This document shows, piece by piece, positions 1-64,000 of a stretch of 64,000 nt of DNA. Source of the stretch: Porphyridium purpureum (taxonomy: Eukaryota); NCBI GenBank assembly GCA_008690995.1, contig VRMN01000008.1:806001-870000 (forward strand), given 5' to 3'. The notes under the pieces are model-generated. The model was not told where the DNA came from, did no database searches, and saw nothing but the letters and a program-made list of their open reading frames with translations. The position numbers were made by a program, and so were the translations under genes. The stretch's first letter is position 1; each line of letters starts with the position of its first letter.

Positions 1-964
1 ACAGTGTCGACGACCAAGCCTTGTCAGATTCGGAACCGTCCCTATCCGGACGTAGCCATATGGAGTCCGCTTCATCGATTTTCAGCTCACGACAAAGGAC
101 ACTGTAGTATGGATCTCTTTCAAGCGCCAATATTGATCGGCCATACTTTCCCAGGACCTGCGTGATTGCGTAGTAGATCGCAGTCATCCACGTGATACCG
201 ATATCGAGAGCTTCCTTCTCCTCGTTTGGCGTGATGCGGTCATCCAGTGGAGCTAGACTTGTACCATATGGTGATACTGGCGTTCTAAACTTTCTGTACA
301 GTCTAGAACTTAAAAATGGCCGACAGGCAAACGACTTGACAGGTTCCTCAACCGTCCCGTCTCGCGTTATGTAGTCGACGACGCGACGCGCGGTTCCCAG
401 ATGGGACTTGAAAGCTGCCGCGAGCGACATACGAATATTCCTGCGGAGCCCATTTTTGGCACCTTTCAGCGATTCCTGCATCAAAGTAGTAAGTGCTTCG
501 TCTTCCATCATGGACGGAGGATCCACAAACCCAATGTCAGTGTACCATGTGGTAAACATTGTCAAGCCCGGCGATGCCGCTGGCGTGTACGGCTCGCGAT
601 GATCATATGTAGCGGCAAGGCGCTCGAACTTGCGCCAGAAGTCCATACAGCCCGTACCCGCGTCGTCGACCTTTACAACCGCAGGTAACAGCCCACGATT
701 CACAATATTGCGCACAAAGATATCGGTCGCGGAGCCTCTTCTGGCTCGCTTCTTCGCTCTGTCTTTCCCGCGGCGCCGCCGCCCAAAATTGGATCCATCG
801 ACTGTGGAAGACAAGGCTGGTGTGACCACAGCCTCCGCCGGCGCGTCCTCGTCCCCCCGCAGCCGCCGGGCCACTGCGCTGCGCGACGAAATCTCAGCGC
901 TGCGACTCATTCCAATATTGACACCCGCGCCACGGACAAGCGCACCCCTTCCCAAGTCTGCCAT
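1..964 (-). CDS. Hypothetical protein, >=321 aa, runs off the window start (missing from the ORF track); basic NLS-like stretch
   Basis: Hand translation from ATG at 964 gives MADLGRGALV...GRRRRGKDRAKKRARRGS...DKAWSSTL with no stop before position 1. Confidence 0.75.
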   Translation of the reverse strand, partial: MADLGRGALVRGAGVNIGMSRSAEISSRSAVARRLRGDEDAPAEAVVTPALSSTVDGSNFGRRRRGKDRAKKRARRGSATDIFVRNIVNRGLLPAVVKVDDAGTGCMDFWRKFERLAATYDHREPYTPAASPGLTMFTTWYTDIGFVDPPSMMEDEALTTLMQESLKGAKNGLRRNIRMSLAAAFKSHLGTARRVVDYITRDGTVEEPVKSFACRPFLSSRLYRKFRTPVSPYGTSLAPLDDRITPNEEKEALDIGITWMTAIYYAITQVLGKYGRSILALERDPYYSVLCRELKIDEADSIWLRPDRDGSESDKAWSSTL

Positions 965-1246
965 ATGGCGCGCCACCTTCGAGATGCACAAGCTCGCCTA
1001 TCTCTCTTCTCCCCCTTGGCGAGAGCGCGCGCAAAAGACAAGTCTAGATTGGAAAAATAGAGCTATTTTCATATCAAAACGTGACCTCTTGGACGTGACC
1101 CGTGTGGGGTGTTGGGGAAGGGATCGCATGCCGTCAAGTTGCGAAGGGGTCGCTTGCTCGCGGAGAAAAAGGGGAGCGGCGATATTGCGACAGAGGCAGG
1201 TTCTGCGGAGACGGGGATTTGCCGGCTGACGACAGCACTTGTCCAT

Positions 1247-4200
1247 ATGGAACGCTCGCTCGGTTCATACCGGGCGGAGGCATGGGAGCTGGAGGACTTG
1301 TACGCGTCCGGAGATATCACCCAGGATGACTTGGACGCCACTCCATATGGACAAAGGATGTGGTTCGGGCCGCTGCTGCCGCCCGATCTTCCACAGGTCT
1401 CTCGGGTGCGGCGCACGGAAGCCTTGCGCCGTGACGAGACGGCCGCGTCGGACCCGATGTCTCACGCCGATATCGGAGCCCGCGAGGCGCACCTGGGCAT
1501 CGCAGTGAGCCATGCGTTTTTGATGTACTTCAGCAATATTGTTGGAGCTCTCAAGTGTCTACGTGGTGGCGTCACGGTGGCCCACTGGATCGCAGAAACC
1601 CCATATGGGCAGCACCACTATTCAGCTCATATGGGAGAGTGGGAGGTGGCACTGTATCGCATGTTTCTGGCGGCGCAGCGCACGGAACGCCTCTTTGCGT
1701 GGTCATATGACGAATTCACGGGCGCAATTGCCGACCAAAGTGCTCCGCGCCAGCTGTCATATGGACATAAGCGCAGGCGCACTGACGCAGGTGCACTCGG
1801 ATATCCGAGACGTGCGCGCATTCAAGAGAGTCTAGACTTGGAGGCGTGGCTGCTGAAGCAGAGGTGCGAATGGCCTCGCCGCCTGACAACCGTTGGTCCA
1901 TATGAGCTCAGCCCAAAGCCGACACGAAGTGACGGCTGGAACAGTGCATATGCTCATTTTTACCAGTTGCGCACGCTTATGCCTGCTGCGCACGGTGCGC
2001 CATCATATGATGCTGCGTTGGTGGTTCGCGGCCACGATGATGCGGTGGAGCGCATCTCGAGGCTTACTCGCAACGCTTATCGGCTTCCTCAATTGCCGCG
2101 CAATATTGCATGCCCGTGCAACACAACAGGATACCCGGCCGTCATCTTCGTCCACGAAGGCCCAAGGCTCCATGTGGAGACGATGCCGACACGTCCGCGC
2201 AGGGCAAGAGACGGTGACGAATTGTTCCCGAAGGGATGCTTGGCGCGCTTAGAACGCATCCGCGCCGTGCGCGTGATGATGGACTTTGCGACAACGCTCC
2301 TCGATATCAGCACGTATGCTACCATATGGTTTGGCAGAGATGCTGCTCTTGCGCATATGCGAAACTTGGTCCAAGAGCTCCGGAGCCGTGTCGTATCCGC
2401 TGACTACTCGGGGTCGGTCTTCCCATATGGACCCACCGAGATGGATGAACAGCCGCAAAGGGTGTTTCGCTGGCCGCCACACCATACAGAGTATCATGGG
2501 CGCCGGCTGCGCGAAGCCTTCAGGATGGAAAATGTCCCGACCCAGCAGATTTCTGCAGATGGGCAGACTTATACCGTCCCACGCTACTCCGAGCGGCACG
2601 CCGTCGACATATGTGTAGCACGGCTGCGGAGCGCTCAGCTGTATGCTTGGCCTTCGATTGCGAGGACGCAATTGTATGCGTTCCGGGACGCGATAAATCC
2701 AGATGGAACGCACGTCCCAGAATTACTCGCACCACGCTTCGATGTCGGCATGGGCAACATCCTGGAATGGGGCATTGAGCTATGGGACCACACGGTAGAG
2801 GCGCACAATCGAATATTCGCACATGTGACGCATGACTACCTGTGGGACGACCTGCCCAAACTGCATGCCACACCGAGGGACACGGACTTAGCCATTGCCA
2901 AGGTGTTTGGCAGCTTCCGTATGGAGCACGGAGGTAGCAGGATCAACTTTGGCCTTCCTGAAGACCTCAATATTGATGCAGCCTCGCACGCAGCATCCAT
3001 CGAGCTCGACACGGCAGCAATCCAGTATTGGAAGGCGCAAGAGACTGCCTTTGCCTGGGATCGGGGGAGCAGCAGCGTGTGGGTGCAATGGTTATCTGGC
3101 AACGTGACCCGAAGACATATGTACCGCGGACACCAGTGCACATCTAATGTGCGATCAATAGAGTATGGGGGGTCCGCGCCATATAGTGTCTGGGTCGCCA
3201 TGCTCAGGCGATTGTGGGTGGATGGCTGGCAGCTGCAGAGGGGCCTTGAACGTGCGGCGGAGATGCTACCACGCCCATCCGAGCCGCGCACGCCACATGG
3301 CACCCGTGTTGAGAAGCCTTTTGCCCCGCAAACGTACCGCACGTCCAGCCTCGCAGGCGGTACTTATGGGCATATGCGATTGCCAGCGGCCAGCCAAAGT
3401 TGGAGCGATGTGGACATCGTGCGAAGCCCGATATCGGCATCTGCGCGTGCACTTCCGGCGTCCGCACACGTGGATATCCAAGACTGCTTGATCTGTCAAT
3501 TTCCGGTGACAGACCAGTTCATCTACGAGTGCACGACCCTGCACCCGACATGCACTAGCTGCCTGCGCATGACATATGCCTTTAAGGTGGCGAACATGTA
3601 CAGCATAGAACTGTCGAACTTTCACGTGGATGACAGGTTCATGCGCAATTATAGCATGTGCGAATTGTGCAGGAAGGCCGTTGGCGTCTGCCGCATATGC
3701 GAACAAAATTACGCATTCGCGCCCTTCCTTTTTGCCGGCGCAATCTGTACGGAAGGCTTCTCGGACGCTTTCGTCGACCATATGGAGAGATGTCTTTTAA
3801 CACGGCACGTCACAGATTTTGCTGCCTTAGCCGGCTGCATCGCCGAACCCAGAAGACCGGGCAGGTGGCGGATATCCACGAACCCACCGCTCGTCGAACT
3901 GGTAGCAAGCCAGGCGCGGCGCCACTTCGCGCACAGCATATGCCACAATATTGTGCGCATAATGCTCGTCGAAATGCGCCGGGCCCGGGCTCGCCAGATG
4001 GCTTTGCCAGTGGAGGATATCCAGGAGTTGCTGGAGTACTTCCCTGGAAATCGACGCAGGCCGTATGGAATATCCCGCAAGCTTGCCTTCGACGTTCTAG
4101 ACACGCGTCGATTTCCTGTGTGGGACGATATCGTCAACGAGTACAACATGTACTGGGATATCCGACCGGTCGTACAGGCAATTGGCTCGAGCCCAGATTG

Positions 4201-4669
4201 GTCTCACCCGCCGAACTTGCCCTGGTGCCAACATATGAACAGTACGTGGCGACCTGGGTATATCCGGCATTATCCGGGTCAGCGCATGATGGAGGATATC
4301 CTTTCATATGAGCGACAGCGGGCTCGCTGCTGGTGCGATTACTTCGTGTCGGAAACCAAGCTCCGCATGCGGCAGGCATTAAGCGATCATATGGTCTCGC
4401 TGCAGGAAGGCGGCACCGGGTTAATACCACCACCACTGCGAGAGCTCTGCGTATGCGACGAGTGCAGGACAGGACAAGGCGTGGCTGCTCATATGAGAAC
4501 ATACCCAGAGCTGGCGGACGACATGAAGATCGCGTGGTACCTTGCCAAGAAGGCCATCGCATATGCGAACCACGGCTCGGTGACGGGGCCGCTTAATACT
4601 TACCAGGTGCCGTCAATATTGACGTGGTCACCGAGTCAATTCCGTGACCACGCTCACAGCACAGAATGA
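1247..4669 (+). CDS. Large protein (~1140 aa) with a C3HC4 RING finger and further Cys clusters; probable transposon cargo
   Basis: Long open frame with first ATG at 1247. The motif C-x2-C-x11-C-x3-H-x2-C-x2-C-x32-C-x2-C lies at 3485-3670, with C-terminal CWC...CVCDEC. Confidence 0.85.
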   Translation: MERSLGSYRAEAWELEDLYASGDITQDDLDATPYGQRMWFGPLLPPDLPQVSRVRRTEALRRDETAASDPMSHADIGAREAHLGIAVSHAFLMYFSNIVGALKCLRGGVTVAHWIAETPYGQHHYSAHMGEWEVALYRMFLAAQRTERLFAWSYDEFTGAIADQSAPRQLSYGHKRRRTDAGALGYPRRARIQESLDLEAWLLKQRCEWPRRLTTVGPYELSPKPTRSDGWNSAYAHFYQLRTLMPAAHGAPSYDAALVVRGHDDAVERISRLTRNAYRLPQLPRNIACPCNTTGYPAVIFVHEGPRLHVETMPTRPRRARDGDELFPKGCLARLERIRAVRVMMDFATTLLDISTYATIWFGRDAALAHMRNLVQELRSRVVSADYSGSVFPYGPTEMDEQPQRVFRWPPHHTEYHGRRLREAFRMENVPTQQISADGQTYTVPRYSERHAVDICVARLRSAQLYAWPSIARTQLYAFRDAINPDGTHVPELLAPRFDVGMGNILEWGIELWDHTVEAHNRIFAHVTHDYLWDDLPKLHATPRDTDLAIAKVFGSFRMEHGGSRINFGLPEDLNIDAASHAASIELDTAAIQYWKAQETAFAWDRGSSSVWVQWLSGNVTRRHMYRGHQCTSNVRSIEYGGSAPYSVWVAMLRRLWVDGWQLQRGLERAAEMLPRPSEPRTPHGTRVEKPFAPQTYRTSSLAGGTYGHMRLPAASQSWSDVDIVRSPISASARALPASAHVDIQDCLICQFPVTDQFIYECTTLHPTCTSCLRMTYAFKVANMYSIELSNFHVDDRFMRNYSMCELCRKAVGVCRICEQNYAFAPFLFAGAICTEGFSDAFVDHMERCLLTRHVTDFAALAGCIAEPRRPGRWRISTNPPLVELVASQARRHFAHSICHNIVRIMLVEMRRARARQMALPVEDIQELLEYFPGNRRRPYGISRKLAFDVLDTRRFPVWDDIVNEYNMYWDIRPVVQAIGSSPDWSHPPNLPWCQHMNSTWRPGYIRHYPGQRMMEDILSYERQRARCWCDYFVSETKLRMRQALSDHMVSLQEGGTGLIPPPLRELCVCDECRTGQGVAAHMRTYPELADDMKIAWYLAKKAIAYANHGSVTGPLNTYQVPSILTWSPSQFRDHAHSTE

Positions 4670-4917
4670 TCCATGTAGACGGGGTACAGGAGGTTGAAAA
4701 ATATTAAATATTAGTAAATTCAAAAAAATAAATTCTTTGGCGTAGAAAACAAAACTTGTTGTCCCTGGAGGTACAGTCAGACCAAATGGTTACGAGGAAC
4801 CCTAAAATCCTTAACGGTTAAGGATTCTAGTATTAACGAATTACATCTCCGCATTAGTGGAGAGTATTAACGGGAGTATTAACGGGCGAGTAACCCTAAA
4901 AACACGGTTATGGACTG

Positions 4918-5475
4918 GACCCGAAACGTGTGTGTCAAGGCCGAAAAGAAGCGGGTCAAAGCCAAAAAGCACACCGCTGCCGCACACTGTTAGGAGGATC
5001 GCGGGGGGATTTTCGCGGAGTATTTCGCGATGAGCGCTGGCACGCAGTGCAAAGTCATCCCTGGTTCGTGCGCGAGAAGTGCACCTCCGCAAGCGCGGAT
5101 GCAATGCCACTGATTAACGCAGTTCTCACAGCCACAAAGCGGGAAAGTGCAACTCCGTGTGATAGATGAGTGAGCGCTGCGGGAGCGCCAAGGCAACTTG
5201 ACACTCCGGTTCAAACGCGTTAGCGCGACGAGAAGCAGTGGCCAAGAGGACCCAGAAGAGCGCAGTCAGAGGAGTGCCGCACTGCTGGTGGGCTGGTGGA
5301 CGGGCGGGCGGGCAGACATTCATTGCCGCGCGCCGCCCGTGGAAGCGTTGTATCGAAGCTCGCTGCCGCGTTCGCCCAGTATGCGCGGTGGGCAAGCTCG
5401 GCGACGATGAGGGTGTGTATCGTGGCGAGCTGTTTGTGGAAGCGCAAAGTATGAACGTTGTGGAACAGGGCGTTA
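4918..5475. repeat. Diverged duplicated segment, copy 1
   Basis: Collinear similarity to 7337-7890 (e.g. AAAAGCACACCGCTGCCGC, TTCTCACAGCCACAAAGCGGGAAAGTGCAACTC, GATGAGGGyGTGTATCGTG). Confidence 0.85.
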
Positions 5476-6367
5476 CTTGTGCGAAAAACTAAGTCCGTTA
5501 TGGAGAGAAAAGCCCCAACGCTTCGCAGCTCCTGAGAAATGATGCGATGACGGATGTCGCCCTTGTGGATGCAGCCGATCGGCATCCTCTCGGTTGCTGT
5601 CGAGCACGCTTGCTACCGGCATGAAGGACAGCGCACCAACAAGCGATCGTAAGACTTCCGGGCCTCATGAGTGCATCCGTGGGCAAATATTTGAAATGTT
5701 TGCCGAGCAAACCATTACAACATACTGATCCGATGCGAATCGGCGTATGCTCTGACAGACTGACAGGACCACAACTTCTGTCAAGCGAGACTGGTCCATC
5801 TTGCGCTCACCATTTGTATAAACTGGAGACAGTTCAATCTGTCACAGCTCATCAAGCTCTGACGCATTCACTGCGCAGCGATCAAACTCATCCACTCAAG
5901 TCGGAGCTGCATTAAACAGGACGAGAAGGACATGGCCTGTGTTGCGCATGGGGAAGGTCTTTTGACTTAGCCTCGAAATCTTGAAGCCTTCATTGAAGTC
6001 TCTTTCTAAACCTTTTTCATCAAATGACAATTTGATCAAAACTGGATCAAAACTGCTGTCTGCCCGGCTCTCGCCCAAAGCAAGGCTTAAAAAGTGGCCA
6101 GAAAACATTCTCTGATCACGAGAAATTCCATTCTGAGGACTTTAGTCTTTTCGAGCACAAAATAATCTCAACTTCTTCCAACCAGCAAATCACAGTTTTC
6201 GGACGGCTATTTGGTAACATGGGCGTATGCAACCGTAGTAAGGACAAAAACCCGACGAGGAAAAACATTGCCTCGAGTGCTTGCAGGCATTTCTTGATAA
6301 AAATTGCAGAAATACTTTCCCGCACGTGCGGGTAATTTGCTGCGAATGACACTTGCTTCGCACCGTC

Positions 6368-7141
6368 TCAATAGTTTCCGGAGTTATACGACGCCTGGCG
6401 CTCGATCATGGTCAGGTTGGCAAGTACCGCGAGTACCACATGAAGCAACGTGTCTGAGTGTTTGGCGACGTGCAAAACCATCTTGTGCTCTTTCATGGAA
6501 TTCTGCCACTCCCAATAAGACAAGAGGCTGTCCGGGTGATCTGGACGGGATGTCTGGAATCGCGCTTTTGCCGATCTAATCTCATCTAGTTCAAGCAGTG
6601 GGCCAGAGTCTTTATGCACCTCGCCTAACGGGTTGGGATCGTCGTCAGCGCGGACCGGCTCATATGCACGCATTTTGGCCTTGAAGAGACTCGTCGAGTA
6701 CTCCACCTTGAACCACTTGTACAACGCAGTGGACGTGTCGTCCTTCTTTTTCAAGGCCTCGGGATCGGGCTCTTGCCCGTTGAACTTGGGCCCCTTTGTG
6801 CTGACAATTTTCCAGGAAAACGAGCTAAGGATCTTGCCAGGAATCACGCGCACGCAGAGTTTCCCGCTGGCGTCGAACACCTCGAACGAGTTCCACGACC
6901 AATCGATCTTTTTCACCTTGTACTGCGGACTGCCACTCTGCTGCGCAGCGTCTGCCGTCGTGCCGGGCGGCATGAGAAACACATTAAAGCCTCGATCCTT
7001 GACCTTACTTGTCTTAACCAGCGTAAGCATGGTATACTCGGACGTGGGCGCCGCGCCATCAAGCGTTTGCTCCGCGCTCTCGAGACCGCCATCGGCAGCC
7101 TCCCACTCCACTTGACTAAACTTTGACTTGACGCCTCCCAT
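6368..7141 (-). CDS. Tubby-C/LURP-one-like protein with an N-myristoylation motif
   Basis: 257-aa ORF starting MGGVKSK. It has beta-strand-rich segments and a C-terminal hydrophobic helix (LHVAKHSDTLLHVVLAVLAN) typical of the Tubby-C/scramblase fold. Confidence 0.7.
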   Translation of the reverse strand: MGGVKSKFSQVEWEAADGGLESAEQTLDGAAPTSEYTMLTLVKTSKVKDRGFNVFLMPPGTTADAAQQSGSPQYKVKKIDWSWNSFEVFDASGKLCVRVIPGKILSSFSWKIVSTKGPKFNGQEPDPEALKKKDDTSTALYKWFKVEYSTSLFKAKMRAYEPVRADDDPNPLGEVHKDSGPLLELDEIRSAKARFQTSRPDHPDSLLSYWEWQNSMKEHKMVLHVAKHSDTLLHVVLAVLANLTMIERQASYNSGNY

Positions 7142-7336
7142 CTTAGCAAAAGAACCACTCCCGATCCAAGCACAACACTACGTCGCTCCTTCACGAATCC
7201 CGACTGCGTCACTCCATCACGGTCTTGCCCACCAGCCACCTCCACCACCACCTTTAACGCATGTCAGCACCCAACCATGCGACAAGCTGACACCTGTCTT
7301 TTCGTCCCTGTGCGGTACTCGCCAAGTGCCGCGTTC

Positions 7337-7890
7337 GACCTGAAAAGTGGGTCAAGGCCGAAAAGCACACCGCTGCCGCGTGTGATTAGGAGGATCGTGG
7401 AGGGACTTTCGCGGTGTATTTCGCGATTTGTGCCGTCACGCATTGCAAAGTCATCTCTGGCGCATGCATGACAAGTGCACCTCCGCAGGCGCGGATGCAA
7501 TTGAAATTGCAATGCAATGCAATGCCGCTGACTAACGAAGTTCTCACAGCCACAAAGCGGGAAAGTGCAACTCGGTGTAATGGATGAGTGAGCGCTGCGG
7601 GGAGCGCAAAGGCAAACTGACTTTGGCTCCAACGCGTTGGTATGACGAGGAGCAACGGCCAAGGGGACCATGCAAGCGCAGTCAAGAAGTGCCGTACTGC
7701 TGATGGGCTGGTGGGCTGGTGGGCAGGCAGGCACTGCCGCGCGCCTCGCATCGAAGCGTTCTACCGCAGCTCGCTGCCACGTGCGCCTAGTGTGAGCAAT
7801 GGACAGCTCGGCGATATCGACGATGAGGGCGTGTATCGTGACGAGCTATTCGAGGAAGCGCAATCCGTGAACGATGTGGAACAGGGCGTG
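7337..7890. repeat. Diverged duplicated segment, copy 2 (continues into decayed coding-like sequence to ~8380)
   Basis: Similarity to 4918-5475. Confidence 0.85.
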
Positions 7891-9406
7891 TTGCGTTTGG
7901 TGCTGGACCAGCAGCGCGTCAAAAAAACGCTTCTCAGCGGGCGCCATCTTTGGTCCTTCGTTGATGCAGCTGTTCTCGATGCTACTTCCCATGTCTCGCG
8001 TGCGAGCGCGGGTCAGCTCGATGCCAGTCTTCGCCAAAGCTTCCGCTTCGCGCCGCTCCACAGGTGTGCTACGTCACGAAGCAGCGATTGACATCGAATG
8101 GACACTGTGGGACGGCGCGTTTCGCAGATCATGGCGGGCCGCTCGTCTGTTATACGCGCCAAAGGATTTGTTTTACAAGGCCGCCCAGAGTTTGACACGC
8201 TGTTGAAAGATGTCCAAGCTGATTGCACGGCGAAAGACGCCTCGTCCGCTGAAAACTACTCCGAACTCAAGGTTGGTGTGTTTCCACGCGCGCCGGCCGC
8301 GGTAACGCTCGCCTTCAAGCAAGTTTGCATCAACTGTGAGACATCGGATTGCTCAAGGGCCGGTGAGCGGGCCCAGCAATAAGTCGACCTGTCCCAGAAT
8401 TGAACGAATGACACAGTCGAAGCCATATCACTGTCGAACGTGCAACACGAGCCACGTTGCTCTCGGATACACCGTTCGGTGCGGAATCCTCGGCGATGAT
8501 AGGGCTGCAAGGATTGATACGCGCCCCAGTTGGGTACGGCTTGTCATGTCTATCCTCGTGCAGCCCGGTGTTCACCGCGTTCAGAACGTAGGTGCGACAA
8601 CCATGTCGAGCGTTCACGCTCGGCGCTGATGATCCCGAATTAAGCATGGCGGCGCGTCGAGATGCTTTTCACTTTTTCCGTGGCAGCGAGTCATTGCGCA
8701 AAAGGTTCCGGGTCGACAGGTCTCGGTCTTGGTCGAGTGCTTGTTGCGGCATTTGCTCACTGCGCTGTGCCGATGGTTGGAAGCATTTAGAAGCGTCCGA
8801 TGAAGCTCTGGGATGCGAACAAGAAGACTGGCAGGCCAGCGGAAGCGGCGGGCTAGGCAACGTTGTCACTTTCAATGCTGAATGAGATTATGGAAACGGA
8901 CGGCAACTTTTCCGGCTCGCACAAACACGATCCGTGCTTTCTCGACTTGGGCCGGCGGGTCATTCTCGGAGACGCGCGCGCGCGGCGATTGCGTGCACCC
9001 GCGTTGTCGTTCCACGCGCGGCTGGCCAGCAACGCCACCGTGGCGATTTTGCGATTTTGCACAGGCGCCACGGTTCGGTCACAACAGAGATGTTTGTGCG
9101 GTGGCACGAGCGTGACGCCGTCCACGCACGAAAGGCGATTCGGGACACGCGGTCGCGGCGGTTGGTGATGGACGCGCCCCGTCACACTGGTTGGCGTGTT
9201 TGGTGACACGCGCGGCGGCTATGCGCGAACGATGTGCGCGGTAGCTCGGTGTCGCGCGATCATTGCGGTGCGCGCACAAGGGCTTTCATGCGCACGTGAG
9301 ACTGAAGACATCTGTCTAGTCATTTCCCTCGCTCCATGAAGGGGCGTCCCGGGACGGGCAGGCCGCTGCTGCTGATCTTTGCAGAAAGGTGAAGCGCGTC
9401 ATTGAA

Positions 9407-10522
9407 ATGGCGCGGATGTTTCCGTTGGCTTGGGCTGCGACCATCGCGCTGCATGTGACATTGTCCTCGTGGCACAATGTGGTTGCCCAGGAGTTCTGCC
9501 CAAAAGAGTCGAACTGAGCAACCCGTACTCGGCGGTTGGGACACTGGGGTTGGTTCCAGACTCTGCAGGGCCCATCACATGCATGGCCGTCCCCGCGACG
9601 TGTCTCAGTGGGTTCCCCGAGTGTGCGTCGCAACCCTGCCAGGGATACGCGCAAGTCGGAGGAAACCCAAGAGATGGTGCTCGAGTACGAGGACGTTTCC
9701 GACGTACTTTTGGAATTTTCTGCATTGCCGGTGGATGTTGTGCTTGATTTTCGCGATGGAACGGTGACGGCGTATACAAGCCTGGGGGAATTCATGCACA
9801 CTAACGGTTCGCAGGGAGAGTACCGAGTCGTGATCTCGGGAAGTCTCGGTGGAATCAAGTTCAAGGACGAGTTGACGACTGTGGCTTCGTGGGGCCAGCT
9901 TGGCCTGGGGACACTAGAAGAAGCCTTCCTTGACATGAGTTCCCTGAAGGATGTTCCCGCTGACCTACCGTCCACAGTTACAGATCTGAGCGCCATGTTT
10001 GGGCGGTTCTCTGCGTCCGTTCCGGGTGAAGTAGAATCGTGGGACGATTCAAAGGTGACAAACATGAACTACATGTTTGCGCTTTCGAGTTTTAATGGAG
10101 ATATTGGCTCGTGGGACGTATCCAGCGTGACAGACATGGGTTTAATGTTCTTCTTTGCTCCCTTTAATCGGGATATTGGTTCGTGGAACACGTCCAGCGT
10201 AACAGACATGTCCGACATGTTCATCGCTACGCCTTTCAACCAAGATATTGGGGAGTGGAATGTCAGCAGTGTGACCACGATGGAAAGCATGTTTGCGTCG
10301 ACCTCTTCCTTTAACCAGGATATTTCTAATTGGGACGTCAGCAGTGTGACAAAGATGGGTTCCATGTTTGCGAACGCCGCTTCTTTCAGGTAGGACATTT
10401 CTCGTTGGAGTGTAGGACTTGTCGCAAATTGTGCTGGGTTCAGTGATAATTCGCCGCTGGGTTGCTTTTTCGACCCGCCGGATCCAGTGTGTGGATTCAT
10501 TGATTGCCCTTGGGCACCTTGA
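9407..10522 (+). pseudogene. Secreted DUF285/BspA-like repeat surface protein with two in-frame stops
   Basis: Signal peptide MARMFPLAWAATIALHVTLSSWHNVVA, then TGA at 9515. About five [17 protein letters not shown] repeats follow, then TAG at 10391, after which the repeat continues (DISRWSV) to TGA at 10520-10522. Confidence 0.85.
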
Positions 10523-11210
10523 AAGGTCTCATGTACGTCGATGTGAGGAGTTGAAGACGGTTTTCTATTGCGCTGTCATGAAAAATGTTGGCTTGGTTTT
10601 TTTTTTTTTTTTTTCTTTCTGTCCGTACTCAAGGTGTCAAACATAAAGACATACACCAAGTTGAGGATACTCTGGTGTGTTGCAGCTTGCTCAAGCCACG
10701 AATGTCAATCAGACCCTATCCATAAAAATCCATCCTTCTCGGCCTGTACTCAAGTGGTCGACGTACCAGACCCACATGTCAAGCCTCGATCGCCCTGGTT
10801 CTGCGAGAAGACTGTCCACTGGTGAAAAATGGGCACTCAGAGGCATACACAAGAAGCCCCACTCATGTCGTCTCGCATGTCTGAGAAGCCTGGAGTGCGG
10901 CCACATTGAGAAATAGGAGCAGTCAAGCCATGGATCTAGAACCGTTTCGAAGGCTAGTGTGTTGTGCAAGTTGGTTGCCGGTGGTCTCATGGTACCGAGC
11001 GGCGTGCTCATCGATGAGGTATTCATGGACGCACCTGTCCACTTTCGGGCGTCTGCGAGGATGCAACAGCGCAGGATTTCCTTGCAAGTGGGTTGGGTGC
11101 TATTCTGGAATTTCCGAAGTGTGGGGTGCGGCTCGGCGGCGTTTGGCGCAATCGGCTAGGCAGCGGTTTGTGTCTCTCAACCCAGTCGTTAACGATTACT
11201 ACGATTAGTA

Positions 11211-11225
11211 CCACTGCCACTGCCA

Positions 11226-11323
<98 letters not shown>

Positions 11324-11365
11324 ACTGCCACTGCTACTGCTACTGCTACTGCTACTGCTACTGCT
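11211..11365. repeat. Compound hexanucleotide microsatellite (CCACTG/GTTGCT/CTACTG)
   Basis: Directly visible tandem array. Confidence 0.95.
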
Positions 11366-11853
11366 CATGACGCGGTTTCAAACCTGTGCTTGGTCGAACC
11401 TCCAAGATGAACTCTGAAAATTTATCACCGAGGTGCTTACGGAACGCCAGCAGCCTCACGCAAGAGCCGGAGGCGAAGCACAGTGCGAGCTCTGCAAAGT
11501 TCCTGCTTCGTTATTTCTATTCTTCTGGGGATGCAGAAGTGCAATCACAGGTGGAGAATGCAGAGTTCCGCGTCGCCACAAATTACTACTTTTTTTCCAG
11601 TGACACGAGAGCGTTCGAAATGAAAAGGCCTGCCAATCTAGCGCACTGAAGAGGGCGTACTCTCCATTAGGATGCATGGTGGGTGCGAGGTGTATGGGAA
11701 ACATTTTATCTATCCAACACCGTTCTTTTCAGCTTGTGTCCCAATCACAGGCCAGCAACGTGTGATAGACAAGCATAGTTTGTCTATCAGCACAGTATCA
11801 GCCACAAGTTCTACGAAAGGACGCTTTGCAAGATATCCAAGCCACGCACGTGT

Positions 11854-13446
11854 CTACAAGCCACGAGGAGACATCGCCGGGTTCGTACACATCTGATTGT
11901 AAGGAAAGTATTCTAAACGCGGCCCGCTCAGAACGTTGCATCGGAACACGCTACCCATTCCAGTCTCAGTTTCTACTGCGTTCAGAACACACGTGTCCCT
12001 CTCACTAAAGAAGCAGTCACCCGTCGGAATCTCTCCGGGCTCAATGCAGCGGAAATCATCGTACGTATTTCCACTGTTTGTGCAGAGATCGGACACTGTG
12101 CCAGTCGCTCCTGCTCCGCAACTCCATACGAGTGTTGATACAGTCATTCCAGTGCTAATACAGTCGCAATCAGCAACGTCATCTGGTGAGAAGACACCTA
12201 CAATATCGTTCGAAATAAGTGGAGTAATCTCTCCAATAGTGTCACTAAATGCCCTGGAAGTGCCAAAGTATTGAATATTGCCAGCCGGACCGACATTGAA
12301 GTAATCAAACGTGTACTGAGGATCAAACGCTCCGGCACCATTCGCCCAGTTAGATCCCCAGTAATCAGTGCCTTCAATGTCGCGCAGAGTTTCAAATGTC
12401 GTACTGGTCTCGTTCACCCGGAATACTTGGTCAGTAACATTATAGAAGACGTAGTCAGCGGGCAGCTCAAAAGTGCCTTCCCAAATGTAGCAAAACAAGA
12501 AAGAAGTGCAATCACCGCGCGGATAGAGGACAGGGTTGGCTCCGCCAAAGCCAGCAGAAAAAAACGAATTTCCCAAGAGGCTTAACCCACTGCCGAACGA
12601 ATTCGGGTCACAATCGGAGTCGCAGTTGAGCGCTGGGCACGGCTTCACAAACACAGTCAATTCAGTGAAACCAGCCACAGGTCCCGCCTGTCTCATGACC
12701 ACTGTAGGCATACTCATGCGCGAAGAACGAACACCAAAGGGAAGCGTAGGCACTCCGCGAGAATCAGTTTCAATTGACTCTGCGCACATGACGGAAGGTG
12801 TATCGACAATCTCGCCAATGTACTCAACGGGAGCGGCCTCTCTCTGTTCCTCAGTGACACCTTCCTGGTCAGGCTGCGAGCAGTCCAGCCTCAAATCAAC
12901 ACGAAAAACTGCCGTGCTTCCTGGTAGTAATCCACTTGTCGTAAGCTTCACATATTTCCCGTCCGGAAATGAGGCATCCGGCCTCTCGACTTCCTCTGCA
13001 ACGACGTTCACGGTTGGTTGCATTGCCGGCACGCAAAGCTCGTCACCATAGTTAAAGTCAACAGCTGTTACCTTTCCGAAAACGATGCTCTCGCTGATGT
13101 CACCTGCGACATGAAAGCGGGCAAGCGCTGTCACAGCGCCTTCTACATCGCCGTTGAACTCTACTTTCCAAAGGTACGGAAAAGTGTCATGGCAGTGCAC
13201 TCGCCGCTGAGTGCCAATGTCGGCGGACTCGTGCACAGCATCCTTCCACGTGGTTCCAAGCATATTGCGCAAATACGATGGACCCGGTAACAGCGGCCGC
13301 AACTGAGAAACACTAAAGTCTGCCGCTTCGCACTTCTGCAAGTCGGACCGCGCCATCACGCGCCCAGCGATGAGAAAACACACGATTACCAGCACCACCA
13401 TCATCGATCCTGCGGGCCTGGATCTCCAGCCTGAAAAGGACTTCAT
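11854..13446 (-). CDS. Putative secreted protein of unknown function, 530 aa, Cys-rich C-terminus
   Basis: Long ORF with an N-terminal hydrophobic segment (MMVVLVIVCFLIAGRVMA). Confidence 0.8.
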   Translation of the reverse strand: MKSFSGWRSRPAGSMMVVLVIVCFLIAGRVMARSDLQKCEAADFSVSQLRPLLPGPSYLRNMLGTTWKDAVHESADIGTQRRVHCHDTFPYLWKVEFNGDVEGAVTALARFHVAGDISESIVFGKVTAVDFNYGDELCVPAMQPTVNVVAEEVERPDASFPDGKYVKLTTSGLLPGSTAVFRVDLRLDCSQPDQEGVTEEQREAAPVEYIGEIVDTPSVMCAESIETDSRGVPTLPFGVRSSRMSMPTVVMRQAGPVAGFTELTVFVKPCPALNCDSDCDPNSFGSGLSLLGNSFFSAGFGGANPVLYPRGDCTSFLFCYIWEGTFELPADYVFYNVTDQVFRVNETSTTFETLRDIEGTDYWGSNWANGAGAFDPQYTFDYFNVGPAGNIQYFGTSRAFSDTIGEITPLISNDIVGVFSPDDVADCDCISTGMTVSTLVWSCGAGATGTVSDLCTNSGNTYDDFRCIEPGEIPTGDCFFSERDTCVLNAVETETGMGSVFRCNVLSGPRLEYFPYNQMCTNPAMSPRGL

Positions 13447-14328
13447 GCTGCAGTAGTTACTTCACTTGCTACCACCCACCAGACGTGCTCGCGACCTTCT
13501 GCTTGCTGCTACATCGACTCGACACTTGATCTCAGCACCGCTGCAGCTCTTATACAGGGATCGCCCTTAAATACAGCTATTCCGCTGTTTGTGAGTGCGT
13601 GGACACCAGCACATAGAAACCGGATGCGCGAGAGATCATTCCTTGTCCGAGCCAGAAGTAATACACGAGCTCGTTCCACGCTATCGATTTCCGTTCGAGC
13701 GGCCGAGGCAAAAATCAGAGAGGTCGAATAGGAGATCCAGACAACATGATGCCTCGAGCTTGTCGCGTGTGGAAGCAAAGCTTCTCCGTTCGGGACGGGA
13801 GCGAGTGTCCGGGGTCACGGGGGTACCAAACAAGACCCCCTGTTGTTCCACCGCTTGATAAACTACAACGCAAGAACACCGGCTGGCGCATTTTGACATC
13901 GGCCCCGAGTGTCCAGCCGTGGCACGCGTGTCCTGCCAGACACCGGGGAGTTTGTATGCAGCTCCAAAACCGGGTCATTTTCATACATGTTTAGATCTGG
14001 GTACGCGTGACCACTTTTGCATCATTTTTCATCATTCAACCACCTATCGGTCTCAACCGATAGACCGAAAGTTTCGTTTGCGATACGCACTGGATTGAGT
14101 CCCTTCCACGCAGCAATGGACCGAAGTACAGGTTTCTGGTTGAGCTGTACCGTGAGACAATGGGGATTGCTTTGCAATATGCATTGCCAGAATCGCATTG
14201 CTTTGCAATGCGTATTTCGTGTCTGGTGTGCGCTTCCCGAGCGGGTCAAGTGGCGGGGGCTGGTGGCACGAAAGGGGAGGGGGAGGTGGCTTGTTGAGGG
14301 GAGGCGCGAGCGACGCGCGCGCGGCGGG

Positions 14329-16581
14329 ATGGGGAAGAGCTGTGGTGCGTGTGGGGCTTGCAAGGGGTCGGCGCCGTGGTGGTCGCCGGAGGCGCTGGGT
14401 GCGCTGTCGCCTGCCGCGCAACGCGCCGCGCGCGAGCGGCTGCGCGCGCTCGAGAACGACTTGCTGCCCGCGCGTGATGCCTGGCTTGCGCGCGTGCAGC
14501 AGCTCATTGCGGACAAGAAAGAGCAAGGCGGCAGAGTCAGTGGGGCACAGGATGTCCAGCAGACGCCGCCCGATGAACATCAGCCCGGAATGAATGGTGG
14601 CGCGTCGCTTTTGCCGCCAGCAGGCGAAGGAGAGAGAGCTCAACAGGTTCAGCAACGCAGTGCTGCCCCGTTTCTGGATGATATGGCAGCGGCCTCGGGA
14701 ACGACCACCTCTTCATTACAAGCGACGACACCTGAATCGTCGAACCTCTTTGACGGCGTGAGCAGTGCAGGCGTGCCGGCTGAAAGTGAACCTTTTGCCG
14801 TCGCTGCTGATTTGCAAGGAGCAGAGCCAGATGCCACGCCGTTGATCGCTCTGCTGGATTTAAGGGATCGTGGTGGGGTTGATGATGAAAGGAATTTTGA
14901 ACGTGATTTAAACCTGCGCGCTCTCGAGATGGTGGAAAATGAAGCATCTCTGATAGATGACTTCCTCGCGGACCCGACAATGACACATACTCATAGTGAA
15001 GGAGTCGGAGACGACTTGCTGGGCGCGTTCTTCGAGGCGCAGCAGCCTCAAGAAAAGGAAAAGCAAGGTTTTCAACCAGCGGAAATGATTGATCGCGAAC
15101 CTAATGAAGATGCAGATGAGCAAGAATTTCATGATGTTCAGGAGAAGCCGCCCGTCAGTTCGTCACCTGCGGTGCTGCAAAAACCTGACGACGATGTGGT
15201 GCTTGCAGACGACGACTATGACGATGGAGACGAGTGGAATTTTCAGGATGCATGGGGAGGTAGTGGTGCTGCCGGGATTGCCGCAATCCAGACACAGCAA
15301 CCAGGCATTGCAGCGTCATTGCCAGACAGCAATGAAAGTGGCTACAATGCGCAGGAGCCGGGGGATGATTTTGGTGGCAACAGTAGTGGCAGTGGCTCAG
15401 GACTGGGTTCGATGAATAATGAAGATGTCTCTGCAGTCCGATCGCAGCTGGACACTGGATCTGTATCGACAATGCAAGACGAAGGGAACCAATCAGATGC
15501 AGGTTTCGATTCAAAGGTACAGTCAAAGGCGAAAACCCAGCCAGATCCGCATCCACAACCTCTCGCAGAAGCAGGTGCACTTGACGCGGACCCAAAGTCA
15601 AAACTACTCGAACAGACACATACCTCCTCGCCTGCGCAGCATCCACAGGATCATACAGGTGCGAATGATGTACAGGTCGAGTTGGCGACACATGAATCTC
15701 CGTCGTTCGTGATTGCGCCTGTTAATCTGGATCCGGACGTTTCGATCGAGGACGACTCTTCTCTCGAAGATGGTTTGCGAAACGTCTCGGATTCGTCGCG
15801 CACGCATCATAACCGCCGAAGCTCTGGAGCCATTCCGATGCCGCGCAACCTGTTTCAGAGGAAAGCCAGTGATACGGCGCCGGACGACAAGCACAAACTT
15901 CCGATGGTTACGAGCGAGCACCACAAGCATGTCCCGCCTCCTCTCGTCGGAATCGCGGACGAGCAAGCTAGCAAAAGCGGCGACAGTGGCAATGGCAGCA
16001 GCAGTTCGGGTTCTTCATCCGAGCAGGAAAATGTACTTGCTAACGAAATGGACGAGATTTCGCTGACACCAAACGATCCGATGGATCATGAGGCAAAGTC
16101 CCGGATGCCTTCCCTTGCCACCAGTGCGGCGCTTCCGCCGTCTCAAAAGCCACGATTAGATATGGATCGCGAAAACCAAATTGAGAATGCGCGGCGCGAA
16201 CGCCAACGACGCAAGACGGAGCACCCAAGCGGCCACGTTTCGGCTGGCTCAGATGCTTCTCGTTTGAGCACCAGCAGCGTACCGCTGGCAGCAAAGGTGG
16301 AGAGTTCTAACGGAGTGCGCGACCACGCGCCTGCTCTCGGCGCATCATCGGGCAACTGTGATGACTGCGCGCATCTGCGCGCAAAGATCTCGGATACGGA
16401 GCGCGCATTGCTGGTTCTGTCTAACGCGTTGTCTGCTCGTGACGCGACTGTGCGGGAGATACGCGTCAACAAGACCGGCAGCCGTAATGAGCAAATCGCG
16501 ACGCTCAGAGAAGAAGTCAGCGCGCTGCGCGTCACGTGTGACTACCTTTTCCAGCGTCTCCAGCACCAGGAGCAGCGCTGA
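14329..16581 (+). CDS. Acidic, largely disordered protein with N- and C-terminal coiled coils (~750 aa)
   Basis: Long ORF with likely start MGKSCGACGAC at 14329. Contains DDGDEWNFQDA-type motifs and a CDDC followed by heptad repeats at the C-terminus. Confidence 0.8.
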   Translation: MGKSCGACGACKGSAPWWSPEALGALSPAAQRAARERLRALENDLLPARDAWLARVQQLIADKKEQGGRVSGAQDVQQTPPDEHQPGMNGGASLLPPAGEGERAQQVQQRSAAPFLDDMAAASGTTTSSLQATTPESSNLFDGVSSAGVPAESEPFAVAADLQGAEPDATPLIALLDLRDRGGVDDERNFERDLNLRALEMVENEASLIDDFLADPTMTHTHSEGVGDDLLGAFFEAQQPQEKEKQGFQPAEMIDREPNEDADEQEFHDVQEKPPVSSSPAVLQKPDDDVVLADDDYDDGDEWNFQDAWGGSGAAGIAAIQTQQPGIAASLPDSNESGYNAQEPGDDFGGNSSGSGSGLGSMNNEDVSAVRSQLDTGSVSTMQDEGNQSDAGFDSKVQSKAKTQPDPHPQPLAEAGALDADPKSKLLEQTHTSSPAQHPQDHTGANDVQVELATHESPSFVIAPVNLDPDVSIEDDSSLEDGLRNVSDSSRTHHNRRSSGAIPMPRNLFQRKASDTAPDDKHKLPMVTSEHHKHVPPPLVGIADEQASKSGDSGNGSSSSGSSSEQENVLANEMDEISLTPNDPMDHEAKSRMPSLATSAALPPSQKPRLDMDRENQIENARRERQRRKTEHPSGHVSAGSDASRLSTSSVPLAAKVESSNGVRDHAPALGASSGNCDDCAHLRAKISDTERALLVLSNALSARDATVREIRVNKTGSRNEQIATLREEVSALRVTCDYLFQRLQHQEQR

Positions 16582-17124
16582 CATTTTAGTGAGGCATGAG
16601 GCTTATTTTGTTCACTCGTAGTTTCATCCGCAAACCGCCGGCACTGTTCACTTATTTTTGTCGTGTACTGAAAGTGTCGGAGACACGGGGGTGCTTTCCA
16701 GTCAAATACAGCGGGACCCCGGGTGGGGCCGGCTGGAAACAAGATGAGCCATTCGGTCGCGCGACGCCCCGTGCACGCGCCGGTGCACCGATGCGTTTCC
16801 GACGCACACCGACGTGCGCAGATAGCTCCCGCTATTCCCAGATAGTTCATCAACTCCCTCAATCCCGCAAGCAAACACAGAAATGTGTATTCCCAAGCTT
16901 TTCACGAAACAAAATCAATACCAGCTACATCTTCACCTGCTTGTCTTCTCTGTTTAGAGAAGAAGCGTCCAGGGTAGAGTCTCAGTTGCAGACCATGTGT
17001 CCAGAGCCAGGCTAAACATTGCAATACGCAAGTTTACGTGCACGTATCACGGCCGGCACATGCGTGTCCAGTAAAGCGACAGTACGCATGTGCTGCACCA
17101 GAGGAGCACTTGGACTAGTTCCGT

Positions 17125-17325
17125 TCGCACAAACGGTATCGAGGGACATATTCGTCGGCGACGACGTGATAGCTTAAGCTGCTTAGGGAGGTGATAGAGA
17201 TGATGAAGAGTACAAAACTAGAAATCGCTTTTTTTCTAGGATTGAGTTCAATGCGGGAGTGGATTAATTTCCCGAGTGCAAATTCAGCCCAGCTGAGATA
17301 TCATTTCTCATTTCTCACGAAACTG
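17125..17325. repeat. Dispersed ~200-bp repeat, copy 1
   Basis: Shares GATGATGAA-AGTAC, TTCTAGGATTGAGTTC and CAGCTG-GATATCATTTCTCAT with 63060-63255. Confidence 0.8.
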
Positions 17326-19669
17326 TCGTCGTGACGACTCACTGTACACGTGTGCTTTCAGTTATCTCACGATTGTCTGTTGTTTCAAGTTCCTGTCACC
17401 AATACAAGTAGCGCGGCCCATGCCTCGGGGGTCACGCGCAAGAGAAGAAGGTAAGATAAGAATTAGTAAAGCGTGCGAGAGAAATCTTACGGTAAAGTTC
17501 AAAGTGCGAAAGAGGGGACAATCCGGACCGCGCAGGAGCACCACGGAGCCCATGACCCGACGGTCCTCGGCCCCGTAGTCTCACTCCCACGCCCTCGAAG
17601 ATATTTTCCGGGACGCAATCCCGAATATTGCGACAGAAACCCGTGATTCACAACACTGTGCGCCCTTCTCAAAATCAACAAATACGCGCGACCTATACTG
17701 CGTCTTCCAACTAGAGCGTGTCTGATCGCAACATGAGTGCAAGGTGGGAGAAATCGTTTGCATCACATGCAAATGTTGACAGGAAGGATGGATGAAATCA
17801 ATCGCAAATGCAGTGCATTAATTCGAGTAAACTATACGCGATAGCCGAGAGGATCCAGCGTTTCGAATGACGCACCTTTTGCCATACGCTTGTGTCTCAT
17901 AATCTCTGGCTAGAAGCACGGCGCAACGTCCTTCGTACCAGTACGCGCAGTCCAGATTATCCGCATCCGCGATAAAAACTTCTGCCCACTTGCAAGTCTC
18001 GATGCTGGCGTTTCTAAGCGGCATGCATTCGAATTCAGCTTTGGCAGTGTTGCTGCCTGCATGCTCTTACAACCGTGCTGCCGTGCAGTATACATTCCAT
18101 TATGCTCTCGTAGATATGGCTGCAAGCGTGTTGTGTTTGCGCGCGAAGCTTGGGCGGAAAAGATCGACCCTCGTTCTTCCACGAGTTAACTCCTTCAGAA
18201 AAAGGAAGAATCCAATTGACCTAGCTTGGCGCCAGCCAGCGTGGTTGTCCCCTATCGGCAGCGCGTCTCTACTAGGCGACAAATGTTTAGATTCATTTTC
18301 GACCTCGTAGTCAAACATTCTGGCACATGCCAGAATGCTCACACGCTCAGCTGAAGCACTGTGGGATCCTTTTCGTCTATTACGTGCTCTTGCCCACATT
18401 TTGTACTTGTTGCCACGTCCATTCGACTGCCACGAGCACTTCTGCGCTTCTCGCTCAGTTTTGTCGTATTTGCTTGCCTACCGCGCAGTAATATTCCGTT
18501 GGTCTGGCCGTGCGAATACCAGCGTACGCGACCGCTGGTTGCGCGACGGAAAGTTCCTGTTTGATATTTTTGAGTCGGGGTGACAGAGGACACGGAAGGA
18601 CGAAAGGCACTTTTTTGATAGTGAATAGTGTGGTTCCTTCACGTGACTTATACTGGCAATAGAACCACTAGCTAAGTCCGCAACCTGCTTACCAGCTTTT
18701 GCTTGCTCGCTTTGCGGAACGGAACCGTCCACTCCTTGAATGTGAAAGCTTCCTTGCCCTCGATAGGTTGCTCGAACGCAAACGAGCCCCGGGAGGCGGA
18801 ACTCGTGCAGACCACTCGAATACTCGTGGCATTTCTCAAGATGAAGCGCGAATGCGTCGCATTCTCGCCACACGTGACACATTATGTGGCGCGCAATGCT
18901 TCGTCATAACAAGCACTTTGCAGATGCATTGTGTAATTCTTGCTAAAACAAAAACCACAAATGTCGCTAGAAGCGGTGGTACCTTGTGAGAGAATGAGAG
19001 TTTGGCTCGGGCTTTGGGCGGCTGTCGCTCTTTCGTATCTAGGCGGCCCTCCGACGGATAAGATGAACCTTCACTGGTATCAAATAAACTCTAAACTATA
19101 TTCTCTACCGAGTCGCGTTCTCTCCTGTGCTGCACCGGCGCTTGGACAGCCGGTCTTTTATACCAGGTGCCTGGTTTTCTCGCTGTAGTACAGCTGTGAG
19201 TAGATAATACAGCGACAACTAACAGAAATTTCACAATGACAAGTACTTAAACTTTTTATGATTCTCACACTTTTAGAGGGAAGACGCACCCTAGATTCGC
19301 AATTTGTTGCGAAAGCAAGCACCGGCTCTCGCCTTTTGTCGATCTGCACACAAAGTATTGTCTCTTCAGTGCCGCTAGCACGTGCAAGTGACGGCTATCA
19401 CATGCCTTTTGCTATGCTTGCCTATAGAGACGCATGAATCTCGCAAGTATCTCTGCAGACCATCGTTTTTGCGCCGAATAACTGGACGATCGTCCCACTC
19501 GTGTCCATTCCTATGCTCGCCACTCCCAAGCCACTTTGCCAAAGTGACCCACACTACGCCTTCTGCGCATACATACAATGCACGCAGTTTGAATGTACGC
19601 CCACCTCCTCGATCAGCGGCTTGAGCGCGACCTGGAAACCATGCGTCTCCTCGCGCTTAATCCGCTTGA

Positions 19670-21695
19670 TCACTGGAAGTTGAAATGCTTCAGCCCAAGG
19701 CGTCGCATGTGCTTTCTGAACAGATCCGCCGAAACTGGCTTGTTTAAAGGATCTGCAGGATTCATTCTTGCGAGCACGCAGGCATACGCCACTGGTCCAT
19801 CTTTTTCTATTTCAGCAAGCCAAGCGAGACTGACTGGCTGCATTTTCTGCACGTGCTTCAGCTAGTCGCTCTACCCGCGTTTGATGGCAGCAATTGCAGA
19901 CTCGTTGTCCAAATGGAGTTGCACGCGTGGCCAGTTTCCAAAAAGTTAACGCTGGGGCTGCGCTACGGCCAGCTTGGCGAACACCAGCACGGTGTTTCAT
20001 TTCGAGTTTACGCGAGCGTCCAAAGCTCCAAACACCTGATCTCAGGTATGCTGGTTCAGCGCGACAGATATGGTCAATGCTTTTTCGCACGTGTGTTCTG
20101 AGAGAATAAGCACCAGCTGAGCAGCTCCTTTTCTTTTAACTCTTGCTAGCTCTTTCTTCCTTCTTCTTTATCTAAGAATCCCTACATCATGCGGAGATCG
20201 ACGCTCATCATATACCCCTCAGGGCAGAGGCGCATCACAGACCGCCTGCGGGCCGACCCCCCCCGGAGGCCGCAACGGCTCTATCGTCCGTTCAGGTCCG
20301 TTGGATTCACAATTACTACGCCTGCATCGGACATGAGCGCGCAAACACTGTCGTTCATCTCTATTCCCCGTCAGGCTATCCCACGGGGCGGAAGGTTTGT
20401 TCTTTACCCATACACCCTGAACCTTTTATTTTTGTTCTAGTGCTACCTTCCCGCCGCCGCTCGCCGAGTATTTATACGCTGGCCAAGAAATTCAGGGTTT
20501 GGGTAACCCTCAAAGTAACTTGGTACAGCTAAAACTGTACCTGGTCAATTATTCACACTAATAATTGACAAACACCAATTGCGCATCGCTTGACGCACCC
20601 ATGTTTGAACATTGCCGATACGGAAACGGCTTCTCCTTACTTTCTTACCGGCAAACTAGGCCGGTGACTAGGGACCGATTTAACTCAAAACTCTCTTCCA
20701 CAAGCATTGATGCTGGGAATACGCTGCCCTGCGCTGCACAGTGCACTGATGTCAATTTAGCTTCTACTGCGTTCGTGCTGTGCGCCATTGCCTTCGTGAA
20801 CCTAAATCTGTCGAGTATTTGACGCCATTCGCACAAAGCAACAATGCAAATCCCGACTTCGAGTGCGCTTTCCCATGAAATCAGAGTCACTGAATCATTC
20901 AAGCTCTACAATTACTTTTGCTCGGTTTGGAAACTTGTATGTTAGCTCCGTATCTGCGTGTGAGGCAAGATAGCTCAGCACCTGATCTAAATCGTTCTGC
21001 ATTGCGTCAATTCCATGATCGTCAGCACGAGCCAGCTGACCAACAGCATGACACGAATCCAAACGAGAGCATTGTGCGAGCGATGAAAGCTACCCGACCA
21101 TTTGCTGGACGCCTTCTGGACATGTTTTTTCGCGCGTCTACTTCCGATCTCGGTGCTAGCGGAGTGCTGCGCAAACATCCCACACCCGCCTCCGCGCAGA
21201 TGTGCCTTGCATAAGACGTTGATGTTAAAACCCACGATTTCCTTCGCTCATGCATCTGGCAGTATATTTGAATGCCAAAGTACCGAATCGGGTCTTCAGC
21301 GCTTGACAGACGAAGAGACTTGATTGGCTTCGGCATGCTAAAACTGTTCTTCGTTTCTTTTGAGGCTTGCCGCACATCTCGTCGGCTTCCGAGAGGTGCG
21401 TCAACGTCAACGGGGAGGACGAGACACATGGTTAGATCCTGCATTCGGCAATGGTGTGCATTTCGGTCAGAGTTGTTTCCCTTCTGTGTGTAGGCCATTA
21501 GGCGTTTGCGTGCGGCATGTCCGTCGTCGCTGCCAATGCTTGCTAGCCATTGGAAGTGGAATACAAGGCTTTGTTATGCATGGCAACTTTGCATACAACT
21601 GCCAGTTACCACGCTCCGCAAAATATGAAGAAGATTGCGAACGAGCCCGACTGTCTCGTGTCCGTCTAGACTTGCACTTACGTACGATGCCTGAA
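19670..21695 (-). mobile_element. Decayed Copia-order retrotransposon, RT/RNase H part
   Basis: Fragments HVQKMQPVSLAWLAE...NPADPLNKPVSADLFRKH and PIRYFGIQIY...WVLTSTSYARHI align with the RH/RT of ORF 30624-34769 (HVSKMQHISIRWLHE...NLADGLTKPLPTDKFRSH; PISFLGSHLY...WVLDSSSYAQHI). Confidence 0.85.
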
Positions 21696-21989
21696 TGTTA
21701 CCAATGCTGTGCCTTTTTACTCTGCTTCTTCTTACCTCTTCTGTCTCCGAGCAAGACCTGACCGGCTAGTCCGGGCAGGCGCGTCGCCTTTTTATACCCT
21801 TACTTCCGCTAGGGACAGCAAGGCGCCAAGAGAAATGACAATGCAAATGATTGGCATTTCTGCGCGCGTCTAGAAGGTTCTGGAACCTCTAGAAGCTTCT
21901 AGAAACGGTTAAACGGTCTACCGGTTTAACGGCTTACCGGTTTCGGAGTAACCGAACCGTTCTAGGTGACTGGGGTCGAACGGATAACA
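21696..21989 (-). repeat. 3' LTR of the gypsy element
   Basis: Near-identical to 26861-27163 apart from a CT-rich indel region and a few substitutions. Confidence 0.97.
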
Positions 21990-22108
21990 TCTCCCCCCCT
22001 CTTGGCTCGACGTCTCGGCGAGACTTCAAACTAAGTTGCATTCTTGGCTCGAGGAACCCGCGCTCCGGGAGAAAACCTCTGCCTAGCAAACTTCTCACAA
22101 TACCCAAG

Positions 22109-25100
22109 TCATTCAGAGTCAGACTCTTCGATAATTTTCAACAAGTCTGGCTCAGAATCGGACGCCGGCATTTCGTCGGGTACTTCTTCATCATTTTCCC
22201 CTGCCATGTAGTCTTCGCGTCCATAGTATGGCTTCAGATGTTGGATCGGAAAAACATCATGACAAGCCACACCCTCGGGCAAAACCACTCGGTAAGCATG
22301 CGAGCTTACCTTCTCAATGACAGGCACCGGACCAAGAAACTTTGGTGCCGCCAAATCACTCTTGTTCGGCCGCAGTTGCGGCGCCGTGACCAACACTTGA
22401 TCACCAACTTGAAACTCCCGGGCATCCTTGCTTCGATCGAAGAACTTCTGCATTCTCCCTTGGGCTTCGATCAAATTGTCGCGGACTTCTTCATGGACTT
22501 TGCACAGGCGAAACCAGTGCTCCGCCATGTCCTTCGTCTGTCCGTCGCGCGCAGGCCTCCACCCTTCGCTCGGTGGAAACCAAGGATCCCTTCCATATAC
22601 CACTTTGAACGGCGCGAATCCAGTGGCACTGCTTGGTGCAGAGTTGTACGCAAACTCGTACAACGGCAAGTCTCGCACCCAGCCACTATTCGTCGCCATC
22701 AACTTGAGCATTTCCCGAATCACGCGGTTCACTCGCTCAGTTTGGCCATCAGTCTGCGGGTGGTTGGCGGTAGACATAGCCAACTTCATGCCCACCCGCT
22801 TGCTCAACTGCTGCCAAAACGTGGACGTAAACAGCGGATCTCGGTCCGATACAATTGACTTGGGGTATCCGAAACGGCTCACGACGTGCTTCACGAACAA
22901 GTCAGCACAACGCTTTGCTGTCAAGTCCTTGCGCGTCGGGATAAACAGCGCCATCTTCGAATAGCGATCCACCACAGTCATGATTGCATCACAGCTGCCT
23001 TCGCTCCGAGGCAGCTCCGTCACAAAGTCCATCGAAATGTCGACCCAAGGTCCTTCTGGGATCGACAAGGGCTTCAGCTTTCCGAACGACCGATTCTCAG
23101 ACTTTGTCACTTGGCATGCGTGACAAGTCTTCACAAAACGGCTCACGTCTCGCTTCATCTTTGGCCAGTAGAAGCGAGTTATCAAAGATGCATAAGTCGT
23201 GTCCGCTCCACGGTGCCCTGCTGTCGGGATATCGTGGTGGAGCTGCATGACACGCTCTCTGAACTTCCTCGGCACGCAAACGCGATTCCTCAAGTACAAG
23301 AGCCCGGCTTCGGTTCGAAAACCTTGGTGGGTCGGTAAATCCCCCATCAAAGGACCAAAGTCTGGGTCACTCGAGTACGAACCCACGAATGCCTGGAAAC
23401 CCGCACCAAATTCATCACACCGAACCTGGTACTCTAGCGCGTGTAACTCTGGCTTCCTCGACAAAGCATCGGCTACCACGTTCGACTTTCCCTTCACATA
23501 GTCGATTGTGATATCAAACTCGGCTAAAAAGTCCAGCCACCGTGCTTGCCGGCCATTCAGCTCCTTCTGCGTCATCAAATGTTTCAACGCCTCATGATCC
23601 GTATGAAGCACAAACTTTGCCCCGAACAGATAAGGTCGAAACTCTCGCAGACAGTGAATGACGGCCATGAGCTCACCTTCATAGCTGCTGTACCTGGTCT
23701 CTCGGTCCAGCAGCTTCCTTGACGTAAACGCGACCGGTCTGCCTTCCTGTGCCAGCCATCCCCCCACCGCGACTTCGGAGCGGTCCGTGTACACCTCAAA
23801 TGGCTTTTCAGGGTCTGGCAAGGCCAACACCGGCGCTTCCGTCAACATCCCCACAATCTTCTCGAAGGCCGACTTGCCTTCATCTCCCAGTTCGATCAGC
23901 TGCTTCTTCGACTTTGCGTTCTGCAACAGCGAAGTCAGCGGCGCCACGACGGTAGAGTATCCTTTGACAAACCTGCGAAACCAGTTTGTCATTCCCAAAA
24001 AGGATCTCAACTCCGTCACCGTCTTTGGCACTGGCCAATCTCTCAAAGCTTCCACCTTCCGTGGATCCATCTTCACGCAACCGTTGCCGACAATGTTCCC
24101 CAGGTATTCGACTTCAGAAACGAAGAAGCTGCACTTCTTGCGCTTCAACCGATACCCCGCCTTTTGCAAGCGCGACAACACTTCCTTCAGGACCTCAGCA
24201 TGCGACTGCCTATCCTTGGTAAAGACCAAAATATCGTCCAAGTAGACAATGACGGTCTTGTCCAGCAGATCTGCAAACAGCTCGTTCATGGCCCTCTGAA
24301 AAGTTGCCGGCGCGTTGCAAAGACCAAACGGCATCACACGGAACTCGAACTGTCCGTACCTGGTCTGGAACGCGGTCTTCGGCACGTCCTCTCTCCGAAC
24401 ACGCAACTGGTGGTATCCCGATGCCAAATCCAACTTTGAAAAACAATGAGCTGCGCCCAGTCGATCCAGCAACTCATCCATGTTTGGCAACGGATACCGG
24501 TCCTTCACAGTTGCGTCGTTCAACGCCCGATAATCGACGCACATCCTCATGCTGCCGTCTTTCTTCTTCACGAACAGCACGGGTGCTCCAAACGGGCTCT
24601 GACTCGGCTGGATGAATCCTTTATCCAGCAAGTCGTCCAAAGTCTCTCGGAGGACTTTCAACTCCGCAGGGCTCAGTCGGTAGACCCTGCCCACTCTCAC
24701 AGGCTTTTCATCTTTCAGCCTAATCACATGCTCCACTGTTCGGCTCTCAGGCAGCCCACGTGGCTCCTCGAACAGATTTTCGAAATCCTTGAGCATCTTT
24801 CTCACAGAGTCATCTCCTTTGCGCTCCACTGAACAGGGCTCCTCCCTTCCTTTCAGCACGCCGAGGTAGCACTCTTCTACCTCCTGACTCTTCAACAGCC
24901 GACGGAGCTCTTTCCGTGGCACCAGCATCTGCGTCATGCTCCAGGCCTTCTTCTCTCCGTAGGCCAACATGCCAGACTGCCAATCAATCACTGGGTTCTC
25001 CCGCTTCAGCCACTCCATGCCCAAGATTGCGTCTTGTCCCGCAATCCGGCAAATGGCAAAGGTAGCGGTCCCTGAGTACCCATCGCTCAGTTCAAACTTG

Positions 25101-26293
25101 ACATTGGAAACTTCTCCGGCTGTTTCCAATACTGACCCGTCTGCTAGGGTCACATGATCTCTCTTCCACGACGCCTTATGCTTCAGGCCGTCGGATTTCA
25201 GCACAAAGTCCACGCTCATGAAGTTGTCCGTCGCGCCACTGTCAATCAAAAACGTGGCCTCTCCATCGGACTTGTGCACTTTTCCTCGAACTCGAAGAAG
25301 CATGGCAGCTCCCATCCCTCCAAGTTCCTTGATCACGGGCTGATTTGCGCTCGAGTTTCGCCCACAAGGTTTCGGACAGCCAGACCTTGGCTTACCAAGG
25401 CCACCACAGCGGTCTTCATTGCCGCCCCTAGAGGTCTCGTAACGTCTGCGAGCCTCCTTTCCCTCTGACTGTCCGAGGAACCTCTTTACTCGAGCTCCTC
25501 GTTTTTTTGACTCCAGCGAGTCTCCCTCCAGCTGCTGGATAGTCTTCCTTGCCTCGGGACACTTCCTCGCGATGTGTCCCGGCCTTCCACAATTCCAGCA
25601 TTTGAGCTCGGTACGAACACGCCTCTGACCCTGCACATGTCCCAGCTCCATCGGGACGGGTCCTTCCTGCGCTGCACGACCGAAAAATGGCGTCCTCACA
25701 CTTGAATCACGCACGCCGCGGGTCGCATGAATGGCGTCGTCCACGACCACCGCCACCTGCGCAGCCTCCGCGAACGTACTCACTCCTCGCTTGTACACTT
25801 CCAAGCGGACCTCGGGCTTCAGACCCCTCACAAAGCGGTCCATCATTTCTGCGTCCGACAAGTCCGGAATCACAAGTGCCGCGTCCTGAAAAGCCGCCAC
25901 ATACGCATGGGCCGGGCCTTTCTGCGAAAGACGCGTCAACTTGTCCCTTGCACGCCTGATCGAATCCTGCGGCGTGAACCGAGCACTCACGAGGGCAGCA
26001 AAATCATTCCACGTCGTGGGGATCTCCTGCGGGTAGCGCTCGCAGTTCAGAACCCACCAATGAAGCGCCTCTCCCTCGAAATAGTCTGATGCCAGGTCCA
26101 CAGCACGCCTCTCCGCAAGCAGACGTTTCTCCAAATCGTCCGGGTGGATGCTCTCCGACAGCCGGCCCAAGATCTTCTTTCTCGCCTGGAACAACCACGT
26201 CTTCACAACCAGAAGGTCACGCTTCCCGTCGAACCTCATCAGACGGGCCTCCTTCGGGCCACGTGGTCCCAGCGTCTCCGAATCAATCTCCAT
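22109..26293 (-). CDS. Gag-Pol polyprotein (Gag, CCHC knuckle, PR, RT, RH, IN), 1394 aa, no chromodomain
   Basis: PMELG and CWNCGRPGHIARKC; LIDSGATDNF; YLDD; RH; HHCC and DDE integrase; GPY/F-like C-terminus. Confidence 0.97.
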   Translation of the reverse strand: MEIDSETLGPRGPKEARLMRFDGKRDLLVVKTWLFQARKKILGRLSESIHPDDLEKRLLAERRAVDLASDYFEGEALHWWVLNCERYPQEIPTTWNDFAALVSARFTPQDSIRRARDKLTRLSQKGPAHAYVAAFQDAALVIPDLSDAEMMDRFVRGLKPEVRLEVYKRGVSTFAEAAQVAVVVDDAIHATRGVRDSSVRTPFFGRAAQEGPVPMELGHVQGQRRVRTELKCWNCGRPGHIARKCPEARKTIQQLEGDSLESKKRGARVKRFLGQSEGKEARRRYETSRGGNEDRCGGLGKPRSGCPKPCGRNSSANQPVIKELGGMGAAMLLRVRGKVHKSDGEATFLIDSGATDNFMSVDFVLKSDGLKHKASWKRDHVTLADGSVLETAGEVSNVKFELSDGYSGTATFAICRIAGQDAILGMEWLKRENPVIDWQSGMLAYGEKKAWSMTQMLVPRKELRRLLKSQEVEECYLGVLKGREEPCSVERKGDDSVRKMLKDFENLFEEPRGLPESRTVEHVIRLKDEKPVRVGRVYRLSPAELKVLRETLDDLLDKGFIQPSQSPFGAPVLFVKKKDGSMRMCVDYRALNDATVKDRYPLPNMDELLDRLGAAHCFSKLDLASGYHQLRVRREDVPKTAFQTRYGQFEFRVMPFGLCNAPATFQRAMNELFADLLDKTVIVYLDDILVFTKDRQSHAEVLKEVLSRLQKAGYRLKRKKCSFFVSEVEYLGNIVGNGCVKMDPRKVEALRDWPVPKTVTELRSFLGMTNWFRRFVKGYSTVVAPLTSLLQNAKSKKQLIELGDEGKSAFEKIVGMLTEAPVLALPDPEKPFEVYTDRSEVAVGGWLAQEGRPVAFTSRKLLDRETRYSSYEGELMAVIHCLREFRPYLFGAKFVLHTDHEALKHLMTQKELNGRQARWLDFLAEFDITIDYVKGKSNVVADALSRKPELHALEYQVRCDEFGAGFQAFVGSYSSDPDFGPLMGDLPTHQGFRTEAGLLYLRNRVCVPRKFRERVMQLHHDIPTAGHRGADTTYASLITRFYWPKMKRDVSRFVKTCHACQVTKSENRSFGKLKPLSIPEGPWVDISMDFVTELPRSEGSCDAIMTVVDRYSKMALFIPTRKDLTAKRCADLFVKHVVSRFGYPKSIVSDRDPLFTSTFWQQLSKRVGMKLAMSTANHPQTDGQTERVNRVIREMLKLMATNSGWVRDLPLYEFAYNSAPSSATGFAPFKVVYGRDPWFPPSEGWRPARDGQTKDMAEHWFRLCKVHEEVRDNLIEAQGRMQKFFDRSKDAREFQVGDQVLVTAPQLRPNKSDLAAPKFLGPVPVIEKVSSHAYRVVLPEGVACHDVFPIQHLKPYYGREDYMAGENDEEVPDEMPASDSEPDLLKIIEESDSE

Positions 26294-26860
26294 GCTTTCT
26301 GGACTAAAGCACGCTCAACGACGACAACGACACAAACAGCAAGCCTCCGATGCTCACTTTCTCCAACAGCTGCGCGCACCACGAACGGGCTCGGTCGCCC
26401 TCACGAACACAAACCGACACACGAAGCGGTCCTCTCACGCACACACACGCACAGCAATCTTCTCATGCACGCACAACAAAGCACACAGCAATCCTCCTCT
26501 GTTGCGCTGGATGGGGAGCGGCCCGGGCCTTTGCACTGGGGCGGGGATTATAGATGCGATCTTGTATGGAGGTGTTCGGCGCCTACCTTCGCAAAGGTGG
26601 TCGTGCGACACTAGGATGAATCCTAGTGAAGGCTGACCGTTACGGCTCTTGCCTACTAATACGTGCTAAGGCAGAGAGCGAGTCCGCCGTCAAGGCCTAG
26701 GCCTATCGTACAGCCAAGACTGAGACCCGCTTCCACCCGTCGCACCCTCCGGATCGACTTACTCGAACCCCCTTACCCGCAGACTCTCCCACCCAGGCAA
26801 CCCCAGAGAAACGCTAAGAGAACCTTAGAGCAACCCCAGGTAACCAGCGATGATACCAAA

Positions 26861-27163
26861 TGTTACCAATGCTGTGCCTTTATTCTCTCTCTCTTCTTCC
26901 TCTTCTTACCTCTTCTCTCTCCGAGCAAGACCTGACCGGCTAGTCCGGGCAGGCGCGTCGCCTTTTTATACCCTTACTTCCGCCAGGGACAGCAAGGCGC
27001 CAAGAGAAATGACAATGCAAATGATTGGCATTTCTGCGCGCGTCTAGAAGGTTCTGGAACCTCTAGAAGCTTCTAGAAACGGTTAAACGGTCTACCGGTT
27101 TAACGGCTTACCGGTTTCGGAGTAACCGAACCGTTCTAGGTGACTGGGGTCGAACGGATAACA
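26861..27163 (-). repeat. 5' LTR of the gypsy element
   Basis: Adjacent to the PBS; direct repeat of 21696-21989. Confidence 0.97.
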
Positions 27164-27168
27164 CTGAA

Positions 27169-28700
27169 CGTCGAAGAAAGCAACATCGGCATTGCTGACG
27201 TCCTTCGCGAACGCAAGGGCCATCGTAGTCCTCAAGCTAGCCAAAGATGGTGACTTTTCGTAAGGAAACGGATCTGGTGGTGCTGTTGAGCAGTCACCCG
27301 TCTCGACGCGGCACCCTTTTGTGACGATACAGAACTTTTTTTTTTTTTTGACAGAAATCGCTAGACATGTCAGCGTTCTTTTCAGCGAAGACGGGTAAAG
27401 GTTGACGCTTTAGCCTTCGTTGCAAGTAGCGTTCCTCTTGTGTTCCAAAACCTGCTCACATATTAGTGCACCAAGGGTACGCAGTGCCTCAATCTCTATT
27501 TTGAATGCCTCTCGGCCGTTTGCTGTCATCATGACTTTGCGTGGGTCCAAGCTCTGTGCCACCAGTAGATTGATTGGTTTTGCAGCTTCATTGTAAACAA
27601 GGGCTGTAGCCCTCGACGTTGGTATGGGTGATCCACAAGACACAGCGAGGTTGTCATTGGCCGGGACTTTGCGTTCCGCCTCCTGAATCTTCGCTTGCAC
27701 TGCGGTACCCAAACGCTCTTCCGCCGCTTGTTCCCCGCGGCGATTTGATCCTAGGCCTTAAGCTGGTGAATCTGGTAAGCCAATTCTGCGTGCACTTGGC
27801 CATGCATCTTTCCTCGACTCACCTTTTAATATAGCAATGTATGATTTCATAATTTGTGCCCACGCTGGTCCGTGGCGCGAGTATCCGGTTTTCAAGGCGT
27901 CATCTTGTTCTTGTGTCCCGACAACTCGAGGTCAACGTTCACATATTCCGTTGCGGAGGATGTGCGGTGCTTCCAATGGCTCTGCAGTATGCTCTTTATC
28001 TGCTCGACGCATGCTGGCCGTCTCTGACGATTCTCGAGTGTCATTTCCTCTTGTATCATAATTCTACGTGAGAAGAAGAATCACCTGCTCAACAGGTCCG
28101 CGTAGATGGAGGCCTTATATTGGGAACTACTTTAGCAATGGTTTAAGCTCACTCACCCGCCGTGCTGCGGCTAGACGCAAATCTTCGATTACAAGTGCTC
28201 GTACGTTTAAGCATACGCGTCCTCTATGACGCTCCGAAACGCTCAAACCATCAACGACCGCTGAAGACTACTCGCGGTGCGTACTTTGACATATATCCTT
28301 CATGATCATCACGGCGCTCCCAATAGCCGGCACTGGCTTTCTCTAAACCAATCCGTGGCGTGCCGTGAAGGTCTTCTATCATTTCGGGAGCGACCAAACC
28401 AAGTTACGCGCGGTAGCCTAATAGGCCGCGACAAAAGTAAACAAATCCTCCAGCAGTCCTGCAGGAAAAAGTGGTTCGTGTACCACTTTACTCAAATCTT
28501 GGTGGACATACTCAATTTGTGAGTTTATAATCGGCCAGCGCGCCAAACTTCATGTGCAACAAGAAGCACCCTGAGAGCGTTTTTAAATACGCCATCAAAG
28601 TCATGTCCTTCTTCGCTCTTCACGATCATTCTCTACCGCGCTGAGCCGACATGAACACAGCTAGGATTATCTCGACTGACTTTTCACGTATTATTACAAT
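27169..28700 (-). mobile_element. Decayed Copia-order retrotransposon, IN/RT-start part (continuation of 19670-21695; may extend to ~30100)
   Basis: EIEALRTLGAL matches ELRALTSAGAL, and ATARNLVW...KTFTARH...PVPAIGSAV matches VLARNLPW...TAFEKRF...ELPPFGAGV of the neighbouring pol. Confidence 0.75.
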
Positions 28701-30112
28701 CGTGTCCCAGCCAGAACCCACAGCACGATGTGATAGCAGATACAGTGAACCACACACGCCCGAATTTGTCGGGTCTATGAAGTCGACGGCAATGGTGTCA
28801 TTAAACGCGAGCGCAGACTCAATGTAGGTCGCCCGTTTTCAATCAGTGCGTTGAACGTGTCACAGACAGGCCTCCAACAACGACTGCCACCTGCCGCTGG
28901 AAACTCTCCCTCTCTTTGTATGTTTTTGACTGCCCGCCTTTTCTAACCCTGCTAGGCGACATTTACGATCTATCTCCCCTTTTTGTGCGCATGTCCCTTG
29001 TGCCAGCATATATTAGCGAACCGTTGTGCCCTCAATGGACTGGAAAGCCATTTCATCGCTGAACTATTAACTACATTGCCTGTTGTGACAGGACGCTTAC
29101 CGCCTTTCGCGGGCTTCCGCGTCTACAACTCGCCACGTACAAAATTTGCAAGCGTTGGTATGAAATGTTTCTATTTGTTTCGTACAGAACAATTCCGAAA
29201 GTCGAGTGTCGGACTTACTTGCGACATCCGGAGTCTCGGCAGTGCCGCGATACCCAAATCTCTCTACGAAGGAGTGCACGCCCCCATTCACGGACTCTTA
29301 ATATCTGTGCGAAACGCTGCGTCGTGCTTTGCACCGCGCTCTGCTCTACTTTTCGGATTACCGCATCATGTGTTACGTCTGCACAGCATTAAGATCGCGG
29401 CATCTTATGCTGCTCTGTCTCTTCCCACGTCTCATACCATAATTCCACTATTGAATAAGCATCCGCTCTAGATCGCTTCCTTAAGATTTGAAGGAATGGG
29501 AATGACATCCTTCTTGCAAGGTCACGCTCTGACTTCATGACGAAAGCTTGTTTGGGCTTTTGGTCTTTCTTTTGTTTCTGTACCCTATTCCTCGTATGTG
29601 TTGTGATACCTGCATTGATGCTCAGTGTAGATGTAATCCACAGACAGCTTGAAATCTATTGCTTTCCTCCTTTGCTCAGACCATAGCCTTTTGAGCCAGT
29701 ATGGTATTGTACGTAGTGACCATGCACATGCGACCTCTCACGGATTAGTACTATTTCATACACTCTCATATGCTGCTACAGTCATATACATGCTGTGCTT
29801 CCAACGCGCGTCGGATTCACCGATTTTGTTTTTTTCCCACTTTGTTGTAACGATCTACCCTCTATTGTCATCGAGATTTTTAATCCCTCCTGATAGTTTC
29901 TATAATTACTAAGTCCTAATGACTCAAAAACCAAGCCAATTGGCTTTTCTAGCGTCATGAGAAAGTTGGACAAAGGGGTCTTCTGATTCAGTCGACTCTA
30001 ATTGTTTTATTTTCAAGCAGGGTACCTTCATCAAGAAATGGCGGGAGTCCATACTGAGACTAACAAGGAGACCCGCACTGGAGCCGGGTGGTTGTAATGA
30101 GGCTAATTGCAA

Positions 30113-30545
30113 TGATACTACTACTACGTGTTTACTGTATTGTTACGGTGGAGAGGAAGAGGCAAAGCAAATAGGACCAACTTTACCTCCAACACACTAA
30201 CTTCTCTCTTACCCTTTCTTAGATCGGGTCGCGCTCTGCGCCGCTCTTACCTCGCCGCTTATATATCCTCGCAGACGCGCAAACGACGGCGACGACAACA
30301 AGGTACAGCAGGTCGGTGGGGCGGTGTATACACGGTTCAACCACGCGCCCCCCAGCGCCACACCCGCCGTGCAATCAGCCTCGCCGGGCAACTACCCGCC
30401 AATCATTCAGATCAATTTTTCATTTGATGTTTCCTTCGCGCCTTGCGCGTCTCACCAATCCTTAACCCGGACGCCACGACCACGGCGCGCCAGCGTGACC
30501 ACCAGCAGAACGTGTGCGGAAAAACATAACCACGATCACACGCCA
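30113..30545 (-). repeat. 3' LTR (inner boundary approximate)
   Basis: First ~215 bp are about 80% identical to 45387-45602, include a TATATAA box on the minus strand, and are followed by a polypyrimidine (PPT) tract. Confidence 0.75.
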
Positions 30546-30623
30546 AAGATTTCCTTTCCTCTTCTTCCTTGTTCTTTTCCTTTTTCTTTTTGACCTTACT
30601 CGCACCTGGGGTAATAGCCGTGA

Positions 30624-33600
30624 CTATTTTCCACAGTGTGCAGCACCTGTGGATAGTGTCAACGAATAGAGACCCCACGCGAAAGCATGACTGCGAAACT
30701 TGTCCGTGGGCAGAGGCTTCGTAAGCCCGTCTGCCAGATTCGCTCGCGTCGGGACATGACATATCTCAATAATTCCATCGGCGACAGTCTCGTGCAACCA
30801 CCGGATCGAGATGTGCTGCATTTTGGAGACGTGTGACAGCTTATCGCTGTGCTCGCGAGCTATGGCGCGCAACGCGGCCTCGTTATCCACGAACAGCCGC
30901 ACCCGCGGCCACGAGCAGCTCATTTCCTCGAGGTGCATACCCAAAGGGAAGACGCAACCTTGTGCCGCGCCGTGTGCGGCCACCAGCTCTGCCTCTGCGG
31001 TGCTCGTCGACACGCGCCGCTGCTTGCGGCTTACCCAATCGACCAAGTGCCGAACCTTGCCAACACCGAAGAACGCGGCCGCGCCGCTCACAGACCCAGC
31101 GACGGCGAAGTCTGCATCGCTGAACACGACGACTTCAGGGCACCCGCAAACTATCGGAATTTCGTACTGCAGGTGCACGTCCACGTGCTTGCGCAGGTAG
31201 CCAAGGATTTCTGACAGCGCCTTCGTTGCTGCATCGTCCCACCGGTGCACGAATCTTGCCACATGCGCGACGCTCATGGCCAGATCTGGCCGCGCCGTGC
31301 GGGTGAGCCAAAGCAGCTGCCCGAGTGATCCTTGAACCCACGCTGGACACATCTGTCCACGAGCGTCTCCACTTGCCTCGACGCGCTCTGACAATGGATT
31401 GGAGCGTTCGCGCGTAATGCGATCGCGCGCGCACTCAACTATATGCTGAGCGTAGCTCGACGAATCCAAAACCCAGTAACCGCCATCGCTGTACAGGTGT
31501 GATCCCAGAAAGCTAATTGGCTTTTCCTTGCTGCTCTCTGACAGCAACTCGACCGGGCGAGTAATTTTGAAAATCTTTCTAAAGTCCTTCACAGCATCGG
31601 CGACATCATTCTTGTGACCGAAACATGCGCCGTCGTCGACGTACATGCTCAAAACTACCGTGCGCCCGCTCGCACCGCGTTTCATGTACTGATTCAAATC
31701 CGCTTGACTCTCGCGCCATTCATATGACAAAAGTAACTTGCGCGCGTGGTGCGCGAAGTCGCTGCCGGCGCGCGGCAGCCCACACAAGGCTCGCGGCAGT
31801 GGCACCACGGGATCTTCGAGACCCTCGACCTTGTGCCATTCTTCGCCACTGACCGACCCACGCAGAAAGCGCCGAAGCCCGCGAACTACACCGAACGTGG
31901 GAGGTCCGCCAAGCTTCGCGCTCGTGTACGCGCAGTCAATGTCAAAGAATGCACCGTCTGCGTCGGAGCCGGAGCGCAACAGCGCGCTCGACATTGCCGC
32001 GCGTATGGCCGCAAGACCCGGTGGCTTGTCGAAGGCAAATCCTTCGTCGACAGCCCTATGGCCACGTGAGTCCTCGATATGACAGCCTTGAGCCACGATG
32101 CGGGCTTTTACTTTGTGGAACTCCGGGGGCATCTCGCGATTTTTGACGCTCATTAAGAGCTTCAGCTTGATGAAACGCGCGCCGGGTGTCCTGGCAGCCA
32201 CAGCCCGCTCCACTGTCTTCTCGAAAGGCAGCGCGCCCGCGCTCGTGAGGGCGCGCAGCTCTGCGTGCAACGCAGTGATGCCGCTCTGTGTCTCCAACAC
32301 GCTTCCCGTGTCCACGACCTCGATCACATTGACCTGCGCCGCAGTCAATTCTCGCAGCCGCGCTGCTGCAGCCGCGGGTTTTCTACCGCGCATAAAGAAC
32401 GCCGGGGCGCTCAATATCTCCTTCCATTTTTGTCCGGAATGTTCCTCGTCGGACGGCATCGCGCGCAGAAGAGCCTCGTCTTCTTCCTCGGACCACGGTA
32501 ACTGCATGCGTTTGTATGTACCTTGACGCACCGCAACTGCTTCACGTAGCTCGCCGTCCGCATTCCGCGGGCACACGCACCGGTCTCTTGCGCACCCTGC
32601 ACTCGCTGAATGTGCGGCACGCGCCGCGGTGCCGAACACGCATCTATCGCAGTCTATGTTACCGCGACACACTTTTCGGCACCGAGAACACCACTCCAGA
32701 TCTTCATCACGCACACTGACACGCTCCAGGAAACTTGGGTCGTTGTTGTGTAGCTCAGCTTCTCTTTCGCGCAAACCCATGCCCCGCACTGGCCAAATGC
32801 CATCCAGCATGCGCCACTCTTTCACTCTGCGCACGGCAGCAAAACGAAGATCATCCTTGGGTACGACAAGTACATTGATATGCTCGCGCTCATCTAGTGG
32901 ATCCGGGACGGTGAAGCCTACGACGATTGCCACGATGCCCGAAGTGCCGAATTTCATGTGCGACTCGTCATACACAACGACGCCAGCGCCGAAGGGGGGA
33001 AGTTCTCTTTTCCACTCACGCTTAAAACGCTTCTCGAACGCCGTCTGCCGCGCCGTACGGCCTTTCCACGGTAAGTTTCTGGCCAAAACCCAATACTTGA
33101 CAGCAGATGCGTACCATCGGTACGGCAGACCGCTTTGCACAAGCAGGGCACGAACCCCGGCGTTCACATCAGCATGCATCCGCTCGTGGGACGCATGCGT
33201 ATTTGCGCGATATGCAACTCCTACGTCCTTTTGCACAAGGTGAGAGTGCAACGCCTCCTCAAATGATCCTTTAAATTCGCTGCCCTCGTCACACCGCAAA
33301 ACTCTCGGCCAGCCCCTTCCGCGCTGAATTTCCATGAACGCTTCCAGGACACTCTCCGCCGACTTATCGCAGACGCCTTGGAAGGACCACCAGTTCGTGG
33401 CGATGTCTCTGTGTGACAGCAAATATCGGTTTCCGTCGACACCCGGAATGGTCGGGTCGACGAGATCAACTGAAACACGGTCGTTGAAACGGGCACGTAG
33501 ATCCTCTTCATCGCACCTTTCGCGAGGCACGTCATCGACACTTCCCACGCGCTCAACGCGTCGCACGGCCGATGCCCTCCGGATTTTTGCCAGCGCGCAT

Positions 33601-34769
33601 ATCCGACAGCCTTCACGAGTGGGCATGTGGAGTATTTCATGCGCCACCGCGCTCATGCCAGTGCTTGTTTTATCTGGCGCCGCCACGGCGGTGTTCAGCT
33701 GTACTCCATCAATCGTAAGGCACATGCTGCGTGACCTCATCCAATCGAGGCCTATCACCAGCGGGTGGTGTCCATCGTAGACAACCACATTATGCTTACG
33801 TTCGATCAGGCCATGCATTCCCAGCGTCACCACTGCACATCCACGCGTCGGTGCCATACTTCCATCGGCTAGCCGTACACGGCTCACGGTGCGGGGCACC
33901 AAGTCATGCTTTCCCACACTGGCTTCGCGACATGCGGCCACGCTCAAAAACGTGTGCGACGCTCCTGTATCCATGATAGCCGGGATCACGATGCCGTTTA
34001 CTCGCGCGTCGATCTTGATGAGACCAGCGTGGCTGACTCCAATCGATGCGGTAAGCAGCTCTGCAGCAGGATCTGTTGCACTCGGCTTGGCACGAAACCT
34101 GGTCAGCAACGGCTCAAGCGCGGGCCCTTCTTCCCTGGGGCGTGCCGGCGAAGAGTCTTCGGCTTCATCCTCACTACTCCACACCCAGGGATCGCTGCCA
34201 TAGCGGTCTTGCCCTGTGTCTCCGGTCATCTGATCATACATTTCCGATTCTTCGCGGAAATCTTCCGCCACGCCGTCATACCAGGAATCCGACCGTTCTT
34301 CCGACTTTGACGTTGCAGGTACCGCGCCCTGCGGAATGACGTTGATGGTGCCCAAATCCGCCTCGCGCGAGTCACGCTGACATTTGTGGTTTACTGGCTG
34401 ATTATGACCGCATTCAAAGCAATAATGGCGGAGTTCTGCACGCGTGGTCGCACGCGTTCGCTCGGTTTCACGCCGTCGACTCGCGCCTTGTCCATTGCCG
34501 AAAGGCACGCCTCGACTCCCGTCGTTATCGCGGCTATATCGCCCGCGTTCGGGAACCCGCGGCACGCTAGTATGCGCACGTGCGCGCGAATCGGTGTGTG
34601 GCTCACCGCGTGGGCCATCATTAGATCCGCTTGCGGCGTAGCTGCCACGGAAAGTGTTCGAAAAGCGCCGGCTGCGACGACGAGTAGCAGAGTTTACCGG
34701 ACTACGTCCAGTAAGATTACTACCACCGCGCCGACTGCTGTTGCCGCCCCCACTACCGTGACCGCGAAC
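30624..34769 (-). CDS. 3' part of the interrupted Gag-Pol: Zn knuckle, protease, integrase, Cys cluster + Myb-like domain, Copia-type RT, RNase H
   Basis: CFECGHNQPVNHKC; IMDTGASHTF...IGLDWM; H-x3-H...CRIC, VDLVD, RCDEGSEF, HERMH; KARIVAQG, DIDCAY, MYVDD; FSDADFA, STAEAEL, VDNEAA, NLADGLTK. The first 24 codons of the track ORF are transposon sequence. Confidence 0.93.
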   Translation of the reverse strand, partial: VRGHGSGGGNSSRRGGSNLTGRSPVNSATRRRSRRFSNTFRGSYAASGSNDGPRGEPHTDSRARAHTSVPRVPERGRYSRDNDGSRGVPFGNGQGASRRRETERTRATTRAELRHYCFECGHNQPVNHKCQRDSREADLGTINVIPQGAVPATSKSEERSDSWYDGVAEDFREESEMYDQMTGDTGQDRYGSDPWVWSSEDEAEDSSPARPREEGPALEPLLTRFRAKPSATDPAAELLTASIGVSHAGLIKIDARVNGIVIPAIMDTGASHTFLSVAACREASVGKHDLVPRTVSRVRLADGSMAPTRGCAVVTLGMHGLIERKHNVVVYDGHHPLVIGLDWMRSRSMCLTIDGVQLNTAVAAPDKTSTGMSAVAHEILHMPTREGCRICALAKIRRASAVRRVERVGSVDDVPRERCDEEDLRARFNDRVSVDLVDPTIPGVDGNRYLLSHRDIATNWWSFQGVCDKSAESVLEAFMEIQRGRGWPRVLRCDEGSEFKGSFEEALHSHLVQKDVGVAYRANTHASHERMHADVNAGVRALLVQSGLPYRWYASAVKYWVLARNLPWKGRTARQTAFEKRFKREWKRELPPFGAGVVVYDESHMKFGTSGIVAIVVGFTVPDPLDEREHINVLVVPKDDLRFAAVRRVKEWRMLDGIWPVRGMGLREREAELHNNDPSFLERVSVRDEDLEWCSRCRKVCRGNIDCDRCVFGTAARAAHSASAGCARDRCVCPRNADGELREAVAVRQGTYKRMQLPWSEEEDEALLRAMPSDEEHSGQKWKEILSAPAFFMRGRKPAAAAARLRELTAAQVNVIEVVDTGSVLETQSGITALHAELRALTSAGALPFEKTVERAVAARTPGARFIKLKLLMSVKNREMPPEFHKVKARIVAQGCHIEDSRGHRAVDEGFAFDKPPGLAAIRAAMSSALLRSGSDADGAFFDIDCAYTSAKLGGPPTFGVVRGLRRFLRGSVSGEEWHKVEGLEDPVVPLPRALCGLPRAGSDFAHHARKLLLSYEWRESQADLNQYMKRGASGRTVVLSMYVDDGACFGHKNDVADAVKDFRKIFKITRPVELLSESSKEKPISFLGSHLYSDGGYWVLDSSSYAQHIVECARDRITRERSNPLSERVEASGDARGQMCPAWVQGSLGQLLWLTRTARPDLAMSVAHVARFVHRWDDAATKALSEILGYLRKHVDVHLQYEIPIVCGCPEVVVFSDADFAVAGSVSGAAAFFGVGKVRHLVDWVSRKQRRVSTSTAEAELVAAHGAAQGCVFPLGMHLEEMSCSWPRVRLFVDNEAALRAIAREHSDKLSHVSKMQHISIRWLHETVADGIIEICHVPTRANLADGLTKPLPTDKFRSHAFAWGLYSLTLSTGAAHCGK

Positions 34770-34794
34770 CGCAGTCCGTGTGCTAAATGGCAAA

Positions 34795-35050
34795 AAAACG
34801 CCCGGAAAAACTCTTGGAAAAACTCCTTGCAGTGTCAGCACGAAAAGTACAGTGCTTTTTCCATTGTCTGTCTTTTCTGAGAAAACTCTAATAATAAATG
34901 GCAGAAAAACTCGTGGAAAATCTGTTCAGCCGCTGTCCTTTCAGAATAGTAGAGTGATCTGAGGTATTTCAAACGCATCTTCGTGAATTTTGGAAAAACG
35001 TTTCTTGTACGAATTGAAAAACTCGGAGAAAAACAGCCGGAAAAAGCATG
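34795..35050. repeat. Left subterminal repeats (GGAAAAACTC variants)
   Basis: About 8-9 degenerate copies visible; the same motif occurs in both orientations at 43998-44117. Confidence 0.85.
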
Positions 35051-35090
35051 GGACTCGCGTGAAAGGGGAAGTGATTCGTGTACCGCAACT

Positions 35091-38000
35091 TCAATTGTAT
35101 GCTTGTACGCCCTCAAATGTGTTCGGGTTCACGAAGTAATACCATCGGCTAAGCTTCTGCGATGTATTCTGGAATGCTGTCACCCTCCCTGTTATCATCG
35201 TCGCGTCTATCACTTGCACGGAGTCGCTTTGCAATCTCTGGTGGTGGAACACGGGCTCGAGACGCATGCACTTGCTGGCGCACTGCGACTTGGAGGATTC
35301 TCCATCATGCCCTTCGAAGTCCTGAATCACTGCGACATCGCAGGTCTCGTTGTGCTCATCCGTATTTATCGTGATCCGGGCGATTAAGATGCATTTCCCG
35401 TACGCGTACTGGTCCGGGTGGGTCGAGTGCTTTGAGTACTCGACGAAGTCCCATCGCGGATTCTTATAGTGATCCGGATGCGCGACGATGCATTCGACAG
35501 TCTGCCTTCGGTGCTTGAGCTGCATTTGTCGAAAAGCCTCGAGTACAACTGATGCATGCGTCGCTTCAGCGCGGAACTTGTTCATCGCGAAACGTTTCAA
35601 AGCGCTATCCATTCTCGCCCATAGAGCTACCCTTTCAGCGTTGCTGTTTGTGCTGTTGGATGTACGCGAAGCGTATGGGTTCCATATTTGTGGTTGCCAT
35701 TCCAAAGCACTTCGAAACCCGTTCTCTCTGGTATATGTCCAGACGGTGCATGCGTCGCGCCAGACACCGAATAAAGACGATGAGAAATGTATTGACGATC
35801 CTCGATGCCGGTACCATGGGTGTCTTTGATTTGCTGTGTTCTCATTTGGTGCCGTGTTGGTGAACGTCCGCACGTCTGATTGTTGGCCCTCATTCGAATA
35901 CGCGTCTCGCGTTAGTTGCCAGAGCCAGCGATTCGAAAACGATGCAAGTTCGTGCTTAGCAGCGCGGCGTAGCATAGATTCATGCGGCTTCCAAGTGTCC
36001 GAACCAACCAGCGACTTGAACCAGACCTTGTCAACTTGGAAGGATTTTTCACCGTCCGTCGTATCCCAAAATTTCATCGGCCCGAAGTCCGCCAAATTAT
36101 CGCCAAAGTGGGAAAGCGCATGGATCTTTGGAGCATTCCAAGGTAGATTAATGCGCTGTGTGAATATGCGAAGCCGCGATTGCACTTCACTTGTGAGACT
36201 TGGGATGCGAATCAGCAGGTCACGGGGAATCACTCGCAGATATAGTACGCCGTACAACTGAATACATCGAATTGCAAGATTGGTGAAGGCAATGCGTGCA
36301 TGATCCTCGAGGATGTCTTCCTGTTGTATGAGTACGACCATTTGGAGAAGGTGACCAAGCGAGTATGATTGTTCAGCGAGTTTTGTCAAGTCGAGTAAGA
36401 AGTTAGAGGAGCGAATTCGCGTGTACACAGCGTGTCGTCGGAAGCTGGCTTCATTCATGATATTCGTGGCTATTCGGCTCCATGCTTTTCCAGCGGCTGA
36501 GTCAATGATTCCGCGAAGCTGATCTGTTGCGCTGCCTTTGTGCTTTGGAGTTGCCGTCTTCAATGGGAGCGCACGGCCATGTGCACTCGAGTGTGAAAAT
36601 CTCGTCCCGCTGGGCGGAGCGCTTGCTGTCTTTCGTTTCTTTGCGGGTGACGCTTGTCCAGATTGTGATGGTCCATCGATGTCAGACGCGCATTCGCTGT
36701 TGGATTCGGAACCATGTTCGCTGTTGCTCTCGCCTGCACTGGCACATGTATCTTCGCTTCTATCAAGCGATGCCATGGCACCGATTGCGTCTTCTTCCTC
36801 CCCATGCTTTGAATATTGCTTCGCGCGCTCTTGCGCTTCCGTGAGTTCAAAGACAACGTTTGCTACTCGGTGGGTGACATTTGGCTTGCTCAGTAATGCC
36901 TTGAGTCCGGCAACGGTTATGCCGCGGAACCAGAAAGCCAAGAAACCGTGAAGCCCATCGATACCGGTCAGTTGGAACCTTCCACGATTAAGAAGCATTA
37001 TGTGTTCCTCGTATCCAGCTGCAAGTTCGTTGAAATCTTTGTCATCATTCTCGTCGAAGCGATTCCATCCGATCGCTGCATGTTCTCCGATGAACTGCAG
37101 AGAATGTGCCTTTCTCATCGAAGCTCCCCATTCGGATAAGTGTTGGGTCACAAGGTGTTCAATTTTCTTCTCTGATCGATACTGCAGGGGACGTCGTGTA
37201 ACCCAGAACTCATCATTTTCTGTTTGATGTGGCGCCGCTGGTGTGCTGAGCGTGTGTATCGATGATTGTGGAGCTTGTACCATACATTGATGACAGGGCA
37301 TTTTCTGCGCGCGCCCACCGGATACAAACGATGCCTTGGTGAAAGAGCACTTTGACATCATTGGCATGTCCATCGATAATTTGTACACGATGGGAAAGAA
37401 AAGCAGTCGACGCTGCTGCCATGTTACTGGGATGCCATGTTTGTTAGCAGCTAGCGTGTCGTAAAATGTTTTGCTCATGATCGCGTGATACATCGACGAT
37501 TCGAGCTCACGTCGAGCCAACTTTGCATTGATGTGGAGGTTTTGGCTCGCTCCGAATGCTCTAGCAACGCATTCAGTGTCCACCGCAGGTAAATACGCGA
37601 CGACATGTGGCTCACGGTGAGCATCTGAGCAGAACATGCGACGATGGACGATACGGATCTTGAGCGGCGTCATTGTATGACGCCCGTTCTGTGTCATGTG
37701 CGCTTCGTCAGCGTATATCTGCAGCGGAAGTAGAACTGCCTCAGGTGGGTCCGGACCATATTTCTGCCTGACTTCGAATGCGATGCGACGAGCTGCGTTG
37801 ACACACAGGTTACCATCTTGCGGGAAAACGAGGGACTTGCGCTGTTGGTCTTCGAAGAGATTGATTTTCAAGGCGTCCAAACCGTATTCCCTGATGATGG
37901 AAACAACCGAATTTACTGCGAGCTCCATTGGCTCACGGAAGCGAATCTTTGGGACCACATTGCGAGGTAAAATCTTCCCATGCAGTGTCTTCCCTGCGCC

Positions 38001-39005
38001 GTATTCAATAATTGCCTCCTGACCATCGATGACTGTGTTTCCGATGATATCCGATATGCATTGCTTAGATCTGTGGGTGAAAAGAAGGGTCGAAGCTCGC
38101 TTACCCAGACCCGCAGCTGATTCGTTGATACTTGTTTGCATCACAGAGAAGGCCTTCTCAAGTAAAGATGCATCGCAGGTCGATAGATTCCTTCTCAAAT
38201 CCGTGAAGGCACGCCTGATTATTCGAGTAATATACCGAAGAGTCGTGCGAGTAGTGATGCGTAACAGCTGCATCTCCATCGACTTTAGTTCAAGTGCTTC
38301 GCGAGTGGAAATGGCGTGCTTGTGCATAAACATCTCCTGTTCACTTTTAAACCTTAGAACTTCGACTGCATCGTCGATGTCAATGTTCTCCGATGAGCCT
38401 ATGCCAGTCAACGTGCGCACGTACTTCGAGATGCTGTCGTCGCGGTGTTGTAGGCGCTGGCGTAAAGTCTTCTGGTCGAGTAATCTCTCAAAACGCTTTG
38501 CATAACGGGTCACAAGCGTTTCGACGTCAATCTCTCGACTAGGATACGCATCGCTCATCTGTGCTGCATCGTGTCCCATACGTTCTGCTTCGTTGGCTTC
38601 ATCATTGTCTGCCGCGTCATTCTCTAGAGCAAGATCATCATCCGATTCAATCTGCTCTTCTGGGTCCACGAAGTCATCACCGCCGTCATTGTCGCTGTCC
38701 CGTGCGCTGTCGTCATGATTGTCTATGCCGGCACTGACGTCAAAGTCAATTCCACTGCGCGTATCGTCATCGCATGGGCCACCGTACACAGCAGTCGACC
38801 GTCGAAGATTCGCGTATGGAATGCGCCCTGTGCGTACACGCAGTCTGCAGCACAGTTTGTGTTCTCGCATGACTTGGACCCGCGCAGTGTAAGATAAACC
38901 TTGTCCTTCAGGCGGTGAAAAATCGCAGTTGACACCATCGCATTGTAATCTTTTCTCTCGACGACGATGCCACGGCTTGTGGGCGAGGCTCTCACGACTA
39001 TCCAT
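35091..39005 (-). CDS. Plavaka/CMC-type DDE transposase, ~1304 aa
   Basis: LPLQIYADEAHMTQNG (D1), SMDMP (D2), CHQC, IDGLH (DxxH), PKIHALSHFGDNLADFG...TTDGE (E), RWDFVEY, and an N-terminal Zn-finger-like C-x4-C...H-x2-CC. First ATG at 39005. Confidence 0.88.
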   Translation of the reverse strand: MDSRESLAHKPWHRRREKRLQCDGVNCDFSPPEGQGLSYTARVQVMREHKLCCRLRVRTGRIPYANLRRSTAVYGGPCDDDTRSGIDFDVSAGIDNHDDSARDSDNDGGDDFVDPEEQIESDDDLALENDAADNDEANEAERMGHDAAQMSDAYPSREIDVETLVTRYAKRFERLLDQKTLRQRLQHRDDSISKYVRTLTGIGSSENIDIDDAVEVLRFKSEQEMFMHKHAISTREALELKSMEMQLLRITTRTTLRYITRIIRRAFTDLRRNLSTCDASLLEKAFSVMQTSINESAAGLGKRASTLLFTHRSKQCISDIIGNTVIDGQEAIIEYGAGKTLHGKILPRNVVPKIRFREPMELAVNSVVSIIREYGLDALKINLFEDQQRKSLVFPQDGNLCVNAARRIAFEVRQKYGPDPPEAVLLPLQIYADEAHMTQNGRHTMTPLKIRIVHRRMFCSDAHREPHVVAYLPAVDTECVARAFGASQNLHINAKLARRELESSMYHAIMSKTFYDTLAANKHGIPVTWQQRRLLFFPIVYKLSMDMPMMSKCSFTKASFVSGGRAQKMPCHQCMVQAPQSSIHTLSTPAAPHQTENDEFWVTRRPLQYRSEKKIEHLVTQHLSEWGASMRKAHSLQFIGEHAAIGWNRFDENDDKDFNELAAGYEEHIMLLNRGRFQLTGIDGLHGFLAFWFRGITVAGLKALLSKPNVTHRVANVVFELTEAQERAKQYSKHGEEEDAIGAMASLDRSEDTCASAGESNSEHGSESNSECASDIDGPSQSGQASPAKKRKTASAPPSGTRFSHSSAHGRALPLKTATPKHKGSATDQLRGIIDSAAGKAWSRIATNIMNEASFRRHAVYTRIRSSNFLLDLTKLAEQSYSLGHLLQMVVLIQQEDILEDHARIAFTNLAIRCIQLYGVLYLRVIPRDLLIRIPSLTSEVQSRLRIFTQRINLPWNAPKIHALSHFGDNLADFGPMKFWDTTDGEKSFQVDKVWFKSLVGSDTWKPHESMLRRAAKHELASFSNRWLWQLTRDAYSNEGQQSDVRTFTNTAPNENTANQRHPWYRHRGSSIHFSSSLFGVWRDACTVWTYTRENGFRSALEWQPQIWNPYASRTSNSTNSNAERVALWARMDSALKRFAMNKFRAEATHASVVLEAFRQMQLKHRRQTVECIVAHPDHYKNPRWDFVEYSKHSTHPDQYAYGKCILIARITINTDEHNETCDVAVIQDFEGHDGESSKSQCASKCMRLEPVFHHQRLQSDSVQVIDATMITGRVTAFQNTSQKLSRWYYFVNPNTFEGVQAYN

Positions 39006-39073
39006 GCCTATGCGCCGAATCTCTTTAACTCCCCTCGCACGGCCCCCTCGCGCCGTCCAATCGTCTCGTCCTC

Positions 39074-39188
39074 TCGTCCGGCCCACTCGTCCCGTCCTAT
39101 CGTCCGGCCCACTCGTCCCGTCCTATCGTCCGGCCCACTCGTCCCGTCCTATCGTCCGACCCACTCGTCCGACCCACTCGTCCGACCC
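39074..39188. repeat. Minisatellite upstream of the transposase: 3 x 26 bp followed by ~3 x 13 bp
   Basis: TCGTCCGGCCCACTCGTCCCGTCCTA x3, then TCGTCCGACCCAC x~3. Confidence 0.92.
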
Positions 39189-39271
39189 TTTCTTCGCGTG
39201 CGTCTAAGTTGACGCTATTTTCTTCAAGTTGTTGGTGTGCATTACATCACCGCACTATTCAAATATTATTA

Positions 39272-40978
39272 CTAAAATGGCGTAGTTTCACAATACGTGC
39301 AATATGGGAATGCTTGGCTAGACTTTAAGATTTGGAAAGGGTCAAATTTATGATGGATGCAAAGGATCAGACTGAGCCTCTTGAGCTGACCAGCACTGAT
39401 GGTGTAAGTGCATAGCATGCGAAGCGGCAGAGTGGGGCTTCGAATACAGGGCCGCGGTGGTAGAGCAGGTTCCGGCGAGAGAGCCAGTATTTGGGCGCGG
39501 CGGCTGGGCATTGGGTTCGAAAGGAAGCCACGCTTAGAAGCAGTCACAATCTGGAAAGTGTCATTATTTCTCGACATTTGACCCAGGAATCGGGTGGAGA
39601 AGTAGGGCGCTTCCGTCTTTCCGTGTGATCTAGCTTAGAATCATACTTGCAGTTATCGGCGTGTATTTACTGGGAGAATACTTTTTTCCCGCGCATTTGA
39701 TTCCTCTTGTCAGTTGTGGGTATTTGGCAGTAGTATTAGTGCACAGTGGTGTATAGCGTCCACACTCTGTGTCGCGGTGAAAGAGAAAAGAAAATCGCTG
39801 AGAGTGAAGCATCAAAATCAGCCCTCGGCACAAGTGCAACGCATGAGAAAACGTCGTCGTCTGAGGAGAGCACCTAGAGTGTGGAGGCCAGCGGTTCTGG
39901 AGAGGAGGAAAGTAGCGATGCAGAGGACTGAGCGAATGCCGAGGGATCTGAACCGCGAACTGATCCGGAGTGCAAACATCGCTGGTTTATGTGACGTTGA
40001 ATGGAATGTAAATGTTCCATATCGTTAAAGGCCATGCGTTGCCTGAAGTAAGTAATCGTGCGCACGTCTGCAATCAGTGATCAAGTCGGCCGCCACGCGG
40101 CCGCGTCTGCGACAGGATCCGCTGACACAGTCACGCGAGCACGCCAGAGGAGCATCCATAGCTGCATCGGCAGAGCGCTTCGATAATCCAAACCTGATAC
40201 AAGCAGAACCGTACGTGGCCTCGTAACATTCGAACACTCCGCGAATCTTATCCTGAGCAACCCACGAATAATCAGGCCAAGGATAACGGCACGAACCTTT
40301 GATATTCCAGCGGACCAGTAAGTACGATGACAATTTGCTCCAGATCACGTTGACGTCTGGCAGAGCACGAGCCCCAACAAGCTCAACTGTCAAGGGCCGA
40401 CCTTCGAAGCGCACATACACGCGACTGACCCGATGGTTTTTGGTTTTCAATCGCATATCGAACGCCGGATGTTCCAATAGAATTGCCTCGGGGATCGGTG
40501 ATTGTACATCGTCGATGCGCTCAACCCTCGCTGGCCAACCGTCCGCATTCTTCTCTGGCCATTCCACCATCACCAGCTCAGGTACACTATGCTTCTCCTT
40601 ACATCCCGTGTACGCACAGTCGACTCCAGCCAAGAAGCCAGTCAAACCTTGCTGTGCATTGACCATCGATGCACGTAGCCAGACCAGTTCTGCGTGAAAG
40701 CTTGACTCGGTGGGATACTTTACACGGGGCTCCATCGGAGGCGTCGGAAGCGATACACGCTGCCACTCGCACTGCTTCAAGATATCGATGAGTTCATTGA
40801 CATCGTTGCGCAGACTATGCAGTTCTGCCTCAACACGCGCAAGCTTGGAGTCGGTGATCATCGCGTGCAGCGCATACTCGCGTGCCTTTAATTCGCTGGT
40901 ATTTTGCGCAATAATATTGGCGTTCAGCGCCATCGCGAGCTGCATCCGCAATTGCTCCACTTCCTCTTTATCCGACAT
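39272..40978 (-). pseudogene. Transposon cargo gene A: open 317-aa 5' part (40025-40978) with an N-terminal coiled coil; 3' part apparently disrupted
   Basis: ORF MSDKEEVEQLRMQLAMAL...; downstream same-strand ORFs 39874-40065 and 39272-39577 share one frame separated by isolated stops. Confidence 0.55.
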
Positions 40979-41816
40979 GACTGAATGGCGTAAAGGACGG
41001 AGCCTTCTCAGCGACTACACCACCGTTGATCTAAACTGCTCGCTTTCGTCCAACTTGGGCACAGACGCCAATACATCAGACATGCATAGAGTAGTTAGCC
41101 GTTCACCCTGAGCATGCACTTTCTCGTAAAACGAACGTGCTTTTATGTGATGCCCCATAAACCCACACGGCAGACCTGTTACACTAGACGGAAAATGCAC
41201 ATGAAAACTTCGCCGCAGGATCACATTTCCAGCGTAGCGCGCCAAAAATGTTCAAATACAAGAACCGCGCGTAAGGCGGCGCTCATACTTGACATGTCAA
41301 GACAAAGTTGAGAAGCGAAAGGGTTGGTGGTGCAGCGTGTTGTCGCTTGCGAAACGGGGTGTGGAGCGGCTTGTCGAACGGTTTGCGGCGGGCAGTGCTC
41401 GGCGGTTTGCGGTGCGCAGCGATCGGCGTTTCATGCTGTGGCTCGGGTGCGGGATGTGTTGCTGGGGAAGGTGCGGGTTGACGTACAAATACAACGATTC
41501 ATTACGAGGAGTCATCTGGCGAGCCGCGAAGTCTGGGTGGCCTGCGTGTAGTCGATGACGCGACACTTTGGCGCATTGAACGACACACGGATCGGAGACC
41601 AGCTTGTGGCATCGACGAAATATCTGCGGTGGTTGCGATTACACGTGCATATCAGCTGCGAAGAGAACTGGAAGAACTCGCTGTCACATGGGACCAAACC
41701 CGCGCCCTCCAGGTCTGCGCGGACGCGCCGGAAAACATGTTGCTAGAAAGAAGTGTCGAGCTGGTGAACGCAATTGCGAAACCCGAATAGCACCGACGTA
41801 CGCACAAACAGCAGCG

Positions 41817-43850
41817 ATGAATACAACGACGGAAGTCGAGGAACAAGATCCATTCATAAGTCTGAAAACTGGCGCGGCAGCATCGAACACGTTCCCGGAC
41901 AGTAATGTGGATGCTTATGTTACATCCATGGAAACCGTTGCGTCGTTTTTGTATGAAAGCGAAACCACCGTGATGCAGCCAACGACGACTGGCGAAGGCC
42001 TCAATGCACAGCTGCCCATTAACCCCGTCGATCGCATATGTGTTACGCCATCGGATGCGACTCAGGACATCAGCTTCGAAACAGTTTACCCGACGGCAGC
42101 CACTGCGCGAACAGTATGCCCTGAATCAAAAAGCCCCACCGGGATCCGCGCAAAGACCTACTCGATGAATACTTCGATGACCAAGCAGACATCTAAATTG
42201 AAGAAGCGCAACGTGACACAGAAGCCGTATACCAAAGGAAGTATATGTGATCTTGACCTCGTGAGATTTTTTCGACAAGGGACGGCGCCGCTGATGCCTT
42301 TGACAATTACGGAAGAGTGTTTGGCAGCGATGGATTCATTTGCAGCGATGCGCGACCCCAAGCGCGCGGCGCCCAACCATGTCGACAATGATCATCCGAT
42401 GGGAATCCGAGATACCGCTCTCGATGAGACGCGCGGTACGGACCATGGACGCAACGTTGTGATACCACAGACACAACAGACGAACGCTTGGTAAACGGAT
42501 TACTACACGTCTAACACATCCCCGTCCACCAATGGCTTCGCCTTCGCGTACATTTCAAAGTGCATGACTAAGCTGAGTTCATCGCACATCCTCGAATTGA
42601 AAGCAGCGCGTGAACGAGCTTTGACGTTGACCTACACTATGATCCGGCGATACTTATTCATCGGCGTCTCGCTTATCGCCCCGCTGGCTGGCAATGATAT
42701 GCTATCACATGACTTCGCTGGACCATTGAAGGATACAGCATTTCCAGACGACGCAGGTGCTTGCGCTGACTTGACTTACGATTTCCTGAAGTCCCTCGAC
42801 GCAATGAATATGTCACCAGAGCTACAAAGAAAAATTCTTGTTCGAAGCATGACACGATGTCTCATCGGGCATCAAGCTTGGTCCGTTTTCCTGAACCCAG
42901 CGGCGTTTCCCATCAAACATATTCCGAATGCGCTCAAAGACCTGGGCGTCATCGATATCAGCGAGTTCAAGGATGTGCATTCCTGGGTATTCGTCGAACT
43001 GATCGCAACCGGATTGCGCATATACGCAGTGCTATATGCGACGATCTGCTCGCTCCAACCCATAACGTCATGCGAAAATGACCAATCAGAGGAACGATGG
43101 ACACCGGAACATTTCGAAAGCATCTTGATATCCGAATCTGCAGCGAATCGACACTTCGAACAAGTGACGTCGACTGTTCTCTCGCATATGCTGTCCTGCA
43201 ACCATGCTTCCAACGAACCGGCATGTCTGATTAACGAATCTCAAGTCAAAGACAGTCCGCTGCATTTACGGACACGTCGATTGCTGACGCACTTCCAGAC
43301 ACTCAAACCCATGCGACGAACTAACTGCGGTTTGCATCCCAACAAACCAGCGCTCTTTACCGACACATACACAGGCATCATCGACTTTCTCAAGTCCATG
43401 CAGCAATCAAGTATGACGCTGCACAGAGCGATGAAGACGCTGAATTCGGGATCGCTACCAGGTCAGTGGGGAAAACCGTTCCCATCGTCGGCGATTTTAT
43501 GCACCCGCGGCTCTAGAAGCGATGGTTTTGATCCATGTCTCGTCGACGACAGCAAGCGACGACTGCTCGAGCAACGAAAAGCCTTATTCGACGCAAACTT
43601 TCTCAAACTCTATCTCCGAAACATCATCGCCGCTTTACCGCAGATTCTGCCACAGTACAAGATGGCATGCACGAACACGAATACGGACGACGTCGAAGTA
43701 CTTCGCCGAGGCATATGGGAAGCCGTGATAGCTTTCGGGAAGCAAACGCTGATCCATGTCCTCACTGATAAAGCGTTGAGCATTCCCTTGCCCTCGAAGA
43801 CGCGCAACGAATACGACGACGACGATGACTGTTTTGCAAATTTCCTTTAG
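41817..43850 (+). pseudogene. Transposon cargo gene B (~677 codons) with a single in-frame TAA at 42492
   Basis: ORFs 41604-42494 and 42564-43850 are in the same frame with only that stop between them. Thr-rich N-terminus and helical C-terminal domain. Confidence 0.75.
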
Positions 43851-43997
43851 ATGCTTCATTTCTGCAGCGAAAATAAAAAGGAACCGTTGAGTATTTCGGT
43901 TACAAAGTATGGGAATTCTCACGTGTAATTTATGGAAGCTTGAAATGGCTGTCAAAAGAACTTCCAGATCTTGGAATGCCGGAATGTAATGAGAGCC

Positions 43998-44117
43998 GTG
44001 GAAAAAGTCCTGGAAAAACTCTTGGAAAAGCTCCCGGAAAATCTCTTCTCCGCCCGAAAGCTGGTGTAAGCAACAGAAAATAGTTTTTCCTAGAGCTTTT
44101 CCAGTAGTTTTTCCCGG
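43998..44117. repeat. Right subterminal repeats (direct and inverted GGAAAAACTC variants)
   Basis: CTGGAAAAACTCTTGGAAAAGCTCCCGGAAAA followed by AGTTTTTCC/AGCTTTTCC copies. Confidence 0.85.
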
Positions 44118-44163
44118 TCGTATCCTAAAGTCGAGAGGGGACCAAATTTCAACACGCGGACTG

Positions 44164-45090
44164 CGTGCCCAACTCCATCGGAGCCGTTTCTTGCGCTTGC
44201 TGCGCTGCGCCCCAGATTCCTCGCGGTCGACTCGTTTGCGGGTGAATCACCGCGTCGGCCAATACCGCATACTTTAGCGCTTCTTTGTAGATCTGTGGCT
44301 CCTTCATGGCGACCTGCATTTTCACTTGCTCTTCGAGACCATTCTCAAAGTAGAACAGCCTTTCATGATCGGACAGACTGGGGCATTTAAGCGCCAGTGC
44401 ACGAAAGCGCGATTCGTAGTCCTGCACAGAGGAGCGACCCTGACTTAAGTTGAGCATTTCCATACGCGTTTTGGCATCCGCCTGGTGCGGCGCATAAAGT
44501 GCCTCTACCAGTCCCGTGAGATCATGGAAAGATGCCGGCCGCACGACGAGTAACTCAAACCACGACTGCGAATCGTTGATGAAGTAAGTTGCAAGCGTCG
44601 ACACCACCTGCTCTTCTTGCGCAGAGGTCCACTGACGCCCGGAGTCCATCCACTCCGTGTTTGCAGGCAAGTAGACCCGGTCACGCGCGCCAGATTTCCA
44701 TCTCAGCAGCGCAGACAATGTGCGCTCGCCACCGTAGTGCACCATCGGTGCCGTTTTCAATGTTGGCATTGCCGGCGCCGATACTGAGACATTTTTCATC
44801 ACGCCGCTAAGCGTAGCCGACGATGAACTTTCTCCTTGCGTCGCCAAGGCGGCACGCAAACCACCGATTTCGCTCTGGAATCGCGCCTCTCGCGCATCCA
44901 ATTGAGCTTGAAATTCTGCGCCCAGGCGCTGTTCTTGTTCTTTCATCAGACGGTGGATCTGCGGACCCATTTCCTGCAACAACTCGGCCTTCATCGCCTC
45001 TTTCCTCTCACTTGACACACGCGCGAGGTTGCTCGCAGCTTGTGTGGATTGTTGTGGAGTCACTTGCTCCATACCTTCGCGCAGGTCCAT
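44164..45090 (-). CDS. 5' part of the interrupted Gag-Pol: Ty3/gypsy-type (Retrotrans_gag-like) capsid
   Basis: LNLSQGRSSVQDYESRFRALA...FENGLEEQV...APMELG parallels the gypsy Gag in this window (LTRLSQKGPAHAYVAAF...FVRGLKPEV...VPMELG). Confidence 0.9.
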
Positions 45091-45367
45091 CCCAGGCACC
45101 CGGCCGTGTCGTTCTCACTCACACTACTCCTGTGCAGTCTTCTCTTGGCACTGCCTTTTGACGTGCTCTTCTGCGGATACCCTGCACAAGAGTTCCCATT
45201 GCTGAAGGTTTAATTTGCGAAGTCCGTCGGCTGGCCGGCATTCTTCATCCACTTTTGGTCGCGGCCGGTGGGCTTGCGGTGGGAACCTTCGAGATGGAAA
45301 ACGAAAGGGAAAAGCGAAGGAGAACAACGCTTAGTCCTAACTAACACCTGCCCCCAAGCGCTTAGAG

Positions 45368-45386
45368 CGCTGGGCTCATAACCCAG
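45368..45386 (-). other. Primer-binding site complementary to the anticodon arm of initiator tRNA-Met (half-tRNA priming)
   Basis: Plus-strand GCTGGGCTCATAACCCAG matches a tRNA-iMet anticodon stem-loop and directly abuts the LTR. Confidence 0.8.
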
Positions 45387-45863
45387 TGATACGACTGCTA
45401 TGTGTGGACCGTATTACTACGGTGAAGAGGAAGAAGCAAAGCTAGAAAGACAAACTGTACCTCCAACACGCTAACATCGCTTTCTTACCTTTCTAGATCG
45501 GGTCGAGCTCTGCGCCATTCTGATCCCGCCGCTTATATAAGCTCACAGACGCGCACACGGCGGCGACGGCAACGCGGTACAGTCCGCGGGTGGGACGGTG
45601 TAATGTTAGGAAACCTCCGCTGATGGACAACCTCCAATCCAACGCCCAAGTTTATCAAGTTCTAAACGTATATCTTTTCCAACTCGCACTCCCTGCCGAA
45701 GGCCATCTCGGTCGCGCTCAGCGCCGAGCTTCGCGCGCGGCTTATAACCCAACGGACCCTTTCTCCTGCGCTCCTACCGCCGGACCGACAATCGCATCCA
45801 AAAGTTTGCCCGACTCACGCCACGCCCCTGATTAGTTACCGGTTTAACGGCTGAGCGACTACA
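45387..45863 (-). repeat. 5' LTR (outer boundary approximate)
   Basis: Similar to 30113-30330 over ~215 bp; candidate end ...GCGACTACA. Confidence 0.7.
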
Positions 45864-46364
45864 CGATGACCATTAGCCGACCCACTACGCGCCACGTATC
45901 TCTACATGCACGCGCGGTACATTGCTCACCCAAGATTCATGCTGTCCGGAGCGAGCGCACAGCCCCTTCCAAAAACACCGCGTTTTCAATGACGCGCACC
46001 GCCACTGAGTTGAGCGTTTGCGCTGAAAATCTACGGCTCGGCCGCGAGTGGCACCATGTTGGTGCGTTCTGCGCTCGAGCTGAGGAATCAAAGGCAGCGT
46101 TCAAGCTGCGCCCGCATGGTATGCGAGTACGTTCCCGTGGGGTGGGATGAGGCGCGCGCGTGCACATAAGGGCATCGCCTGCGCGGGAGTCGGTACGCGG
46201 CGGAGGAGGAGAAGAACGTGAAGCAGCAGCACGGCAACGTGGTCGAGGGGTGGCAGTCAGACGCACAACAAGGCTTGGATTTGGGTACGGAGAGGAAAGT
46301 GTTTCGGTGAAGGCGATAGAGGCGCAGCGAGTGTGTGGGTTGGGTGCCGCTCATCAAGGTTTCG

Positions 46365-47436
46365 ATGAGGACTTTGTTGGGCAAGGTCGGCGCAGTCGCG
46401 TCCGCTCAGCATCCGCGGCGCGCAGCCCCGCGAGTCAGCGTGGCTGTCGTGCTTGTTGCTGCGCTTGCGGTGCTTGGTATGTTCGCCCAAGGCAACTGGA
46501 ACGAGAGCTGGCGACGACGCCAAGCGTCATGACCTGGCGCGTGCGCACACAGCAATCGAGCCGTCGTCGGATCGCACGGCTAAGATCAAGGTCCCGAATG
46601 CAGACTTGTTGACCAGGGACCTGGAAAAGGATTCGCTTCTCGACGTCACTGAGCGTCAATTTCCACGTGGCAGGCGCTGTAAATTCTGCTTTGAAGACGA
46701 ATTTCCGTGTAATACTGGTCTCACATGCTTTGACAGCTTTTGCCTAGGGCCTTGGGACACTCCTCGAAGTTGCGAATCTGGGTGTTGCAGGTTCTGTGGA
46801 TGCGCTGCTAGTTTCGACTGTGAAGTGGGTAGGGGCAATTTCTGCACTGATGATTGTGAGTGTGAAACGACCACTTTGTGCATCAACAGCTTCTGCACCG
46901 AGACTTCTTCAAGAGTCCGTTGTGAGTCGTGCGAATTCGATGAGAATTGCGCCGGCGAGCTCACTTGCATCTTTCGCAAGTGCGGGCTGCCCGCGGATTC
47001 GCGTGAAACATGCGAATCTGAGTGTTGCCAGTCCTGCGATTGCTCTTCCAATTCCGTTTGCGCGCAGAGCGAGGGCCAGTCGTGCTCTTCAGACTGCAAC
47101 TGTCAGGGGGACCTGGTGTGCAATAATGGGATTTGCGGAGATTTGGTGCGGACTGAATGTGGGACGCCGCAGTGTGCTTGTGTCGAAGAGACCGGGTCGC
47201 AATGCGCGCAACCCGTCAACGGAGCGGCGGAGGGACTCTGCGAGTTTCAGGACTGCGCGGCGTACAAGTGCCTGTGTGAACAGGATGTTGCCGGTGCGGC
47301 GGATGTGTGCGAGTATGTTGCGGCTGCTGTATTTGTACCTTCTGGAACACAGGACGAGCAGGGATTTATGGAATGCTCGCTTGGATTTACGAGCGTTCTG
47401 AATCGTGTTGGAGGAAGTGGTGCTTCCCCCGTATAG
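46365..47436 (+). CDS. Cys-rich secreted/membrane-anchored protein; apparent frameshift (or unrecognised intron) near 46500-46530
   Basis: Hydrophobic leader (VAVVLVAALAVLGMFA) in one frame and two Cys-rich repeats (C-x2-C...GLTCFDSFC / ELTCIFRKC...CESxCC) in another. Confidence 0.7.
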
Positions 47437-47905
47437 TCGATGTCGCCCGAGTCCTAACCACCAGCAAGCCCCTGGCCGATGCTGACGCGATTCGTCGTGC
47501 AACTCACATGACGACGCTGATTGACGGCTACCTCTCATGATGCTCTCTGATGTATTCCGGTCCTTGAACGTGCACACACTTCCACGTCGCCCCTCATCCT
47601 GCAGAAAGCTGCGTGCTTCACCTTAAATGGACAGATGCGAAACAAGTTGTCAAACAAATTACGTGATCTTCTGGGTAACCCAATGCGAAAAGCCATTTCG
47701 AGTGCAGCCCTACGCCGAGGAATAGACCTTGGATCGAACGCCTGCGTATCCACGCCATCGCTACTCCAACCGAGGAAAGGCGTCCCAGAAATCGGAAGTT
47801 CTGTGCGTGGCGAGGGCCTCGTTTTCCGCCATCCTTTCTCCTCTTGCCTGAAACGCCTCTGGACACTAGGACGACTGACTCGATCTCGTTTCTCATGAAT
47901 GGATG

Positions 47906-47965
47906 AGCCCGATAAGCCCGATAAGCCCGATAAGCCCGACAAGCCCGCGAGCCCGGCGAGCCTGA
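47906..47965. repeat. 9-bp tandem repeat (GCCCGATAA-like)
   Basis: Directly visible. Confidence 0.85.
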
Positions 47966-48169
47966 CGAGCATCGCACTGCGGCCAGCGGACGGACAGGAT
48001 TCTAGTGAGAGGGAGATGGGGAGCGCCTGTACTATGTCAGTACGGAGCGACATCTGCGTGCTGATTTTTTATGCACCAGTGCGGCAATCATCGTTTTAGC
48101 TGGTGCATGAGCTTCGCGAATGGTGAAGAACTGAGCATGTCTGGCGACCAGTGCCCGGCGCATAAAAGT

Positions 48170-49060
48170 CGCGCTCGCGGATTACGGCACAGGCAACGTG
48201 CGGTCTTTGCGGGACGCACTGAAGTACATGGGAGTTTGGCCTTTTTGGATAGCTTGCAAGACATTCTGGACGCGAAAGCGATCCTCTTGCTCAGTTTTGG
48301 GATTTTTAGTGTTGCAACGCAATACCCCGAGGAGATCGCCTACGTCCATGTTCTCAAAGATTTTATGGTGCACTCTTATCAGCCATCCTCGTGGATCTAC
48401 GCCGGGATGTACGGGCTCTTCGAAGCATATCAAGAGTCACCTGGTATAAAAGGACTGGACGTATTCCATGGTGTGATTCTCAGGTTCAGTACAGGAAAGA
48501 GCATGCTCGGCGTGTCCCGCACGGGCTGAAACGCCATTCGGCTGGATCGCAGAGTTCCAAGCGAAGAGCAAGGCGGTCCATGTGCACGAATCCGGTCGCG
48601 CCTGTCGTGCAGCCGGACTTTTATTCCTTTGTGAACTCTGGTCGATTAGGCGACGCAGACAACGTGGGTCAAATGGCAGTAATCTATACTTTGCATGGTC
48701 AACGGCGGCTTGCTGCAGCTGTACTGCAAGATAATGTTCTCGCCCATACGTGTCACCCGGAAAAGCCAGATGACGCTGGACTAGAGCTGGTCTGTTTTTT
48801 CCTGTGCCGCTCTCTGCCGCTCTGTCATTGCAGCAGTTTGAGCGATAGCATCTGTTTTTGCCTCGCAACTACAGCAACTGGGAAAGCGGTGAGGCAAAAC
48901 TCTAGTGTATCGGCGTAGAGCCTGTCTAAGCACGCGGTGGCGTGCGGGGACTCGTGCGAAAATGACACGGGCAACCTGCTCGTGACCAAAGGTGACCATT
49001 ATGGCGTTCGTGAAAAGCAAGGCATTATCGAGGTGCGTAACTCGGGACACCCTGTCATGG
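48170..49060 (+). pseudogene. HIS7: Decayed, truncated bifunctional imidazole glycerol phosphate synthase (HisH-HisF fusion)
   Basis: DYGTGNVRSL, GMYGLFEAYQESPGIKGL, AAAVLQDNV..CHPEKP..AGL (HisH motifs), then NDTGNLLVTKGDHYGVREK...VRNSGHPV (start of the eukaryotic HisF domain). Frameshifts, stops and loss of the catalytic Cys. Confidence 0.88.
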
Positions 49061-50720
49061 TAATCATGCGACATTATGATTTTTCTGCTGGCCACGGAGT
49101 ATTTCTGAACGCCCCTTTTTTTCGCCGTGAGCGCTGAAAAGCTGCTTCCATGTCCAGCGCGCTCGAGAGTACAGCCGAAATTCTGTTTGTGCCACTTTGC
49201 ATCGGCCGTGGCAGAGGGCTGGTTCGCAAAGCACCCACATGACACCAATCATTGTTCGGACTATCCATCGAATTTATCATGCCGCCAGGACGACTTGGAT
49301 GACCATGTGTGGCGACGGTAGCCTTCAATTCCGTGGACGTTAAACAGCAGATCACTTGCGGAAGTGGAGATGTGGAGTGCGTACATGCACGTGACAGGCG
49401 CGACTGGACAGGCAAAGTCGGCATTGACGGTCTTTGGCAAGCTTCATGATCATCACGGTACTTCGCTCGATATGCCGTACTAACTGTTAGGAACAAATGT
49501 GCTGCGTTGCAGCAAATGGAACGCGCTTCCGCCAGGGCTCGTGGCTGAGATACTTGAGTACATCCACTAGCACTTGATCAAATCTGATGCAGAGCCGATT
49601 CTGCATCATCGACACGCCGAGTATGATGACCTGCTTGAGCGCCGCATCAAGAATGTGACCAGGCAAGGCGAGACCGGTCTTGGCCCCACGGTCATGGCGG
49701 GGCTATTTCAGGCCAATAGTTCGCGAATCAGGGTAATTGCTGATGAAATCCGCTGAACTCTTGAACTGCAAGAACGCGCCGATACGGCCGCACTTCAAGC
49801 CCGGAAGTCAGCATCGGATGCTCAGATGTTGCCCGGATTCTTTTCGATGTCCTTGTCTGTTTCTGACGTTGTGTCAAAATGTGAACCGGTATCAAAAGCA
49901 CAGCGACGAGTGCAGGGGCACGCAAGTCACATCGGATGACCAGAATAATGGCAGGAACGCAATCGGCACAGCTCTAGAGGGAAATGGCCGGTTTCGTGTC
50001 GGCGGTAGCCACGCCGCCGCAGCATTATCGCTGGATTGCTTGTCCTGGTGCCCAGGGCTCAGACAGTCAGACGAACGGCTCGGATAAAGCTTGCAGTGGA
50101 AAGTCAAAATCCGAGCTCGCGAGCTGGCATTGAAGGGACCTGCATCTTCTTGTTCTGGTCTGGGACGATGAGGAAGGTTGGATTTGCAATTACCTTGTGC
50201 TTTGAGTCTTTGCTTCGCTACGCGGCAGTGCATATCTCGCGCTTCGAATAATTTGGACGTAGAACCTTGTAGGCGTTCTTGCGTGAGGTGGACCGATCTT
50301 CCTCACGAAGTCATTCAAAAGCACAGGAAGGCTGTCGCATCCGCTGTGTCTTTTCCGTGAGAAAAGTCACTACAAGCAGCTTCGCCCGGAATGCTTTTTT
50401 TCTTGCGCGCTGAATCTGCGCCCGCACGCGGCTATCCAAAGTTCATTCGGCGTGGTGGAACTGTGGGCGCTTCCGAGTTGCAGATGCGCAAGTTTGAGTA
50501 GGCGGCTGTTGTACCCGCGAGGCTGCGGTCGCAGCGAGAGCGACGTTTCACCACTTGGGTCCACCACATTCTCATGTTGTCACTTATCCTTCGTCTTTGC
50601 TCGCGGTGACAGTGGTCAATGCCTTTACATGATTGTTATGATCGCAAGTTAAGGCATGTATTGACTTGGCAATGTCTGCAGTCTGTAATCCGGGTTTTCA
50701 GGATTTAGTATTAGCTACTA

Positions 50721-52264
50721 CAGTCCTGGCCAAAATGTTTGCAACACCCTCATAAAAAGTGAAATTCGTGTAAAAGTGAAGAATCTTGATAGACAAGGGT
50801 ATGCTTTGAGCACGCCAATCGATCGCGCGTCCCAAGAAACACTGGGGAGCGTCCAACCGGGAGGAAAAGGCAAGGAAAGAGCGCATGGGCAATGGAGACA
50901 CCAAAAAGGGGGTATTGGCGAGGGGCGCAAGTTTTGGAACGTAAGAAAGACACACGAAGATCAAGAAGGATGAGACTTTAGTACTTGATGTGGTGGCCGC
51001 GCGCGTCTAGTACAGCTTGAAGACGGCGAGGCATGGACTCCAACAGTGGAACTACGTACTTTTGGGCCTCGGTCGCCCACGCCGCAAGGACGGCAGCCTT
51101 AAGTTCTGCGACGCGTGCGAACTGGCGGCCTTTTCGGTAAACCACGCGCGACAAGACGCCCCAAATGTTTTCAATTGGGTTAAGGTCCGGAGACCTTGCA
51201 GGCCACGGCAGCACAGTGACGCCGAGTGCGTCGAGCCACGCCTTGGTCGAGTTGGCCGTATGTGCCGGGGCATTGTCTTGCTGGAAAGTGAAATTGAAGT
51301 CATACATTTCCAGGCCGAACGGAAGCAAGGCTTCCAGCAAGACTTGTTGATACTTAACGGCATTCAAGCCACCCTCGACGAAGACGGCCATTGTTAGGCC
51401 GCGCAGGGACATACCGGCCCACATGTGAACCTTGCCACCTCCAGAGTGCTGGCGCCTGGCGTACGAACTTGACTTAGCGCGACAGTCGACCCATCGCTGC
51501 GAGGAGCCGAACGGACCATCGCAGCTCCAAATCTTCTCGTCTGAAAAGACCACTTGATGCCAGAAAGCCATTGGTTTCGCAATGAATGCAGTGGCAAACG
51601 CCAATCGCTTTCTGATGTTGTCAGACGACAGCGAAGGTTTCCGCGAGACTCGCTTGTAGCGAAGAAAGCCTGCTGCTTGAAGCGTCCGACGCACTGTCCT
51701 GGCCGAGCACTGCAAGTGCAGCTCGTGAACCACCTGTCCGGACGTCAGTGCATCAACAGATACGGCGCGAATGATGCGGCGTTCCGATTTGCGACTCAAA
51801 AGCCGTTTCGGACCTGGCTTCTTGCGGACAATTCGGCGACCCCTTAACGTCAGATAACGGCTCACAGTTGCATAGAACGGCCGCGAGCGATCTGGGCGAG
51901 GCTTCAGAGCCTTCGCAATGGCTCGTACCGACAGCTCCTGGCCCGCAAGGGCGTCGATCTGCCCTTTTTTGTGTTCCAACAGCCACGGCGTCATTGTCCG
52001 GCCGTTGCGCGCTCACTTTCGATCCGGAGACTCTCCACTTGCGCACGAGGAGATGGATCAGCCAGCGAAGATCCTTTGAGCACCTTCTGATGGTCTGGGG
52101 AAAACAAAAACGCGCGCGCCGCGCCTTGGTTCATCGTTATGCTTGATGTTCACAATGTTAAAAAAGAGTTAAAAGTAAACATTCAATCAAAATGAGCTCT
52201 TGTACTATAAGATCCAGTTCGTTGGACTAAAATGCAGATGTTGCAAAAATCTTTGCCAGGACTG
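50721..52264 (-). mobile_element. Complete Tc1/mariner element
   Basis: 26-bp TIRs (CAGTCCTGGCCAAAATGTTTGCAACA, 23/26 match) with TA TSD on both sides. Confidence 0.96.
50978..51994 (-). CDS. Tc1-family DD34E transposase, 338 aa
   Basis: N-terminal HTH domains; FSDEK; QQDNAPAH-x-SPDLNPIE with 34 residues between D and E. Confidence 0.96.
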   Translation of the reverse strand: MTPWLLEHKKGQIDALAGQELSVRAIAKALKPRPDRSRPFYATVSRYLTLRGRRIVRKKPGPKRLLSRKSERRIIRAVSVDALTSGQVVHELHLQCSARTVRRTLQAAGFLRYKRVSRKPSLSSDNIRKRLAFATAFIAKPMAFWHQVVFSDEKIWSCDGPFGSSQRWVDCRAKSSSYARRQHSGGGKVHMWAGMSLRGLTMAVFVEGGLNAVKYQQVLLEALLPFGLEMYDFNFTFQQDNAPAHTANSTKAWLDALGVTVLPWPARSPDLNPIENIWGVLSRVVYRKGRQFARVAELKAAVLAAWATEAQKYVVPLLESMPRRLQAVLDARGHHIKY

Positions 52265-52874
52265 TACATTTTAAAACTTAGGTACCGATGCATGTGATAC
52301 TATCGCTGTACGCCCCAACGGCGAGACCGACAGCGGTTCGGTCCCTGTCACCAGGGCGCCGCAACCGGTCTGGCTAGATGGATACGCTCCATTGAGGCAG
52401 CTAGTCCGCCCGACGGCGATGACGCGGGAGGGGGCGCGACCCCCTGACCTCCACTCGGGCGACCCCTCCGCAGGGCCGTGCCCGCACTGCAGACACGAAG
52501 AGCAGTGCAGAGGCTCTATTTAAGCGCCAGCCTCCTCTCACCTGGCGACTCGGCTCCACATGTATAGAGTCGAAAAGGAAAGGTCTTTGGGTTCAGTAAA
52601 AGGGTGGCCTCCTAAGGGGCGATCAAATCGGAAAGGGGACAGTACCTTTTTCCAAGTTTTACCAGTAAAATGATCTGCTTTACTATAAAAGGGAAAGAGG
52701 TCCGGTGAAAAGGGAATGTGGAAGAGGTCAAAACAGATAGGGGACACGACACAGTTCCAGCCATTACTCAGCAATGAAAGGTCGGAATTGGTCGCCGTTT
52801 CCTTGTGCGTATGCGCCTTGAAGATACGCACAGTCGAATATGCGTTTCGGCAGAGACGCGTACAAAGTGACCGG

Positions 52875-53560
52875 TTAAGGCTGGTCCAAAGTCTCCCAAG
52901 CCAGTAAGATGGTATTTTTCAGCTCTAGCACCATCTGAAACTCCCTTGCACCCACGTAAACCTTGCGCGCTAGTATTCTCCACAGGTTCTTGATAATATT
53001 GAAGTCCGGTGAGTACGTTGGCCAGTCTAGAAGCTCCACATTCTTGTCATTCATGAAATTCTTAACCAGGCGACTTTTGTGCAGCAGCGCGATATCCTGC
53101 AGAAAAACCACGTTCGGGTCCACCATCTGGCGGCAGCGGTCCAGCATGCCGTCATTCTGAAGCATGGAAACAGAATTGGCAGCGGCGAAGATACCGTCAA
53201 TGAGTTGAAATTGAATATCTCCTGCCACAAAAATGGCGCACCAAACCGTACACCGACCGCCGCTCAAATGTCACGACCAAACGTTTGAAAGATCCCATGT
53301 ACGCTCATGCCATGTCTTGTGGAAAGCATCTGGCCCATCCAGATTGCAAATTATTTCGTCCGTGACCACAACTGTTGCCCAATTCGTTCGTTCCAGCACA
53401 TGCCGTCTTTTCAAGGCGAGCCACGTGAGGTCGAATTTGAGTGTCACAGGTACATCAGCTGGATTTCTCCCGCATGCATAGGTCAAACTCATTGCTGCCC
53501 TGATTACCATTGAATTTAGGACCCGAATCAGACCGCAATCGCGCTGTGCAGCACGAATTT
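52875..53560 (-). mobile_element. Decayed Tc1/Tc3-like transposase relic
   Basis: VVVTDEIICNLDGPD and LQDIALLH...WPTYSPDFNIIKNLW in broken frames. Confidence 0.85.
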
Positions 53561-54280
53561 GACGGCCCTTATTTACGGGCCGAATCCTTTGGATGTCAGA
53601 AATCTTGATTTTTCGTGCCTTTGTGCGGTTTGGAGCGTCCGCAGTAGAGGTACTACGTACGTGTACGATGGGAGCATCTACCTAGAACAAACCGCATTGC
53701 ATAAAGCACCTAATTGTGTCACAACAGCTCTCACTTTTTGTCCCACTCCCAAAGGCCCTGAAAACGTCATATCTTCTCATCCGAGTAGTCAATATTGCGA
53801 TGTTTGGTGTCGAAATGAAGCTCTTCGCGAGAGTCGCTCGATGCACTTTTCTCCTCTTCCTTTCCATTATCCTTTCCCGAGATATAAGGCTTCCCTTGAC
53901 TGTTCCCTATCCCATTTGTGCAACAAATTTCTTGCACTCCGGCACCATCCGCCCCGCCCCAAAATATTGTCCTAGTAAAAGGTCAAAATGTAACATGAAC
54001 TGTCTAATTTTTCTTAGAAATTCGACTTTCCCCTATCCGTTTTGGTCGCACCTTATTATATGAAGGCGCCCAGACCCGGACACGCCGACACGAGCGAAGG
54101 GCAAGCTGTAAATCGAGGAGGACTGCGGTCAGGAGGGGAGATAGGGATATGGGGCCGCGAATTAGAAGGCGAAACAGCTGCGCGGCTGCCTGCAGGAGAA
54201 AACAAAAGTAGGGGTAAAGGGTGGGTTGCGCAAGAGTAGGAAATCAGCAGCAGAAACTCGGTCAGCATTGACACAGTTCC

Positions 54281-55918
54281 ATGGACACTCGCAAGCAGGG
54301 TGTGCTGGCTTCGGGCCTGCTGCTCCCCTGCGTCCTCCATGTTTTCGTCGGAAGCACCCAGACCCAGGCAAGTGCAGGTATAGTCTACGGCATTGAGCAC
54401 GATATCGCGGAGAAGAACATCTTTGCCCTGGACTTTTCCGCCGGCTTGGGCATTGAGCCCAGCATCACGCTGGTCGCAAACGTGACAACGGCGGCGGCCG
54501 AGGATCCAGATTACCCAGTACAGTGCATTGGATAGGTGAACAGGGTGACGCGCACAGGGCCTCTGTATGAATGTAGTCCGAGTGGACTGGCTTACGACGG
54601 CGACTCCCTTCTGTATTTCGCCTTATTTGACCGATTTGGCATGAAGGCATCACGATTGTGCTTGTACTCATTCGAGACGGATTCGTTCGGGTTTGCTGCC
54701 ACCCTTGGCGGGACTGTGACGGGCGCCGCCTTTAACCCGAATACGTACCAGTATGTGTGGATAGACCAAGGCGCGCTACAATCTGAGGGCCGTATTCTGG
54801 TCCTCCAGTTCGAGCGACTGGACAGAACGACGGGCTAGATTATGGAGCGAGTCACAAACACTATGTTCCGCACCGTGACGACGGACCCGAACGCTCCAGC
54901 TGCCGAGCTGCCTTTCGCTTATCGTGGCGGAGATATAGCGATTAACGCTACCGATATGTTGTACCGCAGCAGCGTCGGAGCGAGCGGTGGCTTCAAGTAT
55001 TTCTTTTCCATCGACTTGAACTATGCTGCTGGAGACCTCGGCACAACTCCCGGAACGCCGTACGCTTCCCGCCTGATCCACGCAGACCCAAAGGACTCCA
55101 CTCTGGTGAGCACTTTGACCAGGTTTGCAACTGCAGATCGGGAGGCATTTGACGCGGATGGGAGATTGATCAGCCAAGAGAGCGAGCGAGGCATCCTTAG
55201 TGTCGTGGACACTGCGACAGGCGCGAATGGTGAAGTGGGCGTCGAGGGTGTGGATTACGTCAGGCTGTTCCAGATGGGCACGCTGCACACGTTTGCAGAC
55301 CTTGCGTCGGCTCTGGTCTTTGAAGCGCCGATGCCGATACCTATGCCGATGCCGATGCCATCACCGCCGCCATCGCCAGTGCCAGTGCCAACACCAGCGC
55401 CAGAGTTTTGCTGCTCCCCAGATGACGAAGGTGCTGAGTGCGACGTGGTAACACAATTGCCGGAAAATTACCTCGGACAGTGACGATGGGAGCTCGGATA
55501 GTGACGATGAGAGCTAGAAGATGCCTACGAGCATTCACTACCTTTACGGTCGAGGTCGTGGCCTTGGTCACGGTCGCGGTGGACGTTCAAACTCAGGCTC
55601 CCAGTCGGACGCAGAGTCGACAGAGGTGCCATGCTGTCCGTGCACGTGCCTGAAACCGCGACCAAAGGCTCCAGCGCGTGGAAATGTAGGAAGCGTCAGG
55701 AGTGACAGGAGTGACAGGAGTGACAGGAGTGCCAGGAGTGCCAGGAGTGCCAGGAGTGCCAGGAGTGCCAGGAGTGCCAGGAGTGACAGGAGTGACAGCA
55801 GTGGCAGCAGTGGCAGCAGTGGCAGCAGTGGCAGCAGTGACAGCAGTGGCAGCAGTGGCAGCAGTGGCAGCAGTGGTAGCGATTCGGAGTCCAACAGTAG
55901 TGGCTCGGAGAGTCACTA
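54281..55918 (+). pseudogene. Pseudogenised tandem paralogue of 57621-59234
   Basis: Collinear similarity throughout, with TAG stops at 54533 and 54836, a frameshift near 55470 and an independently expanded 9-bp Ser/Arg repeat tail. Confidence 0.9.
55696..55880. repeat. 9-bp coding-type tandem repeats (AGGAGTGAC/AGGAGTGCC, AGCAGTGGC)
   Basis: Directly visible. Confidence 0.92.
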
Positions 55919-57620
55919 GAAGGATCAGTTTAACGCCAAGCTATTGAAAGTGAACCTGCAACAGTTGAAAAGACTGGAAACGTGAACGAGAAGTAAAGGA
56001 TTAAGTATTCCTTTGCAGAAATCACGTTCTTTGGGCCTGGAGCGCCTTCCGGGCCGAATGACATCGCGTGCAATGGTCAGTCTCTATTCCTTTAAATGTG
56101 TGTGCATCAGTCACATCTGTCATCGGGTCCATGATTGAATGCCTGGTCCGATCTATGCTGTCGTTGAAGCTTTAATCTTTCCGATGTGTGGCCTCGTTTC
56201 CCATTCTGAGTTTCCCGCCAGTGCACCCAGGTCATCTGAAGAGCGGGTGCGGAAGCAAAACATGAAGGGAGAAAGATCACTTTCGTGCGAAAATGCCACA
56301 CTGTGCTGCCTTGTCGAAACATCGACCAGCGCCGCGCATCACGATCTCGCGCCCGTCGCGCAAGAAATACATGGCACGAGTTCAGTTGGGTGTGTTCACC
56401 ACATGGAAGCAGCTGACCAAGTTGCGCATTCGGCAAAGGGACGCCACACATGCATGCCGCAGCACACACACACACGCACACAGACGCATACAGCACGATC
56501 GTTCCGCCTGCTGAGAACCAACGACCTTGAACAACACAACCGCTGCTTCCCTCAGCCACATTCACGTGAACGTGGCGTTATTTGTATGGGATCGATGTAC
56601 AGTCACTGTACATACTCCACGAAATGTACACACGCGCGCAGACACTGTACGTGCCGCACGTGCCACGGGTGCGTGGCACGTCGCAAAATCGCGGCGAGGC
56701 GAGCGCACTTGTTGGCGAGCGCGCACGCGTGAGTCGCAAAGCGCGGAGCGTCAACAGCATAACAGCGGTAAGGTGATGCCCACAATGACATGAATCACAC
56801 ACACACATACATTTACACACATGTAAGAGCCAAAGGACAGAGGAGAAATGACAGAGATTTTCAAACTCGTGGCACGCGCTTGCACTGCGATGTGTACGCG
56901 AGCCGTATTGGCTACAGAAAAAGCAGACGAAGGCGTGTGCAAACGAGCACGCGGCAAAAAAAAATCCAGCAACGGAAAATCTTCACGCTTACTCCTTGCG
57001 ACACGTGGAACTGCGTGAATTGAGCACATTCCGGAGACGCCGGAAGCGTGACGACGCGTGCCGCCTGGTGCACGTGCGTTTTGTGTGACGCTTTCGCTGT
57101 TGTTGTGGATTACGTGGCGCGCTTGGGAAAACAGGGGTCATTGGTGTGAACAAGCTGTAGTCAGAGGATACTCAGAGCAGTGGAATGGATAGAACTCTGG
57201 CGGATACCTGGGTTGGTTGCGTGGTAGTTGGCGGAAGGGGAAAGACTTGTTGGCGCCGTGGGAATGGTTGACTGACGATCTTTCAGCCAAATGCGATGAA
57301 TCTAACTGACGTATCTATCCGCAGTTTGTACTGTGGAACGTCCCAAGATCACGAGTGTCGTGGCGCAAGTTGCGACCGTCTGAAGCCTGCTTCGCGCCGC
57401 GCATCGGGTATATAATGGGGACTGCGCGCGTGGATTAGTGCAAAAAGTCGAAGAGTGCTGGGCACAGAGCAGAGTCGGCAAGGAGCAGAAGAAGAAGGAC
57501 AAGAAGAAGAGAGAAGAAGGAGAATTCGGGCATACGCAGGAAGGGACAGAGCCCGTGGTACCGGGATTGAAGCAGCAAGAGAAGCAACAGTAGAGGCTCC
57601 AGATGCATTCGCTTGACAGA

Positions 57621-59234
57621 ATGGACAATTGCAAGCGTCGTGCAATGGCTTCGTGGTTGCTCCTCCTTTGTGTACTGCATGTCCTCGTCCGACGCACGCA
57701 GGCCCTGTCGAATGCAGGTATTGTTTACGCCATTGAGCGCGACAACGTGCAAAAGAATATTTTTGCGCTGGACTTTTCCGCCGGTGTAGGTATGGAGCAG
57801 ACTACCACGCTGGTCGCAAACATGACAAAGGCCGCCGCCGATGATCCAGATGGGTTCCCTATGGATTGCTTTGGGTACGAGAATGGAGTGACGCGCACAG
57901 GACCGCTGTACGAATTCTCACCGAATGGACTGGCGTACGATGGCGACTCGCGCCTGTATTTCGTCGCATTTGACCAATATGGCATGACGACATCACGACT
58001 GTGCTTCTACTCAATTGTGACCGATTCGTTCGAGTTTGCTGTCAACCTTGGCGAGCCTGTGATGGGTGCCGCCTTTGACGCGAAAACCTACCAGTATGTG
58101 TGGATCGACCAAGGCGAGCAGCAAAACATGGGCGGTATTCTGGTCCTCCAGTTCGCGCGACTGGACAGAACGACGGGCCAGATCATGGAGCGGGTGACCA
58201 ACACCATGTTCCGCAACGTGACAACGGACCCGAATGCACCGGCTGCCGAGTTGCCGTTCACGTTCCGAGGCGGCGATATGGCAATCAACTGCGACGGCAT
58301 GCTGTACGGCAGCAGCGTCGGGACGGGCGGTGGCTTCAAATACTTCTTTACAATCGACTTGAACTATGCTGCCGGAGACCTCGGCGCAACTCCTGGTATG
58401 GCGTACGAGTACCGACTCATCCACGCAGACCCACCTGATGACCCCAGTCAGGTGAGCACATTGACCGGGTTTGCAACTGCAGATCAGCTGGCGTTTGACA
58501 TGGCGGGGAGATTGATTAGCCAAGACAGCGAGCTTGGCGTCTTTAGTGTCGTGGACCCTGCGACAGGAGCAAATGGTGAGCTGGGCGTCGAGGGTGTGGA
58601 TTACATCCGGCTGTATGAGATGGGCATGCTGCGCACGTTTGCAGACCTTTCCTCCTCTCTGAGCTGCGAAGTGCCAACGCCAACGCCAACTCCAACGCCA
58701 ACGGCAATGCCAACTCCAACGCCAACGGCAATGCCAACTCCAACGCCAACGGCAATGCCAACTCCAACGCCAACGGCAATGCCAACGCCAACGCCAACGG
58801 CAATGCCAACGCCAACGCCAACGCCTCAATACTGTTGCTCGCCAGATGACGAAGGCGCAGTCTGCGAGATGGCGTCAGACATGCCGGAAGAAAGCTCGGA
58901 CAGCGACTATGAGAGCATGAAAATGGGTGCGAGCATGCGCAAGCACAGCAACCGCGGCCACGGCCACGGCCATGGCCACGGCCATGGTCATGGTCAGCAC
59001 TGCCGCTGCAGCTCATCCTCCGACTCGGACGAAGAGGTGCCATGTTGCCCATGCTTATGCCCGCGACCGCCGCCAAAGCCTCCAGTGTGTGAAAGCGAAA
59101 GTAGCGGCAAAAGCAGCAGCGAAAGTAGCGGCAAAAGCAGCAGCGAAAGTAGCGGCAAAGGCAGCGGCAAAGGCAGCGGCAAAGGCAGTGGGAGCGAATC
59201 GGAATCTGACGCCAAAGTGGCGAAGAGGAAGTAG
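57621..59234 (+). CDS. Secreted protein: propeller-like N-terminal domain, PTPTPTAM mucin-like linker, Cys/His and Ser-Gly-Lys tail
   Basis: Signal peptide (ASWLLLLCVLHVLVRRTQA); repeated GLAYD/GAAFD/DMAIN/QLAFD strands; 24-bp repeats at 58672-58824. Start inferred from the paralogue (alternative ATG at 57603). Confidence 0.85.
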   Translation: MDNCKRRAMASWLLLLCVLHVLVRRTQALSNAGIVYAIERDNVQKNIFALDFSAGVGMEQTTTLVANMTKAAADDPDGFPMDCFGYENGVTRTGPLYEFSPNGLAYDGDSRLYFVAFDQYGMTTSRLCFYSIVTDSFEFAVNLGEPVMGAAFDAKTYQYVWIDQGEQQNMGGILVLQFARLDRTTGQIMERVTNTMFRNVTTDPNAPAAELPFTFRGGDMAINCDGMLYGSSVGTGGGFKYFFTIDLNYAAGDLGATPGMAYEYRLIHADPPDDPSQVSTLTGFATADQLAFDMAGRLISQDSELGVFSVVDPATGANGELGVEGVDYIRLYEMGMLRTFADLSSSLSCEVPTPTPTPTPTAMPTPTPTAMPTPTPTAMPTPTPTAMPTPTPTAMPTPTPTPQYCCSPDDEGAVCEMASDMPEESSDSDYESMKMGASMRKHSNRGHGHGHGHGHGHGQHCRCSSSSDSDEEVPCCPCLCPRPPPKPPVCESESSGKSSSESSGKSSSESSGKGSGKGSGKGSGSESESDAKVAKRK

Positions 59235-60871
59235 ATAAGAAAGCAGGACAGCAAGTCAGGACATATTTTACATGTGGAAGAGAAATGCATGATTGTGTGA
59301 TTGGAGAATTAAAAAAGACAATGTGCCCTTACAAAACTTGCGTTCTCTGACAATGGGGTATGTTTCTGGAGTTAAGCATTTCGAATCGTTGCCTTGTATT
59401 CCCCTCCGACATTCTCGCGCGGATACGTTCTGTATCCGATGAGAACGTGCAAAAAGTAAAGGCAGTGCACTTTTGCACATTAGGTTCACGCGCATGATTC
59501 CTTCGCGAGACATTCATTAAACAGAGCACGACAGAAAGACATCGCGCCGCTCACGCACGAAATCTGTGGCTAGAGTCGCATATGATATAGCTGTTGCCAT
59601 ACTGAAGCAGCCAAGCATGTTGCTCCGGCGCAAGGACTCACAACTTCACCCTACAAACCCGCTTCTTTCGCAGCGACGAAACGCATAGTAAATGTTGCAA
59701 CTGTAGTGTTCACTCGCACTGAAGATGTCACTAGTCGCAGTAGACTGCATACGTTTATTTAAGCCCCTGTTTTCGCGGGGCTCGGACGAGCGACTGGAGA
59801 AGGGACGGTAGGAGTGGATAGCATAAAAGAAGTTTACAAGTATTGCCAAGAGCAACTTTGATTTCCGCACCGGGAGCCATTGCGTGGGTGTCCACTGCGT
59901 GGCTACGCTTGTGGGATAACATCAAGCGCTTCCCCTCCTCACATCAGTACGAGCACGTTGCCGTGCTCCTACGTGTTGTATCGGACAGTAAAATATGCAT
60001 TCTTGTGATAAACTATTTCTGCAGTAGAGCAGCGTGATTTGCACAGCCTGGCTCGTGATTTGGGGGTCAACCTGTACCTAGTATCGAGCGCGGGTGTTCT
60101 GCTCCGGTAAGCTGAGTGAGCCACTACATGCATGTCGCGGCAGACGATGCAGGCTCATGCTCATGCTCATGTGTGCCCGCATTGGGCGACAGCAGAGCTG
60201 TCGTGAGCCGTCGTCGACGGCGCCACACAGATAAATAAGCACACCACTTCACCCCTGCCGCAGGCGCAACCACTTCGCTTTAAGGTAGAGAGATCTAGAG
60301 TGTGGAGACTAAGCGGTTGCTTTTGGGAATCTGCATGGTTCGGTCTTTCGGCAGCGAACTTCGGTTTATTGTTCTTCCACATCACGTAATAAGCCTATCC
60401 ACTAAAGGCTTTCTTGTGGCCGCGCGTGCACTGTACTTTCACAGATCGTTTCCCCCCCGCCCCTTGTGAATGTTGGCGTGGGAATCAGTGGGTGCTGTAC
60501 TTTCGGTAGAGTGTGCACGAAGCGTCCGGCGAATCATCGTCTACTTGCGTGACAAGGTGAAAGAAATGGGCGATTCGGTGGACCGAGTGATACTTAAGTA
60601 TCACGGCAGACGGAGCGGCCGGCGTGAGGTAAGGGCGAAGAGGTAGATTTATATCTTTTTGCCGCCAGGGGGTGTAAAAGGACTACGTTCAACATTTTGA
60701 GGATAAAAGTGGCTCCTCCTGTGCGCGGAGTTTCAACACAAAAACATGCACAACTTCCTTCGACGTGGGACGCGCGGAAGTGAGCTTAACGGGTTAGCGT
60801 ACCGGCGTGTGCGGAAACGATTGCGTGGGTGCGGCGCTAATCGAGACACGGGGCGGAAGCAACCAAGCACC

Positions 60872-62330
60872 ATGGCGGGTCGCGTAAAGAGAAATCTGGT
60901 CGACGCAGAGGACAAGGGGGCCACGGAGGGCCTACCCTTGCTCAATTACAACGCTGCCGACATGAGGCCGGCGGTGGAAGTCATCGATTGGTTGCGTGAA
61001 GTGGGAAATTTCGCACCAAAGAATTTGGTCCATTGGGGACAATATTTGACATGAATAATGCTAGGTACCCGGATGGCCCCGGTGTACCTGAAGACGAGGA
61101 ACCGTCCACCTGGCGAGCACGCGTGTCATGATACGCTCCACCTCACTGTCCCTTCCACTGCACCACTAAACAGTACCCAATACACCCCACCCTCGTTCTA
61201 ATTGGGGCCTCCACTTATTCCAGGGTTTCCACAGTAGGGTAGGTTAGAGTATTTAAGCGCGTCGCCCACGGCGCGCTTGTTGTTTTGTAAAAGGAGGGCC
61301 GATTGGGCCAGTGGGAGTGGGGTATAACTTGGGTGCTCCGTAGCTGTGAGGCTGGGGGTGGGGGGCAAGTAGCGTCGTGGGTCGCGCGGGACCGTGACGT
61401 GGCACGCGATCTAGCAAAGTTGCAGCTGACCGCAGCGCTGAAGTGGAACTCGGACATAAAACTGGCCAGATCAAAGTTGTACGCTGTTATGAGAGGTCCG
61501 CTGTCAGTCTCGTCAGTGGAAGCTATGAGCGCGAGGGCCCAGTGGGAGCAGCTTGAAATTGGTCGTGATGATCCGCTAGGACTAAAAAACCTGAGCGTCG
61601 TAGTACACCTGGCTCCGCCCGGGGCAACAGCAGACCGTTGCCGAGCATTCGCCCGCGAGCGTTTCCAGCTCGTTCGCATGGGAAACAACGAGGCCCTAGG
61701 GGCATTCAAGGGGCGCTTGGAAGCCGCGATGATGGGCATGACTTTGGTGGGCGAACCAGAGTTGACCGCCTCTCGCCAGGCCGAGGAGTTTCTGCATCGA
61801 CTTGAGAAAAGCCGATTCGCTCAGGCCGTGAGACAGGCGTTCAACAACCAGCGGATGTTTGGGAATGTCCGTGAGATTATGATCTATCTCAGCACGTACA
61901 AATATGCGGCGGCATCGGCCATCGCCCTGTCCACGCAGGTGTTGAGGGCTGGGACTGACGAGTACGAAGCTACACGGCTGGCAGAAGGACGCGGGACCAT
62001 GCCTTCCGCTGTGAGGCGCACTGCAAACGGAGACCCAATACAGTGTCGCTATTGTGACGGCTTGGGTCATATTGCGAGGATATGCAAAGTTAAGGCTCGA
62101 GACGCGCAGATAAACGAGCTGGTAAGCAAGCTCGAAGAGTGTCGGCGGGAAATCAAGGGACTGAAGGAAGGCATGGATGCGAAGAAATGAGGGCGCGGCC
62201 CGTTGCACGTTCGCGTGCACCGGGCGACGGAAAGGCTGCTCGGTGGTGTCGGGCTGGACACAATGGCGTCCATACATGTGTTCGCAAACAAGGGTGTTCT
62301 GGTGCTACGATCAACTCGGGTCACACTAAG
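60872..62330 (+). mobile_element. Truncated Copia-type gag-protease relic with a ~250-bp insertion
   Basis: CRYCDGLGHIARIC knuckle and GLDTMASIHVF protease-like motif. The frame is broken near 61050 and by an insertion at ~61129-61377. Confidence 0.75.
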
Positions 62331-62724
62331 GACCACGCCGGCAAACCTCACAGACACAATACGAAAATCCCACTTCACTTCCTCTTTTCAAATTAGGCGC
62401 GCCGTCGAGAAGCGACGACGCTTATGCTAAAGTGGGACCTTGGAGGTAACTACAATCCCTCAGTTATATTGAAGGCTATCGCTGTACCTAATGCTACAGC
62501 GACCGGGTAGCAAACGGTTTATTGGTCCGACATAACACATCCCCAATACGGACCGAAAGACCTTCATAGGGTTTCCATTGGGTAACGAAATTAAGAAAAA
62601 CATTAACAACGGCAATCAAAAAGGCAACAACAAATGAAAAAACGGTTAAAATGAAAGCATTCCAGGGGCTGCACGGGGTCGGCCAGCGAGGAAGTACGTC
62701 ACACGGTGCGCGCGGCCCTTGCAA

Positions 62725-63021
62725 TGTTATCCGTTCGACCCCAGTGACCTAGAACGGTTCGGTTAATCTGAAAACGGTAAGCCGTTAAACCGGTAGACCG
62801 TTTAACCGTTTCTAGAAGCTTCTAGAGGTTCCAGAACCTTCTACACGTGCGCAGAAATGCCAATGATTTGTATTGTCATTTCTCTTGGCGCCTTGCTGTC
62901 CCTAGCGGAAGTAAGGGTATAAAAAGGCGACGCGCCTGCCCGGACTAGCCGGTCAGGTCTTACTCGGAGAGAGAAGAGATAGGCAGAGAAGCAGAGAGTA
63001 AAAGGCACAGCATTGGTAACA
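62725..63021 (+). repeat. Solo LTR of the gypsy family at 21696-27163, opposite orientation
   Basis: Reverse complement of those LTRs with scattered substitutions (TGTTATCC...GGTAACA); flanks TGCAA and CTCTG do not match. Confidence 0.95.
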
Positions 63022-63059
63022 CTCTGCATATGATGCACCGGAACCACGCACGAACGGGC

Positions 63060-63255
63060 CTCATCCGCGAACAGGGTACAAAACGACATGCTCGTCGACG
63101 ACGAGCTAGCTTGAGTAGTTTAAAAAAGTGGCAAAGATGATGAAAAGTACCAAATGAGAAATTGTATTGTTCTAGGATTGAGTTCCTTGCACCAGTAGAT
63201 TAAGTTCAACCGTGCAAACCCCGCACAGCTGGGATATCATTTCTCATCTCTAGCG
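63060..63255. repeat. Dispersed ~200-bp repeat, copy 2
   Basis: Similar to 17125-17325; a short piece (AGGATTGAG-TCCTTGCA) recurs near 63933. Confidence 0.8.
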
Positions 63256-64000
63256 TAATCCGTGATTCACAGCACGGGCACCTCTTTTTATACCTCAGTC
63301 TCGCGCCCCCGGAACGAGGCGGGCTGAGGCCCGCAAAGCGCGCGCTCGTGGTGGTCCGCTGCGCGCACTGATCGTCGCTTTGATGCCCCCCATTCGCGAT
63401 GACCCCTCGGGTAATCGCGGGTTCAAGCGTGGCGCCCCCACAGGTCATCGTCGAGCTCGTCGCGAGGATTTGGAAGTTTTCTCCACACTCAGCGAGCACT
63501 TTGCTCAGAGTTGCGCTGACCCGACGCTCGCTCGAAGCAGAGCCTCTTGTGTAGGTGTCTTTGTTGCGTGCACTAGACGGGTCGCGTGGCACAAACGTGC
63601 GGTCAGTGCGCGTCAAAATTAGGGCACGCTGTAGGGAAATCCACACAACAGTATCATTCAGACTCGCGCAAGGTAATCGCAGTACCTCGAGCGACTAACG
63701 GCCAGGCGAGACACGCCAGCTCTGCCAGCTGGAGTTCGTGGCGAGACGTTGGCATCTTCGTAGGCCCGAAGGTCGTATAAATGCAGCGGAGTAACCACCG
63801 CCCAAGCGAGGAAAAAAGATAGGTAGCGAAATAGTCGATGGTGTTGACAACTATAAAGTTGACAATTTGTGGAGCTGAAACGGGAGTTTAAGCTATCTAC
63901 TGCCTTGCGGGAGCCTGGCAGAGGACATAGCAAGGATTGAGATCCTTGCAGTGCACTGGGACTCGAGCGGGACGCTCTATCCCAACTTATTTCGCTCAGC

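Follow-up and report, generated by a model that had tools for sequence, protein, structure and literature searches.

Evenly spaced ATAT-centred palindromes with variable arms in a mobile element of Porphyridium purpureum

A multicopy, transcribed mobile element of Porphyridium purpureum carries a dense and evenly spaced array of perfect palindromes that share the centre ATAT and differ in their arms. Within the window, i.e., the 64-kb stretch of DNA that was analysed, the array is limited to this one element and the other 59 kb are without it, in keeping with the drop in density past the element end that a first-pass annotation had described. The excess is confirmed, and the symmetry holds up when flanks or synonymous codons are shuffled and when shuffling is restricted to inner-motif classes. 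The first-pass annotation knew of no such case in a eukaryotic transposon, and no description of an array of variable-arm ATAT palindromes in a mobile element was found in the literature searched. Our best explanation, held tentatively and at a little short of an even chance, is that the palindromes were selected as an array of fold-back sites, which one of the element's proteins would use for docking or marking.

Positions 1–4670 contain 56 ATAT (12 per kb vs 2.1 per kb elsewhere in the window), and perfect palindromes of at least 6, 8, and 10 bp are formed at 51, 41, and 23 of them; six sites reach 12 bp or more and two reach 14 bp, the latter where the first-pass annotation had placed its maxima (~1796 and ~4610; Table 1). 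The 6-bp words are CATATG (28), GATATC (13), and AATATT (10), of which 21, 10, and 10, respectively, extend to 8 bp. These recounts are identical to the earlier figures, including the five or so non-palindromic ATAT; the one figure that changes is that of CATATG in the remaining 59.3 kb, which is eight rather than about nine. The same remainder holds 122 ATAT, palindromic at 6, 8, 10, 12, and 14 bp in 37, 8, 2, 1, and 0 cases. Asymmetry at both pairs 3 and 4 (the two pairs next to the core) occurs at 0/56 ATAT of the array vs 67/122 elsewhere in the window, and among the 16 palindromic 4-mer centres a large excess is seen at ATAT only.

Shuffled controls, which the first-pass annotation had proposed, fail to reproduce the arm lengths. 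Re-pairing of left and right flanks gave means of 21.1, 7.1, 1.9, and 0.6, and the observed 51, 41, 23, and 6 were reached in 0/20000 trials; the maxima of 2000 synonymous shuffles of the long open reading frame (ORF) were 34/21/12/7/4 vs 43/40/32/20/6 observed. Under conditional permutation, pair 3 is symmetric at 51/56 sites (mean 21.2; 0/20000 reach the observed value), and within inner-core classes pair 4 is symmetric at 41/51 (mean 19.4; 0/20000) and pair 5 at 23/41 (mean 11.8; 1/20000), while pair 6 is at chance (6/23 vs 6.5). With growing distance from the core, symmetry falls from 0.91 through 0.82 and 0.54 to 0.32. Because the coupling of the arms persists through all three kinds of shuffle, the sites are not one motif, as had been argued before. 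The sites of at least 8 bp comprise nine octamers, most commonly CCATATGG (9) and then CAATATTG (8), and those of at least 10 bp comprise 17 distinct decamers; TATATA is missing from the array sites in 1–4670. Symmetric pairs are G-C in 41/51 cases at pair 3 and 39/46 at pair 4, against a GC content of 57.5%. The flanks of the sites are unrelated (mean identity 0.26), symmetrised flanks contain no additional motif past pair 4, and arm length shows no relation to the distance to the neighbouring site.

The spacing of the sites is even, and ten decayed sites, each with one core change and three symmetric flanking pairs, complete the array; both features were absent from the first-pass annotation. 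Mean spacing is 83 bp for intact sites and ~70 bp once decayed sites are included. The coefficient of variation (CV) of intact spacing is 0.62 vs 0.89 under the null (3/3000), 12 other 4-mers inside the element give 0.82–1.28, and random draws of 43 from 80 codon-permitted places give 0.905, the observed 0.646 being reached by 14/5000. The decayed sites fall in large gaps and lower the CV to 0.46 (0/5000 under two nulls), the largest gap then being 133 bp vs 304 on average with randomly placed sites (0/5000), and none of 4421 windows of 147 bp is without any site. No strict long-range period (Rayleigh p 0.23), helical phasing, degenerate tandem unit, or CRISPR-like repeat was found in the element. 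Even spacing points to selection, or to a process that carries its own ruler, more than to plain palindrome-perfecting mutation; of the earlier suggestion of arm-copying or structural selection either part stands, and it is the plain perfecting process that loses ground. The array probably extends past the left edge of the window, where the public gene models P0032–P0034 encode 5 His-Met, Asp-Ile, and Asn-Ile dipeptides vs ~2 expected (p 0.04–0.08).

The sites lie in ORFs in 52/56 cases, and in the long ORF they occupy all codon phases (9, 21, and 13), as the first-pass annotation had noted. ATAT is used at 43/80 and 9/19 codon-permitted places in the two element ORFs; among 11 other ORFs, usage is 0–35% in ten and 3/6 in the eleventh. 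The element proteins are skewed to the same three dipeptides, with 23 in the long ORF vs 5.4 expected. In both ORFs, the first in-frame ATG falls inside CCATATGG (961–968 and 1243–1250), which bears out the earlier statement that both start codons sit in a palindrome, with the start of the long ORF being putative.

Table 1. Features of the element and its array (positions in the window)
Feature	Position	Strand	Remarks
5' part of left gene (public model P0032, 544 aa)	2..964	-	putative tyrosine recombinase
ATAT-centred array	56..4624		56 sites (51 palindromic at 6 bp or more) and 10 once-mutated sites
1140-aa ORF	1247..4669	+	transcribed on the sense strand
14-bp perfect palindrome	1796-1809
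Stretch best conserved with a diverged paralogous family	2751..2991	+	loose ends on both sides in-frame, by eye
Decayed site	2915..2926		former 12-bp palindrome by parsimony
RING-like Cys/His pattern, aa 747-818	3485..3700	+	pattern match alone
14-bp perfect palindrome	4611-4624		last site of the array
Subterminal region	4802..4886	+	14-bp inverted repeat at 4802-4830; 10-mer three times, at 4829, 4863, and 4875
Right end of element	4909..4918	+	copies in X1, X3, and X13 diverge after 4914 or 4918

The element is a dispersed, low-copy mobile repeat: left-gene proteins on other contigs are 95–97% identical, copies carry different flanks after the shared right end, and the host repeat starts again at ~4918. 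Other public runs, in both their contigs and their raw reads, have identical letters at most sites, which settles an earlier concern that these might be assembly artefacts. From 4713 to the element end there are no ATAT sites, the DNA at the right end folds no better than shuffled versions of it (z −0.92), and no RNA family was detected (a single row, E 0.78). Copies of the 1140-aa ORF differ with synonymous changes in excess. Homologue searches with its protein returned no relative, Pfam gives no match to the RING-like region, and an NCBIfam ObgE match (E 0.026) fell far under the family cut-off and was rejected. No intron joint occurs among 42 RNA records, which cover 2785–2995. AlphaFold models of both proteins are single-sequence and unusable (pLDDT 34 and 37), and Foldseek matches from one of them are meaningless.

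The left gene is probably a Crypton-like tyrosine recombinase, which is to be taken as a lead. Cryptons encode a tyrosine recombinase with the R-H-R-Y tetrad, have 4–6-bp direct repeats at their ends instead of long terminal repeats, and differ from DIRS/Ngaro in having no reverse transcriptase. Atlas look-alikes of its protein, taken as leads only, are QRICH1, ALOG, and Phage_int_SAM_1 clusters (0.81–0.83), the last belonging to the recombinase N-terminal clan, and at aa 331–348 of P0032 an L-G-L-R segment is followed by D-I, which we take to resemble the first-arginine motif. The protein has no match in Pfam, PHROG, NCBIfam, or PDB or to a Cre profile (probability against Cre 0.3%; a profile of eight Cre-like proteins also gave no detection), and its only relatives are its own copies; the putative H-x-x-R and Y region lies beyond the window, where public gene models disagree. 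Neither element protein, as encoded within the window, matches methylase or reverse-transcriptase families, and no capsid family or viral relative was found for them. Like Cryptons, the element is low-copy, combines a putative tyrosine recombinase with a second gene, and shows no terminal inverted repeat at its right end. TATGG at 4909–4913, the sole TATGG/CCATA in 4631–5300, was picked out with the motif already in mind and with the right end alone in view; it is the terminus of most CryptonS (PMC3212892, PMC9977147, PMC13465315, as far as their available text describes), but here it lies 1–5 bases inside the right junctions and in reverse complement relative to the recombinase gene. Also unlike Cryptons, the second gene differs from the listed accessory genes, and the recombinase is without alignment support. 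The string “palindrom” does not occur in the available text of PMC3212892 and PMC13465315.

Variation between copies was compared across other runs for 40 of 203 variant rows. Of 23 changes, 4 fall in palindromic bases vs 3.96 expected, no sign of present purifying selection on them, and core-breaking changes (at least three, at 2428, 3120, and 4391) are found on deep contigs of other samples. The decayed site in Table 1 lost its symmetry through one-sided changes in four lineages without compensation; its 12-bp perfect form is present in run X17 (contig depth 4.1), and the same ancestral form follows from X3, X14, and X21. Among the copies compared there were no compensatory two-arm changes, no arm-conversion events, and no indels in either ORF. 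In this small sample the palindrome changes are one-sided, which runs against the convergence of substitutions on symmetry that had been proposed.

The docking-site explanation draws on the excess, the coupling out to pair 5, the even spacing, the G-C bias at pairs 3–4, the skewed dipeptides, the confinement to the element, and the sites that a diverged paralogue has in common with it. A protein would read the fixed ATAT centre and the arm-to-arm base-pairing, not the arm sequence. The carrier would be a Crypton-like tyrosine-recombinase transposon, and pairing would be read while the DNA is transiently single-stranded or folded back into a mini-hairpin whose loop is ATAT, a state that might arise in a copy-out intermediate or in DNA melted within a protein complex. 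If about one site per 70–130 bp is enough for the full benefit, gaps would favour new sites and single losses would be tolerated. Genomic copies now lose single sites through point mutation. The reader could be the 1140-aa RING-bearing protein or the recombinase, and it may serve to coat or protect the DNA of its element, to keep that DNA active, or to replicate it anew. Partial precedents described in the accessible parts of the sources are the dispersed stem-loops of STNV with a fixed loop and free stem (PMC3593212), transposon-encoded proteins that bind motifs of their own element (PMC5735166), and single-strand copy-out in bacterial tyrosine-recombinase elements (PMC9345347). Against it, the stems reach only 1–3 pairs past the core, local folds predict pair 3 to form in 8–11 of the 56 sites, and the folding gain past pair 5 is weak (the observed value is reached by 2, 26, 2, and 7 swaps out of 60). 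The comparison of copies also speaks against it, with its lack of present purifying selection, its core-breaking changes, and its lack of compensatory two-arm changes. The full claim, that a eukaryotic tyrosine-recombinase transposon writes a body-wide symmetry code, read by its own protein through arm pairing rather than sequence at fold-back ATAT sites ~70 bp apart, at least one per nucleosome length, and strong enough to reshape its proteins, we consider rather unlikely.

The main rival, for us also on the unlikely side, holds that the palindromes are self-inflicted scars, left when hairpins form and are repaired. On this view, the recombinase would make staggered cuts across ATAT in the element that encodes it and seal the ends as hairpins; host repair would open these off-centre, with re-annealing through the self-complementary ATAT, and 1–3 flanking bases would be copied from arm to arm at unchanged length, so that reading frames stay open. 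The symmetric site would be an end state that builds up only in DNA travelling with the enzyme. Members of the tyrosine recombinase family can seal hairpins. Protelomerases are grouped with this family (PMC3537659), and Cryptons are described as recombining over 4–6-bp overlaps (PMC3212892) and acting at target motifs distant from their own ends (PMC9977147), each in the portion of the source available. Scars would explain the constant centre, the short fading arms, the lack of indels, the absence of ATAT asymmetric at both inner pairs, and the neutral-looking decay of sites. Alone, however, they make no new ATAT, yet the excess is sixfold; they predict random or clustered rather than even spacing and need an added ruler, e.g., a bound-protein footprint; and no conversion event was seen among the copies compared, with the recombinase itself being putative.

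A few fixed palindromic words read on double-stranded DNA by dimeric proteins or methylases, perhaps with adenine methylation, are improbable. Nine octamers do cover all 41 longer sites without any TATATA, and even spacing suits selected protein sites, but coupling is kept inside hexamer and octamer classes and decamers are diverse; independent half-site preferences are therefore insufficient. In the available text, the anti-silencing protein VANC of Arabidopsis VANDAL transposons binds short motifs accumulated by its own element (PMC5735166), but as fixed 8–9-mers in tandem non-coding repeats, a feature missing here, where sites are dispersed in coding DNA and only symmetry is kept. HIP1 of cyanobacteria shares the palindrome excess in coding DNA, non-random spacing, and a debate between repair and selection (PMC4390886, PMC5861425, in part), but it is one methylase-linked octamer, genome-wide and with 10–90 kb periods, so that the earlier analogy is a loose one. 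In red algae, Plavaka transposons encode a putative adenine methylase and a ParB-like protein, PAG3, accompanied by arrays of inverted repeats, and binding and modification of these repeats by their own transposon has been suggested (10.1101/2025.02.11.637652, in part); these arrays are tandem and beside one gene, the transposase is of the DDE type, and no such domain was found here. The earlier link to ApT modification is not supported: Pyropia, another red alga, is reported to lack the ApT methylase AMT1, and methylation is lowest in TAT contexts, according to the source text available.

Signals at the RNA level, i.e., AUAU-loop mini-stems in the transcript or an RNA intermediate, seem very improbable. 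The long ORF is transcribed, and transcript-sense mismatches at pairs 3–5 are of the G-U type in 13 cases, A-C in 8, and other in 20, but this wobble excess is small, the array runs unbroken over two divergent genes and intergenic DNA, and the palindromy extends to the loop, something an RNA hairpin does not require. Packaging signals of STNV and MS2 resemble the array as many short stem-loops with conserved loop and free stem along a small genome (PMC3593212, in part), and that pattern recurs through the coding DNA here with very short stems; theirs, however, serve a capsid protein in viruses with single-stranded RNA, whereas the element is chromosomal DNA with equivalent strands.

Equally little weight falls on general replication template switching or on footprints left by the excision of some other transposon that targets AT. 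Short quasi-palindromes are made perfect by template switching, and nematomorph mitochondria contain perfect palindromes with unrelated arms in working genes, for which arm conversion was proposed (PMC6649704); their arms reach hundreds of bases, with no shared centre or spacing mentioned in the available text, vs 6–14 bp here. By our reasoning, a hairpin on an end stopping in AT would yield the same geometry, but one centre of 16 is affected in this element only, and footprints would spare ordinary ATAT (~5 expected, 0 seen), alter lengths (no case seen), and not space evenly. The literature searched contained no ATAT-targeting piggyBac group. Chance, codon bias, or assembly artefact is next to negligible, as every shuffle fails and the sequence recurs in independent contigs and in raw reads.

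To our knowledge, mobile elements recognise themselves through fixed words or repeats. If the sites here were ordinary protein-binding words, the pattern would be a variant of VANC-type arrays. A dense, even symmetry code around a four-base centre needs other chemistry, either fold-back recognition or enzyme-made arm copying, and programs that search for motifs or repeats do not see it. A protein that reads structure would be a DNA reader of a new kind, and a symmetry code would mean self-recognition without a fixed motif, perhaps also in unrelated transposons with other four-base centres. The scar process would instead be a mutation process that rewrites proteins and a record of DNA cutting and resealing by Crypton-like recombinases, about whose transposition little is understood. 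Since the alga is transformable (PMC6110788, in part) and the element is transcribed, the question is testable. As a separate observation, depth in run X9 is 0–6 over the element and 575–620 at 5237–5600, at most a hint that some strains are without it.

Recounting in the mobile element at the left of the window returned exactly the 28 CATATG, 13 GATATC and 10 AATATT hexamers of the first-pass annotation, as well as its fractions of each class extending to octamers, whereas its figure of roughly 9 CATATG in the remaining ~59 kb came down to 8. The core ATAT occurs 56 times in positions 1-4670 (12.0 per kb) and 122 times in the other 59.3 kb (2.06 per kb). ATAT-centred palindromes of at least 6, 8, 10, 12 and 14 bp number 51, 41, 23, 6 and 2 in the element, the last class matching the claimed maximum length, and 37, 8, 2, 1 and 0 outside. 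Among the 16 palindromic 4-mer centres tested, a large excess was found for ATAT alone.

Complementarity falls outward from the centre from 0.91 through 0.82 and 0.54 to 0.32, with chance level beyond. The control that had been proposed, shuffling assessed by centre and arm length, leaves the pattern standing: re-pairing of flanks reached the observed symmetry counts in 0/20000 trials, and the maxima of 2000 synonymous shuffles lay under every observed palindrome count. Likewise upheld is the claim that flanks vary while symmetry is kept, so that no single motif is involved. The feature conserved at the sites is symmetry and not a word, because coupling persists in permutations within the same inner word (51/56, 41/51 and 23/41 against means of 21.2, 19.4 and 11.8), with chance level at pair 6, counted outward from the centre. 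Asymmetry at pairs 3 and 4 together affects none of the 56 ATAT of the element but 67 of the 122 outside, and G-C pairs are preferred at these positions and not at pairs 5 and 6. Pairs that include a fourfold-degenerate base are symmetric in 8/9, 14/18 and 7/14 cases, about equal to non-degenerate pairs (22/23, 13/17 and 17/34). The palindrome feature is real and strong, and richer than first described. Palindromes of at least 8 bp in positions 50-4630 also show small excesses around CCGG (5 against 0.9) and AGCT (5 against 1.2), both borderline after allowing for 15 centres, and GCGCA occurs 43 times in the element against 21.

The sites are evenly spaced, with a coefficient of variation (CV) of 0.62 against 0.89 under the null (3/3000) and 14 of 55 gaps measuring 63-76 bp; a strict long-range period in site positions was absent (p 0.23). 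Even spacing is not imposed by the protein sequence, because random choice among codon-permitted places was as even as observed in only 14/5000 draws. ATAT cores altered by a single transition, with pairs 3-4 still symmetric, are overrepresented (11/62 against 62/757, p 0.018) and represent decayed sites; for cores with one transversion (7/69), the excess was not significant. Ten decayed sites sit in large gaps, and counting them lowers the CV to 0.46 (0/5000 under two nulls), while a looser set of 18 gives 0.53, likewise 0/5000. With decayed sites counted, the largest gap is 133 bp against a random mean of 304, and 0 of 4421 windows of 147 bp lack a site, a length that, we remark, agrees with that of a nucleosome.

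Comparison over positions 2785-2995 indicates how sites change. By parsimony, site 2915-2926 is an ancestral 12-bp palindrome that was altered at 2919 in the window, at 2926 in the window and close copies, at 2920 in one paralogue (a diverged related family) and at 2917 in a metagenome copy, every change being one-sided. No difference is listed for paralogue or metagenome copy at 2967-2976, nor at 2810-2819, a few differences near the alignment ends being counted and unlisted; the palindromes are therefore older than the subfamily split. Protection of palindromic bases was not visible in this small sample (4 of 23 changes against 3.96 expected). Among 36 variants, drawn from 40 of 203, cores were broken in other copies three times, restored once and extended once. 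The data are consistent with an array in present-day erosion or under loose maintenance only.

Four public sequencing runs, compared with positions 1-5600 for variants and junctions, yielded many variant contigs across the element whose flanks differ past 4914 or 4918, and copies in these runs contained no indels within either open reading frame (ORF). One contig of run X1 diverges at 4609, one base ahead of the last 14-bp palindrome. A diverged paralogue matches 2751-2991, and its loose ends remain in frame. The 36 element variants among 40 of the 203 comprise 16 synonymous and 14 non-synonymous in the long ORF, 3 and 1 in the left ORF, and 2 intergenic; the metagenome copy and the paralogue differ by 7 synonymous plus 3 non-synonymous and 7 plus 7 codons, respectively. 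About a quarter of random changes are synonymous, and because the synonymous share exceeds this, the genes are under selection or were so until recently. In a fifth of one RNA run, 42 records fell on 211 bp (2785-2995), mostly oriented as expected, by the convention of the software, for a plus-strand transcript; at 2785-2920, three paralogue reads with one start place lie on the strand opposite ~39 close-copy reads.

Both element proteins are skewed: the dipeptides HM, DI and NI total 23 (5.4 expected) in the long ORF and 6 (1.5 expected) in the left one, and three further proteins of the window show lesser excesses (3 against 0.8, 3 against 1.4 and 5 against 2.1). The 1140-aa protein matches a RING-like pattern at residues 747-818, and no relatives were found in any protein or family search. 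A public model of 544 aa exists for the left gene, copies of which on other contigs are 95-97% identical; other proteins of the window group with named proteins of Porphyridium purpureum. The protein-cluster resource Atlas places the left protein near QRICH1, ALOG and Phage_int_SAM_1 clusters (0.81-0.83), scores <0.9 there being leads only. ALOG is described as a version of the recombinase N-terminal domain (PMC3537659) and QRICH1 as a descendant of Crypton recombinases (PMC3212892). Alignment and profile tests of the left protein for a recombinase match were all blank. Its segment L-G-L-R...D-I presumably resembles a recombinase motif, and TATGG adjoins the right end of the element. The Atlas leads, this segment and TATGG make a Crypton-like affinity likely, and the palindromes are probably carried by a new element of that type. 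Near its right end (4829-4886) lie a 14-bp inverted repeat and a 10-mer in three copies, candidate binding sites for a recombinase. The left protein also contains D-A-G-T-G and D-P-P-S segments 45 residues apart (aa 100-151; 500-670, minus strand), which we take to recall adenine-methylase motifs I and IV; they had no family match, and Atlas favours the recombinase domain.

Coupling of the arms requires either arm-arm pairing or copying of one arm onto the other. Even spacing, the gap ceiling, the sixfold centre excess and the amino-acid cost point to selection for coverage, as would arise if the benefit of sites saturated locally. Because these features indicate such a benefit, we rank first, at slightly less than even confidence, an array at which a protein of the element would dock on folded-back sites. 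This model is weakened by the shortness of the stems, the poor predicted folding and the failure to see selection at work today. Ranked second, and rather unlikely, is scarring of the element's DNA by its own recombinase, in which hairpins would be sealed at ATAT and then re-anneal. Scarring accounts for the profile of the arms, for reading frames that stay open and for the lack of asymmetric ATAT but leaves the ATAT excess and the even spacing unexplained. Docking-site selection and scarring can be combined. Fixed-motif or methylation models fit more poorly and are improbable, RNA signals and, equally, general template switching or foreign footprints fit poorly and are less probable still, and an artefact is barely credible.

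This kind of array, defined by symmetry and even spacing, matches none of the known systems found. VANC targets are fixed motifs in tandem non-coding repeats (PMC5735166), HIP1 is a single octamer genome-wide (PMC4390886, PMC5861425), nematomorph coding palindromes are long (PMC6649704), STNV signals follow the same logic, with a fixed loop and a free stem, but belong to viral RNA (PMC3593212), and PAG3 of red-algal Plavaka elements lies next to arrays of inverted repeats (10.1101/2025.02.11.637652). The examined passages of the Crypton literature (PMC3212892 with supplement, PMC9977147, PMC13465315) contain no description of internal palindromes, and full-text searches, with subscription journals and Repbase reports outside their coverage, turned up no account of the pattern.

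Other features of the window
Feature	Position	Strand	Remarks
Non-coding repeat, two copies 78% identical	4949-5473, 7345-7889		Flank a 257-aa gene
DUF285 repeat gene and downstream hexamer tract	9536-11375
Full-length Ty3 retrotransposon	21693-27166		Intact 1394-aa ORF, two ~300-bp LTRs
Solo LTR, same Ty3 family	62722-63024
1205-aa ORF	30110-34241		Aspartyl protease, weak Copia-type RT match
220-bp repeat paired with one of the 30110-34241 region	45384-45602		Beside separate gag ORF
1304-aa ORF	35091-39005	-	No Pfam match
Three further ORFs	within 35000-44000		No Pfam match
Intact Tc1/Tc3 transposase	50978-51994		10-member cluster
Local duplication, 79% identical, of 543-aa gene	54281-58916		Pro/Thr and Gly/His repeats

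The element stops at the left boundary of the non-coding repeat's first copy. Region 35000-44000 resembles a large DNA transposon, presumably Plavaka-like; one of its three further ORFs, of 317 aa, is present in three more near-identical copies in other parts of the genome. In this region, TCGA-centred palindromes of at least 8 bp are mildly in excess (7 against 1.9 and 7 against 2.3, uncorrected), which may reflect a weaker array built on a different centre.
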